Assembly (NCBI RefSeq): GCF_021869535.1
Contig: NW_026262668.1
Coordinates: 5,456,001-5,520,000, forward strand
DNA: 64,000 nucleotides
Source: Mytilus californianus
Taxonomy: Eukaryota
Direction: 5' to 3'
Program-made: the position numbers and the translations under genes
Shown: piece after piece, positions 1 through 64,000 of the stretch
How positions within the stretch are numbered: position 1 is the first letter of the stretch
Layout: every line of letters starts with the position of its first letter
The notes under the pieces: generated by a model
The model's input: only the letters and a program-made list of their open reading frames with translations
Databases searched by the model: none
What the model was told of the DNA's origin: nothing

Positions 1-943
1 AACCAAATAGCTCGTGCATTTTTCTGAGTAGGTGATAATTTTTGTTTAAAATAATATACTTTGCCATGGGCATTTGATAGCTAGTAGTACCAAACATAAA
101 GATTGACAACTGGTTGATTTATTGACAGTTCAGATAACCAGAGCTACATGAACAACAATTTCGGTATTCATTATTTCTTCATTGAGTCTTGTGTAACTAA
201 GAGTGACATCTCCTTGTTATATGTTCCAATTTTAGCTAGTCAAAATTTGTTGTCTTCCTTGAAAATCTTCATTATTTAATTTTTAATGCCACTTATTTCA
301 TTTAATCTTAATCATTACTAAATTTGAAAAACTATAAGATTTAACAATTTTTAATCAATTTATACAGACATTTAATCATATTAAGAAATTGATCTTTTTG
401 TTTTGCAGTGTAAAAAATATAAAATACCGCACAATTGTTTTTTTGTTTTTTTTCTGATTGTGTAAATAATAGGTCTGTAATAACCGTCCCTACAGTAATA
501 GTCCATTTCTGTGAATACAGGCAGTGCAAGGGCCAGTCAATGTCGTTTAACTCCCCCCCGCCCCCCTATAGTAGTAGTCCATTTCTGTACATTTTGCTGA
601 CAGAGCAAGGGCTTAATAGCCAGTCAAGGTCATTAAAAACGCCCCGTAGTAGTGTCCATTTTAACAAAGCTGACAATGATAAGAAAAACTGACATTTAAA
701 TAAATTCCTGAAGAAAACACTAAAGTCTTTAATCTCCAGAAATGTCTCGATGAGAAAGAATAATAAAAGAAATCAAATGGAGTTAATGAACTTATGTGAA
801 AAAGAAATTAAATTATAATTGATAAAAAAATAAATTATCTCCCCTTAGTGGTGGAATTTAAAAAAAAAGAACAAAGACTTATCTAACATAAATCACCAAC
901 ACAGTGGAAAACACATCATTTTTATTTTAAACATTCACAGTCT

Positions 944-2062
944 GAATGAAATGAAACCAAACATGACATGAATGTTCCTTATGAAGTGCTGACCAAGTGT
1001 TGTTACTTTCAAGTGTAGCTGATCCATCATCTAAGATGGCCGCCAGCAGGGGACATCGTTTAGCATAGGACCCTATGGACAATACATACAAATATCTTCT
1101 TTTAGAGAAACATTGAATGGAATGAAACCAAACATTGCATGCATAATCTTTGTGAGGTGCTCACCAAGTGTTGTTACTTTAAAGCCAATCCATCATCCAA
1201 GATGGCCGCCAGCAGGGATCTTCATTTAATATAGGACCCTATGGACAATATATACAAATATCTACTTTTAGAGAATGACTGAATGGAATGAAACCAAACA
1301 TGTCATGAATCTTTCTTATGAGGTGCTGCCCAAGTGTTGTTACGTTGTAGGCAATCAATCGTCCAAGATGGCCTCCAGCGGAGATTAAGTTTAACATAGG
1401 ACCTTATTGGAAATTCTTACAAATGTTTTCTTTTAGGGAACCACTGAATGCAATGAAATCAACATGGCATGAATGTTCATAATGCTGTGCTGGCCAAGTG
1501 TTGTCACTTTTTAGCCAATCAATGATCCAAGATGGCTGCCAACAGGGAACTTAGTTTTACAAAAATCGCTATGTGAAATACATACAAAAGTTTTCTTTTG
1601 AAGAACCACTGAATGGAATGATGAAACCAAACATGGCATGAATGTTCCTTATGCGGTGCTGACCAAGTGTTGTTACTTTGTAGCAAATCCATCAACCAAG
1701 GTGGTTGCCAACGGGGACTTAGTTTAACAAAGGACTCTATGGTAAATATATGCAAATGCCTTCTTTTACAAAACCGCTCAATGGAATAAAACCAAACATG
1801 CTATGAATGTTTATTTTGAGGTGCTGACCAAGTGTTGTTACTTTGTAGCTGATTTTCTACAATTTCAATTAATTTATTTGTAATTTCTGTTAACTTTACA
1901 AAAGTCTTCTGCTTTTGGTTAAAATACGAGGCCAATATTAAACCAAATTTGGCCTCAATCATTGTTAGGGTATCTGTTATGATTTTTTTAATCCATTTTT
2001 AAATGATTTCCAAAACCAAAATATAATCAGGTGAGCGACACAGGCTCTTGAGAGCCTATAGA
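944..2062 (+). mobile_element. 5'-truncated non-autonomous Helentron-type element (HINE) with about 5.5 internal tandem repeats of about 167 bp
   Basis: The unit gaatggaatgaaaccaaacatg...ccaagtgttgttacttt...ccaagatggc recurs at about 944, 1116, 1281, 1447, 1611 and 1779. The 3' end has GGTGAGCGA followed by the hairpin AGGCTC-TTGA-GAGCCT (2042-2057), the typical subTIR plus terminal palindrome. Confidence 0.7.
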
Positions 2063-2171
2063 TATTATTTTTGTGGTTGGTTACTGTCTCATTAACATAT
2101 GCCAACATCTCCTTTTATTCATATTGATAATAAGATATGTGTAAAATTGTCATTATATAAGATTTTCCTTA

Positions 2172-2378
2172 TTTTAAAAGAGACATGAAAGATCAACTAA
2201 AGGAATGTTCAAACTCATGGCAAAAACGAAAAAAAAACAATCAAAAGACAAAAAGACAAAAACAGATGGAAACACAACACTGAAAACTAAAGACTGAACA
2301 ACACAAACCCAACCAAAAATCGGGATTAATTTCAGGTGCTCTGGAAGGGTAAGCAGATCCTGCTCTACATGTGACATC
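2172..2378 (-). repeat. Dispersed repeat copy (gaagggtaagcagatcctgctc family, probably from a retroelement 3' region)
   Basis: The core GAAGGGT(A/T)AGCAGATCCTG(C/A)TC(T/A)ACA recurs at about 2345, 2630 and 19705. The 67-aa minus-strand ORF here is a by-product of the repeat. Confidence 0.6.
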
Positions 2379-2574
2379 CTATAAAGTATGTTGATAATTT
2401 ATATCAAATAATTAAGCATCATGCAAAATTAGCTAACCCTGAAACTTGACCCAAAGTGAAATTTGGAATTTGAAATAAGTTTTCATGACGAAGGATAGAC
2501 AAGCATGTTACCGTATAAACATCTTTGACATTAAGCAAAAATAAAAAGCACAAAGAATACAATAAAGACTAGAG

Positions 2575-2790
2575 CAAGAGCAATACGAACTTCCTTAGAC
2601 AAAAATATGTTTGATCTCAGGTAATCCGAAAGGGTTAGCAGATCCTGCTCAACATGTGGCACCCGTCTAGTTGCTAATCTAAGAACAAACTGGTTGCAAA
2701 GACTAATTCGGTATGTAATATTCGAGGAAAAGAGGGCGGGATTGTGGGTACGAAATTAAGAACATATCCATCGCCATCTGTAATATGATG
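2575..2790 (-). repeat. Second diverged copy of the gaagggttagcagatcctgctc repeat
   Basis: Matches 2290-2378 and 19645-19740 by eye. Confidence 0.55.
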
Positions 2791-4189
2791 CCAGAGAGAA
2801 ATGAAAATTTCACAATTTGGAAGCTTACATTATTTCTTTTGAGACTTAAATGTATCTGTTGTATCCTTCAATACAAGTTCGATGGGATAGATGCGTTCAA
2901 CATAGTCGCCACACTTTTAACCATTTAGTGAGAGTACATTATCTATATTGCAGGACGCGAAGTCAAAGGTTAATGCTAGAATCATTGCATATTATATTCA
3001 AGGTGGCCTTTGGCTGTTGTTTCTTTGACACATACCTCATTTCCAATCTCGATTTTATTTAATGTGTAAACTGTTATTCAAATTAAGAAAAATAAAAGAT
3101 TTATTGCATTATTTTGACTGTTTTAATAAATACCTAATATCGGTATATGTTTTTGTTTGATTTAATATTTTAACTTCGTCATACAAGGGGATATAACTTT
3201 AGGGTAAATTTTATCGGAAAGGAATATTATTTTTCACTTCTAACAAGAAAACACACTCGGTGACAAAATTATTTTTCACTTCTGACAAGAAAACACACTC
3301 GGTGACAAAATTATTTTAAATTTTTTCTTAAATGAAATCATAAAACATATTTTTTCATATTTATGTATTTGATTTCAAAATTCTATCTCAAAGATTTCTT
3401 TTTATTCACCAAAAACATATTTTTTGTCATGAATAACTACGACTTGTAGCTTGAAAAATAGCACGATTACTACAAATATATGTTTTGAAAAAAAGCATGG
3501 AACAATCTACATTTTGTCAAAGTATCAGAAAATTATATCTCAAGAATACATAACTCCATAATGTCATACTCAAACATTTATATTAAAATGACAATGGTTA
3601 ACGACGATTGATCATTTTGTTTATTATTTTCAAAGCAATAAAAAAAAAGTGAGTCATTTTTCTAGCAAGACGATTATTTCCAATGTTTTCGAAGGAAATA
3701 TAGTAAATACATAGAAACTTCCAAAAACAGTTAAGCAGGACAGGTCTACCAATAAGCAAGAAAGGCCAAACTTATCAGTCCACACCTTATAGTAGTCATA
3801 TGTGTTCTTGCAAATACTATAGTGGATAGAGAGAATCTGTTTGAGCAAATCACCAGGACAAGATCTATAAATAAGCCAAATGGACGAAAGCATTGAGCGA
3901 CTGCGCGATCGATTCTTATACAAGTTATGGCCCTTGAAAGTATATTTGTACCAATTTTGGATGTTTTAACTGAAATTAACATGTTTTAGCAATTTGTTGT
4001 TTTGTGTCAGTAACTATTTAAGCCTGTTTCCGTTCATCATCCGTGATTTCGAAATAAATATTAAGTAATGAGAAAACCCATACTGCATAGTTGGATATAT
4101 AAAAGGCCAAAAATGGTACAATACAATTGAGAAAACTAAACTAAAAACACATATAACACAAATTTTATTACGTACATATCGTTATAATT

Positions 4190-4480
4190 TTATTTTGGAT
4201 GTAACACGTCTTCTGATTGGCTGAAAGTGTTTTGTCTATCAGCTCATAGACATAATTTTGTCATGTGACCGCGACGTCATCAACTTTTTCATCATGATTT
4301 ACAACTTTTTAGAATTAAATTATAAGGAATGACTTTAATATTTTTTTCTGTCTATTCGAAATAACATAAAAAATGTGGTGCACACTTTAAAATAAACCGT
4401 TACGCGGGTTATTCAGTGTACACCACATTTTTTATGTTATTTTTTCATAGACAGAAAAAATATTACAGTCATTCCTTAAA
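4190..4480. mobile_element. Palindromic MITE-like element
   Basis: Imperfect inverted arms of about 65 bp: aaggaatgact...atgtggtgcacact (about 4324-4386) pairs with agtgtacaccacat...agtcattcctt (about 4415-4477). Confidence 0.6.
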
Positions 4481-5308
4481 TAAATAAAAATTAAAACAAG
4501 AAGCACGGATCAACTTACTCCTGTCCTTACATAATTCTGATTATGTAGTCTATCAAATCTTTAAAATCATCTCGGACTGAGTTTTTAATTTTTTTTTTTT
4601 TAAAGAAAAGTCTTTTTATTTCAACTATAATATATGCTTTTCCCCAAAAAAACAATAATGCAGGGTTTTTTTCCTTTGGTAGTTTATTAATCTCGGTTTG
4701 TGAGTGAAATTAGATGGTCTAAGAAGGTTACAATTATTCCTCAGATTGTGATTGTTTTATTTGAATCTATCTAAAATGCTACAAATCTAACATAGAAATA
4801 ACTAAGATATTTTTCTGACACAAACAATTTTAGTATTCGCATATTGTGCCTTTGGTATCTTTCGCCTCTCTTTTGCGTTACAAATTACGAACTGATTACC
4901 ACTAGATGATGCATTATTTTTGAATAAGGTTAAATATGGTCCAATTGTTCTCAGTATATAGCAGTTTTTCGCGTCGATAACTTTGACCGTAATCTGTAGT
5001 CTAGAAAATTGTTGTGTCGAAGGATTCGATATAAACTTAGGCAGTTTAAGGTTATATTCCAATTTATATCATAGGTGGCAGCTATGGTTTTTCTAAAGCT
5101 TCCAGGTCCACAAATACAAAATGTGCTGTCTATGGAGCATGTACTCTACGAATTATGATACTCGATAGATTTGCTTTACTTAATGTTAAGAGTTTTGAGA
5201 AAGACCCATTCAAGAACCAAAGTCTGGCCTTTATCATAATATATGATAAAGTCAAAATTTAAAGCACACTTTTGACAAAAGTAAACCATGTTCTTTTATG
5301 TCACAAAG

Positions 5309-5456
5309 CAGGGGCGGATTCAGAATATTTAAACATTGTGGAGAGGGTAGAGGGGTATGTGGATTCACAAAAACTTAAAAATCATTTTAGACGATTTCTT
5401 GCAAATTATATATTTTTCAATCAATTTTGTTTACGGCCTACCCTGTATCCGCCAAG
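5309..5456. mobile_element. Short MITE with GGCGGATTCAG / CTGTATCCGCC termini
   Basis: Inverted terminal similarity (5309-5323 vs 5443-5453). Related termini occur at 17630-17770 and 29055-29066. Confidence 0.45.
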
Positions 5457-5731
5457 ACACTTGATCATCCAAATATCTGATTTAGCGGGAGATCTTGGTA
5501 CGCTCTAATTGTGTTATATTGAGATTTAGTATCATAATCAATTCATAATTTCTTCTAAGTAAAAACAGAATTTTGAGATTTTACTTAAATTTTGTTTTTC
5601 TGCTAGTTCGTTATTCTAAGATAATATTGCAGACGAGACATCTCGGGACAGTTAAGATAAACATGATAAAAGACAGCCGCCAAAATTTTCATACTTTAAA
5701 TGCATATGGTATGTAATTCTATTCTTTCAGT

Positions 5732-7381
5732 ATGTCGGACAGTGAATTATGTGATGTTTGTCGGTGTGGTAACGAAGATATAAAAGTCGTATCCTGGTGC
5801 AGTGACTGCAGTGAACTTGTATGTAACGCATGCGCCAGAGTTCATGAAAGGATGTCCCCGCCTCACAAAGTAGTACCAATGAAAGAGATACAACTCTGTT
5901 CTTCGCTTCTTAAATTGTCCAAAAACTGCGACAATCACCCCGATCAAAAGATTGTACTGTTCTGTTGTCAACATGACAAAGTGATCTGCGATTTATGTGT
6001 ACCTGTATTACATCTACATTGTAAGCCTATCATTTCAATTGAAAACGCTGCTAGAGGCGTGAAAGATGGCACTGCTATTTCTGACGTAGAGAGAAGAATG
6101 GACAATCTTAGTAAAGTAACAGACAACATACTGAGTAAAACTGAGATAACACTTGAAGATTTGAAGAAAAGTCGAATCAATATCAAGAAAAGAGTGTCGG
6201 ATATCAAACAGAAAGTTATTGCTCATTTAGATCAGATAGAAGCAGATATGCATAAAGACATTGATAACAAGTATAAATACTGTAATGACACGGTATCCCG
6301 ACATAAAAATAGCGTCAAATCTAGCTCTGACTCACTGTCTACATGGAAAAGAGATCTTAAATCACTAAAACAACACACATCTGAAATCCATTTATTTCAG
6401 GCAGTAAAATTTCTAGATACGATAACCCATCAAAAAGAATTGAAGATCAGAGAAATTCAAGCAGCAACTGTTCCTATACTAACATATCATCCTTCAGAGT
6501 ATGAGTCGAACATGACGAAATTAATCACAGACTTGGGTACAATAACAGTAGACTTTGTCTCAGTACCAATACCTGCACTAGATATCGATCAACAAGGTCA
6601 GTTTCTTGTTAGAGATAAAAGACAATTGTCGTTGGCACATTCCTTTCAGACCTCGAAATTAGGTGGTGAAGTTAGAATTACTAGAGGTTGTTTTATTCCT
6701 GGTGAAAGGTTACTCCTTTGTCATGAATTAAAAAGAAAACTTTATGTCTGTAAACTTGATGGATCCAAATCCAAGGTACTTAATTTGGATTATAATTCAG
6801 AACGTCTTAACTTGTATGACAACAACCATGCTTTAGTATCTTTAGGTAATGGAGGTATCCAAATTATTGACCTGAAAAAATTAAAGCCCCGTGGGATAAT
6901 TAAAGTTGATGGAAACTGTTATGGCATCACCAGTGTAAAGGATAAGATCTGGGTAAACAACCAAGACAACACTCTTATCATAGTAGATATCAAGGGTAAA
7001 GTTCTCAATACAATACCAATTCAAACAACATTTGATCCTTATAATATATGTAGTAACAAAGATGGTGATGTCATTTACTGTACAGACTTCGCTAGTGATA
7101 AAGTCTTCGTTGTTACATCGGGTGGTAAAGAACGGGTGATATACAGAAGTCATGATCTGGGAGGTGCTAGTGGTGTGGCGGTAGATGACCGTGGGGATGT
7201 GTATATAGCAGGGTTTATATCAAACAACATACATAGAATATCTAATGACGGACATGATATTGTCCTGACAGCAGACGATGGTATCAATGAACCGACTGAT
7301 TTATCTTACAATAGTGAAACGAGAGAACTATTAGTTATAAACAACAATTTGAAATCAGTCAACATTTATAAAGTACAATGA
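5732..7381 (+). CDS. RING-less TRIM-like protein: B-box1, B-box2, coiled coil and C-terminal NHL/SMP-30-like beta-propeller (549 aa, single coding exon)
   Basis: B-box1 is CDVC...WCSDC...CNAC...H...H and B-box2 is CDNH...FCCQH...ICDLC...H. A helical charged region spans about aa 110-240. Propeller repeats include PYNICSNKDGDVIYCTD, ASGVAVDDRGDVYIAG and PTDLSYN. A splice acceptor ttctttcag lies directly before the ATG (AG at 5729-5730), implying an upstream 5'UTR exon. Confidence 0.92.
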   Translation: MSDSELCDVCRCGNEDIKVVSWCSDCSELVCNACARVHERMSPPHKVVPMKEIQLCSSLLKLSKNCDNHPDQKIVLFCCQHDKVICDLCVPVLHLHCKPIISIENAARGVKDGTAISDVERRMDNLSKVTDNILSKTEITLEDLKKSRINIKKRVSDIKQKVIAHLDQIEADMHKDIDNKYKYCNDTVSRHKNSVKSSSDSLSTWKRDLKSLKQHTSEIHLFQAVKFLDTITHQKELKIREIQAATVPILTYHPSEYESNMTKLITDLGTITVDFVSVPIPALDIDQQGQFLVRDKRQLSLAHSFQTSKLGGEVRITRGCFIPGERLLLCHELKRKLYVCKLDGSKSKVLNLDYNSERLNLYDNNHALVSLGNGGIQIIDLKKLKPRGIIKVDGNCYGITSVKDKIWVNNQDNTLIIVDIKGKVLNTIPIQTTFDPYNICSNKDGDVIYCTDFASDKVFVVTSGGKERVIYRSHDLGGASGVAVDDRGDVYIAGFISNNIHRISNDGHDIVLTADDGINEPTDLSYNSETRELLVINNNLKSVNIYKVQ

Positions 7382-8299
7382 ACACTGACTAAGGAACGCT
7401 GACTGTTAAGTCGCGTAATTATTTGCATTGACGATTAACATTAGATAATAAAATATACTGTTAGTAATTTTATGAGATATTTGCTAATACATCATAATAC
7501 GAAGTTTAAATATGTTGCATGAAACTTATTTTCGTTTTTACACTCGACTTGTTTTAATATTTTCAAAATTTGACACAAAATTAAAGCTCTTTTTTTTAAC
7601 TAACTAGGCCAAGCAGTTTAGTTTAGTAAATACAAGATCGTAATTGTCAGTCGGTAGTATAGGAACTTGTTTTGACAATATTTTACCTTTCCCAGTGTAA
7701 GTCCATAATGAGTAGAGTTTGAGAGTACATAGGTAAAAAAAATTATTATTTCAGATCGATTCATTTACAATCATTCCAAATTCGCGCACCTGATCCGAAC
7801 ACGCCAGTGTTAGCTTTTCCCATCATTTTGCGTCCGTCGTCCGTTATAAACTAAATAAAAGTTATTCTCTCAAACCTGCTCACCAATTAGAAAAAAAAAT
7901 TTGTGGAAAAATCATTTCTATTTTCATTATCAAAATTTAAAGTTTGAAAGTAGCGGACACGATTAGGAACACACGAAAGAAATTGTTGAATAAGTGTTGC
8001 TTGCTTTAAGTCCAGTGATTTTGAAACAACAACCCTTGAAGAAAAAAGTCTTGGACACATTGATTACATAACTTCTTCCTGCAAACGACACACAGCCAAC
8101 CCTGTATTAGAGAAGTAATTGAGAACAACTAACTAATCCACAAACACAAACACATACTGATAATTGTTTAAAGAGCAACTTATATTCACTCAATACAAGA
8201 AAAGGCATCTCAAATGGCAGGAATCTAAATATTGTATGGTTGAACTGTTTTCGAATTCAGTCTCGCATTAATTTTCCCTTATTTGAAATCTTATAGTTG

Positions 8300-8775
8300 A
8301 TGTGTTTTTTATTTGAAAATTGATAATAAAATAAACAGCATCAAGATCGAAGTTAAAAATGAACTTGACGCTATGAAAAACAACCTGAAATCGGTGGAAA
8401 AAACGTACGCATGTATCGTTAAAATTCACAAACTCGGATACCATTGAAAGACGGGAAAATTTGATAATTAAAATATTACCCAATGATAAAAATGAAACAC
8501 CCACAAATAATTGTTTAAAAAACCATGTGATATCAATGATAAGAGATGGACTTAAGTTAAGAGATGAAAATGTGGAAAGAAAACAATTAAATGGTCCCCG
8601 CCCAGGCGTAGTGGTGGCAAGATTAAATTCTAAACAGGACAAAACAACAGTTATGGAAAAGAAAATGGAACTCAGGAAAACGCAAAAATATAGAAACGTG
8701 TATACTGAGAGTGATGTTGCATACGAGACCAGGGTCCAGAACTCAAATATGCGCCATAAACTTCAAGAAATTTGA
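8300..8775 (+). pseudogene. LINE ORF1 remnant (coiled coil plus RRM-like region)
   Basis: Reads KIDNKINSIKIEVKNELDAMKNNL (coiled coil), then RPGVVVARLNSKQDKTTVMEKKMELRK...VYTESD, resembling LINE ORF1 RRM/CTD. Frameshifted. Confidence 0.6.
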
Positions 8776-9039
8776 AAATTGAACTACTTCAAAATTTTGC
8801 AAGGAAAGCTAGTGATAAACTTCCAACGTAATCATAACCAATACAGAAGAAGGTAGGAATTAATGCTGGTGTATGTAATGTTGGAATGGTGGTCACAACA
8901 CACCGAAAGTAAAAATAATAAATTTCGACATTGCGTTCTAGAACAACTGAATTTTGATATATTCTGTGTGTGAGGAACTGTTTTAGTTGGTAATAACAAA
9001 CTTGATAAAGAAGATTATACCTTCTATGACACAACAGAC

Positions 9040-12000
9040 TGGTTAAGCATCATAAAGCGAAGCGTGGCTCAGGTGGAGAAGGAATATTTGTTAAAAGTAG
9101 TATCGAAGATCAATATAAAGTTACAATTTTAGATAATAGCGCCGAAGGCATTCTTTGGCTGAATTTCTACAACGAACAGGAAACGTTTTGTGTGTGCGTA
9201 TGTTATTTACCACCAACAGGCTCAAGCCGCTCGAATGACCCAGATTAGTTTTATGCGGATCTTGCTAATCAGATATATATGTATCAGAACATTGCACAGA
9301 TGTGTATAGTTGGTGATTTCAACTCAAGATCCTCAGACATTTCAGATTTCGTTGAAGGAGTTGATGATTTAACACCAAGAGAGGTGATTGATTATAATTC
9401 AAATTCCAACGGTGATTTATAAATAGATTTCCTAGTCGATTGTAATTTGCATGCTAAATGGAAGAAAAGGAAAACAAGATTTCACGTGTATATCAAAACG
9501 AGGTAAATCAGTTGAAGACTTCATAATAACAACCTATGAAAACATTCATATGTGCACTGATTTTGATGTTAAAATTATTTAATGATATTTCCAACGAATT
9601 AGAATTGCAAGACTCGAATCAAATACCTGACCATTCGGTACTTACTGTTCCATTCAAGAGAAAATCGACTCATAAACAAGACAAAACACAGCAAGCGTCT
9701 TACTCCAATATTATTCAAAAACTTCCATGTAAACCGAGATCTTGAAGCATACGAAACGAATTTTTAAGTGACGACGTGGTGCGAGTAATTTTAAAACATA
9801 GAAAATAATTTAACCGAGAAACAAGACGTCGATGCTGCGGTTGTTTTGTTGAACTTATTTCTGATGGAGTGAAATCCAAGATAGGTGAAAAATCAGAAGC
9901 AAATAACCAACACAGGAAGGCAAAAGAAAAATCAAGATACAAACCATACTGGAATGAGAATCTGAAAGTACTTTGGCATAAAACCTGCGAACACGAAAAA
10001 ATATGGCTGAAATGGAAAGGATGTGGTACGAAAAGAAACGTGTGCGAGAACAATTTCTTACATCGAGAAATACGTTCGATAAACTTTTTAGGAAAGAAAA
10101 ACGAAGTTATCAAATGCGCCAACAGGAAGAGCTAGTTAATCTTTCGACCAGAAACCAACACAAGAGACTTTTGGAAGAAAATTGGCAGATTAGGAATAGC
10201 TAATGACAGACGTTCTTCAATACCAATGGAAGTATTACCATCAGAAGGTAATGTGAGTGAAGATGTAAACACAGTATATAATACATGGAAACGAAAGTAT
10301 GAACATTTATTTCATGTAAGTGATTGTGAGTACAACGAAGATTTCTATGTATTGTCCAACAGCAACTAGAAAATGATATAACAGATAATTCGGTAAACGA
10401 ATCAGAAATTTTGAATAATGATATATATTAAGAACGATGACGTTAAGAAGGCAGTATACCGAGCAAAACTTAACAAAGCCGGTGGGCTCGACCAAATATG
10501 TGCCGAATTTCTTCGTAATAATTCATGTGTGAATATTCTATTCAAGATTATAAAATACGCATTTGAAAATGGAGTTGTTCCTGAGACATGGAATAATTTA
10601 CTCATTAATGACCCCATTAATCCAATATTAAAACCTGATAAAGACTATCGTGATCCTTAAGGTTATCGAGGGATAGCTCTGATGTCAATCCCCTGTAAGA
10701 TATATGCAGATATTCTTAACAGACGTTTATCAACCTGGTTAAAAGAAAATAATATCTTAGCTGATGAACAAAACGGCTTTAGAAAAGATCGTGGTTGCAT
10801 CGAACATTTGTACTCTCTAACAAGACTTGGATGGAGAGTTGTCTCATTGGCACTCATACCACATCTTCTTATATCTACTTATAACTAATAGAAAAATCGA
10901 AAGACGTTCAACGTTTGCATGTTTCATTGATACACAAAAGACTTTTGATTCTGTAAAAAGAGAGATGGTGTGGTTTAAACTGACGTCATTGTGCATAAAG
11001 GGAAAGTTTCTGAAAGGATTACAGTCACTGTATGTAGACGTAAGCTATGCTGTTATAGTAAACGGCTATATGACCGATATGTTTGACGTTAATATGGGTG
11101 TAAAAGAAGAGTGCAAAATATCCCCTACATTATTCTCAGTGTATGTTAACGATCTTGTCGATGAAATAAACAACATGAATCTTGTTATCCCGATCAATGA
11201 GTCGTACATTTTGTCCATCCTTTTATACGCTGATGACATTGTTTTACTAGCACCCGATGAAGAATCCCTTCAACTGATGTTAAATGTAGTCAACAATTGG
11301 TCTTCAAAGTGGAGATTGAGTGTAAATTTTGAAAAGAAAAATTTGTACATTTTCGTTGTCCGGCAATCCCTCGATCGAACTTTGACTTTCATTTTGGAGA
11401 CACAGCTATTGAATATTGCAGTAAATATCGACACTTGGGACTGTGGCTTGATGAACATCTAAATTGGAAATTTACAGTGAGGGAAATACGGAAATCGGCA
11501 AGTAGAGCACTCTCCGCTCTTTATACAAAGTTCATTTCATGTGGCAGTATGGACTATGACATATTTACAAAACTATATAAAAGTCTTGTTCAGCCTGTGT
11601 TATTATATGGAGCGAGTATTTGGGGCATATAAGAACACAAACAATTAGAAGCTGTTCAAAACAAAGCGTGCCGATACTACCTAGGAGCTTTCAAGAACTC
11701 TTCAAATCTAGCTATACGTGGAGACATGGGATGGTCTACAGTAAAGACTAAACAAAACGTTGAAGTTTTGAGACAGACTGTATTTTAAACTTGCTAATTT
11801 AGATGAAAATAGGCTAGTAAAACTGATACATGAATCGAGCAAATCAAAACAGCGCTCCTGGCACTCCCGCGTACTGGAATTCGTTCAAAAATGGGAACTT
11901 ACTTGTTTGATGAACGCTCAAAATATGACAACCCGACAAAAAGTTAGTATTTTAAAGGACAAGTTAAACAGTATGGATGCTGAAAATTGGTTAAGTGACG

Positions 12001-12413
12001 TGTACAACGATAGATACTGTGACAATGGAAATAAACTTAGAACGTTCAGACAGTACAAAAATAATCTTCAGCCAAGCAGTTAACTGAAATCCGTTAAGTT
12101 TAGACACTACCGTAGAACTCTATCAAACTTTCGTTGTGGCTCTTTACCACTCGCCATTGAAACAGGACATTACACCAGGCCAATTACACCTTTGATTGAA
12201 AGATTTTGTCAATTTTGTGATGTGAATACAATTGAAACTGAACAACATTTTTTAATGAACTGTAATTTATATTCGGACTTGAGTCTGGAACTTTTTCATT
12301 CATCCATTCTATCATATGATGTTTTTATTACCTTGAGTGCATGTGAAGAAGAGAAATTTAATCATATTATGAGCTGTGATGAAATTCAATTTGTATTAGC
12401 AAAAACATTCTAA
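9040..12413 (+). pseudogene. LINE ORF2 (APE endonuclease, reverse transcriptase, zinc knuckle), disrupted by many stops and frameshifts
   Basis: ORF-track fragments 9536, 9869, 10003, 10418, 10682, 10827, 11435 and 12192 join into one APE-RT polyprotein with YADD. Confidence 0.88.
10829..10880 (+). mobile_element. 52-bp micro-insertion of the Penelope-like 3' terminal module inside the LINE RT
   Basis: ggatggagagttgtctcattggcactcataccacatcttc matches 15436-15475 and is flanked by an ACTT direct repeat (10825-28, 10877-80). Removing it restores the frame HLYSLTRLITNRK. Confidence 0.8.
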
Positions 12414-13071
12414 AGAGTTTAAATTTTTAATTATTTATTTATTAATAAATAAATTTGGTGTATTTACTGTCTTTTGATTGGTTAAAAGTTTTACCTTTAT
12501 TTTCAATGTTGTCAATTTTTATGGCGACACGCCCACTCTGACGTTGTGTATTCATACGCCAACATGTGTGTACGTTGTTATTGTTAATATAATTATAATA
12601 TAAAAAGCTATTTGAGACTTATTTTTGATAGAAATTTATTTACAATGGATGACAATAATTTATTTTGAATTTATTGAACCATAAAATTAATTTTTGACTC
12701 TTCACATTTTACATAATCCGCTTCAATGTGAAGAGTCAAAAATTAATTTTATGGTTTAATAAATTCAAAATAAATAATAGTCATTCATTAAACATATTAA
12801 GTTTTTTAAAACACTTCTACTTTTTTTGTTCTTTTTAGTGAAAAATGTTTATTTTAAAAGTAATTGTTGTATACTTTTAAATAATTTTTAAATTTTGAAA
12901 AACGATTTTCAAATTGTGTATGCATTTAATGGACATGTAGTAAAAGTGGCTCATATGTCTACAAGTGTCTCATATGTCTTTTAAGGCAGGAATCTAATAT
13001 ATTTTTATGCTGTTTTATCTGATTTATAATAAATTATGTATGATATTAGATTGTGACACTGTAATAAACTA

Positions 13072-13072
<1 letters not shown>

Positions 13073-13128
<56 letters not shown>
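13073..13128 (+). repeat. (TTAC)n microsatellite, about 14 units; LINE 3' tail
   Basis: Read directly; it follows AATAAA. Confidence 0.95.
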
Positions 13129-13129
<1 letters not shown>

Positions 13130-15478
13130 GAATAAATGTATAAATGTTGTGGATATTCGAATATCACATTTTGAAAATAATTCAGAAATAAATAAAAGAG
13201 TACATAATATGCCTATTTCTAGAATAAGAAATAAACTTCAAGAACTTTCAAAGCGGTTTGTGTTTGTACCGGCCGACAAAGCAGCCAACAATGTGGTGGT
13301 GGTATGCCGTAAATAATACACGGACGTTCTTAAGAATGAAATTTTAAATGCATCTACATTCAAGTCCGTGCACTCTACAGAGAGTCATATAGTAAACAAA
13401 CATATCATAACCACATCACAGCTTAAGGCCTCTTTTGGATATTTGAAGGTCCCTGCTATGTATTAGTTACCTAAACTACAAAAAAAAAACCAGTAAAATA
13501 TCGTTTCATCTCGGTCTCTAGTAAGTGTTCTACAACTAATCTTTCAGTGCTTTTAACTAGTTCTTTAACTACTATCAAAGAACTTATCATTAACTGTTGT
13601 AATAAAATATATGAAAATAGTAGAATTAACTATTTTTGGAGTGTAAAACATTCTTTTGATGTTTTAGATAAATTACGTGCTTTTGATGGTCCTTTTAATT
13701 CTGTTGACAGTTTTGCCTTTTCAACTCTTTACAATACACTTACAGACAATCTTATCAAACAAAAGTTTTCCTATTTAATTAAAGGGTCGTTTGGTAAATC
13801 TGAATGCAAAAATATTTGCTGCAACTCATTTAAAGCCTTCTTCTCTAATGAGAAAGGTAAATATGCTAGATATACTTACTGGAGGTGTGATGAGATGATT
13901 GAAGCTGTGAATTTTCTCCTTGATAGTATTTATGTACGTTTCGGCAACAAAGTTTATCGACATGTTGTAGGTATTCCTATGGGCACTAATTGTACCCCTT
14001 TAATAGCAGACTTGTTCTTATACTGTTATGAATCACAGTTTATGAGCAAACTCAGTAAACACCCGTCTAAATTGCATTTAATTGATAAATTCAACAACAC
14101 TTACCGTTATCTTGGTGATATTTTTTCGTTAGTTAATCATGAATTTTCTAAACATACTGGCGAAATTTACCCAAAGGAACTTATTTTAAATAAATCAAAT
14201 ATAAACGATAATAACTGTCCTTTCCTAGATTTAGATATATCAGTTTTACACGGGAAATTCCACACTACAAAAGAGACGATTTTTCGTTCCCTATTGTTAA
14301 TTTCCCTTTTTTGGATGGTGATGTTCCTTTGGTACCATCTTACGGTGTTTATATATCACAACTCGTTCGCTATGCCCGTGTCTGTTGTGACGTTTCGGAT
14401 TTTAATGAACGTAATCTATGTATTACTGGTAAATTATTAAGTCAGGGATTTTGTCACCACCAATTACTTAAAACCTTTACTAAATTCTTCCATAGATATA
14501 AAGATTTGGTTTTGAAGTTTGGTTGTACCTGTGGAAAACTTATTTCAAACAGGATAGCACATCCTCATTTTTACGGAGATGTTGTTTACCGTGCCCGGAA
14601 TTTTAGAAAAGATCCTGGTAAACTTACCGATCCTTTAAATAAACTTATTCCAAAAGGTTACCAATTCAACACTGTAATTAGATCTTTGAATATTGTGTTT
14701 ATTGGTATTAATATTGATTTTGTTATCAGTAAATTAAAAGCAAAGTGAAACTAAATATTATTGTTATATACATATGCATAGTCATTGCTCTACAATCTGT
14801 CGATACCTGTATCTTGGCATTTCACAAGGTCGTGTTTTTCTCCGACTGTTTATGGCGTCTTTACACTTAATCCATTGGATGTTGGATTTGTACTGATTGA
14901 TAATTTATTCTTAGATGCATGATTTTTTTATTAGTTGTTATTGGCTTTGAACTAGCTGTCAGTAACTGCGAGTACTCTCAGGTCTGTGTCTTTTTGTTGT
15001 TGTGAAGTACAAGTACCCGGTCACGTCTACTCTGTGTTTTTGTTAGATGTATTTCTATCTGTATCCATCTGATGAGTTAAGCCTTTTTCAACTGATTTTT
15101 ATAGTTTGTTCCTAAGTTGTACTGTTACACCACTGTCCCAGGTTATGGGGAGGGATGGGCGCCCGCTAACATGCTTACCCCCGCCACATTCTGTATGTGC
15201 CTGTCCCAAGCCAGGAGCCTGTAATTCAGTGGTTGTCGTATGTTGCTGTGTTACATAATTGTTTTTCGTTCATTATTTTGTACATAAATTAGGCCGTTAG
15301 TTTTCTCGTTTGAATTGTTTTACATTTGTCATTTCGGGGCCTTTTATAGCTGACTTTGCGGTATGGGCTTTGCTCATTGTTGAAGACCGTACGGTGACCT
15401 ATATAGTTGTTAATTTCTGTGTCATTTGGTCTCTTGTGAGGAGTTGTCTCATTGGCAATCATACCACATTTTTTTATA
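13129..15478 (+). mobile_element. 5'-truncated Penelope-like retroelement (Naiad-type RT) with its 3' UTR
   Basis: Reads FVFVPADKAANNVVVVC, then LPKL..PVKYRFIS, FSTLY, GIPMGTNCTPLIADLFLY, RYLGD and PFLDLDI, then a thumb region. The ORF stops at 14748 with no C-terminal GIY-YIG. Premature TAA/TAG and two frameshifts are present. The 3' UTR is shared with dispersed fragments elsewhere in the window. Confidence 0.8.
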
Positions 15479-15651
15479 TTTACACCGATACTTGTCGCTG
15501 ATTTTTTTGTTACCTAAGTACATCTATATAAAAAAATCAGAGAAATGTACCTGTGGTATTTGGCGGTTATTTATTATCTTGACATTTTGCCAATTACATC
15601 GGTAGATAGACTCATACATAAGGTTTGTTCATTACCATGGTGTTAGTAAAA

Positions 15652-16453
15652 CCCTTTAGATATACTTCGTGTCGGGTGTACTGTCCTACCCTTTAGATAG
15701 ACTTCGTGTCGGGTGTACTGTCCTACCCTTTAGACTCCGTGTCGGGTGTACTGTCCTACCCTTTAGATAGACTTCGTGTCAGGTGTACTGTCCTACCCTT
15801 TAGATAGACGTCGTGTCGGGTGTACTGTCCTACCCTTTAGATAGACTTCGTGTCGGGTGTACTGTCCTACCCTTTAGATAGACTTCGTGTCGGGTGTACT
15901 GTCCTACCCTTTAGATAGACTTCGTGTCGGGTGTACTGTCCTACCCTTTAGATAGACTTCGTGTCGGGTGTACTGTCCTACCCTTTAGATAGACTTCGTG
16001 TCGGGTGTACTGTCCTACCCTTTAGGTAGACTTCGTGTCAGGTGTACTGTCCTACCCTTTAGATAGACTTCGTGTCGGGTGTACTGTCCTGCCCTTTAAA
16101 TAGACTTCGTGTCGGGTGTACTGTCCTACCCTTTAGATAGACTTCGTGTCGGGTGTACTGTCCTACCCTTTAGATAGACTTCGTGTCGGGTGTACTGTCC
16201 TATCCTTTAGATAGACTTCGTGTCGGGTGTACTGTCCTACCCTTTAGACTCCGTGTCGGGTGTACTGTCCTACCCTTTAGATAGACTTCGTGTCGGGTGT
16301 ACTGTCCTACCCTTTAGATAGACTTCGTGTCGGGTGTACTGTCCTACCCTTTAGATAGACTTCGTGTCGGGTGTACTGTCCTACCCTTTAGATAGACTTC
16401 GTGTCGGATGTACTGTCCTACCCTTTCGGTAGACTTCGTGTCGGGTGTACTGT
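15652..16453. repeat. 37-bp minisatellite, about 21-22 copies (ctttagatagacttcgtgtcgggtgtactgtcctacc)
   Basis: Near-identical head-to-tail units with no spacers; two 33-bp variant units. Confidence 0.95.
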
Positions 16454-16582
16454 TCTCGGGATTAAGATTTTGAATTTGTTTTCAGTTGATTTGGTACTCT
16501 CCCCTGTTATTATCTGTTGTAAGAGATTGAAGAAATAAAATTGTAACTACTCTACCTAAATTATCAATTTAACAAGCGTGAA

Positions 16583-16777
16583 GGGGCCTTCAGTGATCGA
16601 GTGGTCTACGTAGTGCATCTACTGTATCAGTTAGACTCCAATCTTAATTGACTAGAATTGTCTGTTTCCCTGACAAAGGTCGGTAGTTCCCACCGGCTTC
16701 CTCCTATAAAAACTTACCGCCCCGATATAGCCATTAGTGCTGAAAGTGGCGTTAAATACCAACAATTAATCCATCAA
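16583..16777 (+). mobile_element. tRNA-derived SINE (V-SINE/RUDI-like), internally deleted
   Basis: Starts ggggcctt with an A-box-like TGATCGAGTGG, followed by gactccaatcttaattgactag, ccggcttcctcc and the tail gaaagtggcgttaaatacc. Homologous to 19750-19915. Confidence 0.65.
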
Positions 16778-17629
16778 TTGGACAAGAAATAAAATTTAAT
16801 GAAAATAAAACAAATCACATATCAATTAATTATAAACCTAATACAATGTATAAAAGGTTAAAATGAAATTATCGATGTTAAAGATTAACATATCTCCTAT
16901 CTGCATGCAGTCTGCTTCAGAACTCAATCGTCTGCCCTGAAACGAAAGTGTGCTAATATTAAAGTGTCAGTTATTTGACTCAGAACATTATATTATGACT
17001 ATAACCATGACTTTCTCTCTAAATCACACGCAGATTGACCTACAGATGGCTTTAGGATTTTTTTGTGTCTTTTTTATTGCTGTTTTATTTCTTTTTATTC
17101 ATATTACCAAAATTGACTGCAATATTGCACATGTTATACAGTGATCTGTTTCATTCTATTATATATATAAATGTTACCCGTAGTAAATTCGTCGTAACTT
17201 TTGAATAAAAAAAAAAATCCCAAATATTCAAATGAAAGTCAATCATTTGCTATGGGAAACCTAAAAATATCCATCTGATAAAAAATAAAATTGGATTTGC
17301 AAAAATTCAAAAGTATACTTGAGAAATCAAGCGTTGAAAAGCTGATTAAAGACTGCAAATTACATCATTTATTATGCTTACAGATATAACATCGGAAACC
17401 CAAAAAAATAAGTTTGATAAACAAAAAATAAAAGTTAAATATGTACAATAATGTTAAACATGTTATACAAAGTACATTGCACGTCACATTGAAATCCACT
17501 CCGTTGTTTGCGACGAGTTTTTGGCTACATAACGCCTTCTTCCATTTGGCATGTTTGCAAATATGGGTAAGTACATGTTTGGGACAAAAGGTATATCAGA
17601 CCAAACATTAATCTAGAAGTGCACAATTA

Positions 17630-17770
17630 GAGGCAGATTTAGGGGGCAGCGGGCCTACCCTCCTTATGGAGCTACATAATTATATGGTTAATGCATAGAA
17701 TTTTGTCATTGTCTGCTCCTAAAGTTGCCTATTTGGGGCACCCTTTTTCAAACTCCTGGATCTGCATCAG
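17630..17770. mobile_element. MITE with gcagatttaggg / cctggatctgc termini
   Basis: Inverted termini of the same family as 5309-5456. Confidence 0.45.
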
Positions 17771-17974
17771 ACAATGCTTAACAGCTTTCTGAAAGCTTCA
17801 AGAAAATCCAGTCAGTAATTTAGAGTGAGTTACAAGGTTCATATTGCGGGAGGAGAAACGAACAAATGAGTCAAATGTTGAACTGACGGCGAGACGAACA
17901 GGCACAATGTCACTATACAGGCCTTTTTTTTTGTTTAGAGGGTTATATAATAAGATACAATGTTTGCCTCATTT

Positions 17975-18212
17975 GAGTATTGACTTTTTACAGAACTTTG
18001 AATTGTTCGCAATACCAAGGATTATCAATCCCAGGAATACATTACCTTAGCTGTATTTGGCGAAACCTTTCGGAATTTTGGGTCCCCCATGCTCTCCAAT
18101 TTCGTTCTTTATTTAGCCTTTAAACTTTTTTGATTCGAGCGTCAATGATGAGTCTTTTAGACGTAGCATGCGTCTGCCATACAAATATTTAAGCCTGGTA
18201 TCTTTGATGAGT
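17975..18212 (+). repeat. Decayed retrozyme/Penelope-associated repeat unit carrying a mutated type I hammerhead ribozyme
   Basis: gagcgtca-aTGATGAG-TCT-ttt-AGAC-GtAgC-atgcgtc-tgccat (18136-18180) keeps the hammerhead layout with core mutations. The flanking sequence resembles the mussel about 350-nt retrozyme repeat as I recall it. Confidence 0.6.
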
Positions 18213-18341
18213 TGCTTAGACAAAAAAAAACTGTTCTTCAAATCAGTATCATATGAATATTCAAGACATGGCAATTCACCATAGTTAATGTTTGATTTAA
18301 GATTTGTGACAAGAACTTTTGTCCTGGCCATGATAACTTAC

Positions 18342-18449
18342 TTGTCTTGAGATCATAGGCTCTACTAAAATATTTTGTTGGGATACAGCCATTTCTATCT
18401 CCAGGACTAAGTATCACTCCATTCTCAGACTTGTAAAATTTTATTCCAT
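18342..18449 (-). CDS. TRPT1: TRPT1-like coding exon 6 (DGIKFYKSENGVILSPGDRNGCIPTKYFSRAYDLKT)
   Basis: Acceptor tctttag and donor GTAAGT; 108 bp, phase 1 to 1. Matches the Tpt1 C-terminal F.S.NGVIL.PG...G.I...YF motif. Confidence 0.9.
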
Positions 18450-19001
18450 CTAAAGATTTGAAATAACATAAATTTTGGTAATATTTCAATTATTGTTATT
18501 GTTTTAAAGTACAAGTTGATAAAATGAAATCATTCCAAAACGTTTTATTACTTAACTTAAAACTTCTGAAGACTTAAAAAAAATAAAAACAGTTTTAATA
18601 ACTATTGAGAATTTGTGCTATCCCGCATTCAAAGACTGGCTATCAACTTTTCAATGTCATAATTGTATTAAGAAAGAATGACATCAATATATAGTCAAAG
18701 CATTCCAGACAGCGATTTGCTTGAACATAGCTTCAAAGAACTACACGGAAATGAATTCCACCGGCATACAGGATTTCCTACAACTTGTAAAAGGCACGTT
18801 TTGCATAAGGTCTTGATTTTATGGATTGTCGAAAGCGAGATCGTTTTTTTTTTTTTTTGGCCCGTTCCTTTTTCTTCAAATTTTATTTATCGTTGATGTG
18901 TTTTATATATTCATCTATTTTTAATTTGGAGCAAATATAAGGTTGTACAGAATAATATGTAATTCTCCAAGATAGTGTGAAACCAAATAAATTAAGCATA
19001 C

Positions 19002-19058
19002 CTCTCAGAGCTTTCCCGATGTCTATTTCAATGGCCATATCACACTTAACAGGCATAC
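19002..19058 (-). CDS. TRPT1: TRPT1-like coding exon 5 (GMPVKCDMAIEIDIGKALR)
   Basis: Acceptor ttttag and donor GTATGC; 57 bp, phase 1 to 1. Aligns to GMR..CEIAVFID...AL. Confidence 0.85.
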
Positions 19059-19247
19059 CTAAAATGGGCAAGCATTTTTCAAAAATAATTTAGATTAAGT
19101 AAAACGTATTCTCTAGAAATCATGAAAATTTTCTCTTAAATTCCTTGACTAGGACGGTGTACAAGAAAATGAAGATGGAAAGGTATATGAAAAATGAAAA
19201 TGGGATGGAGACATCAATATAAATTCAAGGCCCTTGAAAACAATATG

Positions 19248-19272
19248 GAGAGAGAGAGAGAGAGAGAGAGAG
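19248..19272. repeat. (AG)n microsatellite
   Basis: Read directly. Confidence 0.9.
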
Positions 19273-19584
19273 CGTGCCTTCAATAATAAAAATGACAAAC
19301 CCGTATTAGATTTATTTCCCAAGATGAACATTAAATGTGCTCGCGAATTGATAATCCCGTTCCATTACGACCGGAAATTATTCTGTTTCTAAGTTCTTTT
19401 ACATCTACATTTGATATACATTCACATTTGTGTGATTTTTTTTTATACCAAGGCAGATACAAAACAAAATATACAATTTGACTTTCCATCGTCTCTGACA
19501 GCTTGGTGAGGCAATTGATGCCGAATGAAAACACATTATAAGATCATTTCTAACGCGTTTCTACTTGAGTGCATTTAAAGTAAA

Positions 19585-19749
19585 AGAAAAGGCGGAAGAT
19601 ATCAAGAGGACGAAAAGACAAGTCCGCGAACCTCTACATAAAAAACTAAAGACTGAACAACAAGAATTCCACCAAAAACTGGGGTTGATCTGAGGTACTC
19701 CGGAAGGGTAAGCAGATCCTGATCAACAAGTGACACCCGTCAAGTCCAC
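19585..19749 (-). repeat. Third copy of the gaagggtaagcagatcctg dispersed repeat
   Basis: Homologous to 2172-2378 and 2575-2790. Confidence 0.55.
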
Positions 19750-19915
19750 GGAGAGAACCATGCACCGACCTTCGGAAGGAAAACTGACAATCCTAGTCAA
19801 TAAAGATTGGAGTCGAACGCACCTGCCACGTGCAGGACTCGTACTCACAACCTCAGTTGACAGGCTAGTGATACAGTAGTATGACTTCTTATACCAATTA
19901 ACCACCAAGGCCTCC
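19750..19915 (-). mobile_element. 5' half of the tRNA-derived SINE
   Basis: The reverse complement begins ggaggccttggtggttaattgg (A box), has a B-box-like gtacgagtcc, then gactccaatctttattgactagg as in 16583-16777. Confidence 0.65.
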
Positions 19916-20130
19916 TTAAGGGAATAGAGATCACGTACTTACCATAACGTATTCGATGTTCCTACATGATTGCAAATCGGAGTTAAAAGCTTGCACGCAT
20001 CCGATATTAAAAAAACATATTGAAGTAATTCATGTCTTCGCATGGCTTTACTTAAAAGTCACGCATCTTTCTTCCTTTTAAAGAAACAATTATTCTTGTG
20101 AACATTTCTCTCTCGTTTTAAAATACATAC

Positions 20131-20194
20131 CACTCATAGCACCATGTTCAGCGGGAGCGAAATGAATATGATCTCTGTTCATGCGACTTATACC
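20131..20194 (-). CDS. TRPT1: TRPT1-like coding exon 4 (GISRMNRDHIHFAPAEHGAMS)
   Basis: Acceptor attttacag and donor GTATGT; 64 bp, phase 0 to 1. Contains the catalytic R-x-H-I-H motif. Confidence 0.92.
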
Positions 20195-22011
20195 CTGTAA
20201 AATAATATGTATATAGAGAAAGTCTAACGATTATGAATAACAAAATTATCCAAAAGTGTAGGCGACATAATATGTGGACTAATTTGTTGCCAATCTAATT
20301 GAATTACAGACCCTGTGTCCACACTTCGATTCTAGGAGAAGCGTGTAAACAGAATCTGTATTTCAATATAAAGATTGATTATGTGTCTATCAACCGCCCA
20401 ACACATACGCACTAAAAAAGGGGTAAAGAAAGGAGAGAAAAAAAAAACGAGAAACTAAGAAATAAATACGACTTTTAAAGTGCCAGTCTTTGAAAGAATC
20501 AGGCAATTTTGAAGAACATCAAAACATGGCCGAAAAAAACCCACCGACCTAACCATCCTATTTTGAAGTTACCCTCATCCTGAGTTAGAAATGGTAGGTC
20601 TTTCTTTTCTGCGTGTCTGGTAATTCGAGAAATATCTAGTATGTTCCACCGACTATACCCCATAGAAATCTAATGGACTACATATGGGACTACTGCAACA
20701 ACCATTAATTATTTTGCGGTAAAAATCTAAGTACGTGGTAAATAAATTAAACGGAAACCTTAAAAAAAACAAAAACAAATAAAACAATCCTCCTTCCAAA
20801 AAAACAACCCTCGAACACAAACCAAAACCATTAAGATATATACGACTCCAGACAACCAATGACGAGGTCCCGCACTTGGTACAGTCACATGACCATCCTT
20901 AACTAGATATTTGAGTAAATCAGTGGAATAAAAACATACATACAATGTATGTACAATAGAAATCAGTACTATATAGATGATACGCGGGTATAGCACATGT
21001 GCAAAAATAAGGCTTGCACTTAATATCAGCAGTTGTACTTCGTAGTAGATTTATAGTTACCTGAACAGTATGAAAAGTCACGATATTGTAAAATGAAAAG
21101 TAAGTTTGTGTGAAGAGGTTCCCTAGTACCCTGTTATACGTAGTACATCTATAGTAGTAAATGAGCACACATGCATCTAACAATTACAAGTTTACCTTCA
21201 GCTGCGTGCTACTATATGTTTTTCTTTTATTTGTCTTTTATTGTGTTTACTATCCTTCCAACATTTTGGACCGTGCACCCTTCTCGTTGTTCAGAGTGCA
21301 TAGTGCATGGATGTACCCAAATAAACTAATATTCATGCTTGTCTACTTGATTGTAAGTTGTAGTATATATTATAAAACTGATATCTGGCACACGTAAGTA
21401 CACTTTACTTTATAAGTGTCATTTCCTGAAATTATTTATAAATGACAACAAATCAACAAGCAGGCGAAAGAATGAGGAGAGATGAGATCGTTATTCAATA
21501 AAATAACACAAAAGAAGAGTGCATCATGGGATGGCTTGCTGTCTCACACTCCCTCGGACAGTCCAGTACATCTTCTAGTGAGTGAATTTACATACTATTG
21601 TATTACAGCAACATTAATTCTCTATCTCAGTAAATGTATATAAAGGTCACTTCAAGTTAATTCAAGCTCATAGTCATCACATAGTATAACGCGACATTTT
21701 GCTACAATCGATGGTTTCAACTGGAATTCAATCTACTCGATAATGTGGTGTGAGCTTTTGCTCCCTGATGAAGGCGTCACCGAGACTTTGAGATTAAGAA
21801 TTGCAATAAAAGCGCAGTTCTTTGACTAGGATTTTGCCAAGTGCACGAAGGGTGTTTGTGTTATAAATTACTACATCACATCGGTACCTTCTTTTCCGTA
21901 ACTGATAGACGTAGCACTTCACATGCCTCTATTAAATGTCAGAACAAATGGCGTAGATTTCTGCAAAGCAATGGTATCATAGTTGATCAATCTTAACTCC
22001 CAAATACTCAC

Positions 22012-22110
22012 AGTTTGCCGAATACTGTCAAAATTTCGTCGCCTGGTTCCATGAAGAACGACCCTTGCTTGACTAGAATGAGTAATTGGCTCTAACTCTG
22101 GATCAGAAAG
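22012..22110 (-). CDS. TRPT1: TRPT1-like coding exon 3 (LSDPELEPITHSSQARVVLHGTRRRNFDSIRQT)
   Basis: Acceptor tttttctcgcag and donor GTGAGT; 99 bp, phase 0 to 0. Contains the HGT motif. Confidence 0.92.
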
Positions 22111-22867
22111 CTGCGAGAAAAAAATTGAAATTTTGGCAATTTTTAGTATTTACAAAAAAAAATCGGGGACGGTTCCACGGAACAATGTGTCACCGCTCGC
22201 CTGCGATTACTGCCGTCAGTGTAAAAGCGTAATGTTGACTGCCAAAAACTAAGTCCTTTTATCAGGCCATTTATAAAATAGGGAAGAATAAAAGAAAAAT
22301 TTGAACTTTTTCATCAGTTACTAGTTCTTGATCATGTCATGAAGAAGCTTCTGTCCATGTTTCAGGACATTCCATGAACATAGTTATTGATGACAAAAAT
22401 GAACCCCATGCATGCAGACACTGTAAATGTTAACTGCAAGAAAACTAATTCCATCTGTCAGCAAAATACGAAAAACAAAGTTGTTTTCAAAATTTTGCCT
22501 GAAATAATTTAATAGCTTCACGACACGTTTCATAAAACTATTTGATGGTTTGATAAACTCATTGATATCTAAACTAGAGGCTCTAAAGAGTCTGTGTCGC
22601 TCACCTACATATTCAACACTGACCACTTTTTAGTAATCAAAGAGCTGAAAGTTCTGAGGAAAAATGACGCCATTGTCTCTAATATTGGGATATTTTTGAT
22701 GCAAGTCTTGATTTTCACATAATTTACCTACTGAATCCCCTTAAGAGACTTTTCAGTTCATGGTAGGTATGCTGACTGACAATAGAATAGAAATGAATTG
22801 TTTTCAATGTCTATGACTTTTTTATTTGTTTGTCAAGATATATGTATATATGTGTGAAGTGAATATA

Positions 22868-23232
22868 AAGAAGAAGATGTGGTCTGATTGCCAATGAGAC
22901 AACTCTCCACAAGAGACCAAATGACACAGAAATTAACAACTAAAGGTCACCGTAAGGCCTTCAACAATGAGCAAAGCCCATACCGCATAGTCAGCTATAA
23001 AAGGCCCCGAAATGACAAATGTAAAACAATTCAAATGAGAAAACTAACGGCCTAATTTACGTACAAAAAAATGAACGAAAAACAAATATGTAACACATCA
23101 ACAAACGACAACCACTGAATTACAGGCTCCTGACTTGGGACAGACATGCACATACATGCAGAATGTGGTGGGGTTAAACATGTTAGCGGGATCCCAACCC
23201 TTCCCTTACCTGGGACAGTGGTGTAACATGAC
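22868..23232 (-). mobile_element. 3' UTR fragment of the Penelope-like element
   Basis: Reverse complement of about 15120-15475 at high identity. Confidence 0.85.
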
Positions 23233-26200
23233 AATATTTATATACTGGTTGTTTCTTTTGTATACAGAAATAGCTCAAGACTACCTGAGCGATCTACAAT
23301 ATTCAAAGTAATATGTGAATTTGTTTCTTGCAATTTCATTATTCTTAGTCAAGGATACATTATCAGACTATCCCCTTCTTTATAGAATTATTTAACAAAA
23401 TGATGACAAAGAGCCTGCAGTAAGCAAGCTCTTATACCCCACATAGTCCTTATTTAAGAGATAAGTTACAAGTGACCTAGTGACATTGTTATTTCTGTTA
23501 CTTAAAGGATGATCAAATTCAGTAGATTTAGACAATAGTATTGTTATACTAGTTTTACAATTACAAATATAGTGACACCATTTATACAACAAAATTTCAT
23601 TGTTGATATGTATATATATATAAACAGAAATCTTTAAATGACAACATAAATTATTGCAGAACTATCTTTTTTTTCAAATGATTTAATGTTTGTATGTCAT
23701 TTATTTCAAATAATTCTGATAACTAGCTAGCTATCCACCAGAGTCTAAATAATGTGGCTGTTGGCAGTTATAAGTCACTTTACATCATTATAGCCTCATA
23801 TTTTTTAAGGACCTATCTAGACCTTTTTCTTAGGCAAGGTGTTTTATATCACTCTGAAAGCAATACAATCCAGTGTTCTCCCCAGGATTTTTTATAGCGC
23901 TGTGGTATTAGTGCCCGATTTAGGATTGATTCACCTTAAGTTTCATTTTGTGACTTGATGCTACATTTATTTATAACTACCATGTTAGTTTTATTTTATT
24001 GAATAGACAAAGACCTGGATTTTTTATACATCTGCCATGTGCATTAACTGAAATGCAAACAAGTGACATTTCAAATATTAGTTAAACTTTAAAAATTAAA
24101 ATGCCTAGATAACTTAAATAATTTGATTGTATTACCACCCGTCCCCCAATGTAGCACAGTAGGTATATCTTTTTTTCTCACTTTCAGTTGTTTGACTTAT
24201 AAACTAGTTATATATCCTTTACAACTTCATAATTTACTTATACACATATTTAAGAAGGTTTACAATGACAAAATTGGAATTTCTTCATTAATTTTCATTT
24301 ACATTTATCAAATTACAATTTTGCAATTAAAAATGGTATATCCTTAAATATCAAAGGAAGAAATGGAATACTCTTTCCATAAGTACTGAAATGTTATTAA
24401 AGGCATGTTTAAAATAGGCTAACACATTTGATCATATTCCAAGATAAATATGAACAGGCGATTATTTCAACTAGGAATTATTTTCAATTATGGAATTTGC
24501 ATAATTTCTTGTGCTTGAAATTTTTAATAAATTCCATGTTTATTCTGTATTTTAATGTTCTGTGCAGTGCTGCGAAAAGTGGATGGCAAATCTCAATACT
24601 TTTTATTTATTTTCAAGAAATTTTCGTATCCGATTTAAAAAAAAGTAAAATATGGGCTTGTAATAAACACCTGGACAACGGGAATGCTTTTCTCAAAACA
24701 ATACAGGTTCAATAGTTTAGTTGTTAACTCGAAAAAGTAATGAAATAATCGTAATGTTTCAAAAATGGACTAGACCACGTTGTCAGAGAAAGGGTGAAAC
24801 TTTCCTTAAATACTTTTGATATGATTCATTAAGCACTGCCTACTCCTTTCATAAAGATTCTGCATCTTATAATTCTTTTTAAAGTGAAGAAATCCAGAAA
24901 GAAATAAAGTCTTTTTGACAGAAAAACTTCTACAATTATCGCCATTGTATTCTTTAATGGAACTGGCCCCTGCGATATTTGACCTATATTATGTCTGCAG
25001 CAGTAACTTACAAATACATACGCACCGCGTGGATATAACCGTATTACTAATTTTCGCCGATGATTCTTAAAAACTCCTTAAATCTTGATAAAGACCATTA
25101 TCTTTCGTATGATTTCAAGATGATTCCGATTATTATTTTTTGAATGATTTCAAAGTTCAGCTGACAAGAAAGGTAAACATTCTTTCAAAAACTATTTTCT
25201 AGCGATAGCGATTTGTTATCATTGGTATGTAAAAAGTCCAAAACCATAACAATACGGATCTATTTATATTCTGATTTTTTTTACGGATGGAAAGTCATGC
25301 ACAAAAAAGCGAAAGCTTATATAAATATGAAAAATATACCAACGGGATAGCTCAAAATACCATTTAATAACAATAAACATATTGACAGGTTAAGAATGAA
25401 ATTCTGTACAGGACATAGTTATGTAAAATACGGAACCGAGTTCGGAAGGCGGCTTGGAAGCGACCGGAAGCGATAAAATGAAATCTGGTCAACGGTATAG
25501 TAAAATTGACGCTTTGACAGCGTCATTTTCCAAAAATCATCATGCATTGTAGGGGAATACCTCTATTAAGAACTAACTGACTATTTCAGTCACGTTGATG
25601 TATTTATAGATCTTATCATTTTAAATTTTTTTAAATTCTATCCATCTACTATTGTTTTCAAGATAATAGTCAAAAATGCAAAAATTGGGGAAAATAGTCA
25701 TACAAGGACAATAACTAAGGAATCGACTAGTTGACTTGACTTATCAGTAGATCTTGTCTTGTCGGTCATTTTTGTTATTAAAGTTTCTGTCTATCTTTTA
25801 TAAATTTCGAGATAATAGGCAAAAATGAAAGGGAAAAAATGGCAAAATTCGTCGAATAAGGGCAGAATCTCCTGTAAGAAGTCATCTGACAGTTTTGATG
25901 CCGATTGTCATTAGAAATATCATTCTGAACATTTTTTTCCCTGTCAGATTTTCTCGATCTATTGCGGTATTTAAAATAATAGACAATTGCATTTACCTCT
26001 ATGTTCTATTCTTAGCCATGTCTGCCATGTAATGGGAAAAGCTCACACGTGCCCTTCGGGCCAGGTAAGATAAATTGTAACCCAGTCTGTATCTAAATGT
26101 TAACTCCAGAACAATCGAAGTTCATTTATCAGTAAGAGAAAAACAGAATCATATAAAAATCTGCATTTTTCTACAGATAATATCACTTGATCATGCATTC

Positions 26201-26252
26201 AAAGTACGGAAAAAATGAAAAAAAAATATTTAAAAAATTTTGCTCTGGATAC

Positions 26253-26615
26253 CACAGGCGCTTGGGTATATGATACAAATATTTTTTGGGGATTTTTTTG
26301 TTGTTGATTAAAATATTCAATTTATATATTTATACTACATATCTATCACTACTACGCATGTCTCACCTAGTTTCGAGTGATTTTACCAACTCTTGAGACA
26401 ACCCCCATTTTTACTATCCACACTAAGAAACAAATGTCTTAGTGTGGATAGTAAAAATGGGAGTTGTCTCAAGAGTTGGTAAAATCACTCGAAACTAAGT
26501 GAGACATGCGCAGTAGTGATAGATATGAAGTATGAATATAGAAAATTGAATATTTTAATAAACAACAAAAAAAATCCAAAAAAAAATATTTGTATCATAT
26601 ACCCAAGCGCCTGGA
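26253..26615. mobile_element. About 360-bp foldback MITE with an 8-bp target-site duplication (hAT-like)
   Basis: Arms 26255-26428 and 26437-26613 are near-perfect inverted repeats. CTGGATAC flanks both sides (26245-52, 26616-23). Confidence 0.85.
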
Positions 26616-26707
26616 CTGGATACTGTCAAGAAAAAGCTTCTGTTGCAAGTTTCGTAAGACTCCAAAGAGATTTGACTAAGTAATTGGTGTTGAAATAAAC
26701 TGTTTTC

Positions 26708-27205
26708 ACAGAGATATGTCTCGCCTTTTTGTTATTTTGATTATGTAAATGTTGAAATTAAAATAGCAATACTTTAACATGTAAGTTATGCAAATATTCA
26801 AAGATAATGAACCATGACTGAAGGTACATGGCTAAACAATCTCCATGGAAATGAGATGTGCCAATGCTAATACAACTGCATACAAAATACCATTGACTTA
26901 TTATAAGTTGTTCCCTTTAAACAAACCTAAACACAAATATTAACTTGTAAACTTGTAAACTATGTAAAAGTTTCAAAGTCAATGCAATGAACCATGATGT
27001 CAGAGGGGGTGGGGCTATATAATCCTCATGGAAACAATACTTGCAAATGCCATTAAATTTGCATAATAAATATCATTGACTTAACATTAGCAGTTTCATT
27101 ATAACTGATCTAATCACAAACTATTACATTGTTGACGCCGCCGCCGACGCCGGAAACAGCATACCTATGTCTCGCTTTTTGATTCCGTCAAGGCGAGACA
27201 AAAAA
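26708..27205 (+). mobile_element. HINE/DINE-like non-autonomous Helentron
   Basis: Has the subTIR atgtctcgc at both ends, a gacgccgccgccgacgcc microsatellite, tandem internal repeats of about 170 bp and the 3' hairpin gtctcgc...gcgagac. Confidence 0.6.
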
Positions 27206-27617
27206 CCTCACTGAACCTAAATTGACGATGCCGACTACGCAATGCAGAATCGATATGTCTCGCTTCCGCGACTTTTGTCGCAAAAAATAGGATCTGAGGA
27301 TGATATTCTTAACCAAAACCATAATTCTATAGGAAGTAAAACAATTGATTTTCTTTCACATAAAGAGAATAATACAGTATTTGTTACGAACGTTTTTATA
27401 AGAACATGCAACATTTTCAATAGTGTATTAAAATTGTGATCCTAGAAAATTGTAGCACTGAATAACATTGTGTTTTGTTGCTGTCTTATTAACGTATATA
27501 ACCCACTTCTCCGTTAAATTTTGTCTTTAAAATACCATGCACAATTGAAGGCATATAAAGTATTGTAAAATGCTCTCTCTGAAAATCAAAAAATATCTCC
27601 AACAGATAAAAGCTTGC

Positions 27618-27781
27618 CCGAATACTATGTCCTTGTGTTGCTCTGACTTGAAGTTGTCCTCCGTTTGTTCGTTTGGCAAACCTCCCTTTATTATCCCTAT
27701 CTACTATTCTTTCTATGTCATCCTCGTCAAAACCATTGAAGTATGAGAGTTCAAGTATGTCATCAACATTTGCATATCCTT
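27618..27781 (-). CDS. TRPT1: TRPT1-like coding exon 2 (EGYANVDDIL...KGRF...VRATQGHSIR)
   Basis: Acceptor ttcattgcag; 164 bp, phase 1 to 0. Contains K-x-R-F and RAxQGHS. The donor reads GCAAGC, a non-canonical GC donor. Confidence 0.9.
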
Positions 27782-28534
27782 CTGCAATGAAATTAATTAA
27801 ACGAAAAATACAGAACCAGGCCCGATAATCCCATTCATGCAAATGATGCACAATATATAGTATTTGCAATTGACAATTATTTGTAATATTTCAAAAGCAC
27901 AATGCACATTATCACCTTGTATGTAAGAATGTTTGATTTGTCTTCAAATAATCTTATTGGATCTACCGCTGATCTGTTCTCTCTACGGCGGTGGTGGTTT
28001 AGGACACAAGTGCGAGACGAGATTTAAAAAAAATATATATGTATATACTGAAAATTGAAAATTATTCATATATATATACATGTATATATATATTTAAATC
28101 GTCTCGCACCTGTGGTTATGTGATGTGTTTGCTATTTCCAATGTAATGCATGCTCTAGAGTGTCGCATTTCTCTCAGTTTCAGCACATTTTATTTTCAAA
28201 ATACACGATGTCGTGAACAAGGTTGCGAATGTAGTCAGAGGTTTCGGACTTGAATAGGGCTTAATTTCTTGATCAAACAGTATCGCAAACATCCATTCTT
28301 CAAGAATTAAACAGGGCCATTTTTTTTAGTAAAACAAATGCATCTTTTCTTATTAGATTGGCATCTTTTGAATCTATAATAAGCTACACAAACATTTTGC
28401 TGTTGTTCATAGTCCCATCACCAGTAACGTTATCGTAAAGGTAAGGGAATATAAGTACAAACAAAGTATATTCTAATAAAACTTAATGTCCAGTGGCGTA
28501 GCACCAGTGTAGCATTAGTTGTAAATATAAAAAT

Positions 28535-28797
28535 AAGAATGTGGTATGATTGCCAATGAGACAACTCTCCACAAGAGACCAAATGACACAGAAATTAACA
28601 ACTATAGGTCACCATACGACCTTCAACAATGAGCAAAACCCTTACTGCATAGTCAGCTATAAATAAAAGGCCCCGAAATGAAAATGTAAAACAAGTCAAA
28701 CCAGAAAACTAACGGCCTAATTTATGTACAAATTAATGAACGAAAAACAAATATATTATACACAGTAACAAACGACAACCACGGAATTACAGCATGT
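28535..28797 (-). mobile_element. 3' UTR fragment of the Penelope-like element nested in a CAGTGGCG...CGCCACTG MITE (28491-29066)
   Basis: Reverse complement of about 15220-15475. The flanks carry inverted cagtggcg / cgccactg. Confidence 0.75.
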
Positions 28798-29936
28798 GCT
28801 TACAAATAATTTTATAAAACTTTTTTTTTTCAATAAGAATTTTACTATAATCGTTCAGCTTCTTGGGGTGGGCACGCCCCTCAGACCCCTTGCTTTAATT
28901 GGTATGTGTATTGATGGTGTACACAATTTTTTCTCTCATAACGTTTTCTTACCCGGCTGACCTATATATGGTTGATTATATAGGGAATTACTGAGGCATG
29001 ATTGGAGCCTGCCCCTCTTAGGTATTCAATGCCCCCCTTTTTATGAAAATTTCTGGATCCGCCACTGCTGGATCCGTATCTGGTATTTTTATTTTGTACA
29101 TGTATCTGTTTTGCTGGATGTTTTGAAAACTGCATTTTTTTTTTTAACTTAAACACACACAAGCTTTGCAATGTTTAGAAGCTTAACTTATGCATGTTAT
29201 GTACAAGGTTTAAAAAAAACGCCGATCAGAACCTTGGCATCAGCTGACAGATATACAGCTAACAAAGATAAATAATATTCAAGGAGGTAGTTAAATTCAA
29301 ATTCAAATATTTTATTATACCAATCATGGTCCCACAAGGGGCATTTGCAATTAACAATTATAATTAGATATGACAATATAAGCGACAAACATGAGTCATG
29401 ATCAGTCATTGTACAGCATATAATCATAATGATAATGTGACAGCTAGACATAAGACATAAGACATAAAGCTTTATTTAGAGTCGGTATGTGCAAATACAA
29501 GTATAAACATAAGCCCTGAAGAGCTTTTAAAACCGACAGAGCAACAAATAAAACAAAACATACATATCAAGTCATGCACATATAAATTAAACATATAAAG
29601 CAAGAGCTCATATCAGTATATAAACATGCAGCACAAAAGTTCTTAAAAGCATCTTACAAGTTAAACACACACTGAAACATGCACTTGTGAGATAAAAGCA
29701 CAAAAGCAAAAATAAAATGGTTTGCACATCAGCTATTACAATTGACATGTATATCTTGAATATTTGTTTTCCTTTTATTATTTCAATGTCAGCAATGCAC
29801 CTCGTGTTTACATGTAGTAATCGACTCTTGAAAGGATAAAAAAAAAGCTACTAAATGCTGTCCTAAGGGAGATAACCAAAACGACAAACGTTGCTAGGAA
29901 TTTAACTGTTCTTCAAATAAAATGACTATAACTCAC

Positions 29937-30012
29937 CCTTCGTGAGGTGCAACCCTCTGGCATCATGTCTTAACAATTTGACGAGAGCTTTAGACAACTG
30001 CACATTAGCCAT
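29937..30012 (-). CDS. TRPT1: TRPT1-like coding exon 1 (MANVQLSKALVKLLRHDARGLHLTK)
   Basis: ATG at 30012-30010 and donor GTGAGT; 76 bp, phase 1. The LSK.L...LRH motif is diagnostic of Tpt1. Confidence 0.9.
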
Positions 30013-30289
30013 ACCGTAAGATCTAATCACATTGTGTTCGTGAATTATCTCTAGTTTCGTTTTTCCAAAGAAATACTCTCACTAAAATCGAATGAAAATT
30101 AACGTATAATATCTCCAAGATTAAAATTTTCCAAACTTGATATTATTACGAAAAGAAACCGAAATTAGGTAGAACAGCGAAACGGTTTGGGCAATGTCCC
30201 TTTGAATTGGTAGTTAACGGAAAATGACACTTCAAACAAAACGAAAATGAAAGTAAAACTGAAAACGAGTCTTAAGACATTTTACTCAT

Positions 30290-30422
30290 CTTTCGGTGAC
30301 GTCACACTTTGTTGACACATTCGCCATTTTCGCAAATCTAGACAGCATCACGGATTTTCTTAAAATATAATAGGTTTAAGGCAGATTCTACTTTCTGAAA
30401 TAATCAATATCATACAGTAAGT
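30290..30422. promoter_or_regulatory. Putative bidirectional promoter (CRE and YY1 motifs) with a plus-strand 5'UTR donor
   Basis: Perfect CRE TGACGTCA at 30297-30304, YY1-type CGCCATTTT at 30322-30330 and GTAAGT at 30417. It lies about 290 bp upstream of the TRPT1 ATG, between divergent genes. Confidence 0.5.
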
Positions 30423-33400
30423 GGTAAGAATCATTCAATCAGCTCTAATTTGGAACATTCACGCACATCTTCATATTTTCATCATCATGTCTCTGCAACT
30501 GAAGCTGCAAGGATTTTTTTTACTGGGACAAACCCCAATTCTTTACCCTGTGGAGATGAATTGCAGATCCATCCCATGTAGAACTTGCTTATTCCTTTTT
30601 AGTAACTTCCTTGGGTCATGTCGAAACAATGATTTGTTTCTCCCATTGAAACGACTTCAAAGACAATGAATTTGAGTAGGAGTTATTCCCCTTGGCCCCC
30701 AATGCTCATTTTCGTGAGACATTCAGACAACCGGTGTATTTTCTTATTTGACAAACGAAATTAAAAGGATCCATGTCAACTCGTATGTTACCAACTTGTA
30801 CCCTTTTTTTACCAACTCCTACAACTTCCAACTTTGTTTAATTCATGTCCTGGCTTTATGTATGATATATTATTATATTAAAAAGATGGTATTAAGGTCC
30901 AACCAAAATTCAGTAAAAATATGCATTTTTCCAGCTGAAGATTATGTTCTCATTAACCAACAAATAAACGCACTAATGAATTCTTTTGTTCACATTCCAA
31001 GACATTTAAACTGCATTCAAAACAAAGACTTGTTTGACAAAAAAAGTATTAAAAATTATATCACTGGATCAATCATAAACATGATAAAGTACAAAATAAC
31101 AAATAAATTTACAATATTACCTATTGAATGTTGAGTACAAGTTAGTCAAAGGTATGAGTTGTTGTGTACCCAATTAAAACATGTGGTACAAGAAGTCTGA
31201 TTATAAGAGAGACTTCTTCTACTGCTGAGTAACCACCCTCATCAGGTTGACTTATAAGAAAACTTTCAGTATCTACATGTATAGCCCACTTTAATTTGAT
31301 GCTTGGTTTTGACTTGTTGCTCTTTATTTGTTTTAATAAAGATTTTTCAGAAAACAAATTTTTCTAAACTCTAGTGGTTAGTATACATGTATATATACAT
31401 GTATATCAATAATCACAAATTAAATTTAGTTGATTATGAAGGAATTTGTGCAAGTTGACATTCTGAGATTACATTTTTTTTAGACATCACTAACAGTGAT
31501 GCAGCTAATTGTCGCACCTAGGGGGCAGAAATTTAGAGGGGCCACCAAATGACGTCTTTGTGTCAGACCCAATGACCGGAAATTTTTTTTTGGGGGGGGG
31601 CTTTCAAAATTTAAATATATGTTGGTCCTGGTTACCTTGGCTTCCAAATCAATTATGTAGTTGAAAAACATTGAAAACTAAAAGTTCTAATGACACATTT
31701 ATTGCCGGTAATAGGTAAACATACTGATGTAAACAGATTTCGATCTTCTCTGCGTTTATCCATTTCACGTAAGTCATGTTGATCATAATTATTTTTGTAT
31801 TTCTCCAGATTTATCATTACACATAGCAATGAATGAAAACGAAAGTAAATTTCTGGTAACAATATTGAATAGAAGCATGTTTTTAGCTTTTTTTTGATAG
31901 CTGAGTGATAATTCTGATGATGACAAGACTCAGCAAGTGTTAACAAGACGTTTCCTTTGGACACATTGTTCATGCAATGGTGCAAAGATACGTGACTAAC
32001 GAGAAAATATTGTTAGTACGACAAACACTGGTTTAGTCTCCATATGACAAATCAGTGGTGCATGAATTAAAACAGTTGGAACAATAGATGGCCAAATCAA
32101 TTATGTAGTTGAAAAGCATTGAAAACCAGAAGTTCTATTAAGGGACAACTAATTATGACCAGATTTATGTGAATTAAATTAAACAAAAAACACGTATTAT
32201 TTTAGTTTTAGAGTATTTTTTTCATTTTAGTTAATGTGTGAACACACATATTCGTTTTGACGTAAATGTAGCTTGCACTGTCTTTGTTTTTGATCTAATT
32301 GTTCTTATGCCAATTAATAAATAAGACAACTATCCATAAAGTCAATGGATAGTTGTCTTATTGGCAAGTGTAGTACAACATTCTCATTTATTTATTTGAT
32401 GTTTCAGGATAATTTAAATTGAATGTGGTCTCAGTCATTAAACCACCCCATGGTCATATCCTTATTTAGCCTGGTTGTTCTAATCACGGTTTTAAGGCGT
32501 ATCTTAATCCAACTGGGAAATAGTTATTATTTTCAAAAAAAGTAGGTACATGTATGGCAAACAGTTGATAAGACTGGCAAAACTGTCTTACATGCAGGGG
32601 CCAATGTCTGACAGGAAAAAAAGATATCTGCATCTCTGCAGACCTTTATGAAATGTTTTGAAAACTGGAAAATATTATACATGTTATAAGCTTCTTCAAG
32701 ATTAAGAAATAGCAGCACCTGAAGAAAAAAGTTTCATTTATAATTTTATTTTAGTATTTTACATATACATGTACAAAAAAAATGTACATGGACTTGGTTT
32801 TTGTCAATCAACTTTACACTTTTACACTACCAGCAACAATCTCAGGCATGACACAGGGTTCCATGGAAATCCTTTTTGATTTTTTTTTGTAACTTCTGAG
32901 TTTAAGGTACATTTGTAAGAACTCCAAATAGCAAAAAGGTACAGTGCAACAAATAGGAAGGGCTGGCACTGTGTCTACTGAAAATTGCATAACTAGTACT
33001 GGATTGAATTGTTTATGAATTATTTAGTAAAAAAACATTCCAGAGACAGTTTGAACAATTTAGATGATTTTAAGTTAAAAAAAAAAACATTCCAGAGGTC
33101 ACATTGACACTACGTTATGTTAATAAATTTAACCTTGTATTGACAAATGATTTTTCAAAATAGATGAACATGTACAAATGTAACATGTTCAATGAAATAA
33201 ATATATTAAGAGATGTGGTCTCCCTATCAGTAGACTGGTATTTTAGAGGGATATTTCCAAATTTACATAATTAATGAGAGGAAATACTTCTCCCACTAAC
33301 ATCTGGATACTTAAAACTTACAATTTTAGATGGGTGTACTGGAAGATCTTCAGTATGTCAGTAATTTTTGGTTTAATAAGGTATAAAAAGGATCAATTGC

Positions 33401-35881
33401 TATTTTAAGGATAAACTTTCAAATCTCTAGATCTGTAAAATTTATTTAATTATAGTAGATATGATATAAAAATTATCTCAGTGATTCAACTGGAGTTCTG
33501 GAGCTTCAGGTCAATTTTGATTTTAAGCTCTCTGGGCCAGTGTGAGCTATTGCAATCACTTTTGCATCAGTATAAACTAAATACAAAATACGCAACCTTA
33601 GACTGAACGGTAAGTTTGACAACAACTCTGTAAAAGTGAATATGGCCATGGTGTACCACAGTACCAAGATGTCCCCTTCACAACGATTTTTTAACGCTCT
33701 ACCATGCTAAATAAAAATAGAATTTAAATGTATTTTTTCTTCAATAATCGGATAAAAAGAATGATTTTATAGGGTTTAACTATTTGATTTGCAATTTTAA
33801 CTAGTAGAACATATTACAAGCCGTTTTTAAAATATTCACAATGTCCACTGCATAAAGATATTTGTCCCCTATGAAATGATTTGTGTCCATTATGCAACGG
33901 CTTTTGTCCACTTTGCAATGAAATGTTGTGTAGTGGACCGTTGTGCAGTGGATGTATTTGCATGTTAGCAGTCTTTGTTGTTACACACGGTTTCTCAGAT
34001 GCATGTTTTTATGATTATTTTCTTAGATAATACATTTTACATGTATTTCATAAACTCCACGTTTTTATACGACCGCAAAAAATTTTTGCGGTCGTATATT
34101 GGTATGACGTCGTCGTCGTCTGGCGTCGTCCGAAGACACATTGGTTTTCGCACTCTAACTTTAGTTTAAGTGAATGGATCTCTATGAAATTTTACCATAA
34201 GGTTCAATACCACAAAAGGAAGGTTGGGATTGATTTTGGGGGTTATGGTACCAAAAGTTAAGGAATTAGGGGCCAAAAATAAGCATTTTTATACGACCGC
34301 AAAAAAATTTTGTGGTCGTATATTGGTATGACGTCGGCGTCGTCGTCGTCGTCGTCGTCCGGCGTCGTCGTCGTCGTCGTCCGGCGTCGTCGTCCGAATA
34401 CATACTGGTTTTCGCACTCTAACTTTAGTTTAAGTGAATGGATCTTTTTGAAATTTGACCATAAGGTTAAATACCACAAAAGGAAGGTTGGGATTGATTT
34501 TGGGGGTTATGGTACCAACAGTTAAGGAATTAGGGGCCAAAAAGGGGCCAAAAATAAGCATTTTCTAGTTTCCAGACAATAACTGTGGAACGGTGTATGG
34601 ATCTCTCTGAAATTATACTATAAGTTTCCATACCACAAAGGGATGGTTAGAATTTGCTTTGGGGGGTTATGGCTCAAACCGTTTAGGAATTAGGGGCAAA
34701 AAAGGGGGAAAAACAAGGTTGTCCTGGTTAATGGACAAATACTTTTGTACAAAACATAATTTAAAGCAGTGTAAGGGAGATAAATCAAATACATCATTGA
34801 GATTATCTCCCTTACACTGCTTTTAAATTATGTATAAACATGATAAAGTAATGGTTAATGAACAATAAAGATAATTTAAAACAGTGTAAGGGAGGTAATC
34901 AAAATACAACGTTTTGGTTACTTCCCTTACACTGCTTTTAAATTATGTTTAAAGAAATGCATATCTATAAAGGAAGACCAGTAAAAATATCTGCAAATGT
35001 TGCATCTTTTTTTTTTACAAAAAAATCCATATGAAAGATTTGACAGTATATTTTTAATTCTATTATAAAATAGATTAAGTTAGCACTATGGTAAATTTAA
35101 TTTGGTAATTATGGTTGCCAACTCCATTGGAAATTTGAATTGAGATTATGACCATATCTGAGGGAAAGAATTTTTTTGGGGAAAAAAGGGGGGGGGGATA
35201 AAAAGAAATTGTGGGGGGTCAATTTTTTCTCATTTCAGATTTCAGAAATTAAAAAGAATTATTCTTCAAATATTATTTTTTTTTCAAATTTCAAATATTG
35301 AAAAATTTCAAGAAGTAATCTTTAATTGCACAGTATGGCACATTAGATTTGTAAAATCTTTGATCACATTTATTTATTTGTTATGCCGAATCTAACAGTG
35401 TATTTAAATTTTTAATTTTGGGTCCAGTTTTCAAATTGGTCTACATTAAGGTCCAAAGGGTCCAAAATTAAACTTTGTTTGATTTTAGCAAAAATTGAAT
35501 ATATGAGGTTCTTTGATATGCTGAATCTAAACATGTATTTAGATTTTTGATTTTTTGGCCCAGTTTTCAAGTTGGTCCAAATTGGGGTCTAAAATTAAAC
35601 TTTGTTTGATTTCAACAAAAATTGAATATGTGGGGTTCTTTGATATGCTGAATCTAACCATGTATTTGGATTTTTTATTTGTGGACCCCGTTATCAAATT
35701 GGTTCATATTGAGGTCAAAAGGGTCCAAAATTAGACTTTGTTTGATTTCATCTTAAATTGAAGTATTGGGGTTCTTTGATATTCCAAATCTAACGGTGTA
35801 TTTAGATTTTTAATTTTTGGTCCTGTTTTTATACGACCGCAAAAATTGAAAATTTTTTGGTCGTATATTGGTATGACGTTG

Positions 35882-35937
<56 letters not shown>

Positions 35938-36723
35938 TGGCGTCGTCCGGCGTCGTCCGAAGACACATTGGTTTTCGCACTCTAACTTTAGTTTAAGTGA
36001 ATGGATCTCCATGAAATTTTACCATAAGGTTCAATACCACGAAAGGAAGGTGGGGATTGATTTTGGGGGTTATGGTACCAACAGTTAAGGAATTAGGGGC
36101 CAAAAAGGGGCCAAAAATAAGCATTTTTGTAACTTCCAGACAATAACTTGTGTGTAAGTGTATGGATCTCTCTGACATTGTACCACAAGGTTCCATATCA
36201 CAAAGGGAAGGCTGTAATTGATTTTGGGGGTAATTGCCTCAAAATTTTAGGAATTAGGGGCCAAAAAAGGGGCAAAAAACAAGCATTTTTCTAGTTTCAT
36301 GACAATAACTTGTGTGTAAGTGTTTGGATATTTCTGAAATTGTACTACAAGGTTCCATATCACAAAGGGAAAGCTGGAATTGAGTTTGGGGGTAATTGCC
36401 CGAAACGTTTAGGAATTGGGGGCCAAAAAGGGGCCAAAAATAAGCATTTTTCTAGTTTCCAGACAATAACTTGTGTTCAAGTGTATGGATCTCTCTGAAA
36501 TTGTACTGCAAGGTACCATACCACAAAGGGAAGGCTGGGATTGAGTTTGGGGGTGATGAATCATAAGTGGGTTCAAAAAGTTTGGGGGGGGGGGGGGGAT
36601 TTTTTTTTTCTTTTAAAATTTTCCATTTTAAGTTGGTTATTTCTGATTAATATTTAAAAGCAAATAATAATGATATGGTAGGAGATACACACCAAACAGG
36701 ATGTGTAAATTATTATATAATAA

Positions 36724-36980
36724 GTATTGTGCAATAGCAAGAAATTTTCAATTGCACAGTATTGCACAATTGCAAGAAATCTTCAATTGCACAGTATTGC
36801 GCAATAGCAAGAAATCTTCAATTGCACAGTATTGCGCAATAGCAAGAAATCTTCAATTGCACAGTATTGCGCAATAGCAAGAAATATCCAATAGCACAAT
36901 ATTGCGCAATAGCAAGAAATTGTCAATTGTACAGTATTGCACAATAGCAAGAAATATTCAATTGCACAGTATTGTGCAAA
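36724..36980. repeat. 35-bp minisatellite, about 7 copies, containing the palindrome TATTGCGCAATA
   Basis: Period measured 36781 to 36816. Confidence 0.9.
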
Positions 36981-37029
36981 AGAAGATACTTCGTATAAAT
37001 TGCTTATTTCTTGATCAATTTCAATGGGG

Positions 37030-40000
37030 TTTTATTCTTGAATTCTTGGGGTTCTTTAATATGCTGAATCTAACCGTGTATTAAGTTTTTTGATTTTGGG
37101 CCCCGTTTTTAAATTGGTCCACATTGAGGTCCAAAGGGTCCAAAATTTAACTTTGTTTGATTTCATCAAAAATTGAATTATTGGGATTCTTTGATATGCC
37201 GAATCTAACCGTGTATTTAGATTCTTAATTTTTGGTTCCGTTTTCAAATTGGTCTACATTAAGGTCAAAAGGGTTTAAAATTAAACTTAGTTTGATTTTA
37301 ACAAAAATTGAATTTTTAGGGTACTTTGATATGCTGAATCTAAACATGTATTTAGATTTTTGATTATGGGCCCAGTTTTCAAGTTGGTCCAAATCGGGGT
37401 CCAAAATTAAACTTTGTTTGATTTCAACAAAAATTGAATATATGGGGTTCTTTGATATGCTGAATCTAACCATGTATTTAGATTTTTGATTTTTGGGCCC
37501 CGTTATCAACTTTGTCCACATTGAGGTCAAAAGGGTCCAAAATTAAACTTTGTTTGATTTCATCAAAAATTGAATTCTTGGGGTTCTTTGATATGCTGAA
37601 TCTAACCATGTATTTAGATTTTTTATTTGTGGACCCGCTATCAAATTGGTTCATATTGAGGTCAAAAGGGTCCAAAATTAAACTTTGTTTGATTTCATCA
37701 AAAATTGAATTATTGGGGTTCTTTGATATGCCAAATCTAACCGTGTATTGAGATTTTTAATTTTGGGTCCCGTTTTTTAAATTGGTCTACATTAAGGTCC
37801 AAAGGGTCCAAAATTAAACTTAGTTTGATTTTAACAAAAATTGAATTCTTGGGGTTCTTTGATATGCTGAATCTAAACATGTGTTTAGATTTTTGATTAT
37901 GGGCCCAGTTTTCAAGTTGGTCCAAGTTGGGGTCCAAAATTAAACTTTGTTTGATTTCAACAAAAATTGAATATATGGGGTTCTTTGATATGCTGAATCT
38001 AAACATGTATTTAGATTTTAGATTTTTGGCCCAGTTTTCAAGTTGGTCCAAATTGGGGTCCAAAATTAAACTTTGTTTGATTTCAACAAAAACTGAATAT
38101 ATGGGGTTCTTTGATATGCTGAATCTTACCATGTATTTAGATTTTTTATTTGTAGGCCCGCTATCAAATTGGTTCATATTGAGGTCAAAAGGGTCCAAAA
38201 TTAAACTTTGTTTGATTTCATCAAAAATTTAATTATTGGGGTTCTTTGATATGCCAAATCTAACCGTGTATTTAGATTTTTAATTTTGGGTCCCGTTTTT
38301 TAAATTGGTCTACATTAAGGTCCAAAGGGTCCAAAATTAAACTTAGTTTGATTTTAACAAAAATTGAATTTTTGGGGTTCTTTGATATGCTGAATCTAAA
38401 CATGTGTTTAGATTTTTGATTATGGGACCAGTTTTCAAGTTGGTCCAAGTTGGGGTCCAAAATTAAACTTTGTTTGATTTCAACAAAAATTGAATATATG
38501 GGGTTCTTTGATATGCTGAATCTAAACATGTATTTAGATTTTAGATTTTTGGCCCAGTTTTCAAGTTGGTCCAAATTGGGGTCCAAAATTAAACTTTGTT
38601 TGATTTCAACAAAAATTGAATATATGGGGTTCTTTGATATGCTGAATCTTACCATGTATTTAGATTTTTTATTTTGTGGGCCTGCTATCAAATTGGTTCA
38701 TATTGAGGTCAAAAGGGTCCAAAATTAAACTTTGTTTGATTTCATCAAAAATTGAATTATTGGGGTTCTTTGATATGCCAAATCTAACTGGTTTTTAGAT
38801 TTTTAATTTTGGGTCCCGTTTTTTAAATTGGTCTACATTAAGGTCCAAAGGGTCCAAAATTAAACTTAGTTTGATTTTAACAAAAATTGAATTTTTGGGG
38901 TACTTTGATATGCTGAATCTAATCATGTGTTTAGTTTTTTGATTATGGGACCAGTTTTCAAGTTTGTCCAAGTTGGGGTCCAAAATTAAACTTTGTTTGA
39001 TTTCAACAAAAATTGAATATATGGGGTTCTTTGATATGCTGAATCTAACCATGTATTTTGATTTTGGACATTGGACCATAATAGGTAAATTAAAAAAATT
39101 GAAGTTCTTAGACCACATTCTTTCTGTGTCAGAAACCTATGCTGTGTCAAATATTTAATCACAATCCAAATTCAGAGCTGTATCAAGCTTGAATGTTGTG
39201 TCCATACTTGCCCCAACTGTTCAGGGTTCGACCTCTGCGGTCGTATCAAGCTGCGCCCAGCGAAGCATTTTATTTAAATTTGTCTACATTAAGGTCCAAA
39301 GGGTCCAAAATTAAACTTAGTTTGATTTTAACAAGAATTGAATTCTTGGGGTTCTTTGATATGCTGAATCTAAACATGTGTCTAGATTTTTGATTATGGG
39401 CCCAGTTTTCAAGTTGGTCCAAAATTAAACTTTGTTTGATTTCAACAAAAATTGAATATATGAGGTTCTTTGATATGCTGAATCTAACCATGTATTTAGA
39501 TTTTTGATTATGGGCCCAGTTTTCAAGTTGGTCCAAATTGGGGTCCAAAATTAAACTTTGTTTGATTTCAACAAAAATTGAATATATGAGGTTCTTTGAT
39601 ATGCTGAATCTAACCATGTATTTAGATTTTTTATTTGTGGGCCCCGCTATCAAATTGGTTCATATTGAGGTCAAAAGGGTCCAAAATTAAACTTTGTTTG
39701 ATTTCATCAAAAATTGAATTATTGGGGTTCTTTGATATGCCAAATCTAACCGTGTTTTTAGATTTTTAATTTGGGTCCCGTTTTTTAAATTGGTCTTCAT
39801 TGAGGTCCAAAGGGTCCAAAATTAAACTTAGTTTGATTTTAACAAAAATTGAATTCTTGGGGTTCTTTGATATGCTTAATCTAAACATGTGTTTAGATTT
39901 TTGATTATGGGCCCAGTTTTCAAGTTGGACTAAGTTGGGGTCCAAAATTAAACTTTGTTTTGATTTCAACAAAAATTGAATATATGGGAATCTTTTTTAT

Positions 40001-40420
40001 GCTGAGTATAACCATGAATTTAGATTTTTTATTTGTGGGCCCCGCTATCAAATTGGTTCATATTGAGGTCAAAAGGGTCCAAAATTAAACTTTGTTTGAT
40101 TTCATCAAAAATTGAATTATTGGGGTTCTTTGATATTCCAAATCTAACCGTGTATTTAGATTTTTAATTTCAAGTCCCGTTTTTTAAATTGGTCTACATT
40201 AAGGTCCAAAGGGTCCAAAATTAAACTTAGTTTGATTTTAGCAAAAATTGAATTCTTGGGGTTCTTTGATATGCTGAATCTAAACATGTGTTTAGATTTT
40301 TGATTATGGGCCCAGTTTTCAAGTTTGTCCAAGTTGGGGTCCAAAATTAAACTTTGTTTGATTTTAACAAAAATTGAATATATGGGGTTCTTTGATATGC
40401 TGAATCTTACCATGTATTTT
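37030..40420. repeat. About 130-bp satellite array organised as a 4-mer higher-order repeat of about 523 bp
   Basis: The variant gggtcccgtttt recurs at 37765, 38288 and 38811. Confidence 0.8.
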
Positions 40421-43340
40421 GATTTTGGACATTGGACCATAATAGGTAAATTAAAAAAATTCAAGTTCTTAGACCACATTCTTTCTGTGTCAGAAACCTA
40501 TGCTGTGTCAAATATTTAATAACAATCCAAATTCAGAGCTGTATCAAGCTTGAATGTTGTGTCCATACTTGCCCCAACTGTTCAGGGTTCGACCTCTGCG
40601 GTCGTATCAAGCTGCGCCCCAGCGAAGCATTTTATTGTAACTTCCAGACATAACTTGTGTGTTAGTGTATGGATCTCTCTGACATTGTACCACAAGGTTC
40701 CATATCACACAGGGAATGCTGGGATTAATTTGGGGGTAATTGCCTCAAAATATTAGGAATTAGGGGCCAAAAAAGGGGCAAAAAACAAGCATTTTTTTAG
40801 TTTCAAGATAATAACTTGTGTGTAAGTGTATGGATCTTTCTGAAATTGTACTACAAGGTTCCATATCACAAAGGGAAAGCTGGAATTGAGTTTGGGGGTA
40901 ATTGCCCAAAACGTTTAGGAATTAAGGGCCAAAAAGGGGCCAAAAATAAGCATTTTTCTAGTTTCCAGACAATAACTTGTGTTCAAGTGTATGGATCTCT
41001 CTGAAATTGTACCACAAGGTTCCATATCACACAGGGAATGCTGGGATTGATTTTGGGGGTAATTGCCTCAAAATATTAGGAATTAGGGGCCCAAAAAGGG
41101 GCAAAAAACAAGCATTTTTCTAGTTTCAAGATAATAACTTGTGTGTAAGTGTATGGATCTTTCTGAAATTGTACTACAAGGTTCCATTTTTTTCCAAGTT
41201 TTTGGATTTTGGGCCCCGTTTTTAAATTGGTGCAAAGGGTCCAAAATTAAACTTTGTTTGATTTCATCAAAAATTGAATTATTGGGGTTCTTTGATATGC
41301 CGAATCTAACCGTGTATTTAGATTCTTAATTTTTGGTTCTGTTTTCAAATTGGTCTACATTAAAGTGAAAGGGTAGTTTGTCCTTCACAGAAATTTTTAT
41401 ACACCCTCCTCCCAATCCTCAGGTGAGCAACAAAGTGATAGGGTAGTTTGTTCTTCACTCACTGTTCATATGATGTTCTTTTGCACCTCATATTAATCTT
41501 CATCTGAATGATTTGAGAGTTTATTTTGACATTACATATCAGTGCTCTACTGTTTACATATATGTACCATTTCTTCTTAATGAAACTTTCTCAGAATTTT
41601 CACTATGTAATGCCATTGCAACTTGTACATGTACTATTTGATATTTAGATGCAAAAACTTTTTTTGGTTTCCCTTTGTAATTGATTGACTTTGATAGGGT
41701 ATCATTTTTTATGTCTTACATGCACATGTCTTTAGTTATCTTTTTAAGTCATGGTGTCTATGTTTCTTCGTAAAAAAGTTATTATGAGCATTGTATTAAA
41801 CATTGATAAATAACAATGTAAGTCCTATTAAGGTCAAATCAACCCTGTGACCTTGGGGGATTTTCGTGTGACCTTGTGACCAGACATCTCATTTAAAGGG
41901 ACCTGTGACTTTTATAATGTTCAAAACTAAGAATATGATCAGATAAGAACTGTATAGTTTGTTTGAAAGTAGCCTGTGATCTGAGGCAAATTTAAAATGT
42001 GACTTTGTGACTTATGGCATGTATGGGGTTCCCTACTAGAGATAGAATAATTGTTTTATACATTTCTTTTTGGAACGAAGTATGCTATGATATTAGTTAT
42101 GACACTGACAGTTTGAATGTCCCATACTAGTAAAAGATCCAATGATTAGCAATAAAAATCAGTCACCTTTCTCTTGTTTCTGTTAAAATTAGAAAAAATA
42201 TTGTGAAAATTTAATTAAAAATGTTAAACATTAGAAATAGAGAAATCAATAAGTATCAGTGTGATATTGCCTCACACTGGCTCTTTATTATCAAATAAAT
42301 ACTATTTCATCACCATGGTTGACTGATTTAGGAAATGGATCTTATAATAAAGTTATATTCACAATTTGTCTGACAGACACATTGATTTAATGTTAATTAA
42401 GGTTAAATGCCTTCTAGCCCTTTTTTTCCTGTGTGTTATTATTACGATTTCATTTTCATTGCACATGGGACAGATGGGAAAGATACTTGCTCGCTTTATT
42501 GTACTTGTTCTTGCTTGCGTTTGTAATTAAAAACATCAGATATTGATCCAGTACAAAAAACTAAACATTGAAATATTGTGTCTGTTTTTGTTTTGGATCT
42601 AACACTTTGTAATGAAAAAGGTGTTGATTTCATAATCAAAAACATTTCTGCTATTTTTAGAACAATCATGCCAGACAAAAGCTTGATGTTTTTTAGATGA
42701 GTTAAGATGTGGTACTAACTGCTGTAAATGTGAAATTTATTAATTCTCTGATCTTTACTATCTGTGCAGTGGATGGTATGGATTAGTATCTTCTTTTTTA
42801 ATTTATATTTGTTTAAAGTGAATATGTTTTCATTGGTTCTTATTAATTCTTGCCAATAGCATAACTTCAAAAGAGGATTTATATAACATTTTCTACCTGT
42901 TTCTGAAAATATGAACATACAAACATAATACATGTGTTTTGATAATTAAATTGGTGTGTTAACATGGTTAATAAGTGGATATTCCTAGATTGGAAATGAA
43001 GAATTAATAGAAATTTATGAACAGTGTCTGAATAAATAACAGTCGGTTGAAAGAAAAGACAATAACAAAAAACTGTGATATTTTATATCATAACAGATGG
43101 TTGGAAAGCTGAGGCTGAATACAGATTGATTTGTGTGGTGTTTTAGTCCAAAATTAAATGTCAAGGAATAATAAAGTGTAACTTTTTATAACTGACTGTA
43201 TTCATGTTCAGTTGGACATCAGATATTTTACATTTTTGACCAAAGTAATTAAATTTTGACAGACTGATCAGATGTGACATTTATAACTTGGCTTTGAGTA
43301 AATGAGAATGATGTTAAGATAGGAAGAGGTTATATTTAGG

Positions 43341-43373
43341 ATGCCTCCATCTCTGAGAAGGTCACGATCTCAG
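43341..43373 (+). CDS. Unidentified plus-strand gene, first coding exon part (MPPSLRRSRSQ)
   Basis: The exon starts after ttttgacag (about 43263) and ends CAG|GTATGT, phase 0. It splices in frame to 48525. Confidence 0.6.
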
Positions 43374-43935
43374 GTATGTTTTTGTTTGTTATGAAGATCA
43401 TAAGCAATTAACCTTTTTGAACCAATAAAGTGCAGTCTTGTTTGATATATCATGTTAAGGGTACATACTTGTTTTGAACTTTCTCATTTGTTTCTTTTTC
43501 AAAATTTTCATCAGACTTAATATTAAACAGTTTATATCAGGCTATATACATGATATATATATCATCAGTTTATAACAGAATCAATATTTACCAGTATGTA
43601 TATCAGAACAAATTTTCTCAAACTGCAATGGAACTGAGGATACTAGTAGTAGTAGTAGTTCAGTTTTCACGATTAACCACAAGCCCAACGACCCAGGCAA
43701 GTAAAAATGTTGTTTGGCTAATAAAATTTTCCTATATATACAATGTAGTGTACAATTCAACAAAAAATTCATGAATTATGATATATTAGTTTAAAAAGTT
43801 ATATCTTGCTGTTTTGAATAAGACAGTGGTATCAAGCCCGTAGTCAGGATGTCTATGAGGGATGTACATGTTATTTTGGGTCATGATGCTCTGACTTTAA
43901 TAGTCAAACTTCAATCCGAATTATCTTTGAACATA

Positions 43936-44345
43936 TTTATGCCCCCGCAGTAGCGTAGGGGGCATTAAGTTTTACCCTTGTCCGTCTGTACGTACGAACG
44001 AACGAAAGTATGTATGTCCCAAAATTGGTTTCGTTCACTAACTTTAGTTTGCCTCAACCAAATGTTATGAAACCTATACACAATGCTTATTACTACAAAA
44101 CACAGATGAAGTTTGAATTTTGGTGGCATCACTTTTACCGTTCTAGAGTTATGCCCCTTTACAAATGGAAAATTGCTGAATTTATGGTTTCCGTTCTCTA
44201 ACTTTAGTTTGCCCCAACCAAATGTTATGAAACTTATACACAATGCTCATTACCACAAAACACAGTTTGAAATTTGGTGGTGTCACTTTAACCGTTCTAG
44301 AGTTATGCCTCTTTATAAATGGAAAAATTGCAAAATTTTTAACTT
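43936..44345 (+). mobile_element. HINE, 3'-truncated, same family as 62433-63461
   Basis: 5' hairpin atgccccc-gcagtagcgta-gggggcat, a gtcc/gtac microsatellite and repeats of about 150 bp. Confidence 0.75.
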
Positions 44346-45870
44346 CTACTTACACATCTAAATTGAAATTTGTGAAACTTTACACAGTTGAAGAACACTA
44401 CCTGAGAGTGTGCTTAAAGGAACCAAATCCTGTTCTAACTTGATGAAAGAGAGATTATTGAAATTACTTACTTAAATTTAGTAGCACTAGCTATTTAGTT
44501 TTCAATGGCAATAGACTCATTTTGCTCGTTTTCTCACAGTCCAATTCAAATTTGATATTCACTACCTAGCATCATTAATACATTGAACAACAGCTGAAGT
44601 TTTGACAGTTGCAGTTGGTTAAAAATTTAAAACATTAATTTAGAAGTAACTGTAACTGTTGTCATGGTTGTCGCCCATTTACAAAATATGGGACATAAGA
44701 TTCTGTAAAATTCTCATTTTACTGGATGTCTAGCACATTATTATATATATATGTGCCACATATTTTACTGGTTTTTATGACCTTGAAAAACTCTGGTTCA
44801 TGTACATTTTATCATACATGTACATGCATTTGCTGTTTGTGCTTACACATGTTTAATGGGTGTTCTCTCTAGATTATATTCTTTGGGTTATAGATGTTAA
44901 AATGACTTATATAACATACAGCCAGATGTTGATACATAATACTTGGAGCAAAGTGGGGGAGACTTCACTTCATATTTGGTTCATGTTGTTCATGCAACAT
45001 CATTGATGTAATAATGAAAATTTTGTGAAAACATATGTTATCTAATATATCTATGTAATATTTCCTGAACATCAGAGAACTTCATCATTGGAAAGATAAG
45101 TATTATACTTGATACAAGTACCTACTTATACCACATTCAAATCTAATGATTAATATATATTCTAATAAATACACACAATGTGCCTAAGGGTTTTTGTATT
45201 TTTCCATATTGAGGGAGCTTATATTAGCACCTGTCAGAACGGAAACAAAGTTTCGATCATAAGCTCTATGATCAGTAGCAGAAATTCCTCATCCAACACT
45301 ACATTTTTTTCTAATGCATAGATAGTGTTACTTTGTTTTAGGTTTCAGCTCTATCATCATCATGATTAATTCTTTCAAAAAAACATTTTTTTTTTTAGTT
45401 GGTTTTTAAAAAAATGTACATTTTGATTCAACTTAAAATAATTGCAGAAATAATTCAACAATATTTTATGATATTAATTATCTGCATTTTTGTTTGTTCG
45501 GAGCCAGTGTTCTATACATGTAGTTAATGGTCAAATTGGAAAGAAATATTATTTTGTTGTACCAAAATTAGTTTGGTGCATTTATTAGGGTAAATAAGAT
45601 ACTTGTTTCAATATTAAATATACAATGATCATTATGATGATTTTTTTTTTTTATTTAGATTGAGGTAAGATTGTATGATTTATTTTCTGTTTTAATCATG
45701 GATGTGGGTGTCTGCTTTAATAATCAAGTTCCAACTTAAAGTGATGTATACTATATACATGTAACAAAATGTAGGTGCAAATATGTCTGTTTTATAAAAG
45801 AGTTCAGTCTTCTGATGATCATAAAGATGATAAATTAGGTAATGTGTTTTGGTACATTAAAGATTTGTTA

Positions 45871-46079
45871 CTGTGGATTCATTATTATTCATAGGATACC
45901 AATGTTCGTGGGTTTCGTGGGTACAAGTAAACCACAAATTCAAATGTTCAACGAATTACAAATTTTTCATAGGCTTTGTATGCAGAGCTTGGTAAAACCA
46001 CGAAATCAAATATCCTCGAAAATGCAAGTTTTCCTCAATCCACGAAAATTTATACCCACGAAAATAAATGAATCCACAG
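45871..46079. mobile_element. 209-bp MITE with TA target duplication (Tc1/mariner-like)
   Basis: TA|CTGTGGATTCATT ... AATGAATCCACAG|TA. Confidence 0.8.
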
Positions 46080-48524
46080 TATTTCTGGATTTTTGAAACT
46101 AAATTCACTTTTATATATATACAATATACTGGCCAAAGTTGAAACACGCCTGGAGGGGGGATGTGAATTTTAATAGTTTACTATTCTATTTACCCCACAA
46201 GACTTGGAACATTGACAATAGATCTAGAAGATCTGATTAGAAAGATTTACATAATGTCTTATTGCAATGTGAAGTTTGCAAATATTACACTGTTCGGTCC
46301 TATTCTTAATAACAGGCACAAGTAATTTGGTTCTGTTTTTATGAAATCTATTTTGAGTTGTGATGAAGAGGTCCTTGTACAAAATTTGTCATTAAGTTTT
46401 TATGTTTTTATATTCAAAAGAGTGCAGTGTTTATTGCCCATTACTATAATCATTTGTTGTATGAGTGAAAACTGGGTGATGCTTCCATCAACATATATTA
46501 TTCAAATCCATCTAAAGTAATGCATGTGTTACTTTGTTGGTCAGTGTGACAAGGTTAGAACTTAAAACCTCCTACGTGTACTGTTTAGATCATGTATGAT
46601 ACATGTACAATGTATGTATCATTGTATGAACCACACATATACAATTATTAATAATAATTACTTTATGACAAGAACCCACAGGAGAATTATTTGTATTACT
46701 TATAAATTAGTTCTTGCTCATTTCTTAGATGCATAAATGAAACAATACAGCAGCTTAAATATATCATAATGAAAGCAAACAAAAATATCTTTAAACCCCC
46801 TTCCCGGGAGGCACCTCAAATGAAAAAAGACACATTTCTATAAGACACTGATCTTCAGCATTCCACATTTTAAAACATAGTCCTCAGAACAGATAAAGAT
46901 TAAGTGTATAACATATACATGTATAATATATATATAATGAACAATCATAAGATAGAAAGTATGTACAATGTACTATAGATAAAGAAGATGGAAAGAAATG
47001 CCTGATATTTTACAGAATCCTTAGCTATAAATTTTGGTACATTTCCAGAAATAAAGATTTAATGTATATTTCAGACCAGGCAATTATAGATCTGATGTTG
47101 TTTTGATCCTGCAGTGGAAATGTCAAATTATATATCCTGCTGTGAATGTCCATTTCATAGATTGATTTAATATTGACATATAGAAATAATAATATAATTC
47201 TAACTGAGAAACAATTTGCTTTATTGCAGATTAAATTTTTAGTGCTATATTGCTCTAACTATGAATATATTATAGACAATGAAACGACAAGAGTTATTTC
47301 AGACAAAGGTCATATATTTGAAATAATAATAATAATAATAAGGAAACAGATAAGACAGATAAACAATACATTTTGTGTAGATGATTTTTATTTTAATCTT
47401 GATCATTCAGAAGATTGCTTATGTTGTTTGTGTAAATATGGTATGTACATAATGTAGAATTTACATTTTTAATGTTAATGAAATTTTATGTACATGTATG
47501 TAATTGAAAATGTAAAATAGACGAAGACAAAAAATTACATACATATGCAGTTATGCCTTATGGTATGTACATCATGTACAAAATGTAAAAGTTACATTCA
47601 AAGATGTTTTGAGTACATGCATGTATGTTATTGAAAATTTTTAATAAATGAACATAGTTTAACTAAATGTTAATGAAATGTGTATGTAGACAATTGTAAA
47701 AAAATAAAATGTTAGTTACAGATGAAAGATAAACTAAAATTAACTCTCTCAAAAACAATTAATAAGTATTGTTAACTTAAAAAATGATAGTTAAAGGATA
47801 ACAAAAGAAAAAGGATTTTTCTCCTTGAGTAGTTCGATGATTGAAACACTGATTAAAATAACTAGGATAGAATGGCTTCTTCTTTGAGCTTGGATAATAT
47901 TGATAAATTGTTATCAAGAAGCCAGTTTGTTTACATGGCAATTAACAGATCAATTGAAGTTTTATGTAGATGTGTGATTTGTAGATTAAAATATTAAAAA
48001 GGTGTGAGGTGTGACAGGATGCTATATAAGTATACAAATGTGTATACATGTATATCTAAGGGGAAGTACATGTACATGCTGAATATTAAACAGATTTAGA
48101 AATTATTACAACTCTATTGAACACCCTCATGAAGTCTAAGGTAAAATTGGGTAAAAGTTTTTCATTTGAAATGTGACGAAACCTGTGTAAAAACTGGATT
48201 CTGTATATAATGATTGTAATTATATTGAATGTAACTTATATATAAAGTTGTATGAAACTGATTATTTTATGAATGTTCTATTTATGATGAAAATAGAAGT
48301 TATGATGATACCTTTTTGATACAAATCCGTAAGAATTGATTGAAATATATATTGAATTTAGATTGGCAATGTCTTGTTCAGCATGTTCAGTCATTAATTA
48401 AAAATGAGTTATTTGTTAACTGTAAATGTTTACAGATTACATGATAAGCAGTTATGAGATGTGAAATACAAAAAATATAATCACATTACAAAATTATATC
48501 TTTACAAAACACTTTATTTTTCAG

Positions 48525-48625
48525 AGTGTAAAGAGAAATGCATCATTTACAGATGGTGTGAGCTGGCTACAGATCAAACATGAAGGGTTCATAAGAAGAT
48601 TGTCAGATTCCTTCTATCCTTTAAG
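48525..48625 (+). CDS. Unidentified plus-strand gene, internal exon (SVKRNASFTDGVSWLQIKHEGFIRRLSDSFYPLR)
   Basis: Acceptor tttatttttcag and donor AAG|GTAGGC; open frame, 101 bp, phase 0 to 2. Confidence 0.7.
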
Positions 48626-51202
48626 GTAGGCACATAGATAGAAAGATAGAGAGAAAGGAAAACAATTCTGGGGTTTTTCAGGTTTTCTATGATGGGATTT
48701 ACTAAAGACTCAATACTTAAACCATTTTTTATGGAATCTACTGACAGAAGATTTACCAGGCGTTGGTTCACTTGTGTTTAATTTAATTTGTTTAATTTAA
48801 TTCATTTCATGATTTGTTAGACAGAACAGCAAGAATCTGGTGACAAGATTGCTGTATGATAGATAAAATTATGATTGATTGTTACCCATTAATCCACCTC
48901 CTCCAATCCTCCCTGTATATTGCTGTTAATGTGACTGGGAAACCCCAATGCTGATTGAATAAAATATTAAACAGGGTCTCCTAAATACAATTATACATAT
49001 GCATACACAAGCATTCTAAGAGGTATTTTGTGATAATAATCTATTTATACAAAATAGTTGCTATAAACAATTGATTTACTGATCATACTTTTTAATAGTT
49101 CTTATTGCTCAGACATCTGAAAGCCCCAGCAAGTTATAAAAAGGCCATTAGAAATTGGAGCAATTTTGACTTACTTTTCAGCAGACTGAAAACATTGAAT
49201 ACAATTGGATTAAGTTTATATGATGAAAAGGTTAGACAGATTTGAAAAAAATATTAAAGAGAAAAATATTCTAAAATTTAAATTAATGGACTTTAAATTA
49301 TAATGACCAAATTAAAGACCAAGAATGTTTAGGGTAACAGTATTAAAGTGACCATTTATTATATCTGAGTGGTATGTAATTGACTCTTGTTTGACCTATT
49401 AAACTCTGTCAGTTCTGTCCCCTTGGGTAAAATTGGTACACCTGCCCACTGCATTATTGTTACAAAACAGTTTAAATGGTTCTACCATAGATGTATTATA
49501 CATACTATGGTTCTACCTTGGAAGAATTACATAATGCTTCCACAGTTCTACATAAAGTTGACAAAATTACAAATGATATTTTAACTGCTTAGAAGTTAAT
49601 ATATGTTAAAGAACGTATTGTAATCTTTGACAACCTATAAATCTAGAATGCACTGAAATCTTGATTTAAAATCATTAAAATGAAAATGGAAAAAAAAGAT
49701 GACCATGTTTTTGTATCAGATGATTGAGATGAGGAAAATAGTATATACTTGAATTTATAATTTCTTCCTTCCATTTCACATACTATATGAATAAAGACCA
49801 AAAGAATTGAATCATGGAAACATTATTTTTTAAAGATTATTGCATATACATGTATATGTAAAATTGGGCCATGATTCTGATATTTTCAAATGGTCATATG
49901 CACATTTATGGACAAGTGAAATTTAGAATTGATAAACTTATATGTAGGTAAAGATAATACATTAATAGGGATAACATGAATCACCAATAATACCTCAGAG
50001 TTCATTAGACCATATCAACCACCAAACAATACACTCCTCCCAAAAAAACAGAGACAACAACAAACAACACATGGTCTAGATCTAGATAACCTGACTTGAA
50101 CACAAATATAAGATATTGAATTTAATATAATTTTGAGTCCAATATTTTAACATTCTGATTGACTTTACACACTTGTTACCAGTTCCAATAAATCAAGAGA
50201 GTTACAGTAGAGAGGGGGCAAGGGATAAAGAATGTTTGTGAGATAGATTCAGGAAACTCGTGTACATTTCAATCTAGTCATGTACAAGTTTATGTCATCA
50301 GGTTTAAAAGCCCGCTGGTATTTGATACAGTTAGATTTCTCCATCAAATAGACAGTATAAAGGCTTGTTTTATATCGACAGAATCGATTATATTTATATG
50401 ATATAATGGTGTTATGTAATTTATTCAAAGTTTTATATCTTTTGTACTTAATATTATGTTTGAAGGCAGTGTTATACTGACACATAGGTCAGAATTTTAT
50501 TAATAAATTATAAATCAAATGTGCTCCGGGAGAGAATAAGAATAAGATATTTGTGTAAATATGTAAATGATTTTCATGATTTTTGAAAATTAGCAATCTT
50601 TGGAGACAAAACAAACAATTTATTAATAATTATAAATATTTATATCAAATCGACCAGACAAAGTAATAAAATATAACAAATATTCTGTCAAATGTCCCAA
50701 TGAAGTGTACTGTCTGACCATGATTTAATGTCCACAATCTAATTGAATTTAGTTGAAACCTTTCCAAGATGTAGGTGTACGATTTACGAGACTGAGGTAA
50801 ATTCAGGTTGAGAAATAAAGTAACATGAAAAGAAATTGATTATGTCTGCATTGTAAACTGCATCAATTAAAATCTGACATCAAAAGATATCCTTTTCTGC
50901 ATCTTCTTTTAATGGTTTATATAGAAACTTATGTTTTGATCTGGTATACAGTATTGGTGTACTGTTTCAGGTACCAGACTTAGAGGAAGTTGGTCAATTG
51001 TTACATTACCCATACATGCCGTACAGTTGCCTATAATTGCTTAAATACACTTCATTTGAACTTTGGTGGATAGTTGTCTCATTGGCAATCACATCTCCAT
51101 ATTTTTATATATTCATATAGTGAAATAGTCTTACCCTTAGGGCTGTACAGTTTCATGTAAAAAGGTGTAGGGTTGAGAATTTAAAATATAGAAATATGAT
51201 TA

Positions 51203-51625
51203 TTTTTCATACGCCCGTTTACGGGACGTATTATGGTATACCGTTGTCCGTCCGTCCGTCTGTTCGTCATCAACATGTCGGACATTAACTCAAAAATGCT
51301 TTAACCAATTTGCATAAAACTTTGGTGAATTGTTAACATCTATTGACATGAGCTCCCTTTTGATTTTTATAAATTTTAGATTTTATGTTTCCGAGTTACA
51401 GGGTTTTATTCATAAAAAAAGGGGGGATTTTCCAGTTTTCGGACAAAAACTCAAAAATGCTTTCAGCAATTCTTATGAAACTTTGGTGAATTGTTTATTT
51501 GTATTAATGTAAGCTCCCTTTAGAATTTTATAAATTTTACTTATTACATTTCTGAGTTATGGGGTTTTATTCATTAAAAAAAGGGGTGATTTTCCAGTTT
51601 TCGGACAATAACTCAAAAATGCTGA
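51203..51625 (+). mobile_element. HINE fragment (third family)
   Basis: 5' hairpin atacgcccgt-tt-acgggacgtat, (GTCC)n and tandem repeats of about 170 bp. Confidence 0.65.
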
Positions 51626-52568
51626 AAGGCTTTCTCTTTTCATTGAATAGAATCATGTAACATATAAACAATCATCCTTTTCCTTTGTGACCTCAAAAAC
51701 TTAGCTTTGATCTCATGTTCTGATGTACAGTGTATAGTGTATTGTTAAGTAGAAAGATTAATGCTTTAGTTTGTAAAAATTAGTTCCTCTATTGTATGTC
51801 CATAAAGTATGACATTAAGTGTTGACCTTCCTGTTAAGGATCAGGACTATTTTATAGTTTTACACCTGATTATCGGATAAACAAACACAATAGACCTGAA
51901 AAGTGTTTATAGTTTATCTCCATTTTATTTGTCTGGTTTGAGGCTTATGGCTATATCTAATACAACTTTGTACTGTGGTTTTTGAATATTGGAAGGTTAT
52001 GGGTATAGGGATGGTTTAGGCTATTGAACCATAAAGGGCTTTTGAACCATTTTGGTCTAATGTTTTCATCACTTTTTAAGATTTCAGCATAGACTTTTAC
52101 TGAAATAACTGAAAATTATATTTCGGGTCTATTAAATACAGATATGCACGGTAGTAGTTTGACAATTTTGTTTTAACTTTGTTTTGTTGTTATATTGCAT
52201 CTAATGACAATAATAATCCCATCCCAGCATTTCCTATTTTTGATTTGTATTCGATAGTTAGGAAAAGATGTCAATAAAACTGAATTAATCCCAAAAATAT
52301 TGTAAACTATCATATTCTATGTTTTTTAAGGGGTAGAAAATCTTTTGCTTACTCTAGGAAGTAGACACATGTAGTTTTGTAAGAGATAGAAAATCTTTCA
52401 TTTATTCTAGACAAGTAATTGAAGTATTATTTTGAAGAGCTTTATTTGGATATATATATAAAAAAGAATAGCAGCTTGACCCCAGATTATAATTATGGGT
52501 ATTTTTTTTTTTTATGAGAAAGCAACCTTTCTCCAGTTAACAATAATGTTGTATATTTGTATTTTCAG

Positions 52569-52695
52569 AAGGGATAGCAGTAAAATGAACATCCCTCATC
52601 GTATCTTGACCCCAGATGAAGACAAAACATTCAGTAAGACTCTAGAGAGTGACAGCAGTACAGAATTTGTGACCGCACATAACTCTCTGGCAGAC
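52569..52695 (+). CDS. Unidentified plus-strand gene, internal exon (RDSSKMNIPHRILTPDEDKTFSKTLESDSSTEFVTAHNSLAD)
   Basis: Acceptor tgtattttcag and donor GAC|GTAAGT; 127 bp, phase 2 to 0, compatible with the previous exon. Confidence 0.72.
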
Positions 52696-53010
52696 GTAAG
52701 TATTCACTACACTCCCCTTCCCCAACACAGAATACTCTTGTAAATGTAAATGGTCACTACACTCCCCTTCCCCAACACAGAACACTCTTGTAAATGTAAG
52801 TGGTCACTACACTCCCCTTCCCCAACACAGAACTCTCAGACAGACTGAAGACTTCACTACACCCCTTCTCCAGACTCCGGTTGAAATGAACTCTCTTGTA
52901 GGTATAAGTCTTCACCTCTCCTTACCCAGCAATGAAAACTCTGGCAGACATAATTTTTCACTTCAGCCTTTCTCCAGTTGAAGAAATATTCTCTGGCATA
53001 TGCAAGTCAT
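52681..53010 (+). repeat. Degenerate tandem repeat of about 50 bp, 7 copies, whose unit spans the exon end and splice donor
   Basis: aactctctggcagac-gtaagt-..tcac-tacactccccttccccaacacag units start at 52681, 52731, 52781, 52831, about 52889, about 52937 and about 52988. Confidence 0.75.
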
Positions 53011-55753
53011 AACTGCATTTGTACTCTGTTCTTGCATCAAACATTCTTGAATTGTCTTGTGATATACCTATAAGATATTGACTTTATGTATGTAATTTAT
53101 ATGTTGAATATACTAATCATAAAATGTGCCACCGTTTTGACATTGAACGGTCAGTTTATCGTCCACAGTACAAAAAGTTGACTAGATCATAAAACTTGTT
53201 GACATAAGTTCACTTAAATCTTTCCAAAGATTGTTTGTGAAATGCTAGGGATTAGTGTTGAACTATTTAAGAAGATTTGGATAGTATTAAAATGGATTTA
53301 AAAATGACCTTTTATACTTCAGACTTATGTGATGAAACTCATGGTCTTATTTTACACAACTTATGTATTTATGTTTAAAATTGAGAGCAAAACTCAACTT
53401 TCACAGACCAAGTTTTCACATGTTGAACTATACGACTGAGTTTTACTATGTGTTTGTTTATCCCACATTGGATGAGGTATAGGGGAAGAGTATAGATCTC
53501 AAAAAACATGTTTAACCCTGCCACATTTGTGTGCCTGTCCCAAGTCAGGAACCTTTGCTAGTCTTGTGTGTTTTTTTATTTTGGTTTGGATTCAGTTGTG
53601 AGTTATATCTTTTAAAGAGGTGTTCTACACAAGATAGTTCCTAGACCTACACATTTGACTGAAAATAGTCTTAAAATTAACCATTCCTGACACAACTGTA
53701 GTCAGAGCAAAAATATTTCATCTGTAGGGTTAGAGGTTACAAAGTTGTGAAAAACAACTCTTCACTGAAATAATTGACAAGATAATATTTCTTAATAAGA
53801 ACAAATTCATCATACCCTGTGATGACCTCAGTAAATGGTTAAACACAGTTTTTACTAAGTAATCATTTATAATTAACAGGTGTTTATTTAATTATTGATT
53901 AGATTACTGTTTATTTAATTAGTACATATAGTAAATTAACTTTAATTATGATATTAGCCCGAAATAATAATGTTAATGGTTACATTTTATTGTACATGTT
54001 GGAGACAACTGCCCACAAAGCGTAATTGTGTTACAATTTTAATAATATTTTTCGGAGCAAATACTTTCAAGAGATTGCTCTGTAAAACAAACGAGTACTC
54101 CAATTTTAACCTCTTCGCCCAGTTGACATCCCATCACAGTATCATGAGAAACAAATTACATTTACAATTCACATTAAAGATCGATCCATCATACAAAATG
54201 AAAATCTTAATGTAATTGAGAATATTTGACTTATATGCATCACTGATCACACAAATGTAAATACTGAAGTTATTGGTTTGTACTGGATTTTATTCATGCC
54301 AAATAATGAATGAGGTTAATGTAGAAATATTATTATTAAGCCTGTAAGATTTTGGCTTCAAAACCATGGCACTGTCCTGTTGCTAGTCAGAGCACATTCA
54401 AAATGGTTAATGTATTGCAAATTTTATATATGTCAAGATTACGAATGACTTGAAAAACTCGACTACTTTATAAACAAATTATATTGTGTAAATTGAAAGA
54501 ATTGACAGTTTCAGAGTATACTTCATATATCTTAGTGTTGTTTCAGGACTTGGAATAGGTATATTTAGATGATGGTCAAGGAGGGAATGACCAGAAGTAA
54601 TTCTCTTTTGCCTAATCTCTTTGTATGTGCTTACAGGTTGTAGCCACGCACATGTAGCTTGGTGCTAATGAAACTGTAATACAGCTTATAGAAGAATTTC
54701 AACTTGTTAATTTGCAACGATCATAACAAAATTTGGCCTCGTTATAAGGAATAACTTTAATTTCTCTTGAAGCTTTGCTAATGAAAAAAATATATCATCC
54801 TGGACATTAAATCATCTAAGAACAAGTCTGTACACTTTTTGTCCAAATATGACATAAATGATTTTTTTTTAGACCCAAATCTTAGATTGTACGAATTCTA
54901 CCTTCAGCCAAGTGTGTAAATGTCTAACCCAGTTTCCTGCAGTCATTAACACCATTGAAGTTTTAATAATATCATGTAAAGCCTTAGATTATTGCCCTTA
55001 CAAGAATAAAGATAAACATGACAAGATTTCTATTGAATTATAATTTATACTGATGGCATTTTATAATTATCTTGTCTTTGTTCCTTTACTTGTCCTGTCC
55101 AACCCATCTGTTATTGTTATCTACCCCTTAGGACAATTGTAGGTCATACATGGTTTACCTGAGATTTACCTGGTCAGGGTGTGCTGTAAACAGCTTGCAC
55201 ATTTACATCATGTTTTGTGTATATGTTATGGTTTAGTAGTGGGATAATTTAATATATTGAAGGATTTACATGTATGAGTTTATTTTTTCTCGATGGGATT
55301 AAATTATATAATTGAGGTGAGTTAATTTTCAAAATTTTACACCTGATCTTGAGGTGACCAACCATTATGGCATGGATCAAATGTAACCGACATTATCTTT
55401 ATATTAGTTAAATAAATAATTAGAAGTTTAAAATTCTTCAGGAGTGTCTCTTTTGGGACTATTATACTTAGTATAAAGTCCCAGGTCTCTTGGCTTTACT
55501 GAAAAAACATTTTTTAAATAAATTATACTAGAAGTTGTTACTCTATTTAAAGAATTATTTAAAATGTCAATACTATTTAATGTTAATTATATTGATCTTT
55601 GAAATCAGGGGAAAATTTTGAAAATATCTTCCTGATTTTCTAGACCCGAAAACTAATTCATTCTAAAAAAAATATTGAATCAGAAGGAAATGATATTTTT
55701 TTGTATTTTGATACATTCAATTTTCAATAAATTAAAACGATTATTTTGCAACA

Positions 55754-55960
55754 CTGTAAATTCAGAAATTATTGAGAGGTTTTTATTAATGCGAATAATG
55801 CAACTTGTCAATTATCGCAATAACAAAAACTCACATTCTGATATCTGATACATGAACCTGTATGTAGATTTTCCTGAAATAGCAATAATTAATCACACAT
55901 CTTTGTCCATTCATAAAAAATCGTCAAAATAAATGCATGCAATAATTACAGAATTTACAG
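55754..55960. mobile_element. 207-bp MITE
   Basis: CTGTAAATTC ... GAATTTACAG termini; size and end style resemble 45871-46079. Confidence 0.65.
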
Positions 55961-56701
55961 TGCATTAAAATTTGTACATTTTTTTGTTGAAATGGTTTTA
56001 CTTTTTTGGTCATCTGCAGATTTTTTCCTTATTAATATTGCTGGAGACCGTTGATATAATTTTTGACCTTTTTGGTGTGGTAGTCTGTCAGGTAAATATT
56101 TATAGTATTTAACTTTTTTTAACAAAAAATGATAAATAAAAAAAATACCAAAAAGTCAGTATAATTAATAAAAAGAGTAAATTAACTTTCTGAACTCGAA
56201 ATAGGTGGAATTTTACATAAAAATGACCTAACCTTTCTTTAAGCTTATAATGTTTAAATCAACAAAAGGTGAGATTATTTAAGGTGAATTTAACTTGTTC
56301 AAAGCAGATCAAAGCACATAAAGGTATGAAGCTTGTCCTTGAACTTTGAAATTGATCTTCTATTGATTTTTGAATATTTAAATTTTAGTCTGTTTTAAAT
56401 TTGGAGGGATATTAGCAATGACAGCATACAGTTCAGTTTTAATTTTTATTTTGGATCATCAGTTATTTAGATTTTTGTTGACATTCAGTTATGTCTTTAA
56501 TATGGAACAAAGAATTCTGTAAGAATGTTTTTGTCTTGAATATGGGACAAAGAATTATTATATGTGATGAAATATGTGTTTATAAATAGATATTTGGATT
56601 GAAGGATAAAGTGAAACTAACAATACAAAAAATGACAATAGATTAAATTGAATAACAGTGACTAAGTCTATCCCAAGGCCGATAATGGTAACATTTGTCA
56701 G

Positions 56702-56887
56702 TTGCATATGATTTCAAACTCTGTAACGATTCTTGATCTTCAAGGAAAATTTGATCCTGTTATTAATAGTAACAAAGGTTTTCATTTATCATCAGTTGGG
56801 AACTCTACCAACAATACTTGTGATAATCTAAAAATAGATAATCTTAAAATCATCCAAACAAGCAGAACTGTTATGGAAGCTTACATG
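56702..56887 (+). CDS. Candidate further exon of the plus-strand gene (LHMISNSV...VMEAYM)
   Basis: Acceptor atttgtcag, 62 open codons, ATG|GTATGT donor, phase 0 to 0. The acceptor is weak and I recognise no domain. Confidence 0.35.
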
Positions 56888-58036
56888 GTATGTCTTACAT
56901 TTTATCATGTTTATAAATATTTAATAGTTTATTGTTTGGTTTCTTTAGTACATGTATACATACACATGATAAGATCAGTTTCTTAGGGATATGTGTTTAA
57001 ATGTTTCCTTCATTGACGCTCAATTGTTTTGGTTTTGTTTATGAAGGGGTAGATTATAACACAGTATCTTATGATACAGTGTAATATATAAACAAATTAG
57101 GAAAACATCTGGATTTTACAGTAAGAGGTTGTTGTGTTTATTTTCTTTCTGATTTTCCAATCTAAACGTATCTGGTTTTCCAGGATTTTGATGTCAGATT
57201 CACTGGTTTTCCAGGATTATTATGTCAGAACTACACTTATCATCAGCTTCAGTCGTAATATCACCAAGTGGAATTTCATGGGTTTCTGTGTTTTTTTAAA
57301 GGTATTGAAGCTAGGTTGTGTGGAAATCATTATACATATTTGATGTCATTATTGGTGTTGGATTGAGTTTATAAGACAATGTTTGTTTGATATTTCTGCC
57401 GACTAATTAGCAGTAGACTTGGTATACCCAGGATCAGAAAGAGCCATGCTTTTAACATGACAAAGAATAAACTTATATATTGGTCGTTAGGTAACCTGTT
57501 CAGTGTTTCTAGTTGCAGAGTTTTCTGCTGTTTTTATGTCAGCTATATAATGGGGTGTTTGAAATAGATATCCCTATGCATTTTCAGGGTTTTCTGTTGT
57601 TTTTAGATCAGTTATATAGGCCCGATATATAATGGGTTGTTTGATTGGATATTCCAGTGCAATTTCAGTCTTTTTTTATAGGTCCGCTGTATAATGTCTT
57701 AATTCCTCAATATTTTCAAGATTTTCTATAGTTTTGACTGAATATTTATTATTGCCAGTTGGTTTAAATATCTTGTGCATTTTCAAGATTTACTAAAGTT
57801 TTGACGTAAGATATATTTTGCCAGTTGGTTTTGAGATATTCCTTTGCAGAATCAGGGTTGAATTTGTGGTAAGATGTATTTTGACCAAGTTATTTGTATA
57901 TCCCTGTGAACTTTCAAGGTTTTTTGTTGTTCCAATAAATGTCAGTAAATTGTCCAAGTAAGGTCTGACTCAAGAAATGTGATTGTCCTTTTTCACTTAT
58001 TTTGTAGTATGTTCAGAAAAGTATCTGTTAGCCAAA

Positions 58037-59124
58037 CCCGTATGAAATTATAAGGCGTATTACGCCTGGAAATAAGGCGTAAACCAGGCGTAAGTGGTAG
58101 TTACGTGTCTAGATCCAGGCGTAAGGGAGCAGGAAACGTAAATTTGTAGTCCGTACGGGCGTAGAAAAAAGTGGTAAACCTGGCGTAAATTGAAATAAGC
58201 AAGGCGTAAATTTTCTAACGGGCGTAAAACTGTTGGTATGGGGTAAATCATAATACCCATAATGCTTTGTTTAAAGGATCATGGGAATTTTTTTTCAAAA
58301 TTTGGCTCTTTGGTTTTAGTTTGCAAGAGTTGGACTTAATGCAGCTTCATACATTCAGGGATAATTAGCTTGTTTTGTGCTTTTTGGAAGAATTTGGAAA
58401 TATGGAATCAAATTGATTAAAATTGTGAAAAAAATGGAAAGTAATACATGGTAAATAATAATTATGTGAGTATATTACCTAAGTTATTAAGTTTTAAGTT
58501 CTAACAGTAATTTTGAAATCCCAAAACCTTTATCCTTGGATAATAACATTGAAATCTTTTACATGAAGTTACATTGCAGTATTATCATTTATATCTTTAA
58601 TAAAGGACATTAATTTATAAAAAACTTAGTTAATCAAAATGCAGAAGTTTTTTTTCAAGAAAAATTAATTGTCATAATTCTTATTTAAACTTAAACTTAT
58701 TTGAGCCAGTGTCTGTCTAAAATGTATTTATTTATATATTAGCTTCTTCAATGGTTAATATTTCCAGTTTTATGTCAAATAATGAGAAATTAAAGCAACA
58801 GTACAGAAGTTTGCATTAAATACACAGAAGTACACAGCTAGGGTAATACACTGATTTGAAATAAGTGTAGTATTATGTAAGGATATTACGCCTGGTTTAT
58901 TTATTGACCAGGCGTACTCATTTGCATATTACGCCTGGTTTTCTCTGGACCAGGCGTACTCATTTAAATATTACGCCTAATTTTACGCCTGGTTTCCGCC
59001 TCAGTTACGCTTGGTTTCCGCCTGGTTTACGCCTGGTTGACGCCTGGACATGCATTCCTTAAACACTGCAATGACGCCCAGATAAAGTATAATTTTTACG
59101 CCTGGTTTCCGTGTCATATACGGG
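58037..59124. mobile_element. About 1.1-kb non-autonomous DNA transposon with CCCGTAT termini and oriented AGGCGTAA/TTACGCCT subterminal arrays
   Basis: cccgtatga at 58037 and tcatatacggg at 59114-59124. About 8 GGCGTA copies lie near the left end and about 10 mostly inverted copies near the right end. Confidence 0.7.
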
Positions 59125-62100
59125 CGTCACAGTTCGTACAGGAAGTTACATTGAACATGTCACCATGTTATTTTTTGTCCCACTATGTCATCCTAACATG
59201 GATCATTAAATCTTAACGGATTTAGATTTAATGTTGTAACGTTTGATAAAATGTGGATAATGTCATTGACTTTCTAATAGGTTTTTTTTTCTCATGGATA
59301 TAATATTCACAATCAACAGAAAGTTTATCATTTATGTACTGAATATAATTTACAACTAAGTAGTAAATGCCAGAATACACTTATTTAGATATTAAGATTT
59401 TAACTCTGTCACTGTGGTTATTCTACAGTATCAGTATGATACAGAGCTTTAATCCCTTGATAAATTGTATGAAAAAAATGAAAATATAATCATAATAACA
59501 ATATGAAATGCATGGCCACTTTTGATTGGATAATATTTGCAGTCAGTTCCACAATTGACAGTACAAGTAATTGGCAATAACATTTCACAAATGCAGTTAA
59601 TGTTTCCAAGATACCAAATTGTTTTATTTTGAATATTTTTACAAGTATTGTCTTCGAAAAGGATTATAAGTACTTAGTACTCTATTTGAAGAGTTGCCAC
59701 AATCAATTGGACATTTGACGGTCTCAAATTTAATTTTACTGACTAATTTAATGAAGTAAATTTTCATTTTTTACTGTCTAATTCAAAATTGCTAGTGATG
59801 ACTTTTGAAATGCATTCTTATATTTCTTAAATGTAAAAAAAACATGATTATAAAAAGTTTAGTTCAGTATTAAAAATAACTGTGCATCATAACCTACATT
59901 TGATTTGATGCATTGTATTTCCCAGAAAACCAGCTGCTCCATACCTCAATATTGTCAATGATCTAATTGTATGTGACAATGTGTTACCATTATATATGGG
60001 CCCCTTGATGCTATTTTTATTTGTCAATATTTCATTTCAAAAGGGACAATTTCATAAAACTGATGCTGATTTCCAATAACATCACCAATAAATCTATTGA
60101 TAAATAGATTTACAAAACTGTACAGGATAATTCATTTGGAAATAAAACTTAACCATTGATATTGTAGTAATTGAACATTAATCTTTTGTGAAACATGGAA
60201 ATTATTACAATCTTTGTCAACATCAAAGAGATAAAATTGATGAAGTCATTAATTAAATATTAAGTGTTGTTACATCAGTGAACATTACATCACTTAATAG
60301 GATGGTACACTGTTTAGTACATGTACATGTAGGATCATTTGTGGTCTAATAATTTATGTATTTTCATGTAGAAGTACCTGATCACCTTTATGAAAGGATT
60401 TCAGATTTAACTGATATATTTTTACATTGTATCATGTTGTTTATAAAAATAAAATTTTCTTTTTGTGATTTTTTTTTACAAAAGAATTAAATAAAAGAAA
60501 TGTTATTTTATGAAAACAAGGAAAACTGAAATAAAAATTCCCAAATTTACAATAAGTAATTTAATCTTACTGTTGCAAGCTTATGAGAGAAGGAACAAAT
60601 ATCAATTTTAAAGTCATATTCTTTTTATGTACATGTATAGATTAGTCAATTTTCAAATGAAAGAAAGAGGGGATCACACAAGGGGATCACACAAGGGGAT
60701 CCTAATGTTTTCTTGACATTTAAGGAAATTGTGTAGAATTCTGATTTTTTTAAAAAGTTTTGCATCCACTTGATAATCTATATATAGGATGTTGACACAC
60801 TGAGCCAGATTTTTATCATCATAAACTACAGTATTAGACTTGTCATCCCAGTTGGATACGTATTCTGACCAATCTAAATTTGCTCTTACTCCGGAAAGTT
60901 GCATGGTTTAATTATAATAGCTAAGAAATTTTAAAGTCATTGAATTGCCGTTATTTCTGGAATTGCCTCTGTCTTACTTTTGTATGTCTGTACATATTCA
61001 GAGAGGACGGAGTGAGAAAGGTTGGTATGAAAGTGTGAATGATCGTGTCAAATTTTGTAATGCCCGAAATTAAGGGACCTGTGATTAGGAAAATAAAGAA
61101 TTTGAATTATGAATTTGAATTTGTACATATCTATTATGTATACCAATGTAATTGGTAGGTTGAGAATTAGATATACTTCAGATGAAAGCCACAATATTTA
61201 TGCTGATTGAGAACACAATACAGATAATGATAAGATTTTCTGAGATTAAGTTCTTTGTAATGTGGCTGCCTGGTTAATAAGTCAGAATATTGATGGAAAC
61301 AGGAATCACTATCAACCATAATTAAAACATATGGGATTCATCCTTAATGGATTAATAGTTTATAGGAGAGTTAATAGAGTAATCAAAATCTAGGAAACCT
61401 ATAAAAGGAGTAATTGTACTAAATTAGTCTATCACCTTGGATTGGAGAGATACGATCAATAAGTCTGGGCAAAGGTCAAATATGGTGTTAATGTTACAAG
61501 CACTTAAACTATTAGCTAAATGTCTGATTTTATTAAACAGATTTCTATTTACTATATATCTAATACAGGAACAATTCCAATTATGGCCAAATTCAGATAT
61601 ACATTGTTTTTTAGATGATAACAATGGGCAGTTAATGCTTTAAAAAAAATCATTCTGAAATAAAATCATTTATAAGGAATCTATAAAAACTTTAACTGAT
61701 TTTCAAGTTGACTATTTTGAAGGTTTTTGGTATAAAACAATGATTTTGTTTGACTGATGTGATGTTTATAAGAGAGGAAATTGTGAGTTCATAATTTTAT
61801 GGGTGTTATTATATTTCCAGGGGTTTTTGATGTGATGATGACCATACAAAGCAAAGAGACTTTAATTTTATAATCAATACACATTTAGTAAACTGATATG
61901 AAATCAAATGAATTTGATCTATTGCTTACTGCATGCTATATATTATAACCTATAAATTTCAATCATAATTAAAATACCAGCTAGAATAGCTTTACAAATT
62001 AGTCCAATTAATTCATCTGTTACCTTGACCATGATGTGATATTAATTATGTCATGTTTTATAAGATAAACATTTGTAAAAGTGGTAAAACTTTAATAATT

Positions 62101-62432
62101 AAGAAATAATTTTAATAAAATAACCTTTATTAGTACAATGAATTTCTTTATATCAATGTAAAGATCTACTGACAATGTTTTGAAGTAATATATGAGTTGA
62201 CAGATATAAAACATATAAGGGATGGATGATTGCCCACAAATATTTTAAGGGCATTACATATGTACATATTCAGAATATTTGTGTTGATAAACAAACACAT
62301 ATTATACATTATGTACCGTAAATGTTCTAAATGATATAAATACATAATTTGGTCTGTTTGATATTATTTAAGTGTAAGTTTGAATTTGCCTTTATTGGAT
62401 AATCCATTATTTGATCATGCATGAAGTGTTGT

Positions 62433-63461
62433 TTTTATGCCCCCGCCGTAGCAGAGGGGGCATTAAGTTTTACCCTTGTCCGTCTGTACGTATGTACGTC
62501 TGTCCGTACGTCTTAAAATTGGTTACCGTTCTCTAACTTAGGTTTGCCTCAACCAAATGTTATGAAACTTATACACAATGCTTATTACCACAAAACACAG
62601 ATCAAGTTTGAAATTTGGTCGCGTCACTTTAACTGTTCCGGAGTTATGCCCCTTTATAAATGGAAACATTGCAAAATTTTTATTTTCTTCTAAATATCAA
62701 GTAATTTTTAAAATTGGAGTTATCTTCCTTTGTCCATGATTATACCTGAATCAACTACAATCAATGCTTTATACAATGTAATGTTCAATTTTGACTTCCA
62801 CTGATAAAACACAGATCAAGTTGAATTTTGGTAGTGCCACTTTAACCATTATTGAGTTATGCCCCTTTATAAATCGAAAGATTGGAAAATTTTTAGTTTC
62901 CATTCTGTAACTTAAGTTTGCCCCAACCAAACATTATGAAACCTATACACAATATTCATTACCACAAAACTAAGATCAAGTACAAATTTTTTGTTTCTGT
63001 TTTCTAACTTTAGTTTTTTCTCAACCAAATGTTATGAAACTTATACACAATGCTTATTACTACATAATACAGATTAAGTACGAAATTTGGTGACAACACT
63101 TTTACCATTCTTGAGTTATGTCCATTTATAAATATGAAAATTGCTGAATTTTTCGTTTCTGTTCTCTAACTTTTGTTTGTCTCAACCAAATGTTATAAAA
63201 CTTATACACAACCGTTCTAGAGTTATGTGTGTTTACAAATAGAAAAATTGCTGAATTTTTAGTTTCTGTTCTCTACTTAAGTTAGCCTCAACCAAATGTT
63301 ATTACACTTACACACAATGCTTATTACCACAAAACTCAGATCAAGTTCAAATTTGGGTAGCGTGACTTTATACGTTCTTCAGTTATGTCCCTTTATAACT
63401 ACTATATGATATGCAAGCGGGGGCATCATCTGTGTCCACATGTGGACACTTATCCACATTT
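62433..63461 (+). mobile_element. Complete HINE (non-autonomous Helentron)
   Basis: 5' subTIR atgcccccgc with hairpin, 3' subTIR gcgggggcat followed by the palindrome gtgtccac-at-gtggacac, internal repeats of about 150 bp, inserted in a T-rich site. Confidence 0.8.
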
Positions 63462-64000
63462 ATTTTTTTTGGGGGGGGGGGGGGGGGTTAACAGTGGGTT
63501 TGTCTTAGAAATGCCTCTCACCTTAACTAAAGTTAACTAAACCCTGAATTTGCTTTAGCATTATATAAGGGAATTATATGTCAGGCCACCAAACTAGTTT
63601 CTTCCACAATGATGTGTACTTAAAAGAATAAAAAATAAAAACATTTGAAGTAGAGTAATAACTCCTCAACAGGTAATTAAAGCATTATCTGGAACTTTCG
63701 ATTCTGGTTGGTTCACTCGATGCATCTTTAATTTTTTTCTGTGAACCCCTGCATCTAGACTATCCACTTTTGCCAAACCAGCGTTGTATTTGACAACCAC
63801 ACCGCATTGACAAAATAACAATCCCTTCTGAGATTGCCGAATTATTCTACAAATTCAACAACGAACTACTACCACTCAAGATCCAAAGAAGACCACCGCA
63901 AAACGTAATGAACCTCAGAACCGCACGATTTTATTGTTTAAATGAACTTGAGACATGGATTATGTACCACAACTGCCAAATGTAACCAATTCACCGGAAC

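What the first reader, a model, noticed from the sequence alone, without database searches (positions are those of the whole stretch)
18342..30012. Hidden six-exon TRPT1/Tpt1-like gene with an intact catalytic tetrad but altered substrate-binding motifs
Six exons with consistent phases (76+164+99+64+57+108 nt) give MANVQLSKALVKLLRHDARGLHLTKEGYANVDDILELSYFNGFDEDDIERIVDRDNKGRFAKRTNGGQLQVRATQGHSIRLSDPELEPITHSSQARVVLHGTRRRNFDSIRQTGISRMNRDHIHFAPAEHGAMSGMPVKCDMAIEIDIGKALRDGIKFYKSENGVILSPGDRNGCIPTKYFSRAYDLKT. R15, H16, R59, R120, HGT and NGV are retained. However, the usual LS-Y/W-x-LRH serine is Val11, the eukaryotic SGMR arginine is Pro137, the loop before SG is shortened, and HGT is followed by a basic RRR. 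Animals ligate tRNA with RtcB, so TRPT1's physiological substrate is unresolved, and Tpt1 enzymes also ADP-ribosylate RNA/DNA ends. This may be a neofunctionalised paralog with shifted specificity, such as a nucleic-acid ADP-ribosyltransferase. The gene structure is seen; the altered function is inference.
Basis: partly seen in the sequence, partly recalled or inferred. Interest (0 to 1): 0.72.

Follow-up and report, generated by a model that had tools for sequence, protein, structure and literature searches.

The report
Old divergent TRPT1 paralogue in mussels
This mussel gene is a real, expressed second copy of the RNA-end-modifying enzyme TRPT1. Molluscs have kept it for hundreds of millions of years with one NAD-gripping arginine replaced, next to a normal copy, so the pair could help show what TRPT1 does in animals.

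Summary
The exons, phases and peptide are real. Adding one missed 20-nt terminal exon (16936-16917) gives a 195-aa CDS identical to RefSeq XP_052092775.1 (Mytilus californianus 'tRNA 2'-phosphotransferase 1-like'), so the gene is annotated, not hidden.

RNA-seq junction reads, a cross-species cDNA, dN/dS of 0.20 and an AlphaFold model (TM 0.91 to human TRPT1) show an expressed, constrained Tpt1-fold gene. The catalytic tetrad, HGT, Ser-Gly and N-x-V are intact. The 'SGR'-motif arginine is Pro in 20/20 bivalve sequences (oyster, chiton and cuttlefish too) against Arg in 138/141 other homologues. The donor loop is three codons shorter (exon 4: 64 vs 73 nt).

My length-limited searches first suggested a sole, drifted ortholog. 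An exhaustive profile search overturned that. Bivalves and the chiton also carry a long gene (690-1016 aa) with a fully canonical SGMR domain and the same intron positions, joined to an Egalitarian/EXD1-like exonuclease fold.

A changed activity (weaker NAD+ clamp, bias towards stable ADP-ribosylation) is plausible from published mutant data but untested. The long copy was seen in M. edulis, not checked in M. californianus.

The parts
29937..30242 (-). Exon 1: 5'UTR (30242-30013, minimum extent) plus the first 76 nt of CDS (30012-29937). Encodes S7, K8, V11, K12 and catalytic R15 and H16. Donor GTGAGT.
   Evidence: The cDNA contig L001 from another Mytilus run aligns 30242-29937 as one block.
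27618..27781 (-). Exon 2 (164 nt, phase 1 in, phase 0 out). Encodes K57, R59 and A-T74-QGHS. Followed by a GC donor (GCAAGC).
   Evidence: Pfam PF01885 at 46.2 bits for this exon alone. 62 loose-end reads at 22111 carry the end of exon 2 joined to exon 3. cDNA block 27782-27618.
22012..22110 (-). Exon 3 (99 nt). Encodes H100-G101-T102 followed by R103-R104-R105, and I110.
   Evidence: 34 junction reads for 20194|22012 in X7, plus contigs of X1 and X2.
20131..20194 (-). Exon 4 (64 nt). Encodes catalytic R120, HIH, the shortened donor loop and S134. It is 9 nt shorter than the 73-nt exon of canonical TRPT1 genes.
   Evidence: 26 junction reads for 19058|20131.
19002..19058 (-). Exon 5 (57 nt). 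Completes G135, then M136 and P137 (codon CCT at 19053-19051, the position of human Arg170), and C140.
   Evidence: 25 junction reads for 18449|19002. Pro in 20/20 bivalve sequences and the chiton against Arg in 138/141 others.
18342..18449 (-). Exon 6 (108 nt). Encodes N163-G-V165 and the C-terminal strand. Ends in phase 1 at a GTAAGT donor.
   Evidence: An X1 contig joins 16936|18342. 17 X7 reads run on into a divergent exon 7 allele.
16815..16936 (-). 17 nt of CDS plus the TGA stop (16936-16917), then 3'UTR reaching at least 16815.
   Evidence: CDS identical to P0009. (X1 and X2 contigs cover 16815-16935). (cDNA block 16939-16864).

Best explanation
SHOWN.
- This is the Mytilus californianus copy of an old molluscan paralogue of TRPT1: a short 'TRPT1-like' form of about 195-200 aa.
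- It arose by DNA-level duplication of the six core TRPT1 exons. Intron positions and phases are the same as in canonical genes.
- The tree dates the split before the bivalve radiation. A chiton carries both forms, which puts it before bivalves and chitons parted. A cuttlefish sequence sits in the short clade.
- In the species checked it sits beside an unlinked long gene with a fully canonical Tpt1 domain.
- It is transcribed, correctly spliced and under purifying selection.
- It folds like human TRPT1 and keeps every residue known to be needed for chemistry: the R15-H16-R59-R120 tetrad, K57, HGT, I110, S134-G135 and N163/V165.
- It differs in a fixed suite of changes. The 'SGR' arginine that clamps the NAD+ diphosphate is Pro137. 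The donor loop is 3 residues shorter. HGT is followed by Arg/Lys instead of Tyr/Phe. ANQGHS is ATQGHS. The RNA-lobe helix reads L-[A/V]-[K/R] instead of L-S-[W/Y].

INFERRED.
- It is still an NAD+-dependent transferase acting on phosphate ends of RNA or DNA.
- Its NAD+ site can no longer close the Arg-Arg arch. I therefore expect weaker NAD+ binding and a slower second (transesterification) step.
- That would bias it towards leaving a stable ADP-ribose on the nucleic acid rather than simply removing a 2'-phosphate.
- The long canonical paralogue would keep the ancestral job.
For: Identity and structure:
- The CDS equals XP_052092775.1.
- PF01885 hits are collinear across the exons.
- AlphaFold2 pLDDT is 90.2, with TM 0.91 and 0.90 to human and mouse TRPT1, 7yw3 and 7yw2.

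Expression and constraint:
- Junction reads and one read orientation over the exons.
- The cDNA L001 aligns exon for exon.
- dN/dS is 0.20 against L001. Against more distant mytilids dS is saturated and dN is about 0.2.

Paralogy:
- Long canonical-domain genes exist in M. edulis (XP_071160697.1), Mizuhopecten, Ostrea, Pinctada, Dreissena, Sinanodonta and Liolophura.
- Four species have both forms.
- The long clade has 95/84 support and the short clade 99/97.
- Within a species the two forms are 43-45% identical.

DNA-level duplication:
- Exon lengths are 76|164|99|64|57|108 here, against 88|173|99|73|57|108 in the M. edulis long gene and 91|170|99|73|57|108 in Lingula.
- Phases are 1,0,0,1,1,1 throughout.

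Signature:
- Pro in 20/20 bivalve sequences plus chiton, oyster and cuttlefish, against Arg in 138/141 others.

Role of the arginine:
- It hydrogen-bonds the NAD+ diphosphate and belongs to the 'SGR' motif (PMC10415124).
- It forms the arch over ADP-ribose. RslTpt1 R137A is barely viable in yeast, is inactive at 0.1 mM NAD+ and accumulates the 2'-P-ADPR-RNA intermediate (PMC6333775).
Against: - No biochemical data exist for any SGxP enzyme.
- The lost Arg could be compensated by the Arg/Lys fixed at HGT+1, or by K139 in mytilids.
- The long paralogue was seen in M. edulis but not verified in M. californianus.
- Deep nodes of the tree are unresolved, so the age of the duplication beyond the bivalve-chiton split is uncertain.
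- Similar states in Ciona (SGMS) and the annelid Dimorphilus (SGIP) could mean the suite can also arise in a fast-evolving sole ortholog.
Confidence: 0.6

Rival explanations
1. Same chemistry, different deployment. The short gene is a duplicate whose catalysis is equivalent to canonical TRPT1, with the lost Arg compensated by Arg/Lys at HGT+1 or other changes. The two copies differ only in partners, localisation or expression. The long form carries a disordered R/G/N/Q-rich head and an exonuclease-fold tail, and the short form is a free minimal enzyme.
For: - All catalytic and most NAD+-contact residues are invariant.
- HGT+1 is Arg/Lys in 20/20 bivalve sequences.
- The long form has gained extra regions that the short one lacks.
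- Patella (SGMK) and a Candida (SGIK) show the position tolerates change.
Against: - The chiton has Ser, not a basic residue, at HGT+1 yet also has Pro.
- A bird has HGT-RRR together with SGIR, so the two positions are not obligately coupled.
- Lys keeps the charge and Pro does not.
- The bacterial R137A mutant is strongly defective.
- There is only one origin of the suite, so covariation cannot be tested statistically.
Confidence: 0.27
2. Sole, fast-drifting ortholog. The gene is simply the bivalve TRPT1, with clade-specific substitutions and no canonical partner. This was my own reading up.
For: - Length-limited searches found no canonical bivalve TRPT1 among 54 and 120 listed hits.
- Each Mytilus proteome gave one short gene.
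Against: - Those searches only see proteins of 0.55-1.75 times the query length.
- The exhaustive profile search found long canonical-domain genes in seven mollusc genera, four of which also have the short gene.
- The two forms make separate clades.
Confidence: 0.05
3. Pseudoenzyme or decaying copy. Loss of the NAD+-clamping Arg and loop shortening abolished catalysis, and the protein now only binds nucleic acid or NAD-derived ligands, or is on its way to loss.
For: - The Arg is important in the one enzyme where it was mutated.
- The short clade evolves faster than the long one: Mytilus-Sinanodonta identity is 45% against 61%.
Against: - The tetrad, HGT, SG and NxV are invariant across all 19 short sequences since before the bivalve radiation.
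- dN/dS is 0.20.
- The frame is intact and the gene is expressed.
- A dead enzyme would not be expected to keep the catalytic His/Arg residues.
Confidence: 0.08

Closest known systems
Human and mouse TRPT1 (PDB 7YW3, 7YW2; Yang et al. 2023, PMC10415124)
   Same: Two-lobe fold (TM 0.90-0.91, 37-40% identity). Also shared: the R-H-R-R tetrad, the Ser-Lys RNA-binding pair, K57, HGT, the Ser-Gly of the donor loop and N-x-V.
   Different: Arg170 (human) / Arg165 (mouse) of the SGR motif is Pro137. The donor loop is 3 residues shorter. Phe/Tyr after HGT is Arg. ANQGHS is ATQGHS. Ser-Tyr on the first helix is Val-Lys. There is no N-terminal extension.
Long canonical TRPT1 of bivalves and chiton (e.g. 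XP_071160697.1 M. edulis, XP_021379973.1 Mizuhopecten)
   Same: The same six core exons and intron phases. The same family domain. Present in the same genomes.
   Different: 43-45% identity. The long form keeps every canonical motif, including SGMR and the 73-nt exon 4. It has a low-complexity N-terminal region and a C-terminal Egalitarian/EXD1-like DEDD exonuclease fold. It lies on a different chromosome or scaffold. It evolves more slowly.
Runella slithyformis Tpt1 R137A and Clostridium thermocellum Tpt1 Arg139 (Banerjee et al. 2019, PMC6333775)
   Same: This is the same structural position as Pro137: the arginine that, with the catalytic Arg, arches over the NAD+ diphosphate.
   Different: That is a laboratory alanine mutant of a bacterial enzyme. 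It is defective, sensitive to NAD+ concentration, and accumulates the ADP-ribosylated RNA intermediate. Here the loss is natural, fixed for hundreds of millions of years, and accompanied by other changes.
Ciona intestinalis TRPT1 (XP_009862003) and Dimorphilus gyrociliatus TRPT1
   Same: A similar suite: Ciona has L-V-R on the first helix, ATQGHS, a shortened loop and SGMS; Dimorphilus has L-V-S on the helix, ACQGHT, a short loop and SGIP.
   Different: They are a tunicate and an annelid. They group with the mollusc short clade only weakly (81-94 bootstrap, long branches). Whether they have a canonical partner is unknown.

Membership tests
Tpt1/KptA/TRPT1 family (Pfam PF01885) | Profile match above the Pfam gathering score | tested here: met
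   Exon 2 alone scores 46.2 bits against a cut-off of 26. The other exons hit the profile collinearly. P0009 carries a precomputed PF01885 hit.
Tpt1/KptA/TRPT1 family (Pfam PF01885) | Arg-His-Arg-Arg catalytic tetrad | tested here: met
   R15, H16, R59 and R120 are present. They are invariant in 61- and 19-sequence alignments. Mapping to Sc R23/H24/R71/R138 and Hs R40/H41/R86/R150 follows PMC10415124.
Tpt1/KptA/TRPT1 family (Pfam PF01885) | NAD+ contacts: HGT motif, adenine-stacking Ile, N-x-V | tested here: met
   H100-G101-T102, I110 and N163/V165 are all kept.
Tpt1/KptA/TRPT1 family (Pfam PF01885) | Two-lobe fold (winged-helix RNA lobe plus ADP-ribosyltransferase-like NAD+ lobe) | tested here: met
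   AlphaFold2 pLDDT 90.2. Foldseek TM 0.91 to 7yw3 and 0.90 to 7yw2. Archaeal and bacterial Tpt1 structures follow in the ranking.
Tpt1/KptA/TRPT1 family (Pfam PF01885) | NAD+-dependent 2'-phosphotransferase or 5'-phosphate ADP-ribosyltransferase activity | not testable with these tools
   Needs recombinant protein and assays.
Canonical eukaryotic TRPT1 (as defined by the 'SGR' donor-loop motif, Yang et al. 2023) | Ser-Gly-X-Arg in the donor loop | tested here: not met
   The sequence is S134-G135-M136-P137. Pro occurs in 20/20 bivalve sequences and the chiton, against Arg in 138/141 others. Among the best 150 representatives the count is R 139, P 6, K 2, S 2, H 1.
Canonical eukaryotic TRPT1 (as defined by the 'SGR' donor-loop motif, Yang et al. 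2023) | Falls in the same clade as the lineage's canonical TRPT1 (orthology) | tested here: not met
   The short SGxP clade (99/97) is separate from the long canonical bivalve and chiton clade (95/84). Both occur in the same species.
Canonical eukaryotic TRPT1 (as defined by the 'SGR' donor-loop motif, Yang et al. 2023) | Shared intron positions and phases with animal TRPT1 genes (common descent at the DNA level) | tested here: met
   Phases are 1,0,0,1,1,1, and exons 99|..|57|108 are identical in Mytilus, scallop, chiton, Lingula, Elysia and the long genes.

The most novel reading that the evidence does not exclude
The short SGxP enzymes are a distinct molluscan class of TRPT1-derived nucleic-acid ADP-ribosyltransferases. 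The long paralogue, with its exonuclease fold, would keep the 2'-phosphate removal. The pair would then be a natural separation of TRPT1's two activities. It might tie into the expanded PARP, macrodomain and NADAR ADP-ribose systems that earlier notes report in this genome.
Probability: 0.2. Interest if true: 0.75.

Novelty: new variant of a known kind. Interest (0 to 1): 0.5.

Why it matters
What TRPT1 does in animals is unsettled. Animals join tRNA exons with RtcB, which leaves no 2'-phosphate. Yet TRPT1 is widely kept, and in vitro and in cells it ADP-ribosylates RNA and DNA ends (PMC9458441, PMC10415124).

Molluscs turn out to carry two anciently separated versions:
- One is canonical and joined to an RNA-binding-type exonuclease fold.
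- One is minimal, with the NAD+-clamping arginine of the 'conserved SGR motif' replaced by proline while every catalytic residue is kept.

That is a ready-made comparison for asking which activity needs the arginine clamp and which cellular role each activity serves. It also shows that the SGR motif is not universal in eukaryotic TRPT1-family enzymes. Full-text searches found no paper that mentions TRPT1 together with bivalves or Mytilus.

Tried and rejected
1. 'Sole drifted ortholog.' I held this until, based on two word-index searches. It was an artefact of their 0.55-1.75x length window. The exhaustive profile search reversed it.

2. Retrocopy or transposon origin of the short gene. I rejected it because all six intron positions and phases match canonical TRPT1 genes.

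3. Pseudogene. Rejected by the intact frame, expression and dN/dS of 0.20.

4. Mytilus-specific novelty. Rejected, because the suite is fixed in all bivalves sampled.

5. Covariation between Pro137 and Arg/Lys103. Not testable. The trait has essentially one origin, and the chiton and a bird break the pairing.

6. AU tests on mollusc relationships were weak. All molluscs as one clade was not rejected (p 0.17). Bivalves plus gastropods without the chiton gave p 0.035. The groups were named after seeing the tree.

7. Distance measurements in the model (does R103 reach the diphosphate site?) were not possible. No coordinates are exposed.

The look-up of earlier findings by sequence was blank, which means nothing.

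9. The spliced protein was never typed. It was used through its stored identical copy P0009.

Full report
**What is in the sequence.**

- 30012-29937
- 27781-27618
- 22110-22012
- 20194-20131
- 19058-19002
- 18449-18342

Their lengths are 76, 164, 99, 64, 57 and 108 nt, and the phases are consistent. Five of the introns have GT-AG ends. Intron 2 has a GC donor (GCAAGC).

Exon 6 ends in phase 1 at a GTAAGT donor, so it cannot be the last exon. A seventh exon at 16936-16917 (17 nt plus TGA) completes the frame.

The seven-exon CDS encodes 195 aa. It is identical, residue for residue, to P0009 = XP_052092775.1, 'tRNA 2'-phosphotransferase 1-like [Mytilus californianus]'. The gene lies at 5,462,917-5,496,012 of JAKFGE010000002.1 in GCA_021869535.1. 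So the window is M. californianus, and the gene is already annotated.

Each exon piece matches Pfam PF01885 in collinear order. A tblastn of the protein against the window finds only this one gene.

**Expression and constraint.**

A stranded RNA-seq run of the same species label (X7) was laid on 16600-22300.
- It gives 25 junction reads for intron 5, 26 for intron 4 and 34 for intron 3.
- 62 reads carry the end of exon 2 (...GGACATAGTATTCG-G) directly onto exon 3. This confirms the GC-AG intron.
- 17 reads run from exon 6 into an allele of exon 7 that reads RETIEF-stop.
- A contig of run X1 joins 16936|18342 exactly.

Exon depth is 11-33 in about 6% of the run. Introns are empty except at repeats. 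Reads over the exons are of one orientation only (first mate on +), which in most stranded libraries means minus-strand RNA, as the gene model requires.

A 901-nt cDNA contig from another Mytilus run (L001) aligns to the window in seven blocks at exactly these exon edges. It extends exon 1 to 30242.

dN/dS between the window CDS and L001 is 0.20 (dN 0.025, dS 0.126). Against more distant mytilids dS is saturated while dN is about 0.2.

An AlphaFold2 model (pLDDT 90.2) superposes on human and mouse TRPT1 with TM 0.91 and 0.90.

**The residue claims.**

These are kept:
- R15, H16, R59 and R120
- K57 and S7-K8
- H100-G101-T102
- I110
- S134-G135
- N163 and V165

. By the mapping in PMC10415124, these are the catalytic tetrad, the RNA-binding pair and lysine, and the adenosine, distal-ribose and nicotinamide contacts.

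These are changed:
- V11-K12, where others have Ser and Trp/Tyr.
- T74, where others have ANQGHS.
- R103 after HGT, where others have Tyr, Asn or Phe.
- A donor loop 3 residues shorter.
- P137, where human TRPT1 has Arg170.

Over 162 homologues, the Arg170 position is Pro in 20/20 bivalve sequences and the chiton. It is Arg in 138 of 141 others, with two Lys and one gap.

The literature gives this arginine a clear role:
- It hydrogen-bonds the NAD+ diphosphate.
- It is the R of the 'SGR' motif, described as highly conserved among eukaryotic TRPT1.
- In C. thermocellum Tpt1 it forms, with the catalytic Arg, an arch over the ADP-ribose diphosphate.
- The R137A mutant of Runella Tpt1 is barely viable in yeast, loses activity at 0.1 mM NAD+ and accumulates the ADP-ribosylated RNA intermediate.

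Ala at the 'serine' position occurs in 24 of 141 other homologues. HGT-RRR also occurs in a bird TRPT1 that keeps SGIR.

**Ortholog or paralogue: a reversal.**

Word-index searches with the mussel protein and with a gastropod TRPT1 gave a one-sided picture.
- The SGxP form appeared in mytilids, scallops, Mactra, Mya, unionids and a chiton.
- The canonical form appeared in about 17 gastropods, Lingula, annelids and many other phyla.
- No canonical bivalve protein appeared.

A first tree put bivalves plus the chiton on one long stem (100/98). I therefore read the gene as the sole, drifted ortholog.

Those searches only see proteins of 0.55-1.75 times the query length. An exhaustive profile search with the 19 short sequences (A2; 8512 hits) listed many long proteins with one Tpt1 domain. 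Naming them showed bivalve and chiton genes of 690-1016 aa:

| Species | Accession / locus | Length |
|---|---|---|
| M. edulis | XP_071160697.1 | 895 aa |
| Mizuhopecten | XP_021379973.1 | 738 aa |
| Ostrea edulis | LOC125649502 | 678-738 aa (3 isoforms) |
| Pinctada | – | 687 aa |
| Dreissena | LOC127871281 | 731 aa |
| Sinanodonta | – | 1016 aa |
| Liolophura (chiton) | LOC135468616 | 946-965 aa (3 isoforms) |

Transcript contigs of 3.5 kb were also found. The domains of these proteins are fully canonical: LSKxLSF-LRH, ANQGHS, HGTY, the full-length loop and SGMR.

M. edulis, Mizuhopecten, Sinanodonta and Liolophura each have both forms. The two genes lie on different chromosomes or scaffolds.

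In a joint tree the long forms make one clade (95/84) and the short forms another (99/97). The deeper nodes are unresolved.

The long form evolves more slowly:

| Comparison | Long form | Short form |
|---|---|---|
| Mytilus-Mizuhopecten | 65% | 58% |
| Mytilus-Sinanodonta | 61% | 45% |
| Mytilus to Lingula | 56% | 45% |

**How the copy arose.**

I mapped exons of five short or canonical genes and two long genes by exact spliced matching. Core exon lengths are:

| Gene | Exon lengths (nt) |
|---|---|
| Mytilus short | 76, 164, 99, 64, 57, 108 |
| Chiton short | 85, 164, 96, 70, 57, 108 |
| Scallop short | 79, 167, 99, 64, 57, 108 |
| Lingula | 91, 170, 99, 73, 57, 108 |
| Elysia | 76, 173, 99, 73, 57, then a merged last exon |
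| M. edulis long | 88, 173, 99, 73, 57, 108 |
| Scallop long | 88, 170, 99, 73, 57, 108 |

Phases are 1,0,0,1,1,1 in all. The short gene is therefore a DNA-level duplicate of the core exons, not a retrocopy or a transposon capture. The donor-loop deletion is the 73-to-64-nt change in exon 4 (70 nt in the chiton).

The short gene overlaps a RasGEF-PH gene head-to-head in both mussel and scallop. This supports orthology of the short genes among bivalves.

**How far the short form reaches.**

Among the best 150 representatives, the non-Arg variants are these:
- the oyster Magallana gigas (SGFP);
- the cuttlefish Acanthosepion (SGIP);
- the annelid Dimorphilus (SGIP);
- Ciona (SGMS);
- three unnamed metagenome proteins, among them SGMP and SGMH.

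The cuttlefish falls with the bivalves (99/92). Ciona and Dimorphilus join only weakly and on long branches.

No gastropod short form was seen. The duplication therefore predates the bivalve-chiton split, and probably the cephalopod split too, with loss in gastropods. It may be older, or the suite may recur.

**What it most likely does.**

Shown: this is an expressed, constrained Tpt1-fold protein with all catalytic residues.

Inferred:
- It still transfers ADP-ribose from NAD+ to a nucleic-acid phosphate.
- Without the arginine arch, and with a shorter donor loop, the NAD+ site should bind more weakly and stay open.
- By analogy with R137A, the second step should lag, so the ADP-ribosylated product should persist.
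- The canonical long paralogue is free to keep the ancestral role.

The main rival is that Arg/Lys at HGT+1 compensates and the two copies differ only in context.

**Verdict.**

The functional shift remains a hypothesis.

I found no paper that mentions TRPT1 together with bivalves or Mytilus. I rate it as a new variant of a known kind, of moderate interest.

Noticed in passing
L010:1001-14856 (M. edulis) and L009:1001-30347 (Mizuhopecten); not in the window: The long canonical TRPT1 of bivalves and the chiton has a low-complexity R/G/N/Q-rich N-terminal exon. It also has a K-rich linker and a conserved C-terminal block of about 200 aa. That block folds (pLDDT about 90) as a DEDD 3'-5' exonuclease domain, most like Egalitarian and EXD1 (Foldseek E 6e-9). 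Pfam sees only a faint PF01612 hint. In Mytilus the first acidic motif reads H-V-E, so the domain may be inactive. A TRPT1-exonuclease-fold fusion seems undescribed.
   Followed up: partly
window 21482-21643 (+) and onwards beyond 40000: A RasGEF + PH gene (642 aa product) on the plus strand has its first coding exon (ATG at 21482) inside intron 2 of the TRPT1-like gene. The two genes therefore overlap head-to-head and antisense. Opposite-strand RNA reads at 21375-21756 fit this exon. The same neighbour overlaps the scallop short gene (L007).
   Followed up: partly
P0221 reads Tpt1, aspartyl protease, RT, RNase H. P0192 has an aspartyl protease upstream of a Tpt1 domain that is 88% identical to the M. 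edulis long gene, so it may be a fused gene model.
   Followed up: partly
P0197 (Ciona intestinalis), P0241 (Dimorphilus gyrociliatus): A tunicate and a miniaturised annelid show a similar suite of TRPT1 changes. Ciona has L-V-R on the helix, ATQGHS, a short loop and SGMS. Dimorphilus has L-V-S on the helix, ACQGHT, a short loop and SGIP. This is either scattered retention of an old paralogue or a recurring coupled shift.
   Followed up: partly
window 5732-7381 (+): A single-exon 549-aa ORF with a B-box zinc finger and an NHL/SGL-like beta-propeller region (TRIM-like). It is annotated as a gene in the assembly.
   Followed up: partly
window 10827-11462 (+): A 211-aa ORF with a reverse-transcriptase domain (RVT_1, E 1e-18). 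It is a retroelement fragment downstream of the gene.
   Followed up: no
window 22859-23097 and 28521-28762; 26282-26583; 16027-16530: Two copies (83-90% alike) of one repeat lie in introns 2 and 1. A 147-nt-arm hairpin (85% complementary, 8-nt loop) lies in intron 2 and looks like a MITE. A 37-nt-period tandem array lies just 3' of the gene. Very high-copy repeats sit at 17937-18318, 19656-19846 and 20420-20610, judged by contig depth.
   Followed up: no
window 18367, 18415, 22018-22082 and exon 7: Allelic diversity is high in the RNA-seq individual. It includes the amino-acid changes F107I, T90I, R72K and Q191E, and a TAA stop in place of TGA. Two further exon 7 alleles appear in other runs (RDTIEF).
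   Followed up: partly
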